A DNA stretch of 63,973 nucleotides, the filler included, from an uncultured bacterium (GTDB lineage: Bacteria > DAOPZR01): NCBI GenBank assembly GCA_964637655.1. It is 4 parts of 4 records of this genome, joined end to end, with 100 filler letters (N's around TTAATTAATTAA, not from the genome) between each part and the next. Parts side by side here need not be neighbours in the genome. Positions count along the whole stretch, not along the records: positions 1 to 16,762 come from CAZWUZ010000042.1; 3 more parts are not named here. One strand, 5' to 3'. The notes under the pieces are model-generated. The model was given only the letters and a program-made list of their open reading frames with translations. It searched no databases and was not told where the DNA came from. Shown here in pieces: positions 1-63,973 of the stretch. The first letter of the stretch is position 1; every line of letters begins with the position of its first letter. A program made the position numbers and the translations under genes.

Positions 1-38
1 CAGCGGCCGGAGCGCTGCATTACGGTGGTCATTGTCAC
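1..38 (-). CDS. Probable 5' end of a gene running off the left edge (product unknown)
   Basis: Minus strand has GGAGGG (51-56), then in-frame GTG(38)/ATG(32)/ATG(20), open to position 1, downstream of a good promoter at 95-123. Confidence 0.35.
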   Translation of the reverse strand, partial: MTMTTVMQRSGR

Positions 39-94
39 GGACCTTGTTGTCCCTCCCTCCGGCGGCGCTGCCGCTGCTGCCGGTCCCATAACCG

Positions 95-123
95 AGTATA
101 GCATCATCACGCAGCAACGTCAA
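95..123 (-). promoter_or_regulatory. Sigma70-type promoter pointing left
   Basis: TTGACG (123-118), 17-bp spacer, TATACT (100-95), with TGn extended -10. Confidence 0.55.
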
Positions 124-144
124 AGCGCATGGCGGCGGTGGCTG

Positions 145-173
145 TTGCCCGGGTCGACAGGTCATGCTATACT
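145..173 (+). promoter_or_regulatory. Sigma70-type promoter for the NHLP precursor gene
   Basis: TTGCCC (145-150), 17-bp spacer, TATACT (168-173), with TGn extended -10. Confidence 0.5.
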
Positions 174-246
174 CGCAGAAAGAGTTGCCGGTCGGCAGCG
201 GCATGCGCGATGCCCGGCAGCCACGTGTGGCAGAGGAGCGACGGAT

Positions 247-807
247 ATGGCATGCAACAGAAGCAACGGGTTTCTCAAACAGGTCGTCAGCAAACCGGAA
301 CTGCGGGCGCAGTTGCTCGCCAACCCCGCGGCAACCCTGAAGGCCAACGGGATTACCGTTCCTGACGGGGCGAAGGTCGTCATTCATGATGTGCCGCCCG
401 GTCAGCCCCACCTGATCCTTCCGGAAAAACTCGACCAGTGGGATGCGTGCTGCGGCGCCACTGAAGTGACGGCCGTGGTCAAGGCGGTTTTCGCTGATCC
501 CGCGTTACGCACGCAACTGTTTGCCGCACCCGGCGCGGTTTTTGCCGCCGTGCTCGGCAAGGAATTCCCCCCCGCCGGCAAAATGCTGGTCTTTGCCAAT
601 ACCGCCAGCGAATTTCATCTCGTCATTCCTGTCGCCGGCAAGGAACTGAGCGATGCCGAACTGGCCGCTGTTGCCGGTGGCAGCCTCCCGGGCGGTGCCG
701 CCATGGACGCGGTATGCGGAATCCTGTGGCATACCCGCATCGGCTGCAATCCGCTCTGCTGCGATATCTGCAATATTTTCGACTGCATCCACCACGCCAC
801 CGGCTGA
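247..807 (+). CDS. NHLP-leader RiPP precursor with two tandem leader domains and a Cys-rich core
   Basis: ATG 247 preceded by GAGGAG. Two copies of the NHLP pattern (PELRAQLLANP...HLILP; PALRTQLFAAP...HLVIP), then ELSDAELAAVAGG double-glycine motif and a 41-aa core with 6 Cys. Confidence 0.8.
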   Translation: MACNRSNGFLKQVVSKPELRAQLLANPAATLKANGITVPDGAKVVIHDVPPGQPHLILPEKLDQWDACCGATEVTAVVKAVFADPALRTQLFAAPGAVFAAVLGKEFPPAGKMLVFANTASEFHLVIPVAGKELSDAELAAVAGGSLPGGAAMDAVCGILWHTRIGCNPLCCDICNIFDCIHHATG

Positions 808-837
808 CGGTGACATTGCCCCACAGAGGTAGCGCGC

Positions 838-867
838 ACGGCCGGCCCGTCGTTCCGGGCCGGCCGT
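838..867. terminator. Hairpin between convergent genes, probable terminator
   Basis: Perfect 12-bp stem ACGGCCGGCCCG / CGGGCCGGCCGT with 6-nt loop; short T-run follows on +. Confidence 0.55.
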
Positions 868-920
868 CGCTTTGTCTGCTCCCTGCAGGCAGTCATGACG
901 GCGAATTTCGCGCGCCGGCG

Positions 921-2087
921 TTAGCACCTCGGCGCCGGCGCCAGCGCGCGCAGGATGCAGATGACCGTGCTTTTCCCCGTGGCGACCACCGCCGTGCCCG
1001 CCGCCGCGCGCCTGACGGCAAACGACCACGCATAATCGTCGCTGCTGAAGCCGGCACGGGCGAGATACGCCTGCAGTTCCGTCTGCGCCTGCAGCCACGC
1101 CTGCTGCTGCGCGCGGCTGGCCAGTAACGGCGCCGTATCGCCCGGGTTGAGCGTTGCGGTCCAGACGACGGGAATGGTGAAGGTGTTATGGAACAGGTCG
1201 CCGGGGCGGCGCGGGGCGGTGCGGGTGAGCGCATCGCGCCAGTCGATATCAGCGTCGGGATACCGGCGGCTGAGCTGGTTGGCTAAGCGGGTATCGCCCG
1301 GGCGCTGCCCGGCGGGATGGAAGGCATACCAGTAGTCCGCCTCGGCGCGCGAACTGCGCACGATAACGCCGTTATAGGTTTCTGCATCGAACAGCACGAA
1401 TTGCCGGCTGGAATACAACGCCGGCATAGCCGACACACTGCGGAACAGACGCCCGAACTGCACGAGAAATTCAGTATTGTTGCCTACGGCACACCCGTGT
1501 ACCTGCAGCACACGCTGCGCATCGACATGCGTGTCGGAGAGCGGGGCCACACTGCCGGCAGCGACTGCTTCAGCCAGCAGCGCGGCATCGGTCTGCTGCG
1601 GCCAGCCGGTGTCGACGGGGACACCGATACCTGTCCATTCATTGCCATGCGCGACAAAGTTGATAATCCCCCACGGCTGCCCGTCGCGCGGACGGTTGGC
1701 AGACAGCCAGTCATGCGCCGCGCGCAGCGTCTGGCAGTCAGTAATCACGTACTCGGTCTTCTGCTGCCGGTCGGTGCGGTAGTAGTGCGCGGCCCGCTCG
1801 TAGTAGCGGTTGCTGCCGTGGTCTGCGCCGAGAATGAACGTCACGCCGGTGCGCGGGACGGCAACAACAGGCGGCGGTGGCGGCGCTGGTCGCGGCGGCT
1901 GCGGACGCGGGGCGCGGGGGAGCAGCAGGGCGATGACGCTGACCGCCACGCACAGCAAAACGAGCGGCGCCAGCCAGGGCCGGCGCCGCTCACGGATGAA
2001 TTCTGCGTGCGCCCGCGGTGCCACCGACCGTTCAAGGTCAGCGGCGGAAATATCAGGTCGCGGGTCCTGCGGTACAACGTCTTTCAC
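921..2087 (-). CDS. Membrane-anchored hypothetical protein with possible caspase-like (clan CD) His/Cys motifs
   Basis: 388-aa ORF: N-terminal TM helix, Pro-rich linker, motifs IINFVAHG and VLQVHGC; starts 21 bp after the VIT gene stop. Confidence 0.6.
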   Translation of the reverse strand: MKDVVPQDPRPDISAADLERSVAPRAHAEFIRERRRPWLAPLVLLCVAVSVIALLLPRAPRPQPPRPAPPPPPVVAVPRTGVTFILGADHGSNRYYERAAHYYRTDRQQKTEYVITDCQTLRAAHDWLSANRPRDGQPWGIINFVAHGNEWTGIGVPVDTGWPQQTDAALLAEAVAAGSVAPLSDTHVDAQRVLQVHGCAVGNNTEFLVQFGRLFRSVSAMPALYSSRQFVLFDAETYNGVIVRSSRAEADYWYAFHPAGQRPGDTRLANQLSRRYPDADIDWRDALTRTAPRRPGDLFHNTFTIPVVWTATLNPGDTAPLLASRAQQQAWLQAQTELQAYLARAGFSSDDYAWSFAVRRAAAGTAVVATGKSTVICILRALAPAPRC

Positions 2088-2108
2088 TGCGTCCCCCCTG
2101 CGGGGATA

Positions 2109-4481
2109 CTACCATACGGCGAGCGTCAACTGCACGGTGGCCGGCCGGCGCAGCGTCAGCCCGTCAAACTTCCAGCCGGATATCGCCTGCAGCAGTTGCT
2201 GCGTGGTGGCCGCATCGAGCGCCGATTCGATGAGGTTCGCGGCGGTCACTTTGCCGTCCGTGCCGATCACCAGCGTCACCTTCACCTGCTGTCCGTCGCC
2301 GCTGATGGCGGCCGGCTGCGCCGGGAGCAGCTGCTGCAGTGCGGCAACAAAGCGTGCCTGCAGACGCGGCAGCGAAATCGAAGGGTTGTCGACGGTCAGC
2401 GCGACGATGCTGATGGAATCCGCCAGCGGTCCGGCCGGCGGCGGCACGGCGATATCCGCTGTCTCGTCTTTCAGCGCTTCACTGACCGGGGCGGGTGCCA
2501 TGGCGTTCGTGCGCAGTGCCTGCGGCGACAGATAAACCGGGCGTGACGGTGCGCCGCCGTAGAATGACGGGGCCGCGGCACCGACCGCGGTATTCTCCAC
2601 CCCTTCGGGCAGCGGCAACGCCTGCTGCACCGTGACGAGTTCGCCGTTCTCGTTGCGCCGCACGATGCTGTCGATGGCGACAAACGAGGTGTACTGCGTC
2701 ATCAGGTTGTACTGCAGCCCGAGCGCCGTCACTTCCTGCTTGAGTTCCGCGCGCGCCTCCGCCCGGTTGTAGTCGTCAAGAATGGCGATGCGCTGGCGGG
2801 CCCAGAGGTAGCGCAGCGCGCTGTTATCCGTGCGCGGGCGGTACTCGCTCAGGCGCAGGCGTTCGCTGAACGCGCCGTGTCCCGAGGTGCCGGTGACCAC
2901 CGCCTCGCCCTTCACTTCGCCCCGCCACTTGCCGAAAACGACCAGCGGGCGCTGCGCGAGCACGTCGGGGATGGAGACCGGTTCGATGTCGTAGGCGTCG
3001 AACCCGGGGAACGTGACGCTGATGCCGGTGAGCACCGGCGACTCGATGTAGCGGCGGAACGTATCCGCATGCGCCGCAGCATCCTCACGCCGCGTGATGA
3101 CGAACGGCTCGCCCTGCCCCATGCGGGCGATGCCCTCGATGATGTAGCGGTTGACCCCGCTGCCGATACCGAAGGCGTACATGTTCGCCTTGCCGAGATT
3201 GTTACGAATGAGGTCGAACGCCTCGCGTTCCACCGAGACGTAGCCGTCCGTCACGATAACGACGTTGCGTGACATCCCGTCGGGGCGCGGCAGCGCCAGC
3301 GCGCGCTTGAGCGCGGGGAGCAGTTCCGTCCCCCCGCGTCCATGCTCGTTGTCGATGGCATTGATGGCACGCGCGATGTTCTCCTCCGTCACCGGCAGCG
3401 ACTGCTCCGCCAGCACGGTATTGCCGCCCGAGAAGAGCATGACGTTGAAACGGTCCTGCGGGCGCAGCCCGGTGAGCAGGTCGCGCATCAGCTGCTTGCT
3501 GATGTTCAGCGGGAAGCCGTGCATCGAGCCCGACACGTCGACAATAAAGACGTACTCGCGCGCGGGAATCTGCGCCGGTGTCACACGCGCCGGGGGCTGC
3601 ACCATCATCAGGAAGAAGTTTTCCGTGTCACCCTGCCAGAGCAGCATGCCCGACTGGATGGCGTCACCCGCCAGGCGGTACCTCAGCACATAGTCGCGGT
3701 TGCCGCCGTTGCCGCCGGCCGGGTCGAGCGCGACTTCCGCGCTGTTCAGGTCGTTGTGCGTGGTGATGAGTTTGTGGCTCGGGCTGCTGATGTCGCGGAT
3801 GGGCATCCCGGCCGCGATGGAGGTCTTGAGGTCGAATGCATATGGCGCCTGCGCACCCTGCTGCAGGTAGGGGGACGCGGTGAACTGTTCTGTGGCCGGG
3901 GCGCCGGCGGCCGGGGTGGTGGTGTAGCGCGGCCCGACCACGGCGGGATAGACGAATTCATAGGTGCCGTCCGTAGGGACGAGCAGTTCGGTGTACTTGA
4001 GTTCAACGACGATTTCGTCATTGGGCTGGATATTGGCGACATTCATGGTGAAGACGTTGGGACGTTCCTGTTCGAGCAGCGAGGCGGTGCGCCCTTCGCG
4101 GCGCGCCTGCTCGTATTCCTGCCGCGCCTGTTCCCGTTCGCGGATCTTCGCGACAAGCACGCGCTCGCCGATGGTCATGGTCATCCCGTAGACCGCGGCG
4201 CGGGTGGAACCCGGAAAGACATAGACGGCTTCGAGGGTGCGGCTGCCCGTGTTGCGGTAGACCTGTCTGACCGTAACGTCAGCGATGACCCCGCTGATGC
4301 GCACGGTGGCGGAGGTCGACTTGAGCGGCAGCTGGTCGACGCCCGGGCTGTCGCTCTTGACAAAGAAATACGGCGACAACGTGCGGTCAGCATCGTTTTC
4401 CGCCGCTTTGGCGACCGACACAACGCACAGCAGCACAGCGAGCATAAGAGCGATGCCTGTCAGGATGTTACGGTAGTTCAT
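2109..4481 (-). CDS. VIT + von Willebrand A domain protein (inter-alpha-trypsin inhibitor-like) with TonB-C-like C-terminal domain
   Basis: Signal peptide (MNYRNIL...AKA), VIT motif (LPLKST...EAVYVFP), MIDAS DVSGSM, VTDG, C-terminal VTLVIGTDGKV...GWKF. Start 4481 chosen for GAGGGG RBS. Confidence 0.88.
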   Translation of the reverse strand: MNYRNILTGIALMLAVLLCVVSVAKAAENDADRTLSPYFFVKSDSPGVDQLPLKSTSATVRISGVIADVTVRQVYRNTGSRTLEAVYVFPGSTRAAVYGMTMTIGERVLVAKIREREQARQEYEQARREGRTASLLEQERPNVFTMNVANIQPNDEIVVELKYTELLVPTDGTYEFVYPAVVGPRYTTTPAAGAPATEQFTASPYLQQGAQAPYAFDLKTSIAAGMPIRDISSPSHKLITTHNDLNSAEVALDPAGGNGGNRDYVLRYRLAGDAIQSGMLLWQGDTENFFLMMVQPPARVTPAQIPAREYVFIVDVSGSMHGFPLNISKQLMRDLLTGLRPQDRFNVMLFSGGNTVLAEQSLPVTEENIARAINAIDNEHGRGGTELLPALKRALALPRPDGMSRNVVIVTDGYVSVEREAFDLIRNNLGKANMYAFGIGSGVNRYIIEGIARMGQGEPFVITRREDAAAHADTFRRYIESPVLTGISVTFPGFDAYDIEPVSIPDVLAQRPLVVFGKWRGEVKGEAVVTGTSGHGAFSERLRLSEYRPRTDNSALRYLWARQRIAILDDYNRAEARAELKQEVTALGLQYNLMTQYTSFVAIDSIVRRNENGELVTVQQALPLPEGVENTAVGAAAPSFYGGAPSRPVYLSPQALRTNAMAPAPVSEALKDETADIAVPPPAGPLADSISIVALTVDNPSISLPRLQARFVAALQQLLPAQPAAISGDGQQVKVTLVIGTDGKVTAANLIESALDAATTQQLLQAISGWKFDGLTLRRPATVQLTLAVW

Positions 4482-4616
4482 TGTCCCCTCCGCGGGCGGT
4501 TGCGGCATTTCCCGAATGCCGTTATGGTAGCATAGACAGGCGTGACGCGCTGCCGGTTGCAACAACTCATGTCATTCTCACCCGCGGCATGGTATACTGA
4601 AAACGGAGGTTTGACC

Positions 4617-5426
4617 ATGCGCTTGATCCTGCTGTGTGCTCTTCTGCTGCTCACCGGCTGTGCCAATCCCTACCGTGCCAACTACGTCAGCACCTTTGAT
4701 CGCTGGCCGGGTGCGGCCGGGCTGTTTGACACCGCGGCCGCACCCGCACCGCCGAAACTCGTGGCGGCGACCGACATGCAGCAGGACGCGCTGGCACTGC
4801 TCGAGAGCGGCTACCTGATGATCGGACGTGCGACCTTCCGCAGCGCGCGCATCGACGAACGTCAGGCGCTGGCGCTGGCACAGGAAGTCGGGGCCGACCT
4901 GGTGCTCGCCAGCCAGGAGTACATGAACACCGTCACGCAGAGTATCCCGATGACGCAATGGCTGCCGGAGCGGCGCTACACCACCACTGAGCGGGTCAGT
5001 TACCAGCCGCATCCCGATTCCACGCCGCTGATCAGCGAGCGCACGATCACCCAGACCATCCAGGGCGAGGCGTATGTCGAATACGTGCCGCAGACCACCG
5101 ACTACTACCAGTATGCCGCCACTTTCTGGAGGAAGGCGAAGCCAATGCATTTCGGCGTGCTCGTGCAGCGGCTCGATGAGGCGACCCGTCAGCGTTTGCA
5201 GACCAATCGCGGGGTCATCGTCAAGGCGGTGGTCAGCCGCACCCCGGCGTTCGACGCTGATATCCTGCGCGGTGACATCATCACGCAGTTCAACGGCCGC
5301 CCGGTGGCCGACCCGCAGGACTTCTTCGCGCAGGTGCGCGCCCATGCCGGGCAGCGCGTAACGGTGCGCCTCGTCCGCGGCAGCAGCACGCTCGACGTAC
5401 CCCTGACACTGCAACGCGGCGACTGA
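4617..5426 (+). CDS. Lipoprotein with C-terminal PDZ domain
   Basis: GGAGG RBS, lipobox LLLTGC, C-terminal GVIVKAVVSRTPAFDADILRGDIITQFNG PDZ pattern. Confidence 0.8.
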   Translation: MRLILLCALLLLTGCANPYRANYVSTFDRWPGAAGLFDTAAAPAPPKLVAATDMQQDALALLESGYLMIGRATFRSARIDERQALALAQEVGADLVLASQEYMNTVTQSIPMTQWLPERRYTTTERVSYQPHPDSTPLISERTITQTIQGEAYVEYVPQTTDYYQYAATFWRKAKPMHFGVLVQRLDEATRQRLQTNRGVIVKAVVSRTPAFDADILRGDIITQFNGRPVADPQDFFAQVRAHAGQRVTVRLVRGSSTLDVPLTLQRGD

Positions 5427-6986
5427 TTACTCCCGGCGCAGCCGCGCTTCCGCGCGCTGCAGTCGCGCATGGTAGTCGCCCGTGTCGAGAAAACCCGTCA
5501 GCTTGCGGATGAGCAGCCAGCCGCCGAACCCGCGGATATTGTTGCGCCAGGCGCGATACCAGCGGTGCCAGTGCGCGCGGATGTTGATGAGCGGCAGGAA
5601 GGCGATGGGGAAATAGAGCGTGCGCAGCCCGACCAGCAGCAGATGGTGGAAGTGGTAGAACCGCTTGAGCAGGCGCAGCACCCCGTCGAGCTGCTCGGTC
5701 GCGGTCACCGGTGCGTCCGGCATGAAGAGCGGAAAATTCCCGTCGTAAAAATCCCAGCCGAGTTCGTCGAGCGGATACAGCCGGCCCTGCGCCGCCAGCC
5801 GCGCCCGCAGCGCCGTGCCGGGCAGCGGTACAGGATTGAGCACCTGCAGCGTGTCGAGTCGCGCGACGCGGATGAATTTTTCGTAGGCGCACATCTGCCG
5901 GTCGAGATGCAGTCCTGACTCCTGCCCCGGGTGTGCGGGATAGCCGAGGATGAACATGCCGTGCACGAGGAAGCCCGCTTCGCGGTAGGCGCGGGTGTAG
6001 GCGAGCATGTCGGCGGCGCGGATATGCTTGCCGATGGTCTTGAGCACCTCGTCGTCGACCGATTCGTAGCCGATGGCGACGGTGAGCACGCCCGCCTCGC
6101 GCATCGCCTGCAGCAGTTCCGTATCACGCGCCGTATCGAGCCGCACCTGGATGGAGATGTCGAGCCGCTTGCCCACCGCCTTCTGCCATTGCGCCGCGAG
6201 GCGGCAGAACGCCAGCGTCCCCGCGCGCTCCTGCCCGAAATGGTCGTCGACAACGAAGAAACTGTGCCAGCCGTGCTGCTCCACCACGCGGATGATGCTG
6301 TTGAGCAGGCGTTCCGGTTTTGCCCAGCGCGGCTTGCCCTTGATGGCGCAGAACTCGCAGTCCATGCCGCAACCGCGGATGCGGCTGATGGGGTAAACCG
6401 CCACCTTCGCATAGCGCAGCAGGTTGAAATCGGGATAGGGGAGCGCATCGAGGTCGGCGATCGGGGGGCGGTCGGGCGTGCAGACCTCGCGCCCGTCCTG
6501 CCGGTACGAGATGCCGCTGATGGCGGAGAAGTCACGCCCGCCCTCCGCCGCGCGCAGAATCTCCTGCATGGCGTATTCCCCCTCGCCATGCACCACGATA
6601 TCGACACCGTTGGCGAGTCCTTCGTCCGCCTGCCCGAGGAAATGGTGCCCGCCCGCGACGGTGAGTACCCCCTGCTCCTGATACCAGCGTGCCAGTTCGT
6701 AGAGGCGCGGCACCCCGCAGGTCAGACCGCCGTAGAACCCGACCGCCGCCGCCGGGCGCGCCAGCTGCAGGAACGCATGGTCAGGTGCGCCATGCGCATC
6801 GTGCGGGCCGGGAAAACGGTAATTGTTTTCGTCGATGACCTCGACCTCCCAGCCGGGCAGCTGCGCGGCGGCCGTCGCCACGCTGAGCGGGCCGAGCGCC
6901 GTGGTCTTGCGCGCGATATGCGAGTAGACGTTGAACCCGGGGAGCTTCGGCAGAATCATGCGGAACAAACGCGGCGTGTCACTCAT
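5427..6986 (-). CDS. B12-binding domain radical SAM protein
   Basis: CxxxCxxC (CGMDCEFC), N-terminal cobalamin-binding pattern (VAGGHH...VVHGEGE), IGYES and GMFILG motifs. Start 6986 has GAGG RBS. Confidence 0.88.
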   Translation of the reverse strand: MSDTPRLFRMILPKLPGFNVYSHIARKTTALGPLSVATAAAQLPGWEVEVIDENNYRFPGPHDAHGAPDHAFLQLARPAAAVGFYGGLTCGVPRLYELARWYQEQGVLTVAGGHHFLGQADEGLANGVDIVVHGEGEYAMQEILRAAEGGRDFSAISGISYRQDGREVCTPDRPPIADLDALPYPDFNLLRYAKVAVYPISRIRGCGMDCEFCAIKGKPRWAKPERLLNSIIRVVEQHGWHSFFVVDDHFGQERAGTLAFCRLAAQWQKAVGKRLDISIQVRLDTARDTELLQAMREAGVLTVAIGYESVDDEVLKTIGKHIRAADMLAYTRAYREAGFLVHGMFILGYPAHPGQESGLHLDRQMCAYEKFIRVARLDTLQVLNPVPLPGTALRARLAAQGRLYPLDELGWDFYDGNFPLFMPDAPVTATEQLDGVLRLLKRFYHFHHLLLVGLRTLYFPIAFLPLINIRAHWHRWYRAWRNNIRGFGGWLLIRKLTGFLDTGDYHARLQRAEARLRRE

Positions 6987-7101
6987 ACTGGTCACCTCAG
7001 TAACAGTATAGCACAAAGCAGCCGATGCGCCTGCATTTTTGTGCCGCCTATGCTACACTCACCATCCAGCGGGTAACCGCGGTACGGGCCGGGGACGGAA
7101 C

Positions 7102-8184
7102 ATGCTCACGCTCACGAAGTTGCGCAAGGAGTACAACGGGACGGTCGCGGTCGACGATGTCGATCTGACGGTCAACAAGGGCGAGTTCTTCTGCCTGCTC
7201 GGGCCGAGCGGCTGCGGCAAGACGACCATCCTGCGCATGGTCGCCGGGTTCGAACTCCCCACCGCGGGGAGCATCGCGCTGGCCGGCCGCGAAATAACCG
7301 GCCTGCCCCCCTACGCGCGCGATGTCAATACCGTCTTCCAGAACTATGCCCTGTTTCCCAACTATACCGTGCGCGGCAATATCGCCTATGGCCCGCAGCT
7401 GAAAAAGCTCACCGCGGCGGAAATCGACCGGCGGGTGGACGAGGCGATGGCGCTGGTCGGGCTGCAGGACCTCGGGGCACGCCTGCCGTCGCAACTGTCG
7501 GGCGGGCAGCAGCAGCGGGTGGCGCTGGCGCGCGCGCTGGTCAACCGCCCGTCGCTGCTGCTGCTCGACGAGCCGCTCTCCGCGCTCGACAAGCAGATCG
7601 CCGAACACACGCGGCTCGAACTGAAAGACCTGCAGAAACGGCTCGGCATCACCTTCGTCTTTGTCACCCATAACCAGGTCGAGGCGATGACCATGTCCGA
7701 CCGCATCGCGGTCATGCACCGCGGGCGCATCGAGCAGTGCGCGTCCCCGACGGAGATCTACAGCCGCCCGGCCACCCCGTTCGTCGCCGGGTTTATCGGC
7801 ACGATGAACTTCTTCCCCGCCACCGTCACCGCCACGGCAGACGGCAGCACCTCCCTGCGCCTGTTTGACCGCAGCGAGGCGCAGTACCGCGAGGGCACCC
7901 CCTTCCCTGCGGGGACGACGGTGCGTTACGGGGTGCGCCCCGAACAGCTGCGCGTGTCGCTGCTCCCGCCGAAGGACTTCGAGAACGGGCTGCACGGCAC
8001 CATCACGCGCCAGGTCTTCATGGGTGAAACGACGCAATTCGTCATCACGCTCGACGGCGGCGCCACGGTCGAAGTCAATGTGCTCAACTACCTCATTGTC
8101 GCGGAAAAGCCGCTCGGCTTCGAGCTGCAGGAGGAAGTGCACCTCATCTGGAGCAAGTCGTCCGGAGTGCTGCTCCATGGCTGA
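7102..8184 (+). CDS. potA: Spermidine/putrescine ABC transporter ATP-binding protein
   Basis: Walker [36 protein letters not shown]-like tail; followed by permeases. Confidence 0.9.
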
Positions 8185-9046
8185 GGCAACCTCCGCCCGC
8201 TTCACCCGCCTGCTGCTCCTCCCGCCGGCGGTCTGGCTGGGGCTCTGTTTCGGGCTGCCGCTGATTATCGTGCTGCTCTACAGCGTCGGGCATACCCATA
8301 CCTATGGCGGAGTCAGTTTCGGTCTTACCTTCGAACATTATCGCGCGGTCGCCGACCCCTTCTACGGCGGCATTTTCCTGCGCTCACTCGGGTACAGCGT
8401 GGGGATCACGCTGTTCACGCTGGTGCTGGCACTGCCGCTGGCCTATGTCATGGCCTGCGCCACGCCCCGCTGGCAGAAACTGATGATGTTCTGCATCATC
8501 GTCCCTTTCTGGACCAATTTTCTCGTGCGCATGTTCGCCTTCGTCACCCTGCTCGGTGACAGCGGGCTGATCAATACGCTGCTGCTGCGCCTCGGGCTGA
8601 TCAGCGCACCGCTCCCGCTGCTCCATTCGCTCTTCGCGGTCATCGTCGGTTTCGTCTACTGGAACCTGACCTACATGGTGCTGCCGATTTATGCTGCGCT
8701 CGAACGCATGGACGTGGCGCATGTCGAGGCGGCGATGGATCTCGGGGCGGGCCGGTTCACCGCCTTCCGTACCGTCACTCTTCCCGCCGCAATCCCCGGC
8801 ATCATTGCCGGGGTCATCTTCACCTTCATCCCCACCCTCGGCTGTTTTGTCATTCCTGAAATACTCGGCGGGCAGGACAACCAGATGATCGGCAACGTGA
8901 TCGTCACCCAGTTCCTGCAGGCGCGCAACTGGCCGCTCGGGTCCGCCTTCGCCATGCTCTTCGTTGCGCTGGTCATGCTGCTCATCTCGCTGACCATCCG
9001 CTACTATACACCTGCGACCGAAACGAAGCGCGGAAACGTCATCTGA
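8177..9046 (+). CDS. potB: Spermidine/putrescine ABC transporter permease
   Basis: PFWTNFLVR, EAAMDLGA loop, ARNWPLGSA; ATG 8177 overlaps the potA end. Confidence 0.88.
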   Translation: MAEATSARFTRLLLLPPAVWLGLCFGLPLIIVLLYSVGHTHTYGGVSFGLTFEHYRAVADPFYGGIFLRSLGYSVGITLFTLVLALPLAYVMACATPRWQKLMMFCIIVPFWTNFLVRMFAFVTLLGDSGLINTLLLRLGLISAPLPLLHSLFAVIVGFVYWNLTYMVLPIYAALERMDVAHVEAAMDLGAGRFTAFRTVTLPAAIPGIIAGVIFTFIPTLGCFVIPEILGGQDNQMIGNVIVTQFLQARNWPLGSAFAMLFVALVMLLISLTIRYYTPATETKRGNVI

Positions 9047-9048
9047 CA

Positions 9049-9217
9049 TGGCCAGTAACCTCTCGCGCAGCAACGGGCTGGGCATCGGCCGCGGCGGCTG
9101 GTGCCCGCGCCACTCTTCCAGCATAGGGCGCAGCGGCCGCTGCCCGCACCACACCGGAGCACCACGCTGTGGCCAGTAACCTCTCGCGCAGCAACGGACT
9201 GGGCATCGGCCGCGGCG
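9049..9217 (+). repeat. 48-bp direct repeat (9049-9096 and 9170-9217, 1 mismatch) duplicating the 5' end of potC
   Basis: TGGCCAGTAACCTCTCGCGCAGCAACGG(G/A)CTGGGCATCGGCCGCGGCG occurs twice, 121 bp apart. Confidence 0.9.
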
Positions 9218-11025
9218 CGCCGACCCTGTCGGTGGCAGCGGCATCCATCGTCTTCCTGCTCGTCCCGCTTGGCGTGCTGATCTTCTACTCGTTCAATACG
9301 GGGAAAGTCATCAACCAGTGGGCGGGCTTCTCGCTGCACTGGTATAGCGATGTGTTGCGCGACCGGGCGCTGCTCTTCTCCGTGCGCAACTCACTCACGG
9401 TTGCCTTCTTCAGCACCATTATCGCCACCGTGCTCGGCACAATGATCGCGCTGGCCATCGGCAGCATGCGCGGGCGCAACGCGAAGCTGTTCTACAACCT
9501 GCTCTATGTCCCGGTCATCCTCCCGGAAATCATTTTCGGGGTGGCCCTGCTCGCACTCTTCGTGCTCATCGGTTTTCCGCTCGGGCTGACCACGGTCTGC
9601 ATTGCCCACGTCACCTTCACCCTGCCCTTTGTCGCGCTCATCGTCATCGCGCGCGTGCAGACGCTCGATCCCGCCCTCTCCGAAGCGAGCATGGACCTCG
9701 GGGCTACCCGCTGGCAGACCCTGCGCCTGGTCATTCTCCCCGCGCTCGCGCCCGCCATTGTCGCCGGCGCCCTCTTCGCCTTCACCGGCAGTATCGACGA
9801 CCTCGTCGCCACCTTCTTCACCGCCGGGGTCGGGGCCTCGACCATGCCGCTGCGGATTTACGCGCTGCTCAAAACCGAGATGACGCCGTTGCTCAACGCC
9901 CTCTCGACCATGCTGATCATCCTCACCGTGGCGGCGGTAAGCGCGGCCTCCCTGCTGCAGGGGACGGGAAGGACGCGCCGCACCGGCGCGGTGCTCGCCG
10001 CGCTGCTGGTCATGGGGGTGCTGCTGCTCTTCGCCTTTACCGGCACGACCATCGACCGCGACCGCGTGGTGCATATCTGGAGCTGGTCAAACTATATCGC
10101 GCCGGACGTTATTGCCGCGTTCGAGCGCGAACACGACATGACCGTCACCTACGATTTCCTCAATGACAACGAGGAGATGCTCGCCAAACTGCAGTCGGGC
10201 GCGGGCGGATACGACATCATCATCCCCTCCGGCTACATGGTCGAGATTCTCAAGCGGGAGAACCTCATCCGGCCCATCGGCAACGTGCCGAACCGCGCCC
10301 TGCTCGACACTGCCTTTACCAACCTCGAGTATGATACCAGCGGCCGCTACTACATCCCCTACACCTACGGCTGCTCGGGCTACGGGTACGACACGCGGGT
10401 CATCACCACGCGCCCTGACACGCTCGGCATCATGTGGGACGAACGCCACCGCGGGCGCCTGCTGATGCTCGACGACCCGTTCGAGACCCTCTTTGCCGGC
10501 TATGTCCGGCTCGGGCTCGACTGGACGCTGCGGCGCCCCGCCGACCTGGCTGCCGCCGTCGCCGAACTGCGCCGGCAGAAGCCGCTGCTCAAGAAGTACG
10601 ACTCCAATTTCTACAAGGAGATGCTGGCCGCCGGCGAGGTCGATATCGTCCACTGCTGGAACGGCACGATTTACAAGCTGCGGCGCGAGCAGGGAGCTGA
10701 CGCGCATGTTGATTTCTTCGTGCCGCAGGAGGGCGCGCTCTTCTTTAACGATAATTTTGCCATTCCGCGCGACGCGCAGCATCCGGAGAACGCCGAACAG
10801 TTCATCAATTTCATGCTGCGCCCCGACATGACCGCGCGCAATATCACCGTCACCGGCTATGCCATGCCCAACCCCGCTGCCATCGCCCTGCTGCCGCCCG
10901 AGGTGGCGGATAACCCGTACATCTTCGTGCCGCGCGAACAGCTCGACCGCTGCCGCCTGCTCCCTGATTTCGGCGAGTTCAATCACCAGATGCTCGAGGC
11001 ATGGACGCGACTCAAGGCCGAGTAG
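9169..11025 (+). CDS. potC: Fused polyamine ABC permease (PotC) and substrate-binding protein (PotD)
   Basis: N-half PotC (GFSLHWY, EASMDLGA, SIDD); C-half PotD (WSNYI, YDIIIPSGYMV, PQEGA..FNDNFAIP); one 618-aa frame with GTG start and GGAG RBS. Confidence 0.87.
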   Translation: MASNLSRSNGLGIGRGAPTLSVAAASIVFLLVPLGVLIFYSFNTGKVINQWAGFSLHWYSDVLRDRALLFSVRNSLTVAFFSTIIATVLGTMIALAIGSMRGRNAKLFYNLLYVPVILPEIIFGVALLALFVLIGFPLGLTTVCIAHVTFTLPFVALIVIARVQTLDPALSEASMDLGATRWQTLRLVILPALAPAIVAGALFAFTGSIDDLVATFFTAGVGASTMPLRIYALLKTEMTPLLNALSTMLIILTVAAVSAASLLQGTGRTRRTGAVLAALLVMGVLLLFAFTGTTIDRDRVVHIWSWSNYIAPDVIAAFEREHDMTVTYDFLNDNEEMLAKLQSGAGGYDIIIPSGYMVEILKRENLIRPIGNVPNRALLDTAFTNLEYDTSGRYYIPYTYGCSGYGYDTRVITTRPDTLGIMWDERHRGRLLMLDDPFETLFAGYVRLGLDWTLRRPADLAAAVAELRRQKPLLKKYDSNFYKEMLAAGEVDIVHCWNGTIYKLRREQGADAHVDFFVPQEGALFFNDNFAIPRDAQHPENAEQFINFMLRPDMTARNITVTGYAMPNPAAIALLPPEVADNPYIFVPREQLDRCRLLPDFGEFNHQMLEAWTRLKAE

Positions 11026-11999
11026 GGCGTCGCGTTGCCGCCCTCGCCGGCGGCGGGTTGCTGACTGCGCTGCTGCTTGTGCACCTGCTGCACCACGTGC
11101 TGCCCGGCAACTTCACCTTTGCCGCGCTGACCAATTTCCGCCTGCAGTTCGGTGTGCTGGCACTGCTGGCGTCAGTGCTGCTGCTTGTTGCGCGACCGCA
11201 AAAGCTGATGGTGCTCACCCTGCTGCCCGCCCTCTGGTGGCTGGGCGGGGTTGGTCTGTATTACCTTCCTGCCGGCACGCCGGCGCTGGCCGCCCCCGCG
11301 GCGCAGCCATTGAAACTGCTGTACGCCAATGTCAACACCGCCAACCGCGACCATGCCGCGCTGCTGCGCCTCATAGCGGCGGAGCAGCCCGATATCATCG
11401 GCCTGCTGGAAACCGACGAGGTGTGGCGTGACGCATTGCTGCCGCTGCACGACACCTGGCCGCAGCAGGTGGCGGAATACCGCAGCGACAACTTCGGGCT
11501 GGTGCTCCTCTCGCGCCTGCCGCTGGCCGAAAGCGATATCCTGCACGCGCCGGAGACCGGGCTCGGTACTGTCCGCGCGGTCGTTGCCCTGGACGACCGG
11601 TCACTGACCTGCTACCTCACCCATCCGCTGCCGCCATCGCACGACCGCCAGCTGCAATGGCGCGATGATCAGCTGCGCTGGCTGGCGACGCAGGCCGCCT
11701 CCACGCCGGGCGAAATCATCGTCATGGGTGATTTCAATGCCACAGACGGGACCGGCATCCTGCAGGAATTTGCCGCCCTGTCAGGGCTGCGTGACACGCG
11801 CCACGGTTTCGGCTGGCAGCCGACCTGGCCCGACTACCAGGCCGAGGCAAAAGCGCTGCCGCTCGCCCCGCTCTGGCCGTGGCTGCTGCGCATCCCGCTC
11901 GACCATGTCTTTGTCTCGCCAACTCTGACGGTCCGCGACCGCCGCGTCGGGTCGCCCATCGGCAGCGACCACCGTCCTGTCCTTGTCACATTGCTCTGA
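11001..11999 (+). CDS. Endonuclease/exonuclease/phosphatase (EEP) family membrane protein
   Basis: Three N-terminal TM segments; YANV, PDIIGLLE, MGDFNA, LDHVF, GSDHRP motifs. Confidence 0.85.
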   Translation: MDATQGRVGRRVAALAGGGLLTALLLVHLLHHVLPGNFTFAALTNFRLQFGVLALLASVLLLVARPQKLMVLTLLPALWWLGGVGLYYLPAGTPALAAPAAQPLKLLYANVNTANRDHAALLRLIAAEQPDIIGLLETDEVWRDALLPLHDTWPQQVAEYRSDNFGLVLLSRLPLAESDILHAPETGLGTVRAVVALDDRSLTCYLTHPLPPSHDRQLQWRDDQLRWLATQAASTPGEIIVMGDFNATDGTGILQEFAALSGLRDTRHGFGWQPTWPDYQAEAKALPLAPLWPWLLRIPLDHVFVSPTLTVRDRRVGSPIGSDHRPVLVTLL

Positions 12000-12029
12000 A
12001 CATGCACCCTGCCACACGCTGGTGGGTTA

Positions 12030-12058
12030 TTGACGACGCCCGGCGCGAATGCTACGAT
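12030..12058 (+). promoter_or_regulatory. Sigma70-type promoter
   Basis: TTGACG, 17-bp spacer, TACGAT with TGn extension, upstream of the 12146 ORF. Confidence 0.45.
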
Positions 12059-12145
12059 GCAACACCAGTGCGGGAGCGCGATACGGTGGCGCAGTGCGTT
12101 ATGCCTTACGCGTTGCCCGGCGCACAGCATGAGGAATGACCTGCC

Positions 12146-12817
12146 ATGACCCACGCCCGAAGAGGTAAGACAGCGTCCGTTGTTGCAGTCATCAGGGAAC
12201 TGCCCGCGCTCGCCCTGCTGTGCGTCCTCAGCACAGCGTTTTCGTGCTCCGGAGCATTCGCTTCGAAACCTGATATCATCAATCCGATATTGCAGGTGGC
12301 AATTTGCACCGGCGTTGCTGAAGGCAACAGCGACATATTGTTCCAGGTGATGGTCTATAATCATGAGCGGTATGAAAACTACCATCTCAGGTACCAGTAC
12401 CTGTGTGAACGTTTCGGCTGCGAAAGAATTGCTGAACTTTTCGGTTTCTTTCCGAAGTTTTCCATCCTGCGCGGCGATAGCGATATTGCTCAAGCCGGCC
12501 GCGATTTCGCCCGTGAGCACCCCGCCCATGCGGCGAAGCAGCTGCTGGCACCATGGTCACCCGATGTGGGCTGGCATGCTGACTTTCCCACTGATGCCGC
12601 CTGTGCCCTGCTGCGTGCTGCCGGACCGGAGTATGCCCCGCTGGTGGACGCCCTGCGCCAGCAAGTTTCCCAATTACCGCCTCCGTCTCCGTACATGGAC
12701 ACGTCTGACGGCACGCCTCCGGAAAGGCCCCCCGCCTGGGTGCTGCCGGCAGCTGTCGCCAGCGCGGTTGTCCTGCTTGTTCTCTGTTTTGTCGCCTGGC
12801 GCATCATCCGTCACTGA
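12146..12817 (+). CDS. Hypothetical exported protein with C-terminal membrane anchor
   Basis: GAGGA RBS, signal-like N-terminus, Pro-rich linker, C-terminal hydrophobic helix followed by WRIIRH. Confidence 0.55.
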   Translation: MTHARRGKTASVVAVIRELPALALLCVLSTAFSCSGAFASKPDIINPILQVAICTGVAEGNSDILFQVMVYNHERYENYHLRYQYLCERFGCERIAELFGFFPKFSILRGDSDIAQAGRDFAREHPAHAAKQLLAPWSPDVGWHADFPTDAACALLRAAGPEYAPLVDALRQQVSQLPPPSPYMDTSDGTPPERPPAWVLPAAVASAVVLLVLCFVAWRIIRH

Positions 12818-12969
12818 CCGGAACATGCATGGGGACAATCCCCGTTTCCATGGTACAGCTGCGCTGGCTTCGGCAGTGACCACCGTCATCTCCTGCTCAC
12901 CCTGCAGTAGAGAGCAGCGTGTCGGCCGTCAGGCGTGCAAATCCGCGATTATTGAGGTAAACTCGTGCC

Positions 12970-13548
12970 GTGAACGATAACCATCTGAGTCCTTTTCCCG
13001 ATGTGCGGTTTGCCGGCAGCGTGCGCTTCACCCTGCGCCTGGGCGCGTTGCACACCTTCGGGGCTGACGCTGTTTTCTGCGCCGCCCCGCCTGATCTGAC
13101 GCCGGCAGGAGCAATGCGCCACGCGCTGCTGCAGGCCGCCGGCGAAGGACCCTACGAGGAATGCCGGTTTTATGCCGGGATAAAACAGATGTCACCGGGT
13201 ACCGCGCTGCTCACCGCCGCGGGCCGCCTGCAGGCGCGCCATCTGTTGCACCTCGTGCTCCCCGACTGGCAGGCGGGAAGCGCAGAAGCGTTGCGCCGCT
13301 ATACGGCTGCCCTGCGCGTGGCGTTTGCTCTCGCGCACAAGCACAGCGCGCGCAGCATTGTCATGCCGCTGCTGGGGACGGAGCTGAACAGCTGGCCGGC
13401 GGAGCATGCCATGAGCGCAATGCTCGAAGCGGTTTTCACCGCGCTGGAACTGCACCCGGCGGCCTTCGACAGTTTCACCTGGGCGCTACGCGACAGCAGC
13501 GAGCAGGCTGCCGCCCGCGCGGTTTTCGCACAGCTCGACCGGTCCTGA
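12970..13548 (+). CDS. Macro domain protein (divergent)
   Basis: GADAVFCAA, PGTALLTAAGRLQARHLLHLVLP, SIVMPLLGT match the macro-fold pattern. Confidence 0.72.
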   Translation: MNDNHLSPFPDVRFAGSVRFTLRLGALHTFGADAVFCAAPPDLTPAGAMRHALLQAAGEGPYEECRFYAGIKQMSPGTALLTAAGRLQARHLLHLVLPDWQAGSAEALRRYTAALRVAFALAHKHSARSIVMPLLGTELNSWPAEHAMSAMLEAVFTALELHPAAFDSFTWALRDSSEQAAARAVFAQLDRS

Positions 13549-14364
13549 TTACCCGCGGTCGAGCGCCGCGCGCATCTCCTGCCGTTTGGTCATCGTCACC
13601 GCATGGGTTTCGTCAAAGACTGCCGGCAGGCCGCGGCGCAGCACCTGCACGCCCTGTTCGGTGATGCCCCCCTTCGTTGCCACGCGCTCGATGGCCTGCG
13701 CAAAGGTCAGCCGCTTCTCGATAAGCAGGCGCGCCAGCCCGCGCAGCGTGACATTGAGCATCAGTTCCGCCTCCTGCGGGTCAAGATCACTGATGCGCAA
13801 CGCGGCTTGCAGGTACTCGTCGGCAATCGCGGCCAGCAGGCCGGGGGCGCAACTTGTCAGGTTGGAACAGATGGACATGTGCCGTTCCGCGACCACCGCC
13901 ACCGTGGCGATGCTCCCGAGCAGCCGCTCGCACTCCTGCCGCTGCGCGGCGCTGACCGGGCCGGTGTGACAGAGCAGGGCGATGCCGTCGCGCACCTCGG
14001 AGGTGACACTGGGGATGCACTTGGAGTTGGCGCCGGCGCGGAGGCCCGCCAGGTAGTCGAGGGTCACCCCGGCTGCCAGCGAAACAAGATGTGTTTCAGC
14101 GCGCAGTGCGGGGAGGAGTGCCCCGAGCACGGGCCTGACCTCCATCGGCTTGACGCAGAGGAACAGGATATCCGCTGCTGCCGCCACCGCGGCATTGTCA
14201 GCGGCAACGGTTGCCCCCGGTACCTCCGCGGCGGCGCGGTCGCGTGAGGCCGCTGACCGCGATGAAATATGCAGCTGCTCCGCCTTGCAGGCGCCGGCAG
14301 CGACGAACCCGCGCGCCAGCATCCCCCCCATGCTCCCGTAGCCGATAATGCCGATGGTGTTCAT
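13549..14364 (-). CDS. proC: Pyrroline-5-carboxylate reductase family protein (ProC/ComER-like)
   Basis: IGIIGYGSMG, FLCVKP, SLAAG, VATKGGIT. Confidence 0.78.
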   Translation of the reverse strand: MNTIGIIGYGSMGGMLARGFVAAGACKAEQLHISSRSAASRDRAAAEVPGATVAADNAAVAAAADILFLCVKPMEVRPVLGALLPALRAETHLVSLAAGVTLDYLAGLRAGANSKCIPSVTSEVRDGIALLCHTGPVSAAQRQECERLLGSIATVAVVAERHMSICSNLTSCAPGLLAAIADEYLQAALRISDLDPQEAELMLNVTLRGLARLLIEKRLTFAQAIERVATKGGITEQGVQVLRRGLPAVFDETHAVTMTKRQEMRAALDRG

Positions 14365-15488
14365 GCCTGCCCTCCCGTGAGTTCACCCAGTGTCGCGATG
14401 AAGGTGTCTATGTCCTGCCGGTTGTTGTAGAAGTTCACCGCGACGCGCAGGCCGCGTTTGCGCACGGAAACGAGAATGCCGCGTGCAGCCAGCGCCACCG
14501 CAACCTGTTCCTTATCCGGCACATCGACGATGGTGATGCCCGCGCGCTCATGTGCTGCCCGCGGCGAGACGATGCGCCAGCCGCCCGCGTCGAGCTGCGC
14601 CCGCAGGTATTCGGTCAGCTCGTCGATGCGCGTGGCGATGTTCACTATGCCGAGGCGTTCCACCAGTTCTACCGTGGCACCGAACGCGAAGATATTCGGG
14701 AACGATGGTCCACCCCCTTCCAGCGCCACCGCCCCCGTCTTGAAATCGGTGCTGCGGTTGTCCATGGCCGGCGGGTGCTTGACGCTCATCCAGCTGGCGG
14801 CGGGAAGCGTGGTGCCGTCGAGCAGGCCCGGGCGCAGGTAGAGCAGTCCGATGCCGTAGCCGGACAGTCCCCACTTGTTGCACGAACAGACGAGGCAGTC
14901 GAGGTTGAGCGCCTGCACGTCGAGCGGCAGCGCGCAGATGCTCTGCGAGGCATCGACCACGAGCATGACCCCGCGCGCGCGGCACATGCGGGCGCAGGCG
15001 GCGATATCCTGGCGGAACCCGGTGGCGTACTGCACCGTGCTGACCACCGCGGTTTTTACTGCCGGCGTGAGCGCCGCGGCAAAACGCTCCGGGGTGATGC
15101 GGCACTGTGCATCACCAGCAAGGAAATCGACCTGGTCCCCGCAGTTGAGGAACGGGATGGTAGCGGTGGGGAAATCGTCGTCCATGGCCAGCACCGCGCC
15201 CGTTCCCTGCCGCCACTGCGCGATGAGGTTCATCGCGTGCGAGGTGTTCTGCACGAAGGCGAGCGCGGCCGGGTCGGCATTGAGGAAGCGCGCTACGCGG
15301 GCACGCGTCTCCTCCACCCGCCGCAGCCAGTCGTGCCACGGCCGGTCCCCGTCGCTGAGCGACTCGTCGTAGTAGCGCACCGCGGCATCACGCGTCGCGC
15401 GCGCCATGGGCCCGCCCCCCGCGGTGCTCAGGTAAGTATACTTCTGCAGCGCGGGGAACTCCGCCCGCACCGCCTCCCAGTCGGTCAT
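14361..15488 (-). CDS. Class V aminotransferase / cysteine desulfurase-like PLP enzyme
   Basis: VRAEFP..YLSTA, NTSHA, VVDASQ, SCNKW (PLP lysine), LRVAVNFYN. Confidence 0.85.
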   Translation of the reverse strand: MTDWEAVRAEFPALQKYTYLSTAGGGPMARATRDAAVRYYDESLSDGDRPWHDWLRRVEETRARVARFLNADPAALAFVQNTSHAMNLIAQWRQGTGAVLAMDDDFPTATIPFLNCGDQVDFLAGDAQCRITPERFAAALTPAVKTAVVSTVQYATGFRQDIAACARMCRARGVMLVVDASQSICALPLDVQALNLDCLVCSCNKWGLSGYGIGLLYLRPGLLDGTTLPAASWMSVKHPPAMDNRSTDFKTGAVALEGGGPSFPNIFAFGATVELVERLGIVNIATRIDELTEYLRAQLDAGGWRIVSPRAAHERAGITIVDVPDKEQVAVALAARGILVSVRKRGLRVAVNFYNNRQDIDTFIATLGELTGGQA

Positions 15489-15500
15489 CCCGCCCTCCGG

Positions 15501-15532
15501 CAAACAAAAAGGGCCGCCGGTAAGGGCGGCCC
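15501..15532 (-). terminator. Rho-independent terminator after the cysteine-synthase-family gene
   Basis: Stem GGGCCGCC / GGCGGCCC, 6-nt loop, followed by TTTTTGTTTG on the minus strand. Confidence 0.7.
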
Positions 15533-15558
15533 GGAAACAGCGTGCACCATGACGGCAA

Positions 15559-16536
15559 CTACGTGACGTAGCGCTCCTCGGTGAGGTAGCGGTTCATGTG
15601 GTCGCAGAGCAGCGTGACGATGCGCAGCTTCTTCCCGTTGGCCTTCTTCGCCTCTTCCAGCGCGTAGTGGACATTGGCGCCTGACGAAATACCGCAGTAA
15701 AGCCCTTCCTCACGCCAGATACGGTGCGCCATCTCGCGCGCTTCGCTGTCGCTCGTCTGCACCAGGACATCGATAAGCCGCTCGGCCTTGAGCATCTTCG
15801 TGACGATGCCCCCCTTGATCTCGGTCGCGGGGAAATCCATGCCGGGGTGCCAGAGTTCCTTGGAACTGGCGGGCTGGATGCCGATGACCTTGACGCCGGG
15901 AATCTCCTTCTTGAGCACCTGGGCGATGCCGACGAGCGAGCCGGCGGTGCCGATCGACTGCACGAAGACGTCGATCTTGCCGTCGGTCTGCTCGAGGATC
16001 TCCTGCGCGGTCACGTGGTGCGACTTGACGTTGTCCTCGTTGCTGAACTGCCGCGCCCACCAGATCTTGTCGGGATTGGCCTGCTCATCGTTGTAGCAGA
16101 GCTGGCGGCCGGGGAGCTCGACCTCGGAACCCGCGATGCTGCGCTCGCGCAGCGCCTCGATGTCATCGGGCTCCATCAGGCGGACTTCCGCCCCGACATT
16201 CTCCATCATCTTCTTCTTTTCCGAGCCGGCCTTGCCGGGCATGGTCTCGTAGATGCAGACGTTGTAGCCCTTCATGCGGCCGACGGACGACAGGGCGAAC
16301 CCGGTGTTCCCCGTGCTCGACTCGATGAGCGTGTAGCCGGGCTTGATGCGCCCCGCCTTCTCCGCCCCCTCGATCATGGCGAGAGCAATGCGGTCCTTGA
16401 GCGAGCCCGACGGGTTCATGTATTCGAGCTTGACGAGGATTTCGCAGCCCGTCCCCTGCGGGATACTGTTCAGCCGGACCATCGGCGTATCACCGATCAG
16501 TTCCAGCATGCTGTTGTAGATCTGCTTGTGACGCAT
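15559..16536 (-). CDS. PLP-dependent cysteine synthase / cystathionine beta-synthase family protein
   Basis: IGDTPMVRL, KLEYMNPSGSLKDRIA, SSTGNTG, QFSN, GISSGAN. Confidence 0.87.
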   Translation of the reverse strand: MRHKQIYNSMLELIGDTPMVRLNSIPQGTGCEILVKLEYMNPSGSLKDRIALAMIEGAEKAGRIKPGYTLIESSTGNTGFALSSVGRMKGYNVCIYETMPGKAGSEKKKMMENVGAEVRLMEPDDIEALRERSIAGSEVELPGRQLCYNDEQANPDKIWWARQFSNEDNVKSHHVTAQEILEQTDGKIDVFVQSIGTAGSLVGIAQVLKKEIPGVKVIGIQPASSKELWHPGMDFPATEIKGGIVTKMLKAERLIDVLVQTSDSEAREMAHRIWREEGLYCGISSGANVHYALEEAKKANGKKLRIVTLLCDHMNRYLTEERYVT

Positions 16537-16634
16537 AGTTTTCTCCTTGTTCCGATTTCCGGACGTACATGCCCGGAAAGACGTCCCTCCGGGCGGTAAA
16601 CCGTACCGTGACGGTTTGCTGCGTGGCAGGGCCG

Positions 16635-16760
16635 CTACTCCTTGGAGTGGCGGTCGACAAACATCGTACTGATGCCCAGTTCTTTCATGCGCAGAAAGTT
16701 GGCCCAGCGGTTCTTGCCGATGGTCTTCTTGATCGTGCCCGGCTTGAGGTCGAGCGGCGC
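16635..16760 (-). CDS. 3' fragment of an unidentified gene cut by the contig end
   Basis: Frame reads APLDLKPGTIKKTIGKNRWANFLRMKELGISTMFVDRHSKE* with strongly G/C-ending codons; co-oriented with the downstream gene; not in the ORF track. Confidence 0.6.
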   Translation of the reverse strand, partial: APLDLKPGTIKKTIGKNRWANFLRMKELGISTMFVDRHSKE

Positions 16761-16762
16761 AT

Positions 16763-16862
16763 NNNNNNNNNNNNNNNNNNNNNNNNNNNNNNNNNNNNNN
16801 NNNNNNTTAATTAATTAANNNNNNNNNNNNNNNNNNNNNNNNNNNNNNNNNNNNNNNNNNNN
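16763..16862. other. Artificial contig spacer
   Basis: N44 + TTAATTAATTAA (stops in all six frames) + N44. Confidence 0.97.
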
Positions 16863-17701
16863 GGCTGACGGACACCGGCGATGCCGCGGGAGAATGAGGC
16901 GCGCATTTCCGCCGCCCGGTCGAGCAGCACCGGAGAAAGAAACGCGCAGCCGAAACGGCGCAGCAGCGCCGTCGCCCGCGCCTCCTGGAAATGCAGCAGC
17001 AGCATGACGACCAGTGCGCCGCCGAACACCACCACCCCGGCCAGCCCGGCCCAGCGCACCTCGGGTGACGCCACCGGCATGGTCAGCAGCAGGGCGAGGA
17101 GGAAAAGCAGGATGGCGATGCCGTCCCAGATGCGTTCCATCACCACCGTGGCGAACGCCGCGCTCTTGCTGATGTTCTCCGTGCGGGCGATGACATAGGC
17201 GCGGAGGAATTCACCCGCCCGGGCCGGGTAGATGCAGTTGCCCCAGAACCCGATCATCAGCGCGTCGAGCGAATTGCGGAACGAGATCGGCTTGACCGTG
17301 TGCAGCAGCACCTGCCAGCGCAGCGCCCGCACCAGGTAGGCGAGCAGCGTCGGTACCAGCGCAACCAGCAGCACACCGTAGTGCGCGTCACACAGCGCCT
17401 GCCACGCCGCGCGCGGGTCGATCCAGTCGAAGAGCAGGAGCAGGCAGACCACGGTGATGCCAAAACCGAACCACAGCCGCCCCGAGAGGCGCGCGCGCAG
17501 CGGGGTCAGATAGAGCAGCGCCACCAGCACGTAGACCGCGGCCGTGGCGGTGTAGAGCCAGAACAGGTAGGGAGCGGCGCCGCGCGCCAGTTTCACCGCG
17601 CAGAGCACCGCCGGCAGCAGCAGGCAGACGGCGACGATGGCCGCCTTGCCGCGCGCCCAGAGGCGCGCCAGCGTCAGCGCCCGCGCGTCGCACTCAGCCA
17701 T
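16863..17701 (-). CDS. Lysylphosphatidylglycerol synthase TM / UPF0104 flippase-like membrane protein (3' truncated)
   Basis: RALRWQVLL, GNCIYPARAGEFLR, ATVVMERIWD; runs into the spacer. Confidence 0.82.
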
Positions 17702-18557
17702 AAATCACGAGCAGCACGCTCAGCCCCCAGAGCAGCAGCGCGCCCTGCAGCGGGCGGTCGGTCAGCACCGCCTGCTCGGGCGCGCCCGCCTGCCCGCGTT
17801 CCAGCAGGTAGAGGTAGCGGAAGATCCCGAAGATGACAAAGAGCAGCGTGTACTTCAGCCCGTCGGTGCCGAAATGCACACGCGTCTCGTCCGCCACCGT
17901 GTAGAGCGCGTAGACGACGATGACCGAGGCGGTGGTGACGGCGATGAAACGGTCGAGCAGCACCGGGGTGTACTGCGCCAGCACCGGGCGGTGCGCGTCG
18001 GGCTGCGCCAGCTGGCGCACTTCGCTGAGGCGCTTGGCCAGCGCGAGGAAGAGCGCGAGCAGGAAACTGGCCAGCAGCAGCCAGGTCGAACAGGCCACCC
18101 CGACCGCGGCCGCCCCCGCGTAGGCGCGCAGGGCGAAGCCCGCGGCGATGACCATGACATCGATGATGACCAGCTGCTTGAGCCGCAGGTTATAGGCAAC
18201 CATCAGCGCCGCGTAGGCGCTGAGCGCGGCGAGGAAGGCGGGGGGCAGCGGCAGCGCGAGCAACAGGCCCGCCCCGAGCGAAACGACCCCGAACAGCGTC
18301 GCCGCTGCCGGCGTGATGTCGCCCGCCGCCACCGGGCGCAGGCGTTTGCGCGGGTGCTGCCGGTCCGCCGCCGCGTCACGCACGTCGTTGAGCGCGTAGA
18401 TGCCGCCGGCGACGAGGCAGAAGGCGAGCACCGCGAGCAGCGCCGCCAGCGCCTCCCCCGGCTCGCTCAGGCGCTGCCCGAACACCACCCCGGCGAGGAC
18501 AAAGAGGTTCTTGGTCCACTGCGCCGGCCGCCACAGCCGCAGGCAGGCGCGCAGCAT
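17694..18557 (-). CDS. Decaprenyl-phosphate phosphoribosyltransferase (UbiA family)
   Basis: RPAQWTKN, YALNDVRD..ADRQHPRKRLRP, KRLSE, FGIFRYL. Confidence 0.85.
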   Translation of the reverse strand: MLRACLRLWRPAQWTKNLFVLAGVVFGQRLSEPGEALAALLAVLAFCLVAGGIYALNDVRDAAADRQHPRKRLRPVAAGDITPAAATLFGVVSLGAGLLLALPLPPAFLAALSAYAALMVAYNLRLKQLVIIDVMVIAAGFALRAYAGAAAVGVACSTWLLLASFLLALFLALAKRLSEVRQLAQPDAHRPVLAQYTPVLLDRFIAVTTASVIVVYALYTVADETRVHFGTDGLKYTLLFVIFGIFRYLYLLERGQAGAPEQAVLTDRPLQGALLLWGLSVLLVIYG

Positions 18558-19675
18558 CAGGGTTTGTTCCCCGCCGCCGCGGTGCTGTTCTGCTCCTCGC
18601 GGTTGGCGCTGGCGCGTTCGAGCAGCACGATGACCGCAAAGAGCATCAGCGTATGCAGCAGCACGAGCAGCGCATCCTTCGCCTCGAGTTTCGGCAGCAG
18701 CGTCGCCGGCAGCCCGACCGCAAAGGTGACCAGGTAGATGGTCAGCACCGCCTGCCTGACCGTCATGCCGAGGTTGACCAGGCGGTGCGAGAAATGGCGC
18801 TTGTCCGCGGTGAAGATCGAGATGCCGAGCTGCCAGCGCATCACCATCACCGAGAGCGTGTCGAAAATCGGCACGGCAAGGATGAGCAGCGGAATGATCA
18901 CCGGCAGGTGGGTCAGCCGGCTCGCCGAGAGGTAGTTGCCGAGCATGGCCAGCGCGGCGAGCACGAAACCGAGCACCAGCGAGCCCGCATCACCCATGAA
19001 CACCCGCGCCGGGGTGAAATTGTAACGCAGGAAGGCGAAGGCGGAACCGCTGAGGATGAGCGCCAGCACGGCCAGCAGCGACTGGCCCTGGTCGGCAAAG
19101 GTGATGGCGAAGAGCAGGGCGGCGATGGCGGCAACTCCCGCGGAGAGACCGTCCATGTTGTCGAGCAGGTTGAAGGCGTTGGTGATGGCCACCACCCAGA
19201 GCACGGTCATGGCGTAGGAAATCAGCGGTACCCCGATAAACAGCACCACCTTCGTCCCGGTGAGAAAGAGCACGGAGGCGGCGATGATCTGGCAGGCAAA
19301 CTTGCCGCGCACGGAGAGCCCGTAGCGGTCATCGTAGAGGCCGGCAAAAAACATCAGCGCCGCCCCCGCCAGCAGCCCGAGCACCTGCAGCTGCATCGCC
19401 TGCGCCTCCAGCAGCACGTCGAGCGCCTGCGCGTGCAGCCCGAACACCTGCTGCAGCAGCGGCAGCGCCGGCGGCAGGCCGTAGAGCACCGCCGCCGTCA
19501 GCACGGTGAACGTGCCCCAGACCGCCAGCCCGCCGAGCAGCGGCTTCACCACGCGATGCATCTTGCGCGCGTTGGGGCGGTCGATAAGGCGCAGGCGGAT
19601 GGCCAGCCGGATGCACCACGGCAGCACCAGCAGCGTCAGCAGCGCCGCGACCGACCAGGCCAGCAGGAACGGCAT
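18557..19675 (-). CDS. MraY-family undecaprenyl-phosphate GlcNAc-1-phosphate transferase (WecA/TagO-like)
   Basis: RKMH..P.LGG, GLYDD, NAFNLLDNMDGL, FMGDAGS, DKRHFSHRL. Confidence 0.88.
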   Translation of the reverse strand: MPFLLAWSVAALLTLLVLPWCIRLAIRLRLIDRPNARKMHRVVKPLLGGLAVWGTFTVLTAAVLYGLPPALPLLQQVFGLHAQALDVLLEAQAMQLQVLGLLAGAALMFFAGLYDDRYGLSVRGKFACQIIAASVLFLTGTKVVLFIGVPLISYAMTVLWVVAITNAFNLLDNMDGLSAGVAAIAALLFAITFADQGQSLLAVLALILSGSAFAFLRYNFTPARVFMGDAGSLVLGFVLAALAMLGNYLSASRLTHLPVIIPLLILAVPIFDTLSVMVMRWQLGISIFTADKRHFSHRLVNLGMTVRQAVLTIYLVTFAVGLPATLLPKLEAKDALLVLLHTLMLFAVIVLLERASANREEQNSTAAAGNKP

Positions 19676-19676
19676 G

Positions 19677-20972
19677 TCAGATCAGCACGATCTTCGCGCG
19701 CCCACGCCTGACATTTTTCGTCGCGTTGCGCGTGTCGACCACCAGTTTCGCCTGCGCCACCACCTGCGCGTAGTCGTAGTCCGTGTGATCGGTGGCGATG
19801 ACCACGAGGTCCTGCCCGCGCAGCAGCGCCGGGGTCAGGCGCCGCGACTTCAGGCCCGCCGCCGCCGGCACGTACGGGTCGTTGTAGGTCACCTTCGCCC
19901 CGCGCTGCCGCAGCAGGTGGATGATTTCCAGCGCCGGCGATTCGCGCTGGTCGTCGATGTTGCGCTTGTAGGCGACCCCGAGCACCAGCACCCGGCTGCC
20001 GTTGACGCTGCGCCGGCGCGCGTTGAGCGCGGTCGCCACCTTGGCCACCACGTACTCGGGCATCTTGCTGTTGATCTCGCCCGCCAGTTCGATGAAACGC
20101 GCGTTGAAATCGAGCGTCTTGGCCTTCCACGACAGGTAGAACGGGTCGATGGGGATGCAGTGACCGCCGAGGCCCGGGCCCGGGTAGAAGGGCATGAAGC
20201 CGAACGGCTTGGTCGCCGCCGCGTCGATGACTTCCCAGACATTGATGCCGAAACGGTCGCAGAGCTGCGTCATCTCGTTGGCCATGCCGATGTTGATGCT
20301 GCGGAAGGTATTCTCCAGCAGCTTGACCATCTCCGCCGCCGCCGGCGACGAGACCGGAATGACCGTCTCCACCGCGAGGCGGTAGAGGGCACCCGCGGCC
20401 GCGCTGCACGCCGGGGTCAGGCCGCCCACCACCTTGGGGGTGTTGCGCGTGTTGAATTTCGGGTTGCCCGGATCGACCCGCTCGGGGGAGAAGGCAAGGT
20501 GGAAATCCTTCCCCGCCTTGAGTCCCGTCTGTTCCTCGAGAATGGCCTGTACGATTTCCTCGGTCGTCCCCGGGTAGGTGGTCGATTCGAGGATGATCAG
20601 CTGCCCGCGCCGCAGGTGCTTCGCGATCGCCTGCACGGCGCTGACGATGTAGGAGACGTCAGGGTCCTTGGTCTTGCGCAGCGGCGTGGGCACGCAGATG
20701 TTGACCGTGTCGAGCGTGCGGATAACGGCGAAATCCGTCGTCGCGCGCAGTTTCTTTTTCGCCACCAGGGCGCGCACCGTCGCCGTCGGCACGTCCTGGA
20801 TGTACGACACGCCGCGATTGACACTCGCCACCTTGCGCGCGTCGACGTCGATGCCGACCACCAGCGCCGCGCCCCCCTCCGCCAGTTCGACCGCCAGCGG
20901 CAGGCCGACATACCCCAGCCCGATAACCCCGCATTTTGCCCTACCCTGCCTGATTTTGTCCGTCAGTTTCAT
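19677..20972 (-). CDS. UDP-N-acetyl-hexosamine 6-dehydrogenase (WbpA/WecC family)
   Basis: GLGYVGLP, CVPTP, ESTTYPGTT, SPERVDPG, GPGLGGHCIP, DQRESP. Confidence 0.92.
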   Translation of the reverse strand: MKLTDKIRQGRAKCGVIGLGYVGLPLAVELAEGGAALVVGIDVDARKVASVNRGVSYIQDVPTATVRALVAKKKLRATTDFAVIRTLDTVNICVPTPLRKTKDPDVSYIVSAVQAIAKHLRRGQLIILESTTYPGTTEEIVQAILEEQTGLKAGKDFHLAFSPERVDPGNPKFNTRNTPKVVGGLTPACSAAAGALYRLAVETVIPVSSPAAAEMVKLLENTFRSINIGMANEMTQLCDRFGINVWEVIDAAATKPFGFMPFYPGPGLGGHCIPIDPFYLSWKAKTLDFNARFIELAGEINSKMPEYVVAKVATALNARRRSVNGSRVLVLGVAYKRNIDDQRESPALEIIHLLRQRGAKVTYNDPYVPAAAGLKSRRLTPALLRGQDLVVIATDHTDYDYAQVVAQAKLVVDTRNATKNVRRGRAKIVLI

Positions 20973-21454
20973 AGCCGTCCTCTCGGTTGCAGGGTGACGA
21001 CCGTCACCCCGGAATCACCTTCACCGTACCAGCCGTGGCGAAACGCCGCGACCAGCGGATGCCCGTCCAGCAACGCGTGCAGCGCCTGCCGCAGCGCGCC
21101 GCCCCCCTTGCCGTGCACCAGCCGCACCAGCGGCACTCCGGCGCAGAAGGCGCGGTTGAGAAACCGGTCAGCCGCTGCCGCCGCTTCGTCCCCCGTCAAC
21201 CCGTGCAGGTCAAGCTGTGTCGCCGCCGCCGGGGTTGCGTGCACCTGCACCGCCGCCACGACGCCGGCCGCCGCCGGCCCCAGCATCAGCAGGTCGGCGA
21301 CTGCGCACTGCACGCGCAGTTCGCCGCTGAGTACCGTGCAGATACCGTCTGACGCCGGGGCCGCCGCGAGCACACCGTCGAGCCCGAGCGGGGCGACACG
21401 CACGCGCGTGCCAGCGGTCAGGGCCGGAATTCCGGCGGACTGGTTATCTGCCAC
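20969..21454 (-). CDS. Stand-alone Smr domain protein (MutS2 C-terminus-like)
   Basis: LDLHG, VHGKGGGAL, GEGDSGVT preceded by a KOW-like beta region. Confidence 0.8.
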   Translation of the reverse strand: MADNQSAGIPALTAGTRVRVAPLGLDGVLAAAPASDGICTVLSGELRVQCAVADLLMLGPAAAGVVAAVQVHATPAAATQLDLHGLTGDEAAAAADRFLNRAFCAGVPLVRLVHGKGGGALRQALHALLDGHPLVAAFRHGWYGEGDSGVTVVTLQPRGRL

Positions 21455-21828
21455 TGGCCGTCAACCCTGCGCGCAACCGTCACTGTCCCGGGCCGGCGGG
21501 CCACAACGCTGTCACCCGCCAGCAGCTGCCAGGTGGCCGGCCGCGCCCAGGTGTCCGCACCGTCCTGCCGGTCATCGCTGCCGTCGTACTGCACCTGCAC
21601 CGTCGCCGTGACAAACAGTTCGTCATAAAAAGCGCCGGTCGGCAACCCGCGGTCGGGCGCCTGCAGGGCCACCAGTGCGGTCACATCGCGCTGCTGCCAC
21701 GCGGCAGCATAGGCGGCATACGTCGCCTTCGCTGCCGCCGGCAGCGTGCCGTCCGCCGGCGCGCCGCAGGAACACCCTGACGCCAGCAGCAGCACCAGAC
21801 ACCACGCCCGCAGACAGAACCCGTCCAT
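21418..21828 (-). CDS. Hypothetical exported protein, possibly NTF2-like lipoprotein
   Basis: Signal-like LVLLLASGC, YAAAWQQRDVTAL, C-terminal DGQWQI; start uncertain (21828 or 21846). Confidence 0.5.
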   Translation of the reverse strand: MDGFCLRAWCLVLLLASGCSCGAPADGTLPAAAKATYAAYAAAWQQRDVTALVALQAPDRGLPTGAFYDELFVTATVQVQYDGSDDRQDGADTWARPATWQLLAGDSVVARRPGTVTVARRVDGQWQITSPPEFRP

Positions 21829-21888
21829 AATATTGGATGGTAGCATACCGTCAGGCGGGTTAGCAACCGGCCAGGAACAGGAAAAACG

Positions 21889-22578
21889 TCAGGGGCGGAG
21901 GAGATTGCAGGCCCGGCAGGCGGCCCGGGCCGCCGCCTGTTCCGCCGCGCGCTTGCTGCGTCCCTCGCCCTCACCCAGCACCGTCCCGCCAAGCAGCACC
22001 GTGACCCGGTAGATGCCGTCCGCCGGCGCCCCCGGTTCCGCGTAGCGGTAGTGCGGCAGCATGCCGTGTTCCTGCTGCGCGTAGTTGTTGAGCAGTGACT
22101 TGGCGTCGGCGGTCAGGCCGCCCGCCAGCGCGCGGTCGATGGCCGGCGCGAGGCGGGCACCGACAAACTCCCGCGCGCGGTCGAGGCCGCCATCAAGGCA
22201 GAGCGCCCCGACCACTGCCTCGAACGCGTCCGCGAGCAGCGAATCGAGCTGCGCCCCGGCATGTTCACTCAATCCGCGTCCGAGGCGCAGGTACTCACCC
22301 AGGCCACAGTCGCGTGCCGCCGTTGCCAGCGACACTTCGCTGACGATGCGCGCCCGCAGCCGCGCGAGATTGCCGACCGGGTCGTCCGGCAGGCGGCGAT
22401 AGAGTTCCTCCGCGACGGTGAAACCGATGACGGCATCGCCGAGAAATTCCAGCCGTTCGTTATCGGTGGTGGGGTGATTGGCTTCGTGGGCGTAGGAGCG
22501 ATGGGTGAGCGCGACGGCGAGCAGCGCCGGGTCGCGCCACGGTCCGGTCACCGGCAGCAGCTGTTCGAGCGGCTTCAT
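21889..22578 (-). CDS. rnc: Ribonuclease III
   Basis: ALTHRS, NERLEFLGDAV, ADAFEA, dsRBD with G.GRSKRAAEQAAA. Confidence 0.95.
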   Translation of the reverse strand: MKPLEQLLPVTGPWRDPALLAVALTHRSYAHEANHPTTDNERLEFLGDAVIGFTVAEELYRRLPDDPVGNLARLRARIVSEVSLATAARDCGLGEYLRLGRGLSEHAGAQLDSLLADAFEAVVGALCLDGGLDRAREFVGARLAPAIDRALAGGLTADAKSLLNNYAQQEHGMLPHYRYAEPGAPADGIYRVTVLLGGTVLGEGEGRSKRAAEQAAARAACRACNLLRP

Positions 22579-22653
22579 GCACATGCCCCCTGCCGGAGCG
22601 ACAGACCGCACACCGGACACGAGCGTCCCGGTTCCATGGCTGCGCTCCCCGCG

Positions 22654-22695
22654 GCAGACCACACGGGTGCGGCGGTCGCCGCACCCGTCGTCTGC
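22654..22695 (-). promoter_or_regulatory. Long hairpin in the acpP-rnc intergenic region
   Basis: Perfect 12-bp inverted repeat ACGGGTGCGGCG / CGCCGCACCCGT (22663-22688) extended by GCAGAC/GTCTGC; no U-tract. Confidence 0.55.
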
Positions 22696-22708
22696 GGATA
22701 CGTCCGGG

Positions 22709-22939
22709 TTACTTCTTGCTGTCGATGTAGCTGACCGCGTCCTGCACGGTCTTGATCTTGCCCGCGTCCTCGTCCGGAATCTCGATGCCGAACGCCTCTT
22801 CGAGTTCCATCACCAGGTCCGCCTGGTCGAGCGAGTCCGCCCCCAGGTCGACCGCGAACGACGCGTTCGCCGTCACCTTCGCCGCATCGGCATCCAGCAC
22901 CTTGACCACAATTTCCTTGACCTTGTCTTCCGTGCTCAT
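22709..22939 (-). CDS. acpP: Acyl carrier protein
   Basis: DLGADSLD phosphopantetheine site, [15 protein letters not shown]. Confidence 0.96.
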
Positions 22940-22991
22940 TTGACCTTCGCCTCCCGTCGTTTTGGGTCCGCGCCAGGCGCGGGCACGGATC

Positions 22992-23729
22992 TTACATTGC
23001 CATGCCGCCGTTGACCCCGAGCACCTGCCCGGTAATATAGCCGGCCGCGGGCGAGGCGAGAAACGCCACGCTCGCTGCCACTTCCTGCACCGTTCCCATC
23101 CGCCCGAGCGGAATGCCCTTGAGCAGCGCCGCGCGTTCCGCTTCGGGGATGGCCTGCGTCATCGCCGTGTCGATGAACCCCGGTGCCACCGCGTTGACCG
23201 TCACGCCGCGCGACGCGCTCTCGCGCGCCAGCGTTTTGGTCATGCCGATAACGCCCGCTTTCGCCGCGCTGTAGTTGACCTGCCCGGCGTTGCCGATCAC
23301 CCCGACGATCGAGGCGATGTTGATGATGCGCCCCGCGCGCTGCCGCAGCATGGTTTTGAGCGCCGCGCGCGCGCAGAAAAAGGTGCCTGACAAATTGATC
23401 TGCAGCACCGCGTTCCAGTCCTCATCCTTCATGCGCATGGCCAGCCCGTCGCGGGTGATCCCCGCGTTGTTGACGAGGATGTCGATGCGGCCCCAGGCCT
23501 TCACCACCTCATCCACCAGCCGGTCGCAGTCCGCCGCCTGCGCAACGTTCCCCGTCAGCGCCAGCACCGTGCCGCGGGCCGCCAGTTCCTGCGCCGCCGC
23601 CTGCGCCTTCTCCGCGTTGATGTCAGCGATGGCAACTTTGGCGCCGCGCGCCAGCAGTTCCTCCGCGATGGCGCGCCCGATGCCCTGCGCCGCCCCCGTC
23701 ACCAGGGCCGCCTGATTCTGCAGTTCCAT
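22992..23729 (-). CDS. fabG: 3-oxoacyl-ACP reductase
   Basis: [32 protein letters not shown]; fatty-acid cluster context. Confidence 0.95.
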
Positions 23730-24766
23730 TACGCTGTGACCTCCTCCGCGTTCTCGACAAAAATGCCGCGCGCGATGCTTTCCGCCATCTGCTGCTCGAT
23801 GCGCGCGGGAACCGCGTGCGCGGCAAACTCACGCGCCGCGCGCAACGCGCTGGTCATCGCCCGGGCATCCGACTTGCCGTGGCAGATGAGGCAGCCGCCT
23901 TTGACCCCCAGCAGCGGCGCCCCGCCATACTCCGCGTAGTCCATCCGCCGGCGCAGGCCCATGAACACCGGCTTGAGCAGCAGCGCCCCGAGTTTCGCGC
24001 GCCAGCTGGTGCTGACCGCCGCGCGGATGGTGCCGAAAATGCCCAGGGCCACGCTCTCCCCGAACTTCAGCGCCACGTTGCCGACAAACCCGTCGCAGAC
24101 GATAACGTCCGTGCTCCCGTCGATGATGTTGTTTCCCTCGACGTTGCCGGCAAACCGCAGCGGCATTTTATCGAGCAACGCGTACGCCGCCTTCGTCTGC
24201 TCGTTGCCTTTCGCCGCCTCGGTGCCGACGCTGAGCAGTCCGACCCGCGGTTCCCTCGTGCCCAGCACCTGCTCCATGTAAACTACCGCCATCAGCGCGA
24301 ACTGCGCGAGATGTTTCGGCTTGCAGTCGACGTTGGCCCCGGCATCCGCGAGCACGGCCACGCCCCCCGGCAGCTTGGGCATGTGCGAGGCGATGACCGG
24401 CCGGTTGATCCCGGGAATAAGCCCGAGAATCGTCTTGGCCGCCGCCATCACCGCGCCCGTATTCCCCGCGGAAACGAAGCCGTCCGCCTCCCCGTTGCGC
24501 ACGCAGCGCAGCCCGATGGCGATGGACGATTTCCGCTTCTGCCGCAACGCCGTCACCGGCGATTCGTCCATGCCGATGACCTCGGGCGCATCGACAACAG
24601 TTATCCGCCCGTCACCACGTCCCGCCAGCGCCGCGGCCAGTTCCGCCTGCGGTCCGACCAGCAGCACCCGGCTGTCGGGAAACGACGCGGCAAACGCCAG
24701 CGCCGCGTCGAGATTGGGCGGCAGTCCGTAGTCGCCGCCCAGCGCATCCAGGGCGATGACCGCCAT
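23729..24766 (-). CDS. plsX: Phosphate acyltransferase
   Basis: IALDALGGD, SAGNTGA, DAGANVD, DGFVGN, YGGAPLLG. Confidence 0.95.
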   Translation of the reverse strand: MAVIALDALGGDYGLPPNLDAALAFAASFPDSRVLLVGPQAELAAALAGRGDGRITVVDAPEVIGMDESPVTALRQKRKSSIAIGLRCVRNGEADGFVSAGNTGAVMAAAKTILGLIPGINRPVIASHMPKLPGGVAVLADAGANVDCKPKHLAQFALMAVVYMEQVLGTREPRVGLLSVGTEAAKGNEQTKAAYALLDKMPLRFAGNVEGNNIIDGSTDVIVCDGFVGNVALKFGESVALGIFGTIRAAVSTSWRAKLGALLLKPVFMGLRRRMDYAEYGGAPLLGVKGGCLICHGKSDARAMTSALRAAREFAAHAVPARIEQQMAESIARGIFVENAEEVTA

Positions 24767-24797
24767 TATGCCACCCGCTCCCTGTTGCTGCCGGACA

Positions 24798-24974
24798 TCA
24801 GTCGACGCTGATGACCTGCCGTCCCTTGTACCAGCCGCAGGCGCTGCACACGGCATGGGAAGGCTTCATCTGATGGCAGTTGCTGCATTCGACCAGACTC
24901 GGCGCCGTCGCCTTCTGCTGCGCCCGCACATTGCGGATACGCCGCTTGGCATGTTTGCGCTTTGGATTTGGCAT
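24798..24974 (-). CDS. rpmF: 50S ribosomal protein L32
   Basis: MPNPKRKH, CSNC...CSACGWYKG; upstream of plsX. Confidence 0.95.
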   Translation of the reverse strand: MPNPKRKHAKRRIRNVRAQQKATAPSLVECSNCHQMKPSHAVCSACGWYKGRQVISVD

Positions 24975-25059
24975 CGTCTCTCTCCTTGTGCACCCGACAC
25001 TCCGCCACACACCGCAGGCGGCCCGGCAATATAATCATAGGTCATGGGTATCTGTCAAC

Positions 25060-26364
25060 TTACTGCTGCGGCTGGATATACCCCCAGTCGACCAGCCGGT
25101 TGTAGGCGTAGCGCGCTTTTTCACCTTCCGCAACACTTTGCAGGTAGGCGTAGTACTTCTCCGCCGCCGTCCGCTGCTGACCCAGTTCCTCGTAGTCGCG
25201 CCCCATGTACCACTGCAGGTCGGGATACCCCTCGACGGTCTTGTCCGCTTCCTGCAGCACGCTCAGTGATGCCTGCCAGCGCCGCTGCTTGCACAGCAGC
25301 ACCCCCTCGAAATAGCGGGTATAGAACAGGTCGGGATAGAGGCGCTTGGCACGCGCGATGTCGTTTTCCGCGTCCGCCAGCTGCCCGAGTTCCAGTTCCG
25401 CCTCCGCCCGCCCCAGCCAGATGATCGCCTGGTCGGGCGCCAGCTGCAGCGCCTCCGTGTAGCGCGGAATGGCCAGCGCGAACTGCCCCTTCTGGGAATA
25501 GGCATTGCCCTGGTCGAAGAAAACGAAGGCGGGGGCCGCCGCGCGCAGTTTCGCCGTGATCCGCCGGAACCCCTCCGCGTCCACCGCGAGGTTCGCGTTC
25601 TGCGCCCGCGCATCACGCACCAGCCACTGCTCCGCGTTGCCGATACGCTCCTGCGTCAGCGGGTGGGTCATGAACAGTTTTTCCACGCGGTCCGGTTCAC
25701 GTTCCTGCAAGGTGAGCAGCAACTTGAGCACCCCGATATATTCGCGCGGCTGGTAGCCCGACGCCGTGGCATAGCCGAGGCCGAGCGCGTCCGCCTGCCG
25801 CTCCTGATCGCGGCTGTACGCCGCCAGCGACATGCCCGCCACCAGCTGGCTCGCCGCGCTGGCGAACTGCGCGCCGCGCACTCCGCGCGCCGCCATGTAG
25901 ACCTGCCCCGCCGTCACCAGCAGGCCGGTCAGCACGTTGCGGCTGTGCGCGCTGACATGGTGCCGCGCGTTGACATGCGCCAGTTCGTGCCCGAGCACCC
26001 CCGCCAGCTGCGCCGAATTTTCCATCTTCGTCAGCAGTCCGCGGGTGATGGTGATCTTGCCGCCGGGGAGCGCGAAGGCGTTGATATCGGAATGGTTGAC
26101 GACGTTGAACTCGTAGCGCAGGTTCTGCCGCTGCGTCACTGCGCCAACCCGCTTGCCCGTCTCCGTCACATACGCCTGCAGCGCGTCGTCCTGAAAGATG
26201 CCGAAGTAGGCATTGGTGTACTGCGGGTAGACCTTTTCTCCCGTGCTGATTTCGTCCTGTTCGCTCATCAGCGCGAGCTGCGATTCGCCCGTGACAGGAT
26301 TTTTCGCGCACCCCGCCAGCGCCAGCAGTGCGATGCAGCCGAAAACCATCAGTATGCGTGTCAT
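25060..26364 (-). CDS. M48 family metalloprotease with TPR repeats (BepA/YfgC-like lipoprotein)
   Basis: Lipobox LAGC, NPVTG, NAFALPGG, HELAH, YSRDQERQAD, THP, TPR C-terminus. Confidence 0.9.
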   Translation of the reverse strand: MTRILMVFGCIALLALAGCAKNPVTGESQLALMSEQDEISTGEKVYPQYTNAYFGIFQDDALQAYVTETGKRVGAVTQRQNLRYEFNVVNHSDINAFALPGGKITITRGLLTKMENSAQLAGVLGHELAHVNARHHVSAHSRNVLTGLLVTAGQVYMAARGVRGAQFASAASQLVAGMSLAAYSRDQERQADALGLGYATASGYQPREYIGVLKLLLTLQEREPDRVEKLFMTHPLTQERIGNAEQWLVRDARAQNANLAVDAEGFRRITAKLRAAAPAFVFFDQGNAYSQKGQFALAIPRYTEALQLAPDQAIIWLGRAEAELELGQLADAENDIARAKRLYPDLFYTRYFEGVLLCKQRRWQASLSVLQEADKTVEGYPDLQWYMGRDYEELGQQRTAAEKYYAYLQSVAEGEKARYAYNRLVDWGYIQPQQ

Positions 26365-26418
26365 GTTCCTTCTCCTTTGCCATCCCTGTGACATTCTACG
26401 CCCGCAGGCGGTTGCGCG

Positions 26419-26598
26419 TCAATTGTCGCGCAGCAGCCACCAGCCCCCGAGCAACAACAGGTCGACCCCGCCGAACAGCACGATCTGGCGCGTCAGTTCC
26501 GGCCAAAACCACCAGGCCAGCACCAGTCCCAGCAGGGCAAGGTTGCACACACCCACCAGCACATACAGCACAATTCTGGCGGCGCGCTTCTGCTCCAT
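26419..26598 (-). CDS. Small two-TM hypothetical protein
   Basis: ATG overlaps the recG stop (TGATG); 59 aa with two hydrophobic stretches. Confidence 0.55.
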   Translation of the reverse strand: MEQKRAARIVLYVLVGVCNLALLGLVLAWWFWPELTRQIVLFGGVDLLLLGGWWLLRDN

Positions 26599-28949
26599 CA
26601 GGCCTGCATGAGGGCGAGACGCTGCCCGTACCTGAGTTCGAGGTAGCGCGTCACCTGCCGCCACAGCGCGCGCTCCAGCGGATCGTCCTGCGCCGCTTGC
26701 TCCTGCTGCCGCGCGAGGAAAGCAGCCGCCGCCTGCCGCGCGCGCACCAGCAGCGGGGTGTCGGTGAGGATGTCAGCCAGTTGCAGTTCGGGCGCCCCGT
26801 GCTGCCGCGTGCCGAGGAAATCGCCCTGCCCGCGGATTTTCAGGTCGAGTTCCGCCACCTTGAACCCGTCATTCGTACGCGCCACCTCCTGCAGCCAGAC
26901 GCGTTTCTCCGGGTTGAGCCGCGCCGGGGCCAGCAGGCGGCAGATGGAGGCCTGCGTGCCGCGCCCCACCCGCCCGCGCAACTGATGCAGTTGCGCCACT
27001 CCGAAACGCTGCGCGTCCCAGACCAGCATCATCGTCGCCTCGGGCACGTCCACCCCGACCTCGATGACCGTGGTGGAAAAGAGCACCTGCACCGTGCCGG
27101 CGCGGAACTCGTCCATCACCCGTTCTTTTTCGTCCGTCGGCATCTTTCCGTGCAGCAGGCCGCATGTGAAGCCCGCCAGTTCCACCGTCTGCCACGCGTC
27201 GAAACTCTCCGTGGCGGAACGCACGTCGAGTTCCTCCGATTCGGCGATGAGCGGGAAGACGATGTAGGCGCGCTCGCCGCGCGTCAGGCGCGCTCGCACC
27301 TCAGCCCACAGTTTCGCCAGTTCGCGCGCGGTCTCCGTCACCAGCGCGGTGGCGATGGGCTGCCGGCCCGGCGGCAGTTCGTCGAGCACCGACACGTCCA
27401 TGTCGCCGTAGACCGTCAGGGCCAGCGTGCGCGGGATGGGCGTCGCCGTCATCACCAATTGGTCGACCAGGTGCCCCTTGCCCGTCAGTTCCGCGCGCTG
27501 CAGCACGCCGAAGCGGTGCTGCTCGTCGACGACCGCCAGCCCGAGCCGCTGGAACCCGACGTTTTCCTGGATGAGCGCATGCGTGCCGAAGGCGATGGCC
27601 GCAGCACCCGCCGCCAATGCCGCCTGCGCCGCTTTTTTCTCCGCACTGGAGAGCGAACCGATGAGCAGGACCGCGCGCACGCCGAGTTTCTCCAGCAGCG
27701 GCAGCGACTTGGTATAATGCTGCTGTGCGAGCAGTTCCGTCGGCGCCATCACCGCACTCTGCTTCCCCTGCTGCGCCATGAGCACCGCCACCGCCAGCGC
27801 GATGACCGTCTTGCCCGAGCCGACCTCGCCCTGCAGCAGGCGGTACATCCGCTGCGGGGAGCGCAGGTCGGCGATGATCTCATCGAGCACGCGCGACTGC
27901 GCCGCGGTCAGCGCGAACGGCAGCGCCGCGAAGAGGTCCGCGAGCAGTTCGCGTCCCCCCGCCAGCGGCGCGCGTCCGGTTGCCACCCGCCGCTGCGCGC
28001 GCCGGTCGAGCAGCGCCAGTTGCAGGAAGAAGAGTTCCTGGTACTTGAGGCGCTGCCGCGCGCGGTCGGCCGCCGCCGGGGTCGCGGGAAAATGGATGTC
28101 GCGCAGCGCCTCGCCCAGCGACGGGAGCGGGTTTCCCGCCTGCTGCAGTACGCGGCGCGGGAGCGGGTCGCTCACCAGCGGACCGTACTCGTCGAATACC
28201 GTCTGCACCAGCGCGCGCAGCGTGCGCGAGTTCAGCCCCTGCGTTTCGGGATAGACGGGCTGAATGCTCCCCGCCGGGGTCTCCGCCTCGTCGAGCGTTT
28301 CCATGTCGGGGTTGACCATCTGCCAGCCGCGATACTGCTGCAGGGTGCCGCTCGCCAGCCACCGGCTCCCCGGCGCAAACGTCGTCTTGTGGTAGGGACG
28401 CGCGTTGAACCAGAGCAATTGGACCAGGCCCGTATCGTCTTCGAGCACCGCGGTAAAGCGTTTGCGGCCGCCACGTCCCGCGACGAAGGACGCGGTGGTG
28501 ATGCGCCCGCACACCGTCACCGTTGCCCCGTCGCCCCGCAGGTCGCCCAGCGCCGTCAGCGAGCGCCGGTCGAGGTAGGCGCGCGGATAGTAGTTGAGCA
28601 GGTCATTGACCGTGGTGACGTCCTTCTTTTCGAGCAGTTGTGCCCGCCGCGGCCCCACCCCGCGCAGGAACTGCACGGGCTGCGCCAGCAGTGCCATCTC
28701 CAGTTGCTTGAGCCCGCCAACAATGTCCCAGAAGGGGTGCGCCCGGGCGGCGGGCACCGCCGCGGCATACTGCGCGGCGGCAGTGAGCACTGTGCGCGCG
28801 GCCGTGCCGATACCGTCGCTGCGTCCGCGCAGCGGCGCGAGGAGCAGCGCCAGGGCGGCAACAAAATTGTCGTCGGGAAAACCGGTTTTCGCTGCGCGGT
28901 TGGCCTGCGCGCGCAGCGCCTGCCAGGCCGGCGGGTCAATCAGCGGCAT
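26598..28949 (-). CDS. recG: ATP-dependent DNA helicase RecG
   Basis: GVGP...YYPRAY wedge region, RLLQGEVGSGKT, DEQHRFG, MTATPIPRT, QLHQLRGRVGRG, DGF.AELDL.RG; start uncertain. Confidence 0.95.
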   Translation of the reverse strand: MPLIDPPAWQALRAQANRAAKTGFPDDNFVAALALLLAPLRGRSDGIGTAARTVLTAAAQYAAAVPAARAHPFWDIVGGLKQLEMALLAQPVQFLRGVGPRRAQLLEKKDVTTVNDLLNYYPRAYLDRRSLTALGDLRGDGATVTVCGRITTASFVAGRGGRKRFTAVLEDDTGLVQLLWFNARPYHKTTFAPGSRWLASGTLQQYRGWQMVNPDMETLDEAETPAGSIQPVYPETQGLNSRTLRALVQTVFDEYGPLVSDPLPRRVLQQAGNPLPSLGEALRDIHFPATPAAADRARQRLKYQELFFLQLALLDRRAQRRVATGRAPLAGGRELLADLFAALPFALTAAQSRVLDEIIADLRSPQRMYRLLQGEVGSGKTVIALAVAVLMAQQGKQSAVMAPTELLAQQHYTKSLPLLEKLGVRAVLLIGSLSSAEKKAAQAALAAGAAAIAFGTHALIQENVGFQRLGLAVVDEQHRFGVLQRAELTGKGHLVDQLVMTATPIPRTLALTVYGDMDVSVLDELPPGRQPIATALVTETARELAKLWAEVRARLTRGERAYIVFPLIAESEELDVRSATESFDAWQTVELAGFTCGLLHGKMPTDEKERVMDEFRAGTVQVLFSTTVIEVGVDVPEATMMLVWDAQRFGVAQLHQLRGRVGRGTQASICRLLAPARLNPEKRVWLQEVARTNDGFKVAELDLKIRGQGDFLGTRQHGAPELQLADILTDTPLLVRARQAAAAFLARQQEQAAQDDPLERALWRQVTRYLELRYGQRLALMQA

Positions 28950-28977
28950 AAACCGAGCACTGAGTGCCAACAATACA

Positions 28978-29529
28978 CTACGCTATCCTAGTCCTCAGAC
29001 AGAACCAGTATGTAGTAAGAGCATGCTCACAGCGCTGCCAATCCGGATAGTACCCGCTCATAAGCCGGACAAAGCGCGCGGTATGCCCGCGTTCGGTCAG
29101 ATGGATAACTTCATGCCATAAGACATAGTCAATCAGCCAAATCGGCAGGAAACGCATCTGCACATTCAGCGTCAGTGTGCCACGGGCATTGATGCTCGCC
29201 CATTTGGTGCGCAAATCGCGGAACAGTATCCGGCGCACACCTGACTTCGAGCCAGATATCCGTTCCAGCCGCTGCCGGACCAGTGCTCGAAAGGTCGCCA
29301 AACCCCGCCGTTGCAGGCGCAAACGCGAGCGGGCGCGTTTAGCGCGGGTTATGACCGACTGTTTCTCCCGTATCCAGTGTTCATGCCGCGCAACCACCAC
29401 CGCCGCATCGGTGCGGCCGACAGGCAGCACCACCACCAGCCGGCCGGTCTTAAATTCGAGACGCGGGTATTTGACCGCCCGCGTTTCGACCGTATAGGCC
29501 GTTTCAGCGATCATGCGGGCCATCGCCAT
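28978..29529 (-). CDS. YgjP/DUF45-type zinc metalloprotease associated with type I R-M loci
   Basis: LRTKWAS, DYVLWHEVIHL (HExxH), HTARF; overlaps the hsdR end; start 29514-29529. Confidence 0.8.
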   Translation of the reverse strand: MAMARMIAETAYTVETRAVKYPRLEFKTGRLVVVLPVGRTDAAVVVARHEHWIREKQSVITRAKRARSRLRLQRRGLATFRALVRQRLERISGSKSGVRRILFRDLRTKWASINARGTLTLNVQMRFLPIWLIDYVLWHEVIHLTERGHTARFVRLMSGYYPDWQRCEHALTTYWFCLRTRIA

Positions 29530-32500
29530 AACGCAGTACCGCATCGCGCAATTCGCCGAAGATGGCATCCATGGTTTCATAGGTAATGCCATATCGCGGC
29601 ATTGCCTTGCGCAAGTGCGAGCGCAATTCGCGTTCGATCTTCTTGCGCGCCGTGGGCTGCAGCGCCCAGCCGCTGAACATTTCCGCGCGCATGGCCTGCA
29701 CCAGCGTTCGCGCGTCCGCAATCAGCTCCGGTTTCGCCGACAGTCGCCGTTCCAGCAGCAACAAAATGGCATATTCCAAATCAGTGAAACCCAGTTGCCG
29801 CTGGCGTTCCTGCAGCCGCTGCACTTCATTGACTACCGCCGCGCCGTCGCGGCATATTCGCTCGTAGTCCTTGTGCTTGTCCCGCCAGCGCTGCAATATG
29901 TCTTCCACCTTATCAGCAATGGTCAGCAGTATGCCACCCTGCTCCTTGTCCACCAAGACGAAGCGATTGAGCGTAAATACGATATTGGCCGCGCGTTCGG
30001 TAACCTCCGGCACCTTGGCATACAGACGTTCCAGATACTGCTCGTCGAACACCAATTGCGGCAACGACCGGTTCAGTTCCGCAATTTCCGTAGTGCGATA
30101 AATATGTTCCAGCGTCCGCGTGAAGTGCCGCTCGATATACTCTTCGCTGCCGTCTCGACTATTCAGCACTTCCTTGCGGTAATAGACATACACCGCGCTC
30201 AGCCAGCGGTAGTCGCTTATCCGCTCCGCCTTGAGCGGCGCTGCGCCCAGCAGTTCAAACAGCCGCCGCGCTTTTTTGTAGCGTTCGATGAATTCCTCAC
30301 CCGCTTCTTCGCGCGCGGTCAGTACTTCAATCGCACCGATAATGCTCGCCCGCGTATAATCGCGCGTCGGCACCTCATGCAGCAGATGCAATAACGCCTT
30401 TAATTCATCATTGAACTCGTCCGCCACCGCCGCCGGCTCGATCACCGCCAATTTCAGCAATTCGCGTTCGCCGTACATTCCCAAGGCCTTGGTGAAATCG
30501 CGCAGCACGCCAACGTAATCCACTACCAGCCCCATTTCCTTCAAGTCGCCGTAAGGGCGGTTGGTCCGCGCCATCGCCTGCAGCAGCCGATGCTCCTTGA
30601 GCGGCTTGTCCAGATACAGCGTCTGCAATACAGGCACATCGAAGCCCGTGAGCAGCATATCCGTGACGATCAGCAGGCGCGGCTGATCTTCATTGCGAAA
30701 GCGATCGATAATGTCGCGATTAATCTCGTCAAAGTCCCTGCCCGGATGACGACCCCGCAATTCCTCGCTATAGGCCGCAATCTCCGGCTTATCCTTGGCC
30801 GTATAGGTCATCACGATCTCGCTGGTCCCGGCCGGCAGATGCTTGTCCAACTCGCGTTTGTAGAATACGCATGCCTCGCGATCGACCGCCACCAGCATCG
30901 CCTTGAAGCGGTTGTCCACCGCCTCGACGAAATGGCCGCGCACATCGTCCGCGATCTTCTTCAGGCGGTCCGGATGTTTCATCACCGCCTTGATCGTGGT
31001 CAGTCGTTCCCGCACCGCCTCCCTAACCTCCTCGCGCACCTCGTCGGGCAGTTCCTCCTCTTCCGCCGTCAGGAACGATTCCAGTAGGCCGCGATCGAGA
31101 TGCACTTCCTTTTCCAGCCGCGGCAGCCGCGCAATCTTCTTCGTAAACCCGTCCCGCAGCGATTCACTGATGAAATACCGGTCGAAATACAGTTCGTCGG
31201 GCGGATAGCTGAATTCCTGCCAGGTATCGCGGCCGCGTTTGGCGATGGGCGTGCCGGTGAATGCAAACCACGCCGCCGCGGGCAACAGTCGCCGCATCGT
31301 CGCCGCCAATGTGCCGTATTGCGTGCGATGGCCTTCATCAATCAAGACAATTACATTCCGCCGCGTGCGGATGGTATTGCCGCCCCATTCGCGCCGTTCG
31401 AGTTCCGCCGCCAGCTCTTCGAGCTCCACCGGCCTGAACTTATGCACCAATGTGACCAGCAGCCCGCGCCGCCCGCAATACCCGTCGTGCGCCACCGCCG
31501 CGCGTAACTCCGCCACCGAGGTTATCGCATGCAGCGTCAGCCCCAGCGCCGCCAGTTCCAGTTGCAACTGCTCCTCCAATTCGCGCCGGTCAACAACAAA
31601 CAATACCGTGGGATTCTCCAGTTCAGGCGTCAGCGCGAGCTTGTCGGCCGCGAACAACATCGTCAGCGTCTTGCCCGAGCCCTGCCAATGCCAGATCAGG
31701 CCCTTATTCCGCTCATCGCTGCCCTGCGCATAGGCGCGGGCGCGCGCCACGATTTTATTGACCGCGCGATATTGCATGTAGCGCGCCACCACCTTGGTAT
31801 GCCCCTCGCGCGTTACCCGCGTCATGACAAAGGAGCGTACCAGTTCCAGCAGCATAGCGGGCGCCAGCATCGCCGCCTGCGCTGCCAATGGCGGCAATTC
31901 ATCCTCGCACCAGCGCTCTATCCTGACCTTATCCTGCCCTAAATTCTTGCCCCCTCTCTCGCTGCTTGCAGCGGGAGAGGGCAGGGGTGAGGGCGATAAA
32001 TCCGTTCCACGACTTGCCTTCACCTGCGCTTCGCGCCAGCGCTCAATTCTGACCTTATCCTGCCACGGCTCGATCGGGAAGTAGCGCGTTTCATGTTCCG
32101 CCGCCACTCCCAATTGCACATACTTGAACAGTTCCGGTACTTTCTGTTCGTATTTCTTGATGTCCGTATAGGCCTGATACCACGAACCCGAAATGCTGAC
32201 GGGATTCTTGCATTCGATAATAACCAGCGGAATGCCATTGATAAACAGGACTATATCAGCGCGGATCTCGCGGTCGCCGCTCTGGAAAATCACCTGCCGC
32301 GAGACAATGCACTCATTGCGCGCGGCGTCGCTGTGGTCGAGCAGTTGCACGAACTTGACCACACGTTCCTTCTCGAACTTCACCGGCACCCCGCGTTTGA
32401 GAAAGTCGAGTATCTGCCGGTTCCCGTCCGGTCCCGTGCCCCTGACCCGCAATTCATTCAGCGTCTGCTGCACTTCCGTGTCGGTTATTCCCCGTTCCGC

Positions 32501-32650
32501 ATTCAGCGCGCGGATATGCCGGCCCAGCGTCCCCGTCAGCAGAGGATCTTCGTAACTCTCCCGCGCCAGTTCATCCGCCGGGCAGAACTTCCACCCCCGC
32601 GCGATCAGCAACTCGATCAAATGGTCTTCTACCAATGTCTTTTCCGTCAT
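29504..32650 (-). CDS. hsdR: Type I restriction endonuclease subunit R
   Basis: DIVLFINGIPLVIIECK nuclease motif, WHWQGSGKT, DEGHR, FTGTP, MLLTGFD, LLQAMARTNR. Confidence 0.93.
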   Translation of the reverse strand: MTEKTLVEDHLIELLIARGWKFCPADELARESYEDPLLTGTLGRHIRALNAERGITDTEVQQTLNELRVRGTGPDGNRQILDFLKRGVPVKFEKERVVKFVQLLDHSDAARNECIVSRQVIFQSGDREIRADIVLFINGIPLVIIECKNPVSISGSWYQAYTDIKKYEQKVPELFKYVQLGVAAEHETRYFPIEPWQDKVRIERWREAQVKASRGTDLSPSPLPSPAASSERGGKNLGQDKVRIERWCEDELPPLAAQAAMLAPAMLLELVRSFVMTRVTREGHTKVVARYMQYRAVNKIVARARAYAQGSDERNKGLIWHWQGSGKTLTMLFAADKLALTPELENPTVLFVVDRRELEEQLQLELAALGLTLHAITSVAELRAAVAHDGYCGRRGLLVTLVHKFRPVELEELAAELERREWGGNTIRTRRNVIVLIDEGHRTQYGTLAATMRRLLPAAAWFAFTGTPIAKRGRDTWQEFSYPPDELYFDRYFISESLRDGFTKKIARLPRLEKEVHLDRGLLESFLTAEEEELPDEVREEVREAVRERLTTIKAVMKHPDRLKKIADDVRGHFVEAVDNRFKAMLVAVDREACVFYKRELDKHLPAGTSEIVMTYTAKDKPEIAAYSEELRGRHPGRDFDEINRDIIDRFRNEDQPRLLIVTDMLLTGFDVPVLQTLYLDKPLKEHRLLQAMARTNRPYGDLKEMGLVVDYVGVLRDFTKALGMYGERELLKLAVIEPAAVADEFNDELKALLHLLHEVPTRDYTRASIIGAIEVLTAREEAGEEFIERYKKARRLFELLGAAPLKAERISDYRWLSAVYVYYRKEVLNSRDGSEEYIERHFTRTLEHIYRTTEIAELNRSLPQLVFDEQYLERLYAKVPEVTERAANIVFTLNRFVLVDKEQGGILLTIADKVEDILQRWRDKHKDYERICRDGAAVVNEVQRLQERQRQLGFTDLEYAILLLLERRLSAKPELIADARTLVQAMRAEMFSGWALQPTARKKIERELRSHLRKAMPRYGITYETMDAIFGELRDAVLRYGDGPHDR
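31910..32064 (-). repeat. In-frame 126-bp insertion in hsdR: 29-bp direct repeats around a palindromic element
   Basis: CCAGCGCTC(T/A)AT(C/T)CTGACCTTATCCTGCC at 31910-31938 and 32036-32064; 14-bp inverted repeat with one wobble at 31952-31981; protein shows QDKVRIERW twice. Confidence 0.85.
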
Positions 32651-32665
32651 AGTCCCATTTATCCC

Positions 32666-32755
32666 TATTACCACATTTATTACCACATTCAGCGAGTTAT
32701 TACCACATTCCCGATAATACCCTATTTAGTACCCTATTTAGCCAGTTAGTACCCT
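32666..32755. repeat. Two families of 12-bp repeats upstream of hsdR
   Basis: TATTACCACATT at 32666, 32678, 32698; TACCCTATTTAG at 32718, 32730 and a partial copy at 32750. Confidence 0.85.
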
Positions 32756-32764
32756 GACGCAAAT

Positions 32765-33478
32765 CTAATCGTTTCCAGCTTTGCCACTGCAATGGCTGCA
32801 TCCCTTATAATAACTGCTTTCCATATTGCCAGTATTTGGTTCATTACACCATTCACATCTTTTCAGTTCTAAGAAAACACCATAGCATTTTGCACACAGG
32901 TAATAATCATCTTCAATACGCACAACTGTATGATGGCCGTCACATTCGTTACAATTCCCCGATTCCCAAGAACAATCTCCGTCTCTAGCAGATTCAAACC
33001 GCTTATGTTCGTTAAGACCCTCCAGATATGCCACTAAATCTTCTGTTGATAAATCCTGATTACAAGAGCCACATTTTACACATCCGTCATTTTGTTCACG
33101 GAATATCACCTCCGTACCACATTTATGGCATATCGCGATCACTTTTCTTTCGGTGCGCTTACAAACCAAGCACTCAGCATCATCAATCAAGTCACCTGTT
33201 CTGTAGCTTTCTTGAGAAAGAAATCCGCAAGATGGACATATTGTATAAATATTTCCTTGTATCTGTCGTCTCGAGATTTCCTCACTAAGATCATCAAATT
33301 TGATTTGCAAGAAAGTATGATGCTGTCGTAATTCGTAATCAATACTTTCGATCCTCCCCTCCCATAATTTAAATGTATTTTTCCAGCGTCCACGTAGTAT
33401 ACAATGCAATAAGTACCAAGCATTCAACTGTTGTGCCGCTATCGACTGAAGCAGTTTATCTCCTTGAGTAACATACTT
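32765..33478 (-). CDS. AT-rich multi-zinc-ribbon hypothetical protein, probably 5' truncated
   Basis: Eight CxxC motifs (CPSC, CLVC, CHKC, CGSC, CNEC, CAKC, CEWC, CSHC); frame stays open upstream of the TTG at 33427 with no ATG; visibly lower GC than the flanks. Confidence 0.6.
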   Translation of the reverse strand, partial: KYVTQGDKLLQSIAAQQLNAWYLLHCILRGRWKNTFKLWEGRIESIDYELRQHHTFLQIKFDDLSEEISRRQIQGNIYTICPSCGFLSQESYRTGDLIDDAECLVCKRTERKVIAICHKCGTEVIFREQNDGCVKCGSCNQDLSTEDLVAYLEGLNEHKRFESARDGDCSWESGNCNECDGHHTVVRIEDDYYLCAKCYGVFLELKRCEWCNEPNTGNMESSYYKGCSHCSGKAGND

Positions 33479-33528
33479 GAGAGTGCCGAGTTCTCGGTCA
33501 CTTTTTAGCCTTCCCGGTTTTCAGCTTT

Positions 33529-33628
33529 NNNNNNNNNNNNNNNNNNNNNNNNNNNNNNNNNNNNNNNNNNNNTTAATTAATTAANNNNNNNNNNNNNNNN
33601 NNNNNNNNNNNNNNNNNNNNNNNNNNNN
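33529..33628. other. Artificial contig spacer
   Basis: N44 + TTAATTAATTAA + N44. Confidence 0.97.
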
Positions 33629-36389
33629 CGACCTTCGCCGATGCCTATGCGCAAACCTTGACGTATGCCCTGCTGCTGTCGCGGTTCGAAAACAAAGACA
33701 AAGTTTCCATCGAAAACGCCGCCAAACGACTGAAAGGCGGACATACGCTGCTGGCCAATGTCCTGAAAGTGATGGAGGCCGCGCGCGCGCTGCTGGATAC
33801 GCCGATTTCGCTGCTCGAACGGGTGATTGACAATATTGATGTGACGGCGCTGCTGAAGAAAAGTGCAGGCGACCCGTGGCTGTATTTTTATGAGGACTTT
33901 CTCGGCGCCTATGATCCCGATATGCGCAAGGACCGCGGGGTCTATTACACGCCGCTGGAAGTGGTGGGGGTGCAGGTCCGGCTGGTTACAGAACTATTGG
34001 CGAATCGTTTTGGGGCAGAACGCGGTTTTGCCGACGATAAGGTGGTTACGCTCGATCCCGCCTGTGGCACGGGAACCTATTTGCTGGCGGCGGTGCGCCA
34101 CGCGCTCGAGGGATTGAGGCTACCCATGGTGCGGGCCTGCGCCGCACCGCTGCCACCACCGCCGCAAAAAACTGTTATGGCTTCGAATTGCTGGTCGGGC
34201 CGTATGCGGTGGCGCATCTGCGCTTGACGCAATTGGTCATGGGCGAACGCGGGAGTTTGCCGGCTGATGGCGTAAAAGTCATGCTGACCAATACGCTCGA
34301 TTCGCCGCATGTGCTGCCGGCGAAGAATCTGCCGCTGCCGTACAAGACCATCGGAGAGGAGCGCGAACGGGCGCGCAAGTTCAAGGCGGAAAACCCCGTA
34401 CTGGTCTGCATCGGCAATCCGCCGTATGACCGGCAGAACATCAAGCCAGACGAAAAGGAACAGGTCAAGCGCAAAGGCGGGTGGGTGCGGTTTGGCGAAC
34501 AGTTGGAAACCGCCACCGGCGCGGTCGAACGGGGCATCCTGCAGGATTTCATCACGCCGCTGCAGGAAATCGGCGAAGGTGTGCATGCCAAGAACCTGTA
34601 TAACGATTACGTCTATTTCTGGCGCTGGGCGCTGTGGAAAGTGTTCGAGAACAAGCAACAGCCTGGCATCGTCAGTTTTATCACCGCGGCCTCGTATCTG
34701 AAAGGTCCGGGCTTTAAGGGCATGCGCAAGATGATGCGCGAGACCTTCGACGAACTGTGGATCATCGATCTGGGCGGTGATAATCGCGGTACGCGAAAAT
34801 CGGAGAATGTGTTTAATATCGAAACCGCCGTGGCGATTGCGGTTGGCGTTCGGTATGGCCAGCCGCAGCCAGCGCAGCCGGCGGCGGTGCATTATACGGA
34901 AATCCGCGGCAGCAGCGAGGAAAAACTGGCGGTCTTGGCCGGGGTGAAGACGTTTGCCGATCTGAAGTGGACTGACTGTCCGTCGGGCTGGCTGGATCCG
35001 TTTCTGCCGCAACGCGACAGTGCGTATCAAAAATGGCCGAAAGTCACCGACTTGTTCCCATGGCAGGAAAACGGCCTGCAGTATAAGCGCTTGTGGCCGA
35101 TTGGCGAGCAGCAGGAAATTCTGCAACAGCGATGGGCAGCATTGCTGGCGGCACCTGATCGGGCAGTTGCGTTTAAGGAAAGCCGCGATAAAGTAACGGT
35201 GAAAGCATACGCCGATCTTATGAAGCCCGATACGCGGCTTAGACCTATCGCAGATTTGCCACCTGATGAGCCGATACCGCCAGTAATGCCATATTCTTAT
35301 CGCTCATTTGACCGGCAGTGGGCAATTGCGGATAACCGAGTGGGCGATTATTTACGGCCGATATTGCACCAAGCACACACACGAAATCAGATATTTCTCA
35401 CCAGCATGCTGACAAACGAATTGGGCCCGGGGCCGGCTGCAGTTATGGCTGCACAAATACCGGATATGCATTTTTTCTGCAATCGTGGTGGTAAAGATGT
35501 GATTCCGCTATGGCGGGATGCGGCGGCGACGAAAGCCAATATTGCGCCCGGAGTGCTGGAAAAACTGTCGGAGGAATATAAGACCAAAGTCAATGCCGAG
35601 GATTTCTTCGCTTATGCCGCGGCGCTACTGGCCACGCCCGCCTATGTGGCGATGTTCCGCGAGGAATTGGCAACGCCCGGTCCGCATCTACCGATTACCC
35701 GCGTTGGCAAACTGTTCGCGGCGGCGGTGGCACTGGGCCGGCGTGTTGTGCGCATCCATACCTTTGGCGAACGCTGGCGCGACAAGAAGGAAAAGCCGGT
35801 GCTGGTTGGCAAAACGAAATGCGTGCAGGGGACGCCGGCGGATCAGGAAAAGTATCCCGAGGATTTCGCCTATAACGCCGCTACGCAGGAATTGCGGGTG
35901 GGCGAAGGCAAGTTTGTGCCGGTGGCGCCGGAGGTATACAACTACTCCGTTTCCGGCCTGCAGGTGGTGAAATCGTGGCTGGGCTATCGCATGAAGGAGC
36001 GGTCAGGCAAGAAATCATCGCCGCTCGACGATATCCGTCCGCAAACATGGTCATTCGATACGGAACTCTTGGAGTTGTTGTGGACGCTGGAAGCAGTGGT
36101 GGCACTCGAACCGGCGCAGGCCGACATTTTACGGCGCATTTGTGCTGGCAAGATGTTTGCTGCTGATGATTTTCCTCCGGTGCCAGACGATGCCCGTCAA
36201 GCCGAGCCACGCCCATCCCGCGCCGGAGAAACAGTGCCTTCATTATTCGATACACCGGAGCAAACAGCACCAGAGCCGTTGCCTGTGGCGGATAAACCAG
36301 CTGCCAAGCGGCGTGGCCGTTCGCCTGCTGCGAAACGTGCGTCAGCACCAATCAGATTGGGCAAGCCAAAGCGTCGTCCGCGGCGTTGA
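33629..36389 (+). pseudogene. Type ISP/IIG-like restriction-modification enzyme (N6-adenine MTase + specificity domain), 5' truncated and frameshifted near 34111
   Basis: ORF 33658-34227 has YFYEDFL..YD, GVYYTP, DPACGTGTY; ORF 34188-36389 has GNPPY, LYNDYVYF, YRSFDRQW, VVKSWLGYR. A one-base shift at 34111-34112 joins them into ...HALE-x-IEATHGAG...CYGFELLVGPY. Confidence 0.82.
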
Positions 36390-36414
36390 CGAGATTGGCA
36401 CAGACAGGTAAAAT
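36386..36414 (+). promoter_or_regulatory. Near-consensus sigma70 promoter for the ATPase/TOPRIM pair
   Basis: TTGACG (36386-36391), 17-bp spacer, TAAAAT (36409-36414). Confidence 0.65.
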
Positions 36415-36435
36415 TAATTAGGGTGAAGGTGGCAA

Positions 36436-37593
36436 GTGAAATTTACTAGGATTCAACTGAAGAATTGGCGTAACTTCGTCGCGGCTGACACACCGCTGGC
36501 TGAACGCGTGTTCTTGGTTGGGCCAAATGCGGCGGGCAAATCAAATTTTTTGGATGCGTTCCGTTTTCTGCATGATTTGGCCGCGCCGGTGGCGGGCGGT
36601 TTTCAGGCGGCGGTGGGCAACGGCCGCGGCGGGGTTTCCGCCATACGTTCGCTGGCGGCGCGCAGTCGTCCGGCCATCGGCATAACTTGTGAAATGCAGG
36701 ACGAATCCGGTGGCATATGGCGTTATGAATTGCGTTTTGACAATGGCGACGACAATGTTCCGGTAGTCAAGCATGAGCGGGTGGAACGTGATGGCAGGGA
36801 ATTGGTATGCCGTCCGGACAAGGATGACAAACTTGACCCGCGCAACTTGCGGCAGACGCATCTGGAACAGACCCGGGTCAATAAGGATTTTCGCGTGGTG
36901 GCGGACTTCTTTGCCACCATCAGTTATGCGCATATCGTGCCGCAGCTGATTCGCCAACCGGACCGGTTTTCCACTCCCGAGCGGCGACATGATCCGTATG
37001 GTGCGGATCTGTTGGAACAGATAGCGGCGGCGAAGACTCCAGAGCAGAAACGTAAACTGAAACTGATTGCCAACGCCCTGCGCATAGCGGTGCCGCAATT
37101 GCAGAAGCTCGAACTGGTGCGCGATACGCGAACTGGGCGCCCGCACCTGCGTGGAAAGTACGAGCATTGGCGCACGCATGGCGCCTGGCAGACGGAAGAA
37201 TCGTTTTCTGACGGGACCTTACGCCTGTTGGGATTGTTGTGGCTGATGCTTGATGCGCCCGGTCCAATCCTGCTGGAAGAGCCGGAATTGTCGCTGCATC
37301 CGGAGATTGTGCGGCATCTGCCTCAAGTGATGGCGGAGGTGCAGCAGTACAGCGGCCGGCAAATTATCTGCAGCACGCATTCCCGCGACTTGCTGCGGGA
37401 TGATGGTATCGGCATGAATGAAGTGTTGCTGCTGAAACCGCAAGCGGAAGGGACGCAAGTGCGAACAGCAGGTGAAATTGCCGAGGTGGTGGCTTTACTA
37501 GAGGGCGGCGTTGATATGGCGGAGGCGGTGGTACCTTTGGCCGGGCCGAATACCGCCCGGCAATTATCCCTGTTTGACGATCAGGTAAAGTGA
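36436..37593 (+). CDS. ABC/AAA_21-type ATPase (defence-associated)
   Basis: IQLKNWRNF, GPNAAGKSN, FSDGTLRL, LLEEPELSLHP, STHS. Confidence 0.87.
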   Translation: MKFTRIQLKNWRNFVAADTPLAERVFLVGPNAAGKSNFLDAFRFLHDLAAPVAGGFQAAVGNGRGGVSAIRSLAARSRPAIGITCEMQDESGGIWRYELRFDNGDDNVPVVKHERVERDGRELVCRPDKDDKLDPRNLRQTHLEQTRVNKDFRVVADFFATISYAHIVPQLIRQPDRFSTPERRHDPYGADLLEQIAAAKTPEQKRKLKLIANALRIAVPQLQKLELVRDTRTGRPHLRGKYEHWRTHGAWQTEESFSDGTLRLLGLLWLMLDAPGPILLEEPELSLHPEIVRHLPQVMAEVQQYSGRQIICSTHSRDLLRDDGIGMNEVLLLKPQAEGTQVRTAGEIAEVVALLEGGVDMAEAVVPLAGPNTARQLSLFDDQVK

Positions 37594-38183
37594 AACGCTA
37601 CGCACATCTTGCGGTTGAAGGATTGCTGGATGAGATGGTCCTGCGGCGCATGCTGGCCGACGCCGGGATAGAAGTGCTGGCGGTACATGGCCATTCGGGC
37701 AAACCGCATCTGCGCAAGTGTATTGATGGCTATAATCGGGCGGCGCAGTTTGGCAACTGGATTGTTGTCGCTGACCTTGACGATGAGCCATGCGCACCGA
37801 CAATGGTACGGCGATGGCTGCCTAAACGCGGTCAAGGCATGTGCCTGCGCATAGCTGTACGCGCCATCGAAGCATGGCTATTGGCCGATCATATGGCTTT
37901 GGCGCGCTATCTTGCGGTATCTCCGATACTGGTACCACGGCAGCCGGACGCGTTGTCGCAACCCAAACAGGCGATGGTTGTCATTGCCGCCAAATCACGT
38001 CAACGGCAGATCCGCGACGGCATGGTGCCGGATCAAGGAAGTGGTAGAACGATTGGCAAACGGTATAACTCCATTCTGGCGCAATTTGCTAGGCAAACAA
38101 ACGGGGGTTGGAACCCTAAACGTGCGGCGCGAAATTCTGACAGCTTGCGACGTGCGTTGCGGGCGATAAGCGCGTTGAGATAG
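37590..38183 (+). CDS. TOPRIM-like nuclease (DUF4276/DUF4435-like)
   Basis: AVEGLLDE, ADLDD, IEAWLLAD, NSDSL; GTGA overlap with the ATPase gene. Confidence 0.72.
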   Translation: MKRYAHLAVEGLLDEMVLRRMLADAGIEVLAVHGHSGKPHLRKCIDGYNRAAQFGNWIVVADLDDEPCAPTMVRRWLPKRGQGMCLRIAVRAIEAWLLADHMALARYLAVSPILVPRQPDALSQPKQAMVVIAAKSRQRQIRDGMVPDQGSGRTIGKRYNSILAQFARQTNGGWNPKRAARNSDSLRRALRAISALR

Positions 38184-38260
38184 AAGTTGCGGGGCACGTT
38201 GCCAAGTCGCGAATGAGCTGCATTTTCCTTAACGCAGTCGCGCCCCTCCCTGCCGCACCG

Positions 38261-38289
38261 TTGAAATACTTGGCCGCACAATGTACAAT
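38261..38289 (+). promoter_or_regulatory. Sigma70-type promoter for uvrA
   Basis: TTGAAA, 17-bp spacer, TACAAT. Confidence 0.55.
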
Positions 38290-38340
38290 AACTGACCGCT
38301 GATTTCCGCGCTGACGGGCGGCTGGCGGGCAGGGGAAATC

Positions 38341-41169
38341 ATGGCTGACAGCATTGTTGTCCGGCACGCGAAGGTACACAACCTCAAGGATATTTCGGTA
38401 ACCATCCCGCGCGACAAACTGGTCGTCGTCTGCGGGGTGTCGGGGTCGGGCAAATCGACGCTGGCGTTCGACACGCTCTTCGCCGAGGGGCAGCGCCGCT
38501 ACGTCGAGTCGCTCTCCGCCTACGCGCGGCAGTTCCTCGGGCAACTGGACCGCCCCGATGTGGAATCGATTGACGGGCTGTCCCCCGCCATCGCCATCGA
38601 ACAGAAGAGCGTGGGGCACAACCCGCGCTCGACGGTCGGCACCATCACCGAGATCTACGACTACCTGCGGCTGCTCTACGCGCGCCTCGGCACGGTGCAC
38701 TGCCCCAAGGGGCACGGGGCCATCGAGCGGCGCGACCCGGTGGCCATTGTCGACGACATTCTCAAGCGCTACGAGGGCAAGGACATCATGCTGCTCGCCC
38801 CGGCGGTGACGGGGCGCAAGGGTGAGTATCGCGAACTGTTCGAGCGGCTGCGCGGCGAGGGGCTGGTGCGGGTCATGGTCGATGGCAAGGTCTACCGCCT
38901 CGACGAGCCGATCAAACTCGACAAGCAGAAAAAGCACATCATCGACGTGGTGGTCGACCGCCTGACGGTGACGGCGGCGGACCGCAACCGCATCACCGAG
39001 TCGCTCGCCACCGCGCTGAAACTGGGCGAGGAGCGGGTGAAAATCGCCTGCGGGAAGGAGACGGAACTGCTCGGCACGAAATTCGCCTGCGTCGAGTGCG
39101 GGTTCATGCTCGAGGAACTGACCCCGCGCGCCTTCTCGTTCAATTCTCCCTACGGCGCCTGCCCGACATGCAGCGGACTGGGGGTCGAACTGAAGATGGA
39201 CCCGGCGCTGGTCATCCCCGACCCGGAGCGGGCGCTGCGGCACGGCGCGCTTGCCCCGTTCCAGGGGACGAGCGGGTATTATTTCAACATCATCGCCGCG
39301 CTCGGCAAGACGTTCGGGTTCACCCTTGATACACCGTATAAGCAGTTGTCGGAGCGGGCGAAGCAGGCGCTGCTCTACGGCACGGACGAGCGCATCCCGG
39401 TGGAGTGGAAGAGTGCGAATTTCGACGGGCGGGCGCAGCACCGCTGGGAGGGCATCCTCAATACCCTCGAACGGCGTTATCGCGAGACGAAATCGGAGGA
39501 GCAGCGCGAGGCCTACCGGCGGTACATGAGTGAGACCCCGTGCCACGCCTGCAAGGGGCAGCGGCTGCGCCCCGAGGTGCTGGCGGTCACGGTCGGCGGG
39601 AAGAGCATCGTCGACGTCACCGCGCTGACCGTGCGCGACGCGCTGGCGTTCATCGAGGCGCGGCGCGCGGAGTGGGTGCAGGACGACACCGGGAAGCAGG
39701 CGGTCTTTCTCCCCATCTACCGCGAGGTGAGCAAGCGCCTGCAGTTCCTCATCAACGTCGGGCTCGATTACCTGACGCTCGACCGCAGCGCGGCGACGCT
39801 GGCGGGAGGGGAGGGGCAGCGCATCCGCCTCGCCACGCAACTGGGGGCGGCCCTGGTCGGGGTACTGTACATCCTCGACGAGCCGAGCATCGGGCTGCAC
39901 CCGCGCGACAACGAGCGGCTGCTGCGCGCCCTGCGTGACCTGCAGCAGATCGGCAACACCGTGCTGGTCATCGAGCATGACGAGGAAACGATTATGGCCG
40001 CGGACTACGTGGTCGAGCTCGGGCCCGGGGCGGGTGAGCACGGCGGCGAGGTGGTGGCGGCGGGCACGCCGGCGCAGATCGTCAAGAGCCGCAAGTCGCC
40101 GACGGGGGCGTTCCTTGCCGGGCGCAAGAAGGTCTTCCGGCGCGACCGCAACACGGACGACCCGGAGCAGTACCTCATCGTGCGCGGGGCGAAGGAGCAC
40201 AACCTCAAGACCGTCGACGCGTTCTTTCCACTCGGGCGTTTCATCTGCCTGACGGGGGTCTCGGGCTCGGGGAAGAGCACGCTGCTCAACGACGTCATGT
40301 TCCCCTGGCTGCAGCGCAAGCTGCTGCACGCGCGGCTGCCGGTGGGGCGCTGCCGCGAAATCGAAAACTGGCACCTGGTCGACAAGATCATCGACGTCGA
40401 CCAGTCACCCATCGGGCGCACGCCGCGCTCGAATCCGGCGACCTACGTCGGGGTGTTCGGCACCATCCGCGACCTGTTCGCACTGACCCCCGAGGCGAAA
40501 GCGCGCGGCTACGCGCCCGGGCGCTTCTCGTTCAACGTGCGCGGCGGCAGGTGCGAAACGTGCGAGGGGGCGGGCACCCTGCGCGTGGAGATGCATTTCC
40601 TGCCGGAAGTGTACGTGACGTGCCATGCCTGCCGCGGGGCGCGCTACAACCGCGACACGCTCGAGGTGAAATTCAAGGGCTACAGCATCGCCGACGTGCT
40701 GCAGATGACCGTTGACCGCGCCTGCGAGGTCTTCGCCAACCACCGGCAGATCTTCCACAAACTGGAGACGCTGCAGCGGGTGGGACTGGGCTATATCCGC
40801 CTCGGGCAGCCGGCGACGACGCTGTCGGGAGGTGAGGCGCAGCGGGTGAAACTGGCGACGGAACTGTCGCGGCGCTCGACCGGCAAGACGCTGTACATCC
40901 TCGACGAGCCGACCACGGGACTGCATTTTGCCGACATCGACAAGCTGCTGCGCGTGCTCGACGAACTGGTGGCGCGCGGCAATACGGTGCTGGTCATCGA
41001 GCACAACCTTGATGTCATCGGCAATGCCGACTGGATCATCGATCTCGGTCCCGAGGGGGGCGAGGGGGGCGGGCAGGTGGTGGCGGCGGGGAAGTTCAGC
41101 GAGGTGCTGGGGACGAAGGGGTCACACACCGCGCAGGCGCTGCGCGCCTGGCAGCAGCGCCACGGCTGA
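38341..41169 (+). CDS. uvrA: Excinuclease ABC subunit A
   Basis: Two GVSGSGKS Walker A motifs, AEGQRRYVESLS, zinc fingers, LSGGEAQRVKLA, IDLGPEGG. Confidence 0.97.
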   Translation: MADSIVVRHAKVHNLKDISVTIPRDKLVVVCGVSGSGKSTLAFDTLFAEGQRRYVESLSAYARQFLGQLDRPDVESIDGLSPAIAIEQKSVGHNPRSTVGTITEIYDYLRLLYARLGTVHCPKGHGAIERRDPVAIVDDILKRYEGKDIMLLAPAVTGRKGEYRELFERLRGEGLVRVMVDGKVYRLDEPIKLDKQKKHIIDVVVDRLTVTAADRNRITESLATALKLGEERVKIACGKETELLGTKFACVECGFMLEELTPRAFSFNSPYGACPTCSGLGVELKMDPALVIPDPERALRHGALAPFQGTSGYYFNIIAALGKTFGFTLDTPYKQLSERAKQALLYGTDERIPVEWKSANFDGRAQHRWEGILNTLERRYRETKSEEQREAYRRYMSETPCHACKGQRLRPEVLAVTVGGKSIVDVTALTVRDALAFIEARRAEWVQDDTGKQAVFLPIYREVSKRLQFLINVGLDYLTLDRSAATLAGGEGQRIRLATQLGAALVGVLYILDEPSIGLHPRDNERLLRALRDLQQIGNTVLVIEHDEETIMAADYVVELGPGAGEHGGEVVAAGTPAQIVKSRKSPTGAFLAGRKKVFRRDRNTDDPEQYLIVRGAKEHNLKTVDAFFPLGRFICLTGVSGSGKSTLLNDVMFPWLQRKLLHARLPVGRCREIENWHLVDKIIDVDQSPIGRTPRSNPATYVGVFGTIRDLFALTPEAKARGYAPGRFSFNVRGGRCETCEGAGTLRVEMHFLPEVYVTCHACRGARYNRDTLEVKFKGYSIADVLQMTVDRACEVFANHRQIFHKLETLQRVGLGYIRLGQPATTLSGGEAQRVKLATELSRRSTGKTLYILDEPTTGLHFADIDKLLRVLDELVARGNTVLVIEHNLDVIGNADWIIDLGPEGGEGGGQVVAAGKFSEVLGTKGSHTAQALRAWQQRHG

Positions 41170-41265
41170 CCGCGCCACCGCGCAGAGGTGACAGGCGGCA
41201 TGGATTTTGCTATTGATAGCATTGAGTTCAGGTGCGCGTGCACCACAAACGGCAGGTAACACATC

Positions 41266-42240
41266 ATGTGGAAACTGTTCGGCGGTTTATACCTGGGCTG
41301 GGGCATCGGCGCAAATGATTCGGCAAAGATCTTCGCCCCGGCCATCGCGACCAATACCATCCGGTACCGTACGGCCATCCTCTTCATCTGTGTTTTTGTG
41401 ATGGCGGGAGCGATCCTGCAGGGCTATACCCTGTATGACGGATACAAATTCGGCGGCGGTTCCCCCGACACGGCGACGCTGTTGAAAGAGGCGACCATTG
41501 CCACCAATGCGGCGGCGTTTGCCGTAATGGTGGCGACGATCTTCGGTATTCCCGTATCGAGTTCGCAGGCCGCGGTCGGGGCACTGATCGGGGTTGCGGC
41601 GGTGCGTCTCGGCTGGGGCGGACTCGACTACGCGCCGATTGTCAAGATGCTGGTCTGCTGGGTGGTCACGCCGCTGGCCGGGGCCCTCATCGCCTACGGG
41701 TGTTTTCTTGTGCTGCGCGTAATGATGCGCCGCCTGCTGCGTGACATGAATATGCAGCAGCGGTTCCTGCGCTACGGCATCATTATCATCGGCTGCTACG
41801 AGGCATTTGCACTTGGCGCCAATAATGTCGTGGTTACGACGGCGCCGTTTTATCAGGCGGGACTGTTCGGCCCCCCGGGCCCGGAGGCGGTTGAAGCGCA
41901 GGAGGTGGCGGCGGCGCTCGGCGCGGCAGCCATTGCCATCGGGGCGATGACCTTTGCCAAACGGGTTATTGAAACCTTCGGCCGCAAGGTGACAGTGCTT
42001 GATCCGTTCTCGGCGTTCGTGGTGGCGATAGCCACGGGAACGACTATGGAGGTTTTCACCCTGCTCAAGGTGCCGGTCTCGATCACACAGGCCGGCGTGG
42101 GGGCGCTGGTCGGGGTCGGTCTGACACAGGGGGCCGGAGGCATTTCCCTGCCGATGCTGCGGCGCATTGTCGGTGCCTGGTTTATCTCGCCCCTGGTCGC
42201 CGGCGGTCTCGCCTACGCGGCCGCCTGCCTGCTGGCCTGA
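41266..42240 (+). CDS. PiT family inorganic phosphate/anion transporter
   Basis: GIGANDSA, PVSSSQA, GANN, PVSITQA; multiple TM helices. Confidence 0.88.
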   Translation: MWKLFGGLYLGWGIGANDSAKIFAPAIATNTIRYRTAILFICVFVMAGAILQGYTLYDGYKFGGGSPDTATLLKEATIATNAAAFAVMVATIFGIPVSSSQAAVGALIGVAAVRLGWGGLDYAPIVKMLVCWVVTPLAGALIAYGCFLVLRVMMRRLLRDMNMQQRFLRYGIIIIGCYEAFALGANNVVVTTAPFYQAGLFGPPGPEAVEAQEVAAALGAAAIAIGAMTFAKRVIETFGRKVTVLDPFSAFVVAIATGTTMEVFTLLKVPVSITQAGVGALVGVGLTQGAGGISLPMLRRIVGAWFISPLVAGGLAYAAACLLA

Positions 42241-42244
42241 CGGT

Positions 42245-42865
42245 TCACGCCCGCTTTTCGCTGCCATGCAGCGCGGGCGGCAGTGCGATGCCGCCCGTTC
42301 CCGTCACTGATTCCGGCGCGTCAACCAGCAGCATACCGGTAGTCTCGAGAATGTTCAGGACGACGGCAAAGGCGCAACCAAGCACCACATCGGACGCAGG
42401 ATCGGTGCCCGGCGGGGTTGGGTGCCGCCACGGCTCCTGCTGCAGCAGTTCGCAGGCATGCCGGTACTGCTGCAGTTGTGCCGGTAATACCTGCCCGCCG
42501 GCGGCCGCCTGATTGATCATCGCCTGCAGGGCGTGCAGCGTCTGGGACAGGGCGGCGGCGGTACCGGCAAAAGCGGCGGCATGCAGGGTGCGCCCGCCGG
42601 CGGTGAGGGCGATGACTTCGAGCCGGTCGCCCAGTTCCACGAGACAGGCGGCGAGGCGCAGCTGCCAGCCGGTGACGCGATCGGTGGTTCCGGCCCGCAG
42701 CGCCAGAGTCTGCGCCTGCAGACGCAGGCGTTCCTGCTCGCGCCGCAGACCGTGCAGCAATGCTGCACCGGCCGGGTTGTTCCGGAACGTACTCGCGAGA
42801 TGGTCGCCGGCGTGTGTCAGCACGGCGGACTGGCGGATGATAATGGCGGCAACGGCAGTATGCAT
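42245..42865 (-). CDS. Hypothetical helical protein under a putative sigma54 promoter
   Basis: AGGAGG RBS; 206-aa ORF filling the space between the PiT gene and the response regulator. Confidence 0.6.
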   Translation of the reverse strand: MHTAVAAIIIRQSAVLTHAGDHLASTFRNNPAGAALLHGLRREQERLRLQAQTLALRAGTTDRVTGWQLRLAACLVELGDRLEVIALTAGGRTLHAAAFAGTAAALSQTLHALQAMINQAAAGGQVLPAQLQQYRHACELLQQEPWRHPTPPGTDPASDVVLGCAFAVVLNILETTGMLLVDAPESVTGTGGIALPPALHGSEKRA

Positions 42866-42910
42866 GGATGTCCTCCTGCACGAACAGCGCTCCTGCTGCC
42901 TGTCTGCAGG

Positions 42911-42926
42911 AGCATAAATGATGCCA
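42911..42926 (-). promoter_or_regulatory. Sigma54 -24/-12 promoter
   Basis: Minus strand TGGCATCATTTATGCT has GG-N10-GC spacing, 45 bp upstream of ATG 42865. Confidence 0.65.
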
Positions 42927-42989
42927 TTTATGCCGGAGGCAGGAACGGGCGGAAAAGACTGCCGGGGGGCGGTGGCAGCCGCTGACGGC

Positions 42990-43026
42990 GTGCAATTGCC
43001 TGCACGCCGGGTGCAAACGGTTGCGT
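42990..43026. promoter_or_regulatory. Tandem palindromic sites, candidate enhancer (UAS) for the adjacent activator
   Basis: GTGCAATTGCCTGCAC (42990) and GTGCAAACGGTTGCGT (43011), 21 bp apart. Confidence 0.5.
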
Positions 43027-43032
43027 GGCGGG

Positions 43033-44385
43033 TCAGGCGAGGGAGTGCTGTTTGATCTTGTACTGCAAACTGCGCAGGCTGATGCCGAGGCGGCGCGCCG
43101 CGGTCTGCCGGTGTCCGCCGGATTCGCGCAGCACCTGTGCAATCACGTCGCGTTCGGTCTGGGCGATGCGCTCGCCCAGCAGGCCGTTGCCGGCCGGCCC
43201 GCCGCCGTCGAACTCGCGCACCCGCGTGGGCAGGGTATCGGGAGTGATGACCGTGCCGTCAAGCAGGGTCAGTGCGCGCTCGATAACATTCTCCAGTTCG
43301 CGGATGTTGCCCGGCCACGGGTAGCGCTGGAGCAGGTCGTACACCTCAGGCGCCACGTCCGGCGGGGTGATGCCGGCCCGGCGGGCGCAGCGGTCAAGGA
43401 AGAAGCGGAGCAGCGGCTCAATATCCTCGCGGCGCTCACGCAGCGGCGACAGGTGCAGCTGCACGACATTGAGCCGCCAGTACAGGTCTTCGCGGAACGT
43501 GCCGGCATCGACCAGCGCCCTGAGATCTCGGTTGGTAGCGGCGATAATGCGCACGTCGACGGTGATATCGCGGTTGGTCCCCAGCCGGGTGAAGGCGCGT
43601 TCCTGCAGCACGCGCAGCAGCTTGGCCTGCATGGCGGGGGACAACTCGCCGATTTCGTCGAGGAACACGGTGCCGCCGTCGGCGTATTCAAAACGGCCCT
43701 GGTGATTGTGCACGGCGCCGGTGAAGGAGCCGCGGGCATGACCGAACAACTCGCTTTCCAGCAGCGGGTCGGGGATGGCGGCGCAGTCGACGGCGACAAA
43801 ACGCTGCTGCTGCCGGATCCCGGCGTAGTGCAGGGTGCGGGCGATCAGCCCCTTGCCCGTGCCGCTCTCACCGGTGATCAGCACGCTGGCATGCGAGGTG
43901 CACAGCTTGCGGACGCGCTCGATGACGGGAACGAGAGCCGGGCTGGAACCGATGACGTTGGGAAAGGACGACAGCGAGGTGACATAGGCGCGCAGTTCGC
44001 GGTTTTCCAGGCGCAGCGTCTGCCGCTCACGCTCGCGTTCGAGCAGCAGCAGCAGTTCGTCGAGGTCAAGCGGCTTGAGCAGGTACTGGTCAGCGCCGCG
44101 TTTCAGTGCGCTGACTGCGTCCTCGATGGTGCCGTGGGCGGTGATGGCCATGATGATAGTGCCGGGCCGGGCGGCGCGGATGCCGGTGATGAGGTCAAGC
44201 CCGCTGCCGTCCGGCAGGCGGATGTCGGTAAGCACCACGGCGAAGTCCTGCTCGCTGAGGCGGGCCCGGGCGGCGGCCACGCCGGCGGCGACCACCGGCA
44301 GGTAGCCGCGGGCGGCGAGGAATTCGCATAACTGGCTGGCGGCCAGCGGCTCGTCCTCGATAATGAGCGTGGTAATCCCGGTCAT
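43033..44385 (-). CDS. Sigma54-dependent response regulator (NtrC/AtoC family)
   Basis: Receiver (EDE, TDIRLPD, KP), [37 protein letters not shown], Fis-type HTH. Confidence 0.93.
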
Positions 44386-44389
44386 ACGG

Positions 44390-46099
44390 TCACCCCGCCA
44401 GCGGCAGGCGCATGCTGACCGTGGTGCCCCGGCCGGGCGCCGAATGCAGGTCGAACTCGCCGCCGTGCGCCTGCACCAGGCGCATGACGTAGGCCAGTCC
44501 GAACCCGTGCCCGTCGCTGCGGGTGCTGAACGGGAAATCAAAGAGTTTCTGCTGCTCCTCCGCTGTCATGCCGCCGCCCGTGTCTGTGATCTGCAGTTCG
44601 TACCGGGTGCCGCCGGCCACCGCGCCGCGCACGGTGAGTATACCACCGGCTTTCATCGACTGACAAGCGTTGAGCACCAGGTTGCGCACGGCCTGATGAA
44701 AACGGATGCGGTCGAGGCGGACGGGGGGGGCGGCGGCAAGTTCCTCGCGCAGGGTGAGGCCGAGCGACTCGATCTGCGGGTGCAGCAAGCGCAGCGCTTC
44801 GCGGGTTTCCGCCGCGGCATCGAGCGACTGCAGGCGCAGCACCGGCTCGCCTCCCGCCTCGATGAAATCACGCAGGGTTTGGTTAAGCCGGCGGATCTCG
44901 GCCCGCACCAGTTCGACCTTCTCACCGCATTCGGGGGCGTCCGGCGGCAGGCGATCCTTGAGCACGCGCAGGGTGATCTCCATCGCGTTGAGCGGGTTGC
45001 GGATCTCGTGCGCGAGTTCCGCGGTGACACGTCCGATGACTGCCAGCTTGCTCGCGGTCAGCAGCTGGCGCTGGGCCCGTTCGGCTGCCACATGCGAATG
45101 CTGCAACCGGGCAAGCATGGCGGTGAAATGCGCGGCCAGCTCGGCGAATTCACGCCAGCGTGACCCCGGGAGATTTACGGGGGCCGGCTCGGCGGCGGCC
45201 CGGTCCATGGCCGCCAGCAGGGCGCGCAGCGGGGCACTGAACGTGCGGCCGAAAAGCAGCGCGAACAGGATGGCGAGCAGCAGGCCGCAGGCGAGTACGA
45301 GGGCAAAGGCCTGACGGTAGGCGGGTGATTCGGGCGAGAAGGCGGCGGCATCCTGCCAGATGAGCAGACCGCCGAACGGGGTACCGTCAGTGTGAAGCAG
45401 CGGCAGAAAATAGTGCCAGCGCCCGCCGGCGGTGAGCACGGACGGCGGCGCCGGGAACTGTGCCGGCGCCACGTGCGGCAGCGCACCGGTATGGGCGATC
45501 GGCACGGTATCCTGATACAACACGAGGTGCAGGCCGGTGATGGCCCGATACCGGGCGAGAAAGTCGGCGTTCAGGCGCACGCCGGTCATCAGCGTGCCGC
45601 ACAGGTCGCCGCTGGCGCTGCGCACCGGCGCGACGGCACGCAGGGCAATGCCGGAGACACCCGACTCGATGTCGGCGGCCGGTGTTCCGGCCAGCGCAGC
45701 GACGATGATTCGCTGCACCGACTTGTCCTCACCGTAATCACCGGGCTGGTGGCCGCGCGCCCGCACGTGGCCGTCACGGTCGCCCGCCTCGAGCAGGTCG
45801 AGGGTTGATAGACGGTATAATTCCTCCAGCCGCCTGGCCAGTGTCTGCCGGTCGCCGGCCGCCAGCGCGGAGCGCACCGTCGCGTCAGCGGCACATTTCT
45901 CCGCCTGGGCCGTGAGCAGCGCCAGCCGCCGGGTGATTTCGCTGCGCACGCCATCGCCGGCCTGGCGTGCCTGGCGGTTGAACTCGTCATGCACGGCGGT
46001 GTCAAGGAGGTGGGCGAAAAAAAAGGCGCCGGCAGCCGCCGGCAGCACCGCGAGCAGCAGCAGGGCAATGGTCAGGCCGGTCCGATAGCTCAGGTGCAC
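44390..46099 (-). CDS. Sensor histidine kinase (Cache-like sensor, HAMP, HisKA, HATPase)
   Basis: Two TM helices, AHEIRNPL, NLVLNA, DTGGG, GHGFGL. Start uncertain (GTG 46099 preferred over 46150). Confidence 0.9.
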   Translation of the reverse strand: MHLSYRTGLTIALLLLAVLPAAAGAFFFAHLLDTAVHDEFNRQARQAGDGVRSEITRRLALLTAQAEKCAADATVRSALAAGDRQTLARRLEELYRLSTLDLLEAGDRDGHVRARGHQPGDYGEDKSVQRIIVAALAGTPAADIESGVSGIALRAVAPVRSASGDLCGTLMTGVRLNADFLARYRAITGLHLVLYQDTVPIAHTGALPHVAPAQFPAPPSVLTAGGRWHYFLPLLHTDGTPFGGLLIWQDAAAFSPESPAYRQAFALVLACGLLLAILFALLFGRTFSAPLRALLAAMDRAAAEPAPVNLPGSRWREFAELAAHFTAMLARLQHSHVAAERAQRQLLTASKLAVIGRVTAELAHEIRNPLNAMEITLRVLKDRLPPDAPECGEKVELVRAEIRRLNQTLRDFIEAGGEPVLRLQSLDAAAETREALRLLHPQIESLGLTLREELAAAPPVRLDRIRFHQAVRNLVLNACQSMKAGGILTVRGAVAGGTRYELQITDTGGGMTAEEQQKLFDFPFSTRSDGHGFGLAYVMRLVQAHGGEFDLHSAPGRGTTVSMRLPLAG

Positions 46100-46140
46100 G
46101 CGGTATCCCGCCACTCTGCCGGACCTGTTGCCGGGAGAGG

Positions 46141-46167
46141 AAAACACCACCCCCGGGCGGGGGCGGC
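46141..46167 (-). terminator. Possible terminator after the DUF47 gene
   Basis: 9-bp GC-rich stem with two G-U pairs, 4-nt loop, followed by GTTTT on the minus strand. Confidence 0.45.
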
Positions 46168-46181
46168 GGCATGAAACCGGA

Positions 46182-46832
46182 TCAGAGTTTCATCTTGATC
46201 ATCGACAGGGCGACATACTCGGCGGTGTTCTCGGTCTTGTCGGCAATGTCGGAGATCATGGTGATGATCTTGCGGAAGATGATCTTGTCCGCCTTGTCGA
46301 TGGCGGTGCATTTCTTGAACAGGTAGACCTCGGCGGCCCACTCGATGGAGTCGACCTTCTGCTCGGCAGTCGAGACGTCGGCGGCCAGTTCGATGACCTT
46401 GTCGGGATCGGACGGAATGTACTTGAACATGACAAGGAAAGCGCGGTAGGCGTCAATGACGGCGGCGGTCATCTGTTTCAGCGAATCGCCCAGTTCACAC
46501 GGCGGCTCGACATAGGTGAGGTAGATTTCCTTGCACACCTTGACCGCCAGCCCCGGCAGTTTGTCGACCATGTCGGGAATGGTGAGGAAATTCTCGCGGT
46601 AGAACGGCAGAAATGCGCCGCCGCAGAGAGCGTGCTGGATCTCGCGCTTGACGAGATCCGCCTCGTGCTCCTTTTTGTGCACCTTGTAGGAGAGCTCCTT
46701 GAGGTCCTCGGCCGGGATCCCCTTGACGTAGGCGTCCATGAAGTCGCCGAACATCAGCAGCGCCTCCTCGCACAGTTTGAAGTGCCGGCCCATCAACTCG
46801 ATGACCTTGTCTTCTTTCTTGTCCCAGAACAT
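46182..46832 (-). CDS. DUF47 / PhoU-like phosphate transport regulator
   Basis: EHEADLVKREI, GAFLPFYRE, EQKVD, ISDIADKTEN; directly follows a PiT gene. Confidence 0.9.
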   Translation of the reverse strand: MFWDKKEDKVIELMGRHFKLCEEALLMFGDFMDAYVKGIPAEDLKELSYKVHKKEHEADLVKREIQHALCGGAFLPFYRENFLTIPDMVDKLPGLAVKVCKEIYLTYVEPPCELGDSLKQMTAAVIDAYRAFLVMFKYIPSDPDKVIELAADVSTAEQKVDSIEWAAEVYLFKKCTAIDKADKIIFRKIITMISDIADKTENTAEYVALSMIKMKL

Positions 46833-46841
46833 GGCGCCCTC

Positions 46842-47903
46842 CTAGTAAATCAGTTGGTAGAAGCCGACGGCCAGCAGCGCCCCGATTAGGGGGGTGAGCA
46901 TCCAGCCGACGAAGATCTTGCCCAATACCTTATAACTTATCGCGTGCCCCCCCTGCAACAGACCGATGCCGAGCACGGAACCGACAATGGCCTGGGAGGA
47001 GGAGACCGGCACCTTGAGCCAGGTGAAGAACATCAGCGACAGCGAGTGGGCGAAGACGGTGATCATGGCGGCGAACGGGTCGAGCGCGGTGATGCTGTTG
47101 CCGACCGTCATCATGACCTTCTTGCTGTAGGTGATGGCACCCGCCGCGATGGCCAGGCCGCCGAGCAGCGCGGCGATGAAGGCGGGGTCGGTATACCAGT
47201 GCACCACCGGTGCGTGCGGGTCGCCGAACATCCCCGCGTTGAAGTAGGGGGCGGTGGTGACGACGACGTTGTTGGCCCCCAGTTCGTAGGCGCCGTAGGC
47301 GCCGGCGATGAGCAGCAGCCAGCGGTAGACGCGGTTGAGTTTGGCCAGGTCGCTGCCGGCGAACAACTTGATGATGGCGGCGACAACCTTGTAGAGCAGG
47401 ACCGTGATCAGCGCCGTGCCGACGGGATTGCCCACCCAGCAGGCGAACATTTTTCCCAGTTTGCCCCAGTCGACCTGCGCGATGCCCGCGGTACAGACGG
47501 TGATGCCGATGAGCGCGCCGACCGCCGCCTGCGAGCAGGAGGAGGGGACCGCGGCCCAGGTCATGATGAGGATGGTGATGGCGGCGGCGAGGGTGGTGAA
47601 GAAGGCGATGGTATTGGCGCGCTGCTGTGCGGCTGCCGCATCCGCGGCACTGGCACCCGCCGCGACCTGACCCGAGGCCTGCGCACTGCCGCCGAAATCC
47701 ATGTGGTGAAACAGTTCCCGCCCGTGGATGCAGGAGCCGAGCAGGGCGAAAATGGCGATGATGATGACCGCGGTGCGGAAGCGCACTAACCCGGTGGCCA
47801 CCGCGGTGCCGAAGATGTTGGCGGAATCGTTGGCCCCCACCCCCCAGCCGAGGAAGAGCCCGCCGAACAGTTTCCACGAGAAGAGTTTTGCCAGCAGCCC
47901 CAT
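46842..47903 (-). CDS. PiT family inorganic phosphate/anion transporter
   Basis: GVGANDSANIFGTAV, PSSCSQA, GANN, PVSSSQAIVG. Confidence 0.9.
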   Translation of the reverse strand: MGLLAKLFSWKLFGGLFLGWGVGANDSANIFGTAVATGLVRFRTAVIIIAIFALLGSCIHGRELFHHMDFGGSAQASGQVAAGASAADAAAAQQRANTIAFFTTLAAAITILIMTWAAVPSSCSQAAVGALIGITVCTAGIAQVDWGKLGKMFACWVGNPVGTALITVLLYKVVAAIIKLFAGSDLAKLNRVYRWLLLIAGAYGAYELGANNVVVTTAPYFNAGMFGDPHAPVVHWYTDPAFIAALLGGLAIAAGAITYSKKVMMTVGNSITALDPFAAMITVFAHSLSLMFFTWLKVPVSSSQAIVGSVLGIGLLQGGHAISYKVLGKIFVGWMLTPLIGALLAVGFYQLIY

Positions 47904-48059
47904 GCAGCACGCCTCGGCGGTAGGTCACCGTGTCTCTATGCATACCACAAGCGGCAAACAAATACAACCAGCAAAGGCAACAAACGTCGCTACCCGTTGT
48001 GCGGCAGGAAAATACCGGAACCTGCCGACGCTGATGCCGGGCTGCAACTGCGCAGGCAG

Positions 48060-48088
48060 TTGACAAAACGGGAAGGCAGGAGTATTCT
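48060..48088 (+). promoter_or_regulatory. Sigma70-type promoter for fdrA
   Basis: TTGACA, 17-bp spacer, TATTCT. Confidence 0.6.
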
Positions 48089-48149
48089 GTTTCCGGCAGT
48101 TGGTCCATTCCCGTGCCGGCAGGTGCGGCGCGCGGCGGAGAAACCGGTG

Positions 48150-49676
48150 ATGATCAGAAACATCGTGATGCGGGACCGTTACCTTGATTCGGTGGTGCTG
48201 ATGGCGGTGGCGGGGAAAGCCAAGGCGCTCCCCGGCGTGGAGGAAGTGTCGGCGATGATGGGGACGGAGTCGAGCAAGGCCATCCTCAAGAACGCGGGGA
48301 TTCTCGCGCCCGAAGGGGCGGCGGCAGCGGCCGGCGACCTGATCATCGCCATGCGGGTGAGCGACGCGGCGGCGGCGGACAAGGTGGTCGCGGCCATTGA
48401 ACAACTGCTCAATGCCAAGGACAGTGGCGACGGGGAACAGCAGGCGGCGCCGCGCAGCATCGCGGCGGCGGCTGAGCGCCAGCCCGGCAGCAACCTCGCC
48501 TTTTTCTCACTGCCCGGCCCGTTCGTCAAACGCGAAGCCATGGCGGCGCTGAACGCCGGGATGAACTGCATGATCTTCAGCGACAACGTAACAGTTGAGG
48601 AAGAAGTGGCGCTGAAAAACCGCGCGGCGGAACTCGGGCTGCTGGTGATGGGACCCGACTGCGGCACGGCCATCATCGGCGGGGCGGCGCTCGGCTTTGC
48701 CAACGTCATGCCGCGCGGCCCGGTCGGCATCGTCGGCGCCTCGGGGACGGGCATCCAGCAGGTGTCGTGCATCCTCGCCAACCGCGGCATCGGGGTTGCG
48801 CAGGCCATCGGCCTGGGCGGTCGCGACTTGTCGCCGCAGGTGGGCGGCATCATGATGCTGCAGGGGGTCAAGGCCCTGGCCGCTGACCCGGCAATAGAGA
48901 TCATCGTGCTCATTTCGAAGCCGCCGGCGCCCGAGGTGGCGACGAAGGTGCTGGACGCGGCGAAAGCGTGCGGCAAAAAAATCGTGGTCAACTTCCTCAA
49001 GGGTGATCCCGAAGCGGCGGCGCGGCGCAACCTGCCGTTTGCCGATTCGCTCGAAGCGGCGGCGGAACTGACCATCGCCACCCTGCAGGGGCGTCCCTAC
49101 ACCGCGCGCGATTTCGACGACGCGAAGCACGTGGAACAGCTGCTGACGGCGACAAGAGAGGGGCTGTCGGGACGCTTCATTCGCGGGCTCTACTCGGGTG
49201 GGACCCTGGCGGACGAGGCGTTGCTGCTGCTGTCACGCAAGGGGATCGACTGCACGAGCAACATCCCGCTCAAGCCCGGTCTGGCGCTGTCGGACAGCAA
49301 CGTGTCACAGGGGCACTGTGTCGTTGACCTCGGCGACGACGAGTTTACGAAGGGGCGGCCGCACCCGATGATCGATTTCACGCTGCGCTGCGAGCGACTG
49401 CTGCAGGAGGCGAAGGACCCTGAGACGCGGGTCATTCTGCTTGACATCGGGCCGGGCTACGGGTCGCATCCCGACCCGGCGGGGGCGATCATCCCGGCCA
49501 TCGAGGCGGGCATGAAGGCGGCGGGGCGGAAACTGGCGGTGGTGGCGTCGGTGTGCGGCACTGACGGCGATCCGCAGCCGCGGCACGCGCAGGCAACCCG
49601 GCTGGCGGCGGCGGGCGTCATCCTGCTGCCGACGAACGCGCAGGCGGCGCGGTTCGCCGCGCGGCTGCTGGCGTAA
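48150..49676 (+). CDS. fdrA: FdrA family acyl-CoA synthetase-like protein
   Basis: YLDSVVLM, MIFSDNV, MGPDCGT, GASGTG, GGRDLS, GLYSGGTL, GRPHPMID. Confidence 0.9.
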   Translation: MIRNIVMRDRYLDSVVLMAVAGKAKALPGVEEVSAMMGTESSKAILKNAGILAPEGAAAAAGDLIIAMRVSDAAAADKVVAAIEQLLNAKDSGDGEQQAAPRSIAAAAERQPGSNLAFFSLPGPFVKREAMAALNAGMNCMIFSDNVTVEEEVALKNRAAELGLLVMGPDCGTAIIGGAALGFANVMPRGPVGIVGASGTGIQQVSCILANRGIGVAQAIGLGGRDLSPQVGGIMMLQGVKALAADPAIEIIVLISKPPAPEVATKVLDAAKACGKKIVVNFLKGDPEAAARRNLPFADSLEAAAELTIATLQGRPYTARDFDDAKHVEQLLTATREGLSGRFIRGLYSGGTLADEALLLLSRKGIDCTSNIPLKPGLALSDSNVSQGHCVVDLGDDEFTKGRPHPMIDFTLRCERLLQEAKDPETRVILLDIGPGYGSHPDPAGAIIPAIEAGMKAAGRKLAVVASVCGTDGDPQPRHAQATRLAAAGVILLPTNAQAARFAARLLA

Positions 49677-49681
49677 GGGGG

Positions 49682-50241
49682 ATGACCATGGAAAAGATTG
49701 CGGCGATGCTCAATAACGGCCCGGTGGTGGTTTCGCTCGGCCTGAAATCGTTTACGGAGGAACTGCAGCGGCAGCAGGTGCCGGTCATGCATGTCGACTG
49801 GAAGCCGCCGGCGGGCGGGGATGCGAAACTCCTCGACCTGCTCGACCGTCTCACGGAGCCGGCGCTGGCGGCGAAAATCGCGGCGGCGAACGACGCGGCG
49901 GCGGAGAAAATGCTGCAGGCGCAGCCGGTGCTCGTCGACCTCGTCCCCGCGCGCGAGGCCATCCCGGCACTGGCGGCCAAGAAACTGCTGCTGCACGCGG
50001 GGCCGCCGCTGACCTGGGCGACGATGCCCGGGCCCATCCGCGGCGCGGTGAGGGGCGCCTGCGTCTACGAGGGCTGGGCGAAGAATATCAAGGAAGCAGA
50101 ACAGCTGGCGGCGTCGGGCGCGATCGACTTCGCCCCCTGCCACCATTACAACACGGTCGGCCCGATGGCGGGCCTCGTCTCCCCCTCGATGTGGATGTTC
50201 GCGGTGAAGAACGAGGCGTTCGGCAACACCGCCTACTGCTC
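49682..50241 (+). CDS. ylbE: YlbE/DUF1116 family protein (3' truncated)
   Basis: VDWKPPAGG, LLHAGPP, PCHHYNTVGPMAG; follows fdrA. Confidence 0.85.
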
Positions 50242-50341
50242 NNNNNNNNNNNNNNNNNNNNNNNNNNNNNNNNNNNNNNNNNNNNTTAATTAATTAANNN
50301 NNNNNNNNNNNNNNNNNNNNNNNNNNNNNNNNNNNNNNNNN
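50242..50341. other. Artificial contig spacer
   Basis: N44 + TTAATTAATTAA + N44. Confidence 0.97.
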
Positions 50342-53300
50342 CTTGGTGCAGACCGCGGAATCGATGCTGTTGCCGGTGCTGCGCACGTTGCCGGCCCGGT
50401 CCACCGCGCGCACGCGGTAGTAGTAGGCGACTCCGGCGGTCAGGCCGCTGCCGGTTACCGTGTATTCCGATACGGTGACGGTATCGAGCAGCGAGCCGGC
50501 AGTCGCGCTGGTGTCCGACTGCCAGACCTGATAGTACGCGACGCCGCTGGTGGCATCGCTGCCGTCAGACCACTGCAAGGCGATGTCGCCGTCACTCTGC
50601 GCGGTGGCCTCGAGGTCGGCGACGGCATCAGGTGCGGTTGCGTCGTAGTAGAGGGCGGCGGCCGCACGCAGCAGGCAGTTCATGTTGCCGAGGTTGTCTT
50701 TGCCGTAGAGATAGAAGGTGGTTGCTCCTTCCGCCGGCGCCATGAGCCCGCTGAGCGAGGTGCCCGTGACATAGGTGTCATTGCCGTTTGCCGCCGGGGC
50801 ATTGCCGAGCGTGTAGTAGTAGCCGGCCACGCCGCATGTGTCGCGCGACGCTGTCCAGGAGGCAGTAAAGGCGTTGCTCTGGCTCCAGGTGCCCGGGGTG
50901 ATGCTGAGGGCGGCGGGGATGGTCGGCGCGGTATTGTCCTGCGTGGAGAACTCGACCGTCGACCAGTCGCTGACGACACCCGTGCCGTTTGCCGCGCGGC
51001 TGTGGCGTACCCGGAAGTAGTATTTCGTATGGTTGGCGAGCGTGGTGAACGTGTAGCTGAACGTTTCGGCGTTGCTCCCCCCCTCGTTGACCCAGCCGCT
51101 GTTGGCGTAGACGGACGTAAAGGTGCCGGCGGTGTCGCACTCGGCGTAATAGCTGCCGGTGTCGTTGCTGCGGTCGACCACGTTCCAGATGACAAGGTTG
51201 GTGTCGCCGGCGGTATAGGCGGGCTCGGCATTGAGCGACGGGGTGAACGAACCGGTGTCAGCGGTGGCGGAGTCAGCGATATTGTCCGTGCTGACGTTCT
51301 CATTCGCTGCATTATCCACGGCGCGCACCGTATACCAATAGGTAGTGCCATTGACCGTGGCGGTGTCGGAGTAGGTGCTCCCCGCTACCTGCTGATCCGT
51401 GCTGATCTGCGCGCCGAGTGAGGCGCTGCTGGTGCTGCGGTAGATGCGGTAGAAGGCAATGCCCGAAGTGGCGTCACCTGCCGCCGACCAGGTGAGGCGG
51501 ATCTCGCCGCCGGCCTGGGGACTGGCGAGCAGGCCGGTGACCGCGGTGGGCGGGGCCTGGTCGATGGTGGTGCTGACGATGGCGGAGAGCGCGGTGTTGC
51601 CGGCGACGTCGATCGTGCGCAGGCGGTAGCTGTACGCGGTGCCGTCGAGCACGCTGTTGTCCGTGTAGCCGGTGGCCGTGCTGTCGAGCGCGGCGATCTC
51701 CACGTAGCCGGCACCGCTGTCGCAGAGGATAACGTAGGTGTCGAGCCCGCTGACATCATCGCTGCCGGGGTCGACGGTCCAGGAGAGCGACACGCTGGCG
51801 GCGCTGGTCCAGGCATTGAGCGCGGCCAGCGACGCGGCGTCGGTGACCGTGATGTCCTGCACCGAGGTGACGGTGTTCGACCAGGTGCCGATATTGCCGG
51901 CGGCGTCCTTCGCCCGCACGCGGTACCAGTAGGCCTGCCCGTTGCTCAGCGAAGCGAAGATGTACGCGGTGTCGCTGACCCACCCGGAGACATCAACCGG
52001 GGTGGCGAAGGATGAACTGTCGTCGCACTCGAAGTAATAGTGTGCCGCACCGGCCGGGGCGGTGCAGGAGAGGGTATTGGACGAGGTCGGCGAGTAGGCG
52101 GGCTCGCTGTTCATGACCGGTGCGCCGGGTGCGGCCTTGTCGCACGTCGCACTGTCCTGGTAATTGCCGCTGTACATGTTCTCCAGCCAGACATTGTCCA
52201 CGCCGCGCACGGTGTACCAGTAGGTGGTGCCGTCACCCAGGTGGGTTGGGGAGTCGTAATATGACGTGGCGGTGGTCGTGTCGATGAGCGAACCGAGTGT
52301 GCCGGCGGCGCTGCTGCGGAAAATGCGGTAGTGTCGCGTGCCGCTGGTCGTGTCGGTCACCGCGTTCCACGACAGGGCGATGGTACCGCCGGCAGTGGCG
52401 GTGGCGTCGACCGTCACCACCGGCGGCGGGGTGCTGTCCTGCGTGGAATTGACCGTCCCCGACCAGCCGCCGCTGCTGCCGGACCCGCCGGGCGCCGTAT
52501 TGGCCCGCACGCGGAAGTAATGGGTGACGCCGTCGCGCAAGCCGGTAAAGGTGACACTGTAGGTGGTGGCGGCGGTGCTGTTGACCCACGCGGCGGTGCT
52601 CTCCGCCGGGGCGGCAAAGGCGGCATCCGTGTCGCAGACGAACTGGTAGCTGCCGCCGCTGACGCTCGAATCGCAGGTGACGGTGTTGGCGGTGCCGTAC
52701 GTGTAGAGTGGCTCGCTGTGCATGGCCGGGGTCATCGATGAAGCGTCCGCCGTTGCCGAGGCGGTGTCATTGAGCGCTGAGGTGTTCTCCCAGCGGGCAT
52801 TATCCACCGCGTGCACGGTGTACCAGTAGGTGGTGGCATCGACGGTCGTGGTATCGGTGTAGGCGCCGGTGGTGGTGACGGTGTCGGGGTTGATCTGCGT
52901 GCCGAGCGCCCCCGCGACCAGGCTGCGGTAGACGCGGTAGAAACTGACTCCGCTGACGCTGTCACTCACCGCTGTCCAGGTCAGGTTGATGCGTCCCGCC
53001 GCTGCCGCGGTGGCGGTGAGGTCATAGATGATGCCGGGGGCGGCGGTGTCGACGGTGGTGCTGACGCTGTTCGAAGTGGCGCTGTTGCCGGCATAATCGT
53101 AGGTTTTTACCTGGTAGGCGTAGGTATACCCGGCAAGACGGCCGGTATCGGTGCGGCTGGTGTCGCTCGCGATGCTGCCGGTCCAGACCTCGCTGTAGGC
53201 GCCGCCGTCCGTGCTGCGCAGCAGCCCGTAGCGCCAGATGCCGGCGGTGCTGTCGGAACCGGTATCGGCGCTCCAGCTGATGGTGATGCTGCCGGACGTG

Positions 53301-56300
53301 TCGTAGGTGCTGAGCGCGGCCGGCTGGGCGGGGCGTGGCGCGGTCTTGTCAATCCTGATGGTGATGCACTGCGGAGCCTCGGCGTTGCCGGCGTTGTCGG
53401 CCGAGTAGTATTCCACCTGGTGGACGCTGTCCGAGGCGAGCCCGATGCCGCTGCTGTAGAGCCCGTACGTGTTGACCAGCGAGGTGTTGGCTGACGGCAC
53501 GCTTCCCCAGTTCCACGAGAGGCCGGTGCTGCCGTCCCCCTTGTTCACCCCGACCGTGACCCCGCTGGTATAGCCGATGGTGTCATAGGAAAGGATGATG
53601 CGCCCGCTCGGGAAGAGCGTCGCCTGGAAGGTCGAGGGGGCGTTCAGGGCGCTCTCCTTGTGGTAGAGCTCGTGGTACTGCACGACGAAAGAATCGGGAT
53701 TGTAGCGCTTGTAGTAGACCTCGGTGAGGCGCCCCATGTCATCCCACAGCGGGGCAATGGCGTTTTTGGTAAGGTAGTTGGTGGTGCCGCCGTCAGCGCA
53801 GGGGAACTGCTGGTTAGGTGACACGTAGCCGCCGGCATAGGTCGAATCGAACATATAGCCCATGCCGATAAGCGACATGCCCGACAGCGTGCTGCCATAG
53901 AGCGGGAAATTGAAGTAGAAGGGGAGCGTGTTGATCGCCAGCGTATCGACCGTGGTGGGGGTTCCCACTCCAGTCGAGAGCTCTGTCCAGGTGTAGCAGT
54001 AGGGGTAGAAATTGCTGTTGTAGGTGAACGCGCTGTCGGTGACGTAGTAGGAGGCAGCTGCGCCTGACTGCGTGTCGGTGACCGACAGGGTCAGCGACCC
54101 GCTGCTGTTGTACCAGCCGTTGCTGCCGAGCGTGCCGCTGAATGACGCTTCGGTCACCGGCGGCATGCTGTCCTTGACGATGAACGACCAGGTGGCGGTC
54201 GGTGCGGTCGTGTCGCGCGCGTCGCTGGTATAGGCGCGCCAGTACCAGGTACCCGCGCTGAGAACGTCCGTGGTGACGCAGTTGCTCCCCCAGGCGCCGT
54301 CATACTCGGGCGAACCGAAGGCGGGGTCGTTGTCGACCTGGATGCGGTAGTACACCTTGTCCTCGTCGGCGTCGGTGACGGGGTTGACGATGAGGGTAGC
54401 GCTGTTGTCCGTTGTCCAGCTGCCATTCGCGGGCGACTTGACCGTGGCGGCGGGGGGGGCAGTGTTAGCATAGCGCAGGTAGACGATGGCGTACGGGGCG
54501 CTGCTCCCCTCCGTCCAGATGATGTCCGCGCTGCCGTCCGCGGCCGCCGCTGCTGTGGCGTTGGGATAGCGCTCGACCGTGGCGGAATTGGTCGAATGGC
54601 TGCGTATGCCGTCCGTATACAGATGGTTCCACCCGCCGGTCGACAGCGAACCCAGGGCCGGGTCGTACTGGTTGTGGTACAGGTCGGTCTGGCCGCCGGT
54701 GGTCAGCGCGTAGAGGAGGATGATCTGGTTGTCGTTGGCGGTGATCAGCGGCACCTCGAACCGGTCGCTGCCTGACACCTGGTCAATGCCGACGATGGAG
54801 GACCAGGTGTTGTTTGCCCGCCGCTTGGTGGCCAGGTAGCAGGTGCTGCCGCTGCGGTAGAGGTAGACGGCGTGGACGCGGTCCTGCAGGTCGATGACGC
54901 AGGTGGCGCTGCTTTCGTCGGCGGTCGTGTAGGCGAAGTTTTCCGAGGAGGAATAGGCGTTGTTGTAGTAGTACTTCGCCTTGACGTCGCAGTCGTCAAC
55001 CGCATAGTAGTCGTCGTAGAGGAACCAGACAGTATCGCTGCCGGGACGCGAAGCGACGTTGATGAGGGGGCGCTTGACCCCGCAATTGTCGAGGTTGGTA
55101 TAGCCCGCCCACCCGCCGGTGCGGAAGTTGTGCTGCCGCACGGTGACGTAGCGCGTGGCGCCGTTGTCCGATGACATGCCGATGACCAGCGAGTCGCTGC
55201 CGACCTGGGCCATGGAGGGGAACATGTTGTAGTTGTAGCCGGCGGCGAAATTGTCGGACACCTGCTTCCAGCTGCTCCACGTGGCGCCGCCGTCAGTCGA
55301 ACGCTTGTAGTTGACCTCGTAGAGCGTGGCGCTGTACTTTGTCGTCCAGGTGACGTGGATGGTGTCGGTGGTGTCGACCGCGAGTGCCGGCGTGCTGTCG
55401 GTATAGGCGGCGCTGTCGCTGACGTTGACCGGGGTGCCCCATGCCACGCCGTTGTTGGTGCTCTTCACGCAGTAAATCTCGCCGTTGTTGGGGAAGACGA
55501 CGTAGATGTTGCCGTTGCTGTCACGGGCCACCCGCCGGGCATTATTGTAGGCGGTGGCCCACGGCAGGTCACTTTCGAAGGTGGTCGAGGCGGTGGTGGT
55601 GCTCAGTTGCGACGAGAGCGGCCCGATGTTGCCGACCCGGTCGACGCATGCCAGCTTGAAGTAGTAGGTGGTGTTCGGGGTGAGGTTGCCCACTGCCGCC
55701 GCCGCGGTGGTGACGGTGCTGAGTGCCGCCTCGCTGCTCACGTCCCAGGAGCTGCTCGACGTCGAAGCGGGGTTCGACTGGCTGTAGTAGATGCGGTACG
55801 TGTAAAAGCCCGCGCCGGTGTCCGGGTCGCTGCCGAAGGCGGTCCAGGTGAACGAGACCGCCGTATCGGTCGCGGTGTTGAGGGCGAAGCCGGCGGGGGC
55901 GCCGGCAGCGGCGGCATCCTTGACGCAGGGGAGCAGGCGGGCGGCCGTGGTACAGTTTCCCACCGCGTCGACGACGTAGGCGGTGAGTGTCGTGGCGGGC
56001 TCGTTGGTTCCCACCGCGTAGAGGCGGCTGAACGGCGCAGCGGCGTCCGTTTCCGCGGCGTTGTCTCCCCAGGCGGCAAAATTCGCCTTGCAGGCGGTCG
56101 AGTCATCGACCGTCAGGGTCATGGTCAGCGGCTGGTCGGCGGGCATGGAGGCGCTGAAGTAAAGTGTCTCGCCGCCCTGGTACAGGTACGCGGAGGTCTC
56201 GGTGACGGAAGCGGAGACCGCGCGCGGGGGGGCGTTGTCGACGTAGAAGGTGAAGGCCGCGGCGATGCCGGTTTCGCTGTTGTCGTTATCGCCGCGCAGC

Positions 56301-58471
56301 GAGAGGGTGTAGAGGATTCCGGGCTGCAGGGCGGCGGCGGTGGCGGCAGGCAGGTTCCAGTTGCTGACGAGGACTGAGGTGGTGTCTAGGTTGCCCGCGT
56401 TCTGCGCGCCGAACAGCCAGGTGTCGGCCTGGATGCCGTTGTCAATGCTCCAGCGGACGCTGTTGAGGTTGAGCGTTGAACTGCAGTTGAAGTCGATATT
56501 CAGCGCATTCTGCAGCGCCGCCGGGGTCCACCAGTCGCCGCCGCCCGTGCCGCCATCGGACGCGGTGCCGGCATCGGTGATGGCGGTTTTCGGCGCGCTC
56601 GCCGCGGCTATGGCGACAGCGGGCGAACTGCCGATGGCGGCAACGCGCGAACCGAGGGCATCAGTGCTGACCGTGAACTCGTAATTGCCGCCGGCGGCCG
56701 GGGCGGCGGCGGCACCCGCGGCATCGACAATGGTGTCGCCGTAGTAGACAATGACGGTCTGTCCCGCGGCGGAGGGGGCAACCGGGATAACGATGGTCTG
56801 GCCGCTGACGACCTGGCTGTCGGTGGCGATGACGCCGCGCGCGGCGCTGCCGCCGACGCGGACGTAGCCGGCCGCGGCACTGTTGGTCAGCTGCGGCGCG
56901 GTCCAGCCCGCGGGGACGGTGACCGTCACATAGCCGGCGCGCATGGTCGTGGCGCCGAAGGTGTAGGTGAGGGTCCAGCGGCGTGCTTCGGAAGGGTCGC
57001 CGGTGGCGGGGGCGATGACCGCGGTCCCCTCGCCGGTGGCGGTGGTATGGGCGCCGTTGTCAGAGCCCATGGTCGCCCCCTCGTTGCGGAAGGACCAGTC
57101 GGACTTGTCGTTGTTGTCGGTCGAGGAGGCGTCGCGGGCGATGGCATCGCCGTCATCCTCGCCGCTGCTGATGATGCCGGTAGCGCAGTCGAAGGGCATG
57201 GACGTGCCGCCGAGGATGGCCCACTGCCCCGCACTGACCGCGTTGCCGATGTCGGTCTGCAGCGCGGCAGCGAAGGTACTGTTCATATCCGCCCAGAAGC
57301 AGGCGTCGAGAATGGTGTTGTTCTTGTCGCGCAGCATCTCGCCGTCGTCCGTGCCGGTGATGACGATGCTGCTGTTGTAGATATCGTACTGGGTATCGGT
57401 GGCGTTCGTGCCGCTGCCGCCGGTCATCGCGTTCGTATCCGAAGTGCCGGCGGCGTCGTGCAGGATGATATACTCGCCCGCGTTGAGCACCGCCTTGAGC
57501 CCGTCGAGCAGCACGCTGTTGGTGCCATCGAAAATATGCATGCCGCCGGGAATCATGCCCCCGGTGATGACTTTGAGTTCTATCCAGTCGGCTGATGCGT
57601 CCCAGGGGGACACCTCGTTGATACGCAGCGTGGCGGCTGGCCGGAAGGTGAGGGTGAGGGTCTGGTTGACGAGAACGCTGTCAGTGGCGTCGCTGGCGGT
57701 CAGCACGCAGCTGCCGGTGGCGGATGACCTGACGTAGAAGGTCGCCAGCCCGTTGTAGTCCGTGGTGGCCGAGACGGTGGTGATGGTGTCTGTGCTGCCG
57801 CGACTGGAAACGAGGGTGACGGTGCGCCCGGCGACCCCCGTATCCCGCCCGTTATTCAGGGTGACCGTCACCAGGACGCTGTCCGAGCCGTCGGCGCAGA
57901 CGTCGCTGCGCGGGGCGGTGACGGTCGAGGTGGTGGAATCGGTGCACAGGACGGGGCGCGTACCGGCATAGGTAAGCGCCCCGCTGGCGCCTCCGTCGCC
58001 GTCGGTGATGGCGCCGGCGGCGATGCTGGCGTCGGCGCCCTGTCCCTTCGGGGCGTCGCGGCCGATATCGTAGGCGACGTAAAAAGTCCAGGTCTGGTTT
58101 CTCGGGTTTGCGGTGCCGGTGCCGGTGACGGTGGCGACGCTGCCCGCCCACGTGGCGGTGCTGCCGAATTCGGTCTCGTTGCCGTCGAACTGTCCGTTGG
58201 CGGCAGCATCATAGTATACGCGCACGGCATCGACGAAGCCGGTTCCGAGGGTGCCGGCGTTGGTTACCGCGATGCTGGTAATATTGCCGTTGCGGTTGTT
58301 GCTTTCCGCGGCATGGAAACGGAGGACGAGCACGCGCGAATCGCCGCTGTAGGCATTGACACCGGCGGAGTCGGCGAGGGCGGTATAGGTGAGGACCGGG
58401 TTGGCGGCAAAAGCGGGCCCGCCCAGAGCCAGCACGAGAATGGCTGCGAGCAGCGGCAGGAGGAACCTCAC
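50342..58471 (-). CDS. Giant secreted multi-domain surface protein (Ig-like, lamin-tail, Asp-box, nidogen-like, FN3 repeats), 3' truncated
   Basis: About 2710 codons open to the spacer; signal peptide (VRFLLPLL...PAFA); LRINEV..DWIEL; STDGGATW; IAPLWDD; repeated YWY.VRAVDN; GTG 58471 overlaps the upstream stop. Confidence 0.88.
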
Positions 58472-59892
58472 CGGAACGCCTGCCGCCAGCCGTCGCGCCA
58501 CTGGCGTGACGAAACCGCGCACAGTTCAGTGACCGGTGCCCAGTCATCGCTGAGCGGGCGGACGCCGGCAACGGGTGTGACAAAGCGCCCGGCCATGGTG
58601 CTGAAATAATGGTTGGCATAGGCGTCGTCGCTGTGCAGCTGCGCGGCAACATCGGGGAGCGCCCCGGCTGTCATGAACCAGACGCGGTTGCGCACGGGTC
58701 CGTCATTGGCCACGTCGCAGGTGCGGAGCGTGGTAAATACGGGGACGGCCGCAGCGGCGAAGGCGGCGCAGAACTCCCGGCTGCCGGCATCGTCGCCGAC
58801 GAGGGTATTGATCGCGAGGACGCCGCTGTCGGTGAGCAGTGAGCGATAATGCTGCAGTGCCTCGCGGGTGAACAGGTGCCAAGGGGTTTCATTGGCGGAA
58901 AAGGCGTCGACGCAGATGAGATCGTAGCGCACGCCCGGCGCGGGACGGTACTGCCTCCCGTCGGCAATGATGGCTTCACCGTGCCAGCCGAACCAGCCGC
59001 GTGCCGCGTCGCGGACGACCGGGTTGATCTCGACGACATACGTCTGCCAGTTGAGCGCGGCCAGCAGCGAAGGAAGCGAGCCGGCACCGAGGCCGATGAC
59101 GAGGGCGCGTCCGGTGGTATTGCGCAATGCGACGGGATAGAGCAGGTAATACGGATACCCGGCATTTGTGATGTTGCCGCCGCGCAGTGTCACGGATTGA
59201 GGAATGCCGTCGATGCTCAGCATACGTACCCGTAGTTCACCCAGTTCGCGGTCGGTGACGGTGATCTCGCCGTAATGGCTTGCCGTGCGCAGGCGGACCG
59301 CGCTGTCATAATCGAACATTGCCGCCGCCGGTCCGGCGATGAGGAGCAGGAGAACGGGCGCGACGGAATACCGCACCGGGATGGCGGCGGTCAGCGCCAG
59401 CGCGGCAAAGAGCGCGAGGAGCATGGTGGTGGTGAGGTGGGGGACGAGAACGAAACCGGTGAGCATGGCACCGAGGAACGAGCCGATGGTGGAGAGTGAA
59501 AAGGCGCGCCCGGCAGCAAGGCGCGAGCCGCGGATGATGAGCGGGCCGACTGTNNNNNNNNNNGGGAAGACCAGCAGCCAGGCAGCATAGAGGAAGGTAC
59601 TCAGGCGCAGGTCGAGCGTATCGAGCAGCGCGGCAACCGGAGCACGGGTCAGGGCGATGACCAGCATCCAGCCCGCGGCAAGGGAGAAGATGACGGTAAG
59701 CGCGCGCGGGATACGTTTTTCCGGGATGGCATCACCGATGCGGTAGCCGATGGCGAGCGCCAGCAGGGAGAGCGCGATGGCTGCAGCCCAGGTGTAGACC
59801 GCGGTCCCGAAATGCGGCGCGATGATGCGCGGCGCCAGCAGTTCCAGTCCCATTATGACGAACCCGCCCGTAAAGAGCCGCCACCAAACCAT
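58468..59892 (-). CDS. Fused membrane domain / spermidine-synthase-like SAM-dependent transferase
   Basis: MGLELLAPRII.PHFG...TW, STIGSFLG..GFVLVP, LVIGLGAG, VEINP, ADGR, VDAF, DDWAP; contains a 10-N gap at 59554-59563. Confidence 0.85.
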   Translation of the reverse strand: MVWWRLFTGGFVIMGLELLAPRIIAPHFGTAVYTWAAAIALSLLALAIGYRIGDAIPEKRIPRALTVIFSLAAGWMLVIALTRAPVAALLDTLDLRLSTFLYAAWLLVFXXXXTVGPLIIRGSRLAAGRAFSLSTIGSFLGAMLTGFVLVPHLTTTMLLALFAALALTAAIPVRYSVAPVLLLLIAGPAAAMFDYDSAVRLRTASHYGEITVTDRELGELRVRMLSIDGIPQSVTLRGGNITNAGYPYYLLYPVALRNTTGRALVIGLGAGSLPSLLAALNWQTYVVEINPVVRDAARGWFGWHGEAIIADGRQYRPAPGVRYDLICVDAFSANETPWHLFTREALQHYRSLLTDSGVLAINTLVGDDAGSREFCAAFAAAAVPVFTTLRTCDVANDGPVRNRVWFMTAGALPDVAAQLHSDDAYANHYFSTMAGRFVTPVAGVRPLSDDWAPVTELCAVSSRQWRDGWRQAFR

Positions 59893-60160
59893 GATGCTGT
59901 TGCCATCCCCCCCCCTGCAGTCTTTCTGCTGCCGGGCATAATATATCTGCCGGCAGACGGATGAATCAAGAGCAAAAAATGCGCCAAAATTATCAAATAT
60001 ACAATTATCTGCTACATAACGTGATATGTAGTCAGTTCATAAACATGTAATGATATTGGTCAGTTAGTATCCAAATTTCAGGTACGATATAGAACGAATA
60101 CTTTACAAGTGCTGAAGTCATACGGTAGAATTGTCATATCACGTAATCAGGGGGGATGAC

Positions 60161-60955
60161 ATGGCAACTCGCATTTTCTACTTTACCGGGACTGGCAACT
60201 CGCTCTTTGTCGCGCGCGAACTGGCCGCCAAGCTGGGCGGGGCACAACTGGTGCCGATGACGCAGGTGGTCAATGGCGGCACTGTCCCTGACGACGCCGA
60301 CTGCGTCGGGCTCGTCTTTCCTATCTACATGTTCGGGCCGCCGCTGCTCGTCTGCGACTTCATCCGCCGCGTACAGCTCAAGCCCGCGACCTACATCTTC
60401 GCGGTCGCCACCATGGGCGGGTGGGCGGCGCGGACCATGCCCATCCTGCGCGACCAACTCAAGGCGCGTTCTCTCGACCTTGCCTACAGTGCGCTCGTCA
60501 CCCTGCCCGGCAACTACACCCCGTTCTACGGGGCCATCCCGGTGGAGAAGCAGCAGGCGCAATTCAAGGCGGCCACCAAACAGGTCGACACCCTCGCCGC
60601 CGCGATCATCTCACAGTCGCAAAACGCCCCCGCCACCAACCTGCCGCTTATCAATCATCTTTTTGCCTGGCTGTACCGCAAAGGCATTGCCAAGGTGCCT
60701 GCTGCCGACAGCAAATTCAGCGTCGACGATACCTGCACGAAATGCGGGGTCTGCGCCCAGGTCTGTCCGGTGAAAAACATCACCCTCGTCGACGGCAAAC
60801 CGCAATGGCAGCACCATTGCCAGCAGTGCATGGCCTGCCTGCAGTACTGCCCCCCCGCGGCGATCCAGCACGGGAAGAAGACGCGCGGGCGCAAGCGCTA
60901 CCGCCACCCGCAGTGCAGCGTCGCCAACCTGCGCGCCCAGGCCGACGCGAAGTGA
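60161..60955 (+). CDS. Flavodoxin-ferredoxin fusion (EFR1 family)
   Basis: FYFTGTGNS, FPIY, PGNY, CTKCGVCAQVCP and CQQCMACLQYCP, RYRHP. Confidence 0.9.
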   Translation: MATRIFYFTGTGNSLFVARELAAKLGGAQLVPMTQVVNGGTVPDDADCVGLVFPIYMFGPPLLVCDFIRRVQLKPATYIFAVATMGGWAARTMPILRDQLKARSLDLAYSALVTLPGNYTPFYGAIPVEKQQAQFKAATKQVDTLAAAIISQSQNAPATNLPLINHLFAWLYRKGIAKVPAADSKFSVDDTCTKCGVCAQVCPVKNITLVDGKPQWQHHCQQCMACLQYCPPAAIQHGKKTRGRKRYRHPQCSVANLRAQADAK

Positions 60956-60959
60956 CCGT

Positions 60960-61115
60960 GCCGTTGACGCAGTATGCGAAGAACTCAATGCGGTCAGCGT
61001 GCGTGCCCGGTATCCGGAACGCCTGAGAGCATTGCAACGTGAATATAATCAGCAGCGCTCGCGCCGGTTGCTGGCAGATACGCGGAAGGTGATCGGATGG
61101 CTCAAAAAACAGTGA
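60960..61115 (+). pseudogene. C-terminal remnant of a HEPN domain gene
   Basis: Frame reads EELNAVSVRARYPERLRALQREYNQQRSRRLLADTRKVIGWLKKQ*, with the RYP motif and WLK end; overlaps the MNT start; no start codon or N-terminal half. Confidence 0.6.
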
Positions 61116-61399
61116 GTGCGGTTCGCCGTACGGTGACGAACCTGCTGCGGCGGCGGGGGATGCGGGTCGAACGGGTGGTCGTTTTCGGTTCGGCTGCGCG
61201 CGGGGCGCTGCGTGCTGACAGTGATATTGATCTGGCTATTGTGTCCAGCAGCTTCCGGCGCCGGAGCCTGCGCCGTCGTCTGGCACTGACTTCCGGATTA
61301 CATAGCGAACTGGTGCAGGTTTTCAACCGGCCGTTTGACATCCTGTATTTTTCTGACGAGGAGTGGCGGCGCGGTGATGGTATAATGCTTGCCGGCTGA
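61097..61399 (+). CDS. Minimal nucleotidyltransferase (MNT)
   Basis: VFGSAARG...SDIDLAIVS. Confidence 0.85.
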   Translation: MAQKTVSAVRRTVTNLLRRRGMRVERVVVFGSAARGALRADSDIDLAIVSSSFRRRSLRRRLALTSGLHSELVQVFNRPFDILYFSDEEWRRGDGIMLAG

Positions 61400-61464
61400 C
61401 CTGTCGGGGCCGCACAAGCCGACCATGAAATATCGCAAGTCGGGTTCGAGATTTCAAGGTTGCC

Positions 61465-61490
61465 AGCCGGCTGCGGGAACGCAGCCGGCT
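61465..61490. terminator. Hairpin between convergent genes
   Basis: 11-bp stem AGCCGGCTGCG / CGCAGCCGGCT with GGAA loop. Confidence 0.55.
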
Positions 61491-63435
61491 ATCGGTTGGG
61501 TATGAAATGCCGGCCGATATACCGGCCGAGGGTCTGCAGCGTCAGCCCGTCCGGCAGTGCCCGGTTGCTGAAGAGCACGCCCGGCACCGCGGCCGCGTCG
61601 ATGCAATGATCGCCGCTCCACCTGCCCGTATTGTCGCTGAACAATTCCTCTGACACGCCTCCCACTGCACTTTGTGATGAAATGCGCCACCCGCGCGCAC
61701 AGCCGACGATGATGTCGGGCGCCTGCGTACCGGGGGCGCTATACGTTTCTCCCGACAGGTACACATGCGCCACCGGGTGCTCGCCTGTTTCCGGGTCGGT
61801 CAGCGCCAGCAGTTTCTCCCTGAGTTCCGCTGCCAGTGCTGCCGCTTCACCGTCGCTGACGATGCCCTGCGCCTCGCGTCCCTGCTGGTTGAGGTACAGC
61901 CCGCAGAAACCGAGCCCGTAGGCGCGACTCTTTGCCCAGTCGGCACCGCGAAAGAATCTTTCGCTTTCGGGAGCAACGAGATACCCTTCCTCCACTAACC
62001 AGCGGTTCAGATGGAAGGCCCGCCGGAAGGGGGCGAAGCCATGGTCGCTGAAGACCAGCAGCGTATCGTCAGCGCGCAACTGCCGCTGCACCTGCCCGAC
62101 GAAGGCGTCAAGCGCCTGGTACGAACGCAAAATGACCTTCCCTGCTGTCGCGTCATCGGTCTCCATCTCGCGCCAGAACAGATGCTGCACGCGGTCAGGC
62201 ACGTCGAACACCATGCTGAGTAGCCCGTCGCGCTGCTTCGCCAGTTCGCCGAGCAGCATCGTTTCCCGCTCTTCCCGTATACGTTTTGCCAGCGCGAGAA
62301 ATGCCTCCGGCGGGAGTGCGCCGTCCTTGACCGCATCGAGCGGTTCCGCCATGCCCAGCGTGTGAAACAGATGATGTCGCTTGAACAGTTCCGCCCCGAA
62401 GCCGCGCGGTGCGACGAAGGGCAGCACGGGTAAACGCGGATGGGGCATGAGCGGCGAGACGAACAGGCGCAGCGGCTGCAGCGACACTGCATAAAAATCG
62501 ACGAGCGCAGGTACCGTGGCAAAACGTCCGACGCGGAAGCGCACCTCCTGCAAGGGCGACCATTCCCCGACCCGCAGTGTCGCGTTGCCCCCGTCCCAGC
62601 TGATGGTCAGTGTGTCACCGGTCACCTGCAACTGCAGCGCAACCGTGGCCGGCTGCCCGTCAGTGCGCAGCGGTCCTGCCAGCGTCACGGCCGCCCGCCC
62701 GTCAGCAGGGGTGAGCGCAATAATTTTCTCTGCCGGCACATCATGCGGCGGGGCGCCCGCGCAGACGAGACGGTAATCACCCTGCCGTCCGCGCACGTCT
62801 GTCACCCCGAGCGAGGCGAGCACCCGCGCTCCCCCCTCACGCCCGGTGGGGAACGTCAGTGGCTGGCGCAGCATGGTCACGCGCACGCCGCGCCGCGCGA
62901 GGCGCCGGTAAAATGGCTCACCCCGCCGCTGCTGCGTGACGCGCGCCCCGCCCAGCGGCACGCGCCACCGGCCGGCAAGCAGGAAACTGCCGACGCTCTC
63001 GACTTCCCCCGTCGTCAGCCGCGGGCGGCAGGTGGCGAAATCAGGAACGAGAAAATCGCTGACGCCATGGGTTCCCGCATCCGTACCGGTGAGGAAGGAC
63101 GACCATGCCACGGGCGATTCGGGCGGCACACTCGTCGGCAGCTGCCGGTAGCCGCCCGTCACGCGCAGCGCTGTCAGGTTGGGGAGCAAGCCCTCGTCCA
63201 TCCAGCGCTCCGCCAGCTGCGCGTCCATGCCGTCGAAACCGAGCAGCACGACCCGCGCCGGGAGCACCCCGTAGTACCGCCGCCGCAGCCAGCGCCAGAG
63301 CAGGCGGAACGGATACGCCAGCGCCGCCAGCAGCGCGCCGATAACCCCGAGCAGCCAGGGCAGCACCGTCCCCGCCAGCACCGCCCCCGTGCCCGGGTCG
63401 ATGTAGCCGACAAAACTACCAGAGAGGTGTTCCAT
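61489..63435 (-). CDS. Alkaline phosphatase superfamily (type I phosphodiesterase / nucleotide pyrophosphatase) protein
   Basis: LGFDGMD, PPESPVAWSSFLTG, DRVQHLFW, FSDHGF, WSGDHC; N-terminal YIDPGTG + TM helix. Confidence 0.88.
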   Translation of the reverse strand: MEHLSGSFVGYIDPGTGAVLAGTVLPWLLGVIGALLAALAYPFRLLWRWLRRRYYGVLPARVVLLGFDGMDAQLAERWMDEGLLPNLTALRVTGGYRQLPTSVPPESPVAWSSFLTGTDAGTHGVSDFLVPDFATCRPRLTTGEVESVGSFLLAGRWRVPLGGARVTQQRRGEPFYRRLARRGVRVTMLRQPLTFPTGREGGARVLASLGVTDVRGRQGDYRLVCAGAPPHDVPAEKIIALTPADGRAAVTLAGPLRTDGQPATVALQLQVTGDTLTISWDGGNATLRVGEWSPLQEVRFRVGRFATVPALVDFYAVSLQPLRLFVSPLMPHPRLPVLPFVAPRGFGAELFKRHHLFHTLGMAEPLDAVKDGALPPEAFLALAKRIREERETMLLGELAKQRDGLLSMVFDVPDRVQHLFWREMETDDATAGKVILRSYQALDAFVGQVQRQLRADDTLLVFSDHGFAPFRRAFHLNRWLVEEGYLVAPESERFFRGADWAKSRAYGLGFCGLYLNQQGREAQGIVSDGEAAALAAELREKLLALTDPETGEHPVAHVYLSGETYSAPGTQAPDIIVGCARGWRISSQSAVGGVSEELFSDNTGRWSGDHCIDAAAVPGVLFSNRALPDGLTLQTLGRYIGRHFIPNR

Positions 63436-63973
63436 CGATCTCTGATGGCACCGTGAGCCCGTAGTGCCGCAGCAGCGTCGGGGCGATGTCCATGATATGC
63501 GGCGCGCTGCGCGTGAGCGGGCGTGTGCTGCAGAAGACGCCCGGGACCAGCGCCGGGTCGACCAGATGGTCGCCGCTCCACTGTTTCAGGTTGTCTTCGA
63601 CGGTTGCCGCCGGCACCGCGCCGAGCGCGGTCTGCCACGACGCGCGATACCCCGCGCCAAAGCCGAGGAAAAGGTCGGGCCCGTTTGCGGCATACGGGCC
63701 GGAGTAGATCTCCGCGCAGTCAGCCACCGAGCGCACCACCGGTTCGCGCCCGTCACGCCACGCGGCAAAGGCCACGGCCAGTTCGCGCTTCAGTGCCGGC
63801 ACCTCCGACTCCGTGACGATACCCTGACCCTCGCGCCCCGCGCGGTTGAGGTAGACACCACCCAGCCCGAGCGCATACGCCCGTGTCCTGCTCCAGTCGA
63901 CCTGCGCGACAAACTCCGCGCTGGTATCCGCACCATCAGTGAGCACGAGGAACCCGCGCGCGCGCAGGGACCT
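63416..63973 (-). CDS. Second alkaline phosphatase superfamily protein, C-terminal part (runs off the window)
   Basis: VDWSRTRAYALGLGG.YLN..GRE.QG, WSGDH, DIAPT; paralogous to the downstream gene. Confidence 0.85.
   Translation of the reverse strand, partial: RSLRARGFLVLTDGADTSAEFVAQVDWSRTRAYALGLGGVYLNRAGREGQGIVTESEVPALKRELAVAFAAWRDGREPVVRSVADCAEIYSGPYAANGPDLFLGFGAGYRASWQTALGAVPAATVEDNLKQWSGDHLVDPALVPGVFCSTRPLTRSAPHIMDIAPTLLRHYGLTVPSEIDGTPLW

Follow-up and report, generated by a model that had tools for sequence, protein, structure and literature searches.

What would a cell make from a peptide precursor that carries a doubled leader and a six-Cys core and has no maturing enzyme in sight? 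The gene in question lies at the start of the window, a stretch of 63,973 nt joined from four parts of one genome (3.99 Mb, 485 contigs, 90.55% complete, 3.64% contamination). Positions 1–16762 of the window are contig C42, beginning at the first base of that contig, and the precursor gene starts after only 246 nt. The reading given a slight preference here is that of an NHLP precursor, cut after Gly145 and exported by the system of the same genome, with a core most likely closed by three disulfides. Modification of the core by an enzyme encoded elsewhere, or by a gene off the left end of the contig, is a serious alternative.

The precursor gene occupies 247..807 on the plus strand (186 codons and a stop), as in the initial annotation. 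It is defined by its open frame, by a match to TIGR03793 and by a homologue in the sister genome G001. A Shine-Dalgarno-like GAGGAG (233..238, +), read from the sequence, stands 8 nt ahead of the ATG. Further upstream, TTGCCC-17-TATACT at 145..173 (+; 9/12 matches) resembles a sigma-70 promoter and has an extended -10 TG. A second one, TTGACG-17-TATACT, also with an extended -10 TG, faces left off the contig at 95..123 (−; 10/12 matches). Promoter-like sites number two in positions 1–1100, compared with 0.1 ± 0.4 in shuffled sequences. Downstream of the gene, a terminator-like hairpin (838..867, +) has a 12-bp stem with 11 G-C pairs and is followed by CGCTTTGTCT. Ribosome-binding site, promoter and terminator are in register with the ORF. 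The gene had been credited with its own promoter and a downstream hairpin; both are found, as consensus matches. The two extended -10 boxes are mirror images and make a perfect 12-nt inverted repeat (93–104 and 164–175, spanning 93..175). This repeat was considered as a private operator marking co-regulated genes and rejected. Its 12-mer occurs 35 times genome-wide with at most one mismatch, so it is probably the general -10 consensus of the organism.

The leader is composed of two NHLP units. The NCBIfam leader model TIGR03793 matches the precursor in two stretches (E 5.8e-18, 64.5 bits, cut-off 50.9), and the halves match when cut apart: residues 1–70 with 31.1 bits (E 1.5e-7) and residues 71–145 with 39.0 bits (E 5.3e-10). 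Two matches are what had been predicted for this protein. The halves are 27% identical to each other. An HMM of a single unit, together with the structure model, places unit 1 at residues 9–60 (271..426, +; pLDDT >90) and unit 2 at residues 76–129 (472..633, +). Unit 1 lacks a cleavage motif and is followed by PEKLDQWDACCG, in which the Cys residues are not conserved in relatives. The double-glycine motif ELSDAELAAVAGG is carried by the second unit only, in line with the first description. The leader end, LSDAELAAVAGG (646..681, +), contains an L-x4-L motif between −12 and −7 and, at G144 and G145, the Gly-Gly site for cleavage; the position of L-x4-L follows the available part of PMC10858898. 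In an alignment of 38 two-unit precursors, L139, G144 and G145 are invariant in 38/38 proteins, as are P27 and P95; L134 and A143 are nearly so. The cleavage motif is confined to the second unit throughout this set, and the cores are mutually unrelated. Sequence comparison thus identifies ORF 247–807 as a genuine NHLP-family precursor, and its leader of 145 residues closes with L-x4-L ... V-A-G-G, the element by which such leaders are usually recognised and cleaved.

The fold predicted for the leader is that of an enzyme subunit. A profile of the 38 proteins matches the solved NHLP leaders 8tb1_A (E 1.8e-26) and 9cjx_A (E 5.4e-20) via unit 2 only. It also hits each nitrile hydratase alpha chain twice (E 1e-17 to 1e-23), so that the enzyme subunit itself contains two NHLP-like repeats; in 1v29_A they lie at residues 64–120 and 139–203. 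AlphaFold2, run with the 38-protein alignment, gives pTM 0.71, a confident leader (residues 1–145; pLDDT >90 over most of residues 11–130) and a core without structure (pLDDT <50); a folded leader with a disordered core was counted in favour of the precursor reading. In Foldseek, the best 39 listed rows all belong to nitrile hydratase alpha or thiocyanate hydrolase gamma, with alignments of 137–148 columns; the first 15 listed have a probability of 0.99–1.00, and TM is about 0.4. In VIA-align, 35 such enzyme entries score Z 5.9–7.5 over 117–135 residues, with rmsd 4.1–4.9 at Z 6.6–7.5, and the next entry, unrelated, scores Z 3.4. Model residues 1–139 overlie residues ~50–190 of the enzyme chain, in Foldseek with probability 1.00 over 138–148 columns. 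The precursor is no member of the nitrile hydratase alpha equivalog (TIGR01323, 22.6 bits, cut-off 249.85), and the metal-binding Cys cluster directly after the first repeat is absent from the leader. As modelled, the leader is a folded domain that copies the two-repeat body of nitrile hydratase alpha and lacks its metal site. It looks like one such body rather than the leader dimer that it had been supposed to mimic. By sequence, the pairing of the units with the enzyme repeats is crosswise or ambiguous. The nearest neighbour of a unit is a unit of the same class in 60/76 cases; units within a protein are on average 34.8% identical, compared with 29.9% and 32.0% for units of the same class across proteins. 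Repeated duplication is a possible origin of the doubled leader.

Doubled leaders are common. When 1.84 billion representatives were searched in full with HMMER, 344 proteins matched at E ≤ 1e-3. Units were counted in the best 150 of these with the HMM of one unit, built from our own alignment: 121 proteins have two, 26 have one, and single proteins have three, four or none. The cores of these 150 are unrelated in length and composition, so that the variable core after the leader, a feature of the family, is present. The initial annotation had ranked the gene as the strongest candidate for an undescribed system, with the doubling as its special trait; the 121 two-unit proteins among the best 150 take that distinction away. 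A scan of one genome per species used 10 query sequences; the set of 38 had no stretch conserved enough. It gave 77 loci. Of these, 21 were read in frame: 15 two-unit, four single-unit and two unreadable (L081, L082). The 15 two-unit loci belong to Bryobacterales, Ectothiorhodospiraceae, Nostoc, Microcoleus, Chamaesiphon, Elusimicrobia, Rhodobacteraceae, Rhodospirillaceae, Leptolyngbyaceae and Wallbacteria. From metagenomes a single further locus was obtained, truncated by the end of its contig and surrounded by housekeeping genes. NHLP leaders are described as single-unit in the available parts of PMC2887384, PMC8784127 and PMC10858898. No related term occurs in the available part of PMC12537861, nor anything on doubling in its abstract. 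In the literature searched, supplements aside, no description of a doubled NHLP leader is found, and two, double or tandem NHLP, NHLP domains and NHLP repeats appear in no paper of the library. The two-unit leader is widespread across phyla, yet apparently undescribed.

The core is rare. It spans 682..804 (+), with the sequence SLPGGAAMDAVCGILWHTRIGCNPLCCDICNIFDCIHHATG, and consists of 41 residues with six Cys (core positions 12, 22, 26, 27, 30 and 35), three His, one Trp and three Ser/Thr, the composition first given for it. A profile scan of the core alone gives no family match. According to an alignment search of 5.8 billion clusters, the six-Cys family has three sequences: the precursor, its G001 homologue and P0002, the only one of the 344 full-protein relatives to share this core. 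A word-index homologue search with the precursor protein alone returned only itself, and with the three-sequence alignment nothing beyond the three members already known. Each of them has six Cys: five (C157, C167, C171, C172, C175) stand in invariant columns, and the remaining one is displaced by a single position. T163 and I165 are also invariant, T163 being the only conserved Ser/Thr column, and with C167 they form a T-x-I-x-C pattern, a possible methyllanthionine ring. No other acceptor residue of the core is conserved in the three members. Core identity (29–39%) is near leader identity (34–47%). His counts of 3, 2 and 0 and Trp counts of 1, 0 and 1 are not conserved, so the label "His-rich" fits the window sequence only and not its two relatives. 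The second Gly-Gly (SLPGG), proposed as an alternative cut site, is unique to the window sequence and absent from both relatives, which does not support the proposal. A match of the core in the ESM Atlas (best 0.77, to a type 2 lantibiotic cluster) was rejected, its score being below the level often reached by shuffled sequences. On alignment, the Cys framework is conserved, and the core family is very rare. A fully lanthionine-bridged product is unlikely, as anticipated, because one conserved Ser/Thr column (T163) faces six conserved Cys.

The surroundings of the gene are visible on one side. Five downstream entries are listed on C42: a 388-aa protein without family, a VIT/VWA protein, a PDZ lipoprotein, a B12-binding radical SAM protein and polyamine ABC transporter genes. 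The B12-binding radical SAM gene (5427..7016, −), with matches under every curated cut-off, is the sole exception to the absence of a recognised RiPP enzyme downstream within 16.7 kb. Apart from this gene, 4.6 kb away, no proteusin-type radical SAM epimerase or methyltransferase follows the precursor, and LanM and SPASM genes are both absent from the 16.5 kb downstream on C42; upstream DNA is limited to 246 nt. The B12-binding radical SAM gene was rejected as a maturase: all its matches are sub-cut-off, and its 60%-identical orthologue in G001 lies on a different contig from the G001 precursor, with none of the other C42 neighbours of the window next to it. No immunity gene is recognisable at the precursor locus. 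At the left end, a divergent gene may start and run off the contig (1..38, −), with GTG 38, ATG 32 and ATG 20 in one frame, preceded by the purine-rich stretch GGAGGGAGGG (60–51, −); both are read from the sequence. Logan contigs from three public runs reach 464, 260 and 163 nt past position 1, with mismatches to the window at 42, 49 and 64. The precursor stretch is present as short contigs in four DNA sequencing runs of one study, and no RNA run is among the sequencing runs listed. With 246 nt to the contig start and a second consensus promoter pointing off the contig, the lone appearance of the precursor, and with it the lack of a maturase, is in part an effect of the broken assembly. That no maturase is adjacent holds for the downstream side within 16.7 kb; as written the claim is not confirmed, since the contig has only 246 nt upstream.

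The sister genome does not supply the missing flank. G001 is the only genome of the same family among 40 other genomes searched, and the lineage is poorly sampled. Its homologue, 46% identical over residues 9–179 and of the same architecture, has a TMEM260-like membrane protein on one side and a TolC-like gene on the other, on a 5.8-kb contig without a radical SAM gene. In the window's genome, the orthologues of both flanking genes are on other contigs, and neither has a precursor next to it; the setting of the precursor therefore differs between the two genomes. Rebuilding of the left flank by synteny with G001 was tried and given up, the neighbour orthologues being on other contigs and in other contexts.

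Two-unit precursors elsewhere are found in richer company. ORFs within 8 kb were scanned with Pfam at 14 of the 15 two-unit loci (all but L042; at L045 the scan covered three ORFs). LanM is present at 10/14 loci (L034–L037, L039–L041, L043, L045 and L079) and absent, within the same distance and by the same scan, from L038, L046, L075 and L099. Radical SAM proteins of 640–770 aa occur at four loci, Asp/Asn hydroxylases at three, GNATs at four, C39 ABC exporters at six and further two-unit paralogues at five. The LanM count sets a high prior for enzymatic modification of two-unit precursors. The neighbourhood comparison of double-leader homologues proposed at the outset thus has two results: LanM at 10/14 loci, and differing surroundings in the two genomes with the six-Cys core. 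The presence at related loci of LanM together with the large radical SAM enzyme, hydroxylases and GNATs agrees, as gene content, with the early idea of two docked enzymes. Orthologues of these companions were sought in the window's genome. The large radical SAM enzyme of the four loci has no orthologue there (best match 25–28% identical); radical SAM and GNAT searches gave generic similarity of 23–28%, and the hydroxylase gave no match.

A matching export system is encoded in the genome, as expected for a double-glycine precursor of the NHLP type. The one C39 peptidase match lies on C158. It belongs to an operon of TolC, HlyD, ABC1 and ABC2 that is split over C158 and C35 and was joined by comparison with the intact operon of G001. 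HlyD matches TIGR03794 with 269.9 bits (cut-off 156.2). ABC1 matches TIGR03796 with 521.4 bits over the first 371 profile positions, is cut by the end of C158 and continues on C35, where ABC2 follows (TIGR03797, 928.6 bits, cut-off 709.4); the full-length G001 orthologue of ABC1 scores 1069.6 bits (cut-off 853.3). The exporter adjoins the precursor in neither genome, and the two would be linked by family logic. A family search gives seven NHLP matches on five contigs, and a loose regular expression for Gly-Gly leader ends gives 21 ORFs, of which ~15 were judged plausible precursors. The genome check for maturation genes proposed with the initial annotation yields one LanM, 33 SPASM matches and the one C39 exporter. 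YcaO (PF02624) and DUF692 (PF05114; MbnB/TglH-type) have no match in the 90.55%-complete genome, a result that speaks against the suggested heterocycle chemistry.

The preferred reading is as follows. The precursor gene would be transcribed from its own consensus promoter. The leader end would be recognised and cut after Gly145 by the C39 domain of the only peptidase-containing ABC exporter of the genome, and the peptide would then leave the cell via the NHLP-type TolC-HlyD-ABC1-ABC2 system on C158 and C35, a single exporter that may also serve ~15 other Gly-Gly-leader peptides of the organism. The released 41-residue peptide would be held together through its six conserved Cys. In the most likely version these form three disulfides and nothing else is changed, giving a class II bacteriocin-like or microcin-like peptide. 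Three disulfides are preferred because the conserved Cys are even in number, a single Ser/Thr is conserved and no neighbour is conserved. With 33 SPASM matches in its genome, the organism may live anaerobically and have many radical SAM enzymes that modify peptides, and in that case disulfide formation is less sure.

Among the other readings, one that is judged rather unlikely, though a real contender, gives the core to a radical SAM/SPASM enzyme encoded off the left contig end or elsewhere, which would build thioether bridges into a sactipeptide-like or ranthipeptide-like product. The genome is well supplied with candidates: 31 of its 33 SPASM matches are over the cut-off, other Gly-Gly precursors directly adjoin radical SAM/SPASM enzymes on C85 and C31, and a precursor-like ORF on C20 is near three SPASM matches. 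The left-facing promoter indicates a further gene, out of view beyond the contig start, and in the core the Cys positions are conserved and most other residues are not. Against the proposal, acceptor residues other than T163 and I165 are not conserved, the 16.5 kb downstream hold no SPASM gene, and the G001 copy lies on its 5.8-kb contig without a radical SAM gene.

It is less probable still that the single LanM acts in trans, dehydrating Thr163 and closing a methyllanthionine ring onto Cys167, with the remaining Cys disulfide-bonded. This would suit the invariant T163, I165 and C167 and the frequency of LanM beside two-unit precursors (10/14 loci). Exactly one LanM match (TIGR03897, 549.4 bits, cut-off 304, in the window's genome) is found in each of the two genomes that hold the six-Cys family. 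On C31, Nif11-type precursors stand beside this LanM and beside a pair made up of a GNAT and a radical SAM/SPASM enzyme, and the leader end ELSDAELAAVAGG is nearly identical to that of the LanM-linked one. However, the LanM has this adjacent Nif11-type precursor of its own, and the pair is conserved in G001. It is only 24–28% identical to the LanMs that adjoin two-unit precursors, themselves 36–44% identical to one another across phyla. The core offers three Ser/Thr, with one column conserved, and after closure of a single ring the free Cys would be odd in number.

Very unlikely is a small intracellular protein, similar to nitrile hydratase alpha and never cleaved, whose C-terminal Cys cluster binds metal. 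The Cys claw motif of nitrile hydratase is C-S/T-L-C-S-C. A conserved cluster of the core, C-x(2,3)-L-C-C-x-x-C, recalls it, and the whole leader aligns with the body of the enzyme subunit. However, the cluster lies ~45 residues past unit 2, not at the position of the metal site in the enzyme, and the model gives it no fold; the Gly-Gly site and L-x4-L are invariant across the family, ahead of hypervariable cores in relatives, and a matching exporter is present in the genome. A related conjecture, hardly more probable, keeps the export: the leader would be a complete nitrile hydratase alpha scaffold without the metal site, the core cluster a displaced Cys claw, and the exported 41-mer a secreted metal-binding peptide, either a metallophore or a metal-dependent toxin, in place of a disulfide-knotted bacteriocin. 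That ORF 247–807 is one more of the many overlapping spurious ORFs in the window, a chance open frame in G+C-rich DNA, has next to no probability in view of the HMM match (E 5.8e-18), the 46%-identical homologue of the same architecture, the 344 relatives and the control elements in register.

Cleavage after Gly145, export and three disulfides thus remain the preferred account of the locus. Alone, the locus is of modest weight: it adds another orphan precursor to an organism that has ~15 Gly-Gly-leader peptides and a single exporter. Its six-Cys core represents a very rare product family (three sequences) from a barely sampled bacterial lineage. The leader has wider meaning. Structural work on NHLP leaders treats the leader as a single folded unit, whereas among the best relatives of this gene leaders of two units prevail. 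Both halves of an enzyme fold are kept, as a putative protein-like docking module, by a large class of precursors that is absent from the literature searched. The two-unit form, mostly with LanM and often with further tailoring enzymes, offers a concrete test of multi-surface docking by protein-like leaders.

Compared with the NHLP precursors that serve as proteusin-type or LanM-type substrates (DprE2, PDB 9cjx; MprE7 chimera, PDB 8tb1), the window precursor has the same leader family and the common L-x4-L ... GG end. Described and solved NHLP leaders have one unit, which aligns to unit 2 only, whereas the leader of the window has two. No cognate enzyme is seen at the precursor locus of the window. 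The two-unit precursors beside LanM (L034–L045, from Bryobacterales, Ectothiorhodospiraceae, Microcoleus, Chamaesiphon, Nostoc and Elusimicrobia) have the same two units, at most 38% identical over residues 10–159, and likewise carry the GG motif on the second unit only. Their cores are long, rich in Gly, Ala and Ser and have 1–3 Cys, unlike the six-Cys core of the window, and their clusters contain LanM, often a ~700-aa radical SAM enzyme, Asp/Asn hydroxylases and GNATs, neighbours that the window locus lacks. Nitrile hydratase alpha (PDB 1v29, 1ire, 4zge) and thiocyanate hydrolase gamma have two NHLP-like repeats, as the leader does. Nitrile hydratase alpha also has a metal Cys cluster after the first repeat and a beta-subunit partner, both lacking in the leader. 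NHLP-Burk pairs (TIGR03795) are fused in Delftia and Acidovorax, according to the available part of Haft et al. (2010, PMC2887384). As described there, these fusions place two NHLP-clan modules in one polypeptide, as here; they join two whole precursors, whereas the present protein has a doubled leader and a single core. All three components of the NHLP bacteriocin export system (TIGR03794 HlyD, TIGR03796 ABC1-C39, TIGR03797 ABC2) and TolC are present in the window's genome and in G001. In neither genome does the system adjoin the precursor, and its clients appear to be many precursors at scattered loci. Class II microcins and disulfide bacteriocins with Gly-Gly leaders have their leader cut by a C39 ABC exporter acting with HlyD and TolC, and microcin-type leaders are ~15–25 residues long and unstructured. 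Compared with these, the leader of the window is a folded domain of 145 residues, and a Cys-bearing, otherwise unmodified core is one reading of its product.

The six-Cys NHLP precursor gene (247–807, plus strand) lies on contig C42. Window positions 16763–63973 lie outside this contig, and the genes there cannot be counted as neighbours of the precursor. Bases at positions 42, 49 and 64 are C, G and G in the window and A, T and T in the contigs of all three public runs from one study; over its first 64 bases, C42 may therefore be either a variant sequence or a contig end of poor quality.

Also on C42 is a gene (5427–7016, minus strand) whose 529-aa product is a B12-binding radical SAM protein. 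This protein scores under every curated family cut-off, the best being HpnJ (101.6 bits vs. 577.6). An orthologue with 60% identity, together with 18 weaker paralogue matches, is present in the sister genome, the only one of the same family among the 40 others searched.

Some relatives of the precursor carry more than two leader units. The set P0026, P0009 and P0127 includes proteins with four units (311 aa) and with three units (230 aa), as well as a protein of 1591 aa that shows 9 matched stretches in the HMMER pass over representatives but received no score from the unit HMM. A radical SAM protein of 640–770 aa is a recurrent neighbour of two-unit NHLP precursors (loci L034, L035, L037 and L099). 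The hosts are Acidobacteriota and Wallbacteria; the copies share 33–87% mutual identity.

Within the window's own genome, the NHLP export operon has a GNAT gene (Acetyltransf_18 and Acetyltransf_1; contig C158, locus L028:4004–4999, plus strand) immediately upstream of its TolC gene. A RiPP island occupies contig C31 (locus L117:1325–10159). It comprises a Nif11-leader precursor, with the core YTFPQTDWIYCDNPWTNVYCTLKC, convergent with LanM, and two tandem Nif11 precursors adjoined by GNAT and radical SAM/SPASM genes. An ORF of 2631 aa is situated beside the latter group.

Further NHLP precursors are present in the same genome. One is located at the edge of contig C312 (locus L030, 3581–4099, minus strand) and combines one NHLP unit with a second that is degenerate; after the Gly-Gly site comes a core rich in Gly and Asn and made up of GGNGG-like repeats. 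Contig C85 (locus L029:7756–9833) carries two tandem single-unit NHLP precursors with cores of the TGC... type and, immediately after them, a radical SAM/SPASM gene. This gene matches the ACGX-system model best, with 227 bits vs. a cut-off of 400.
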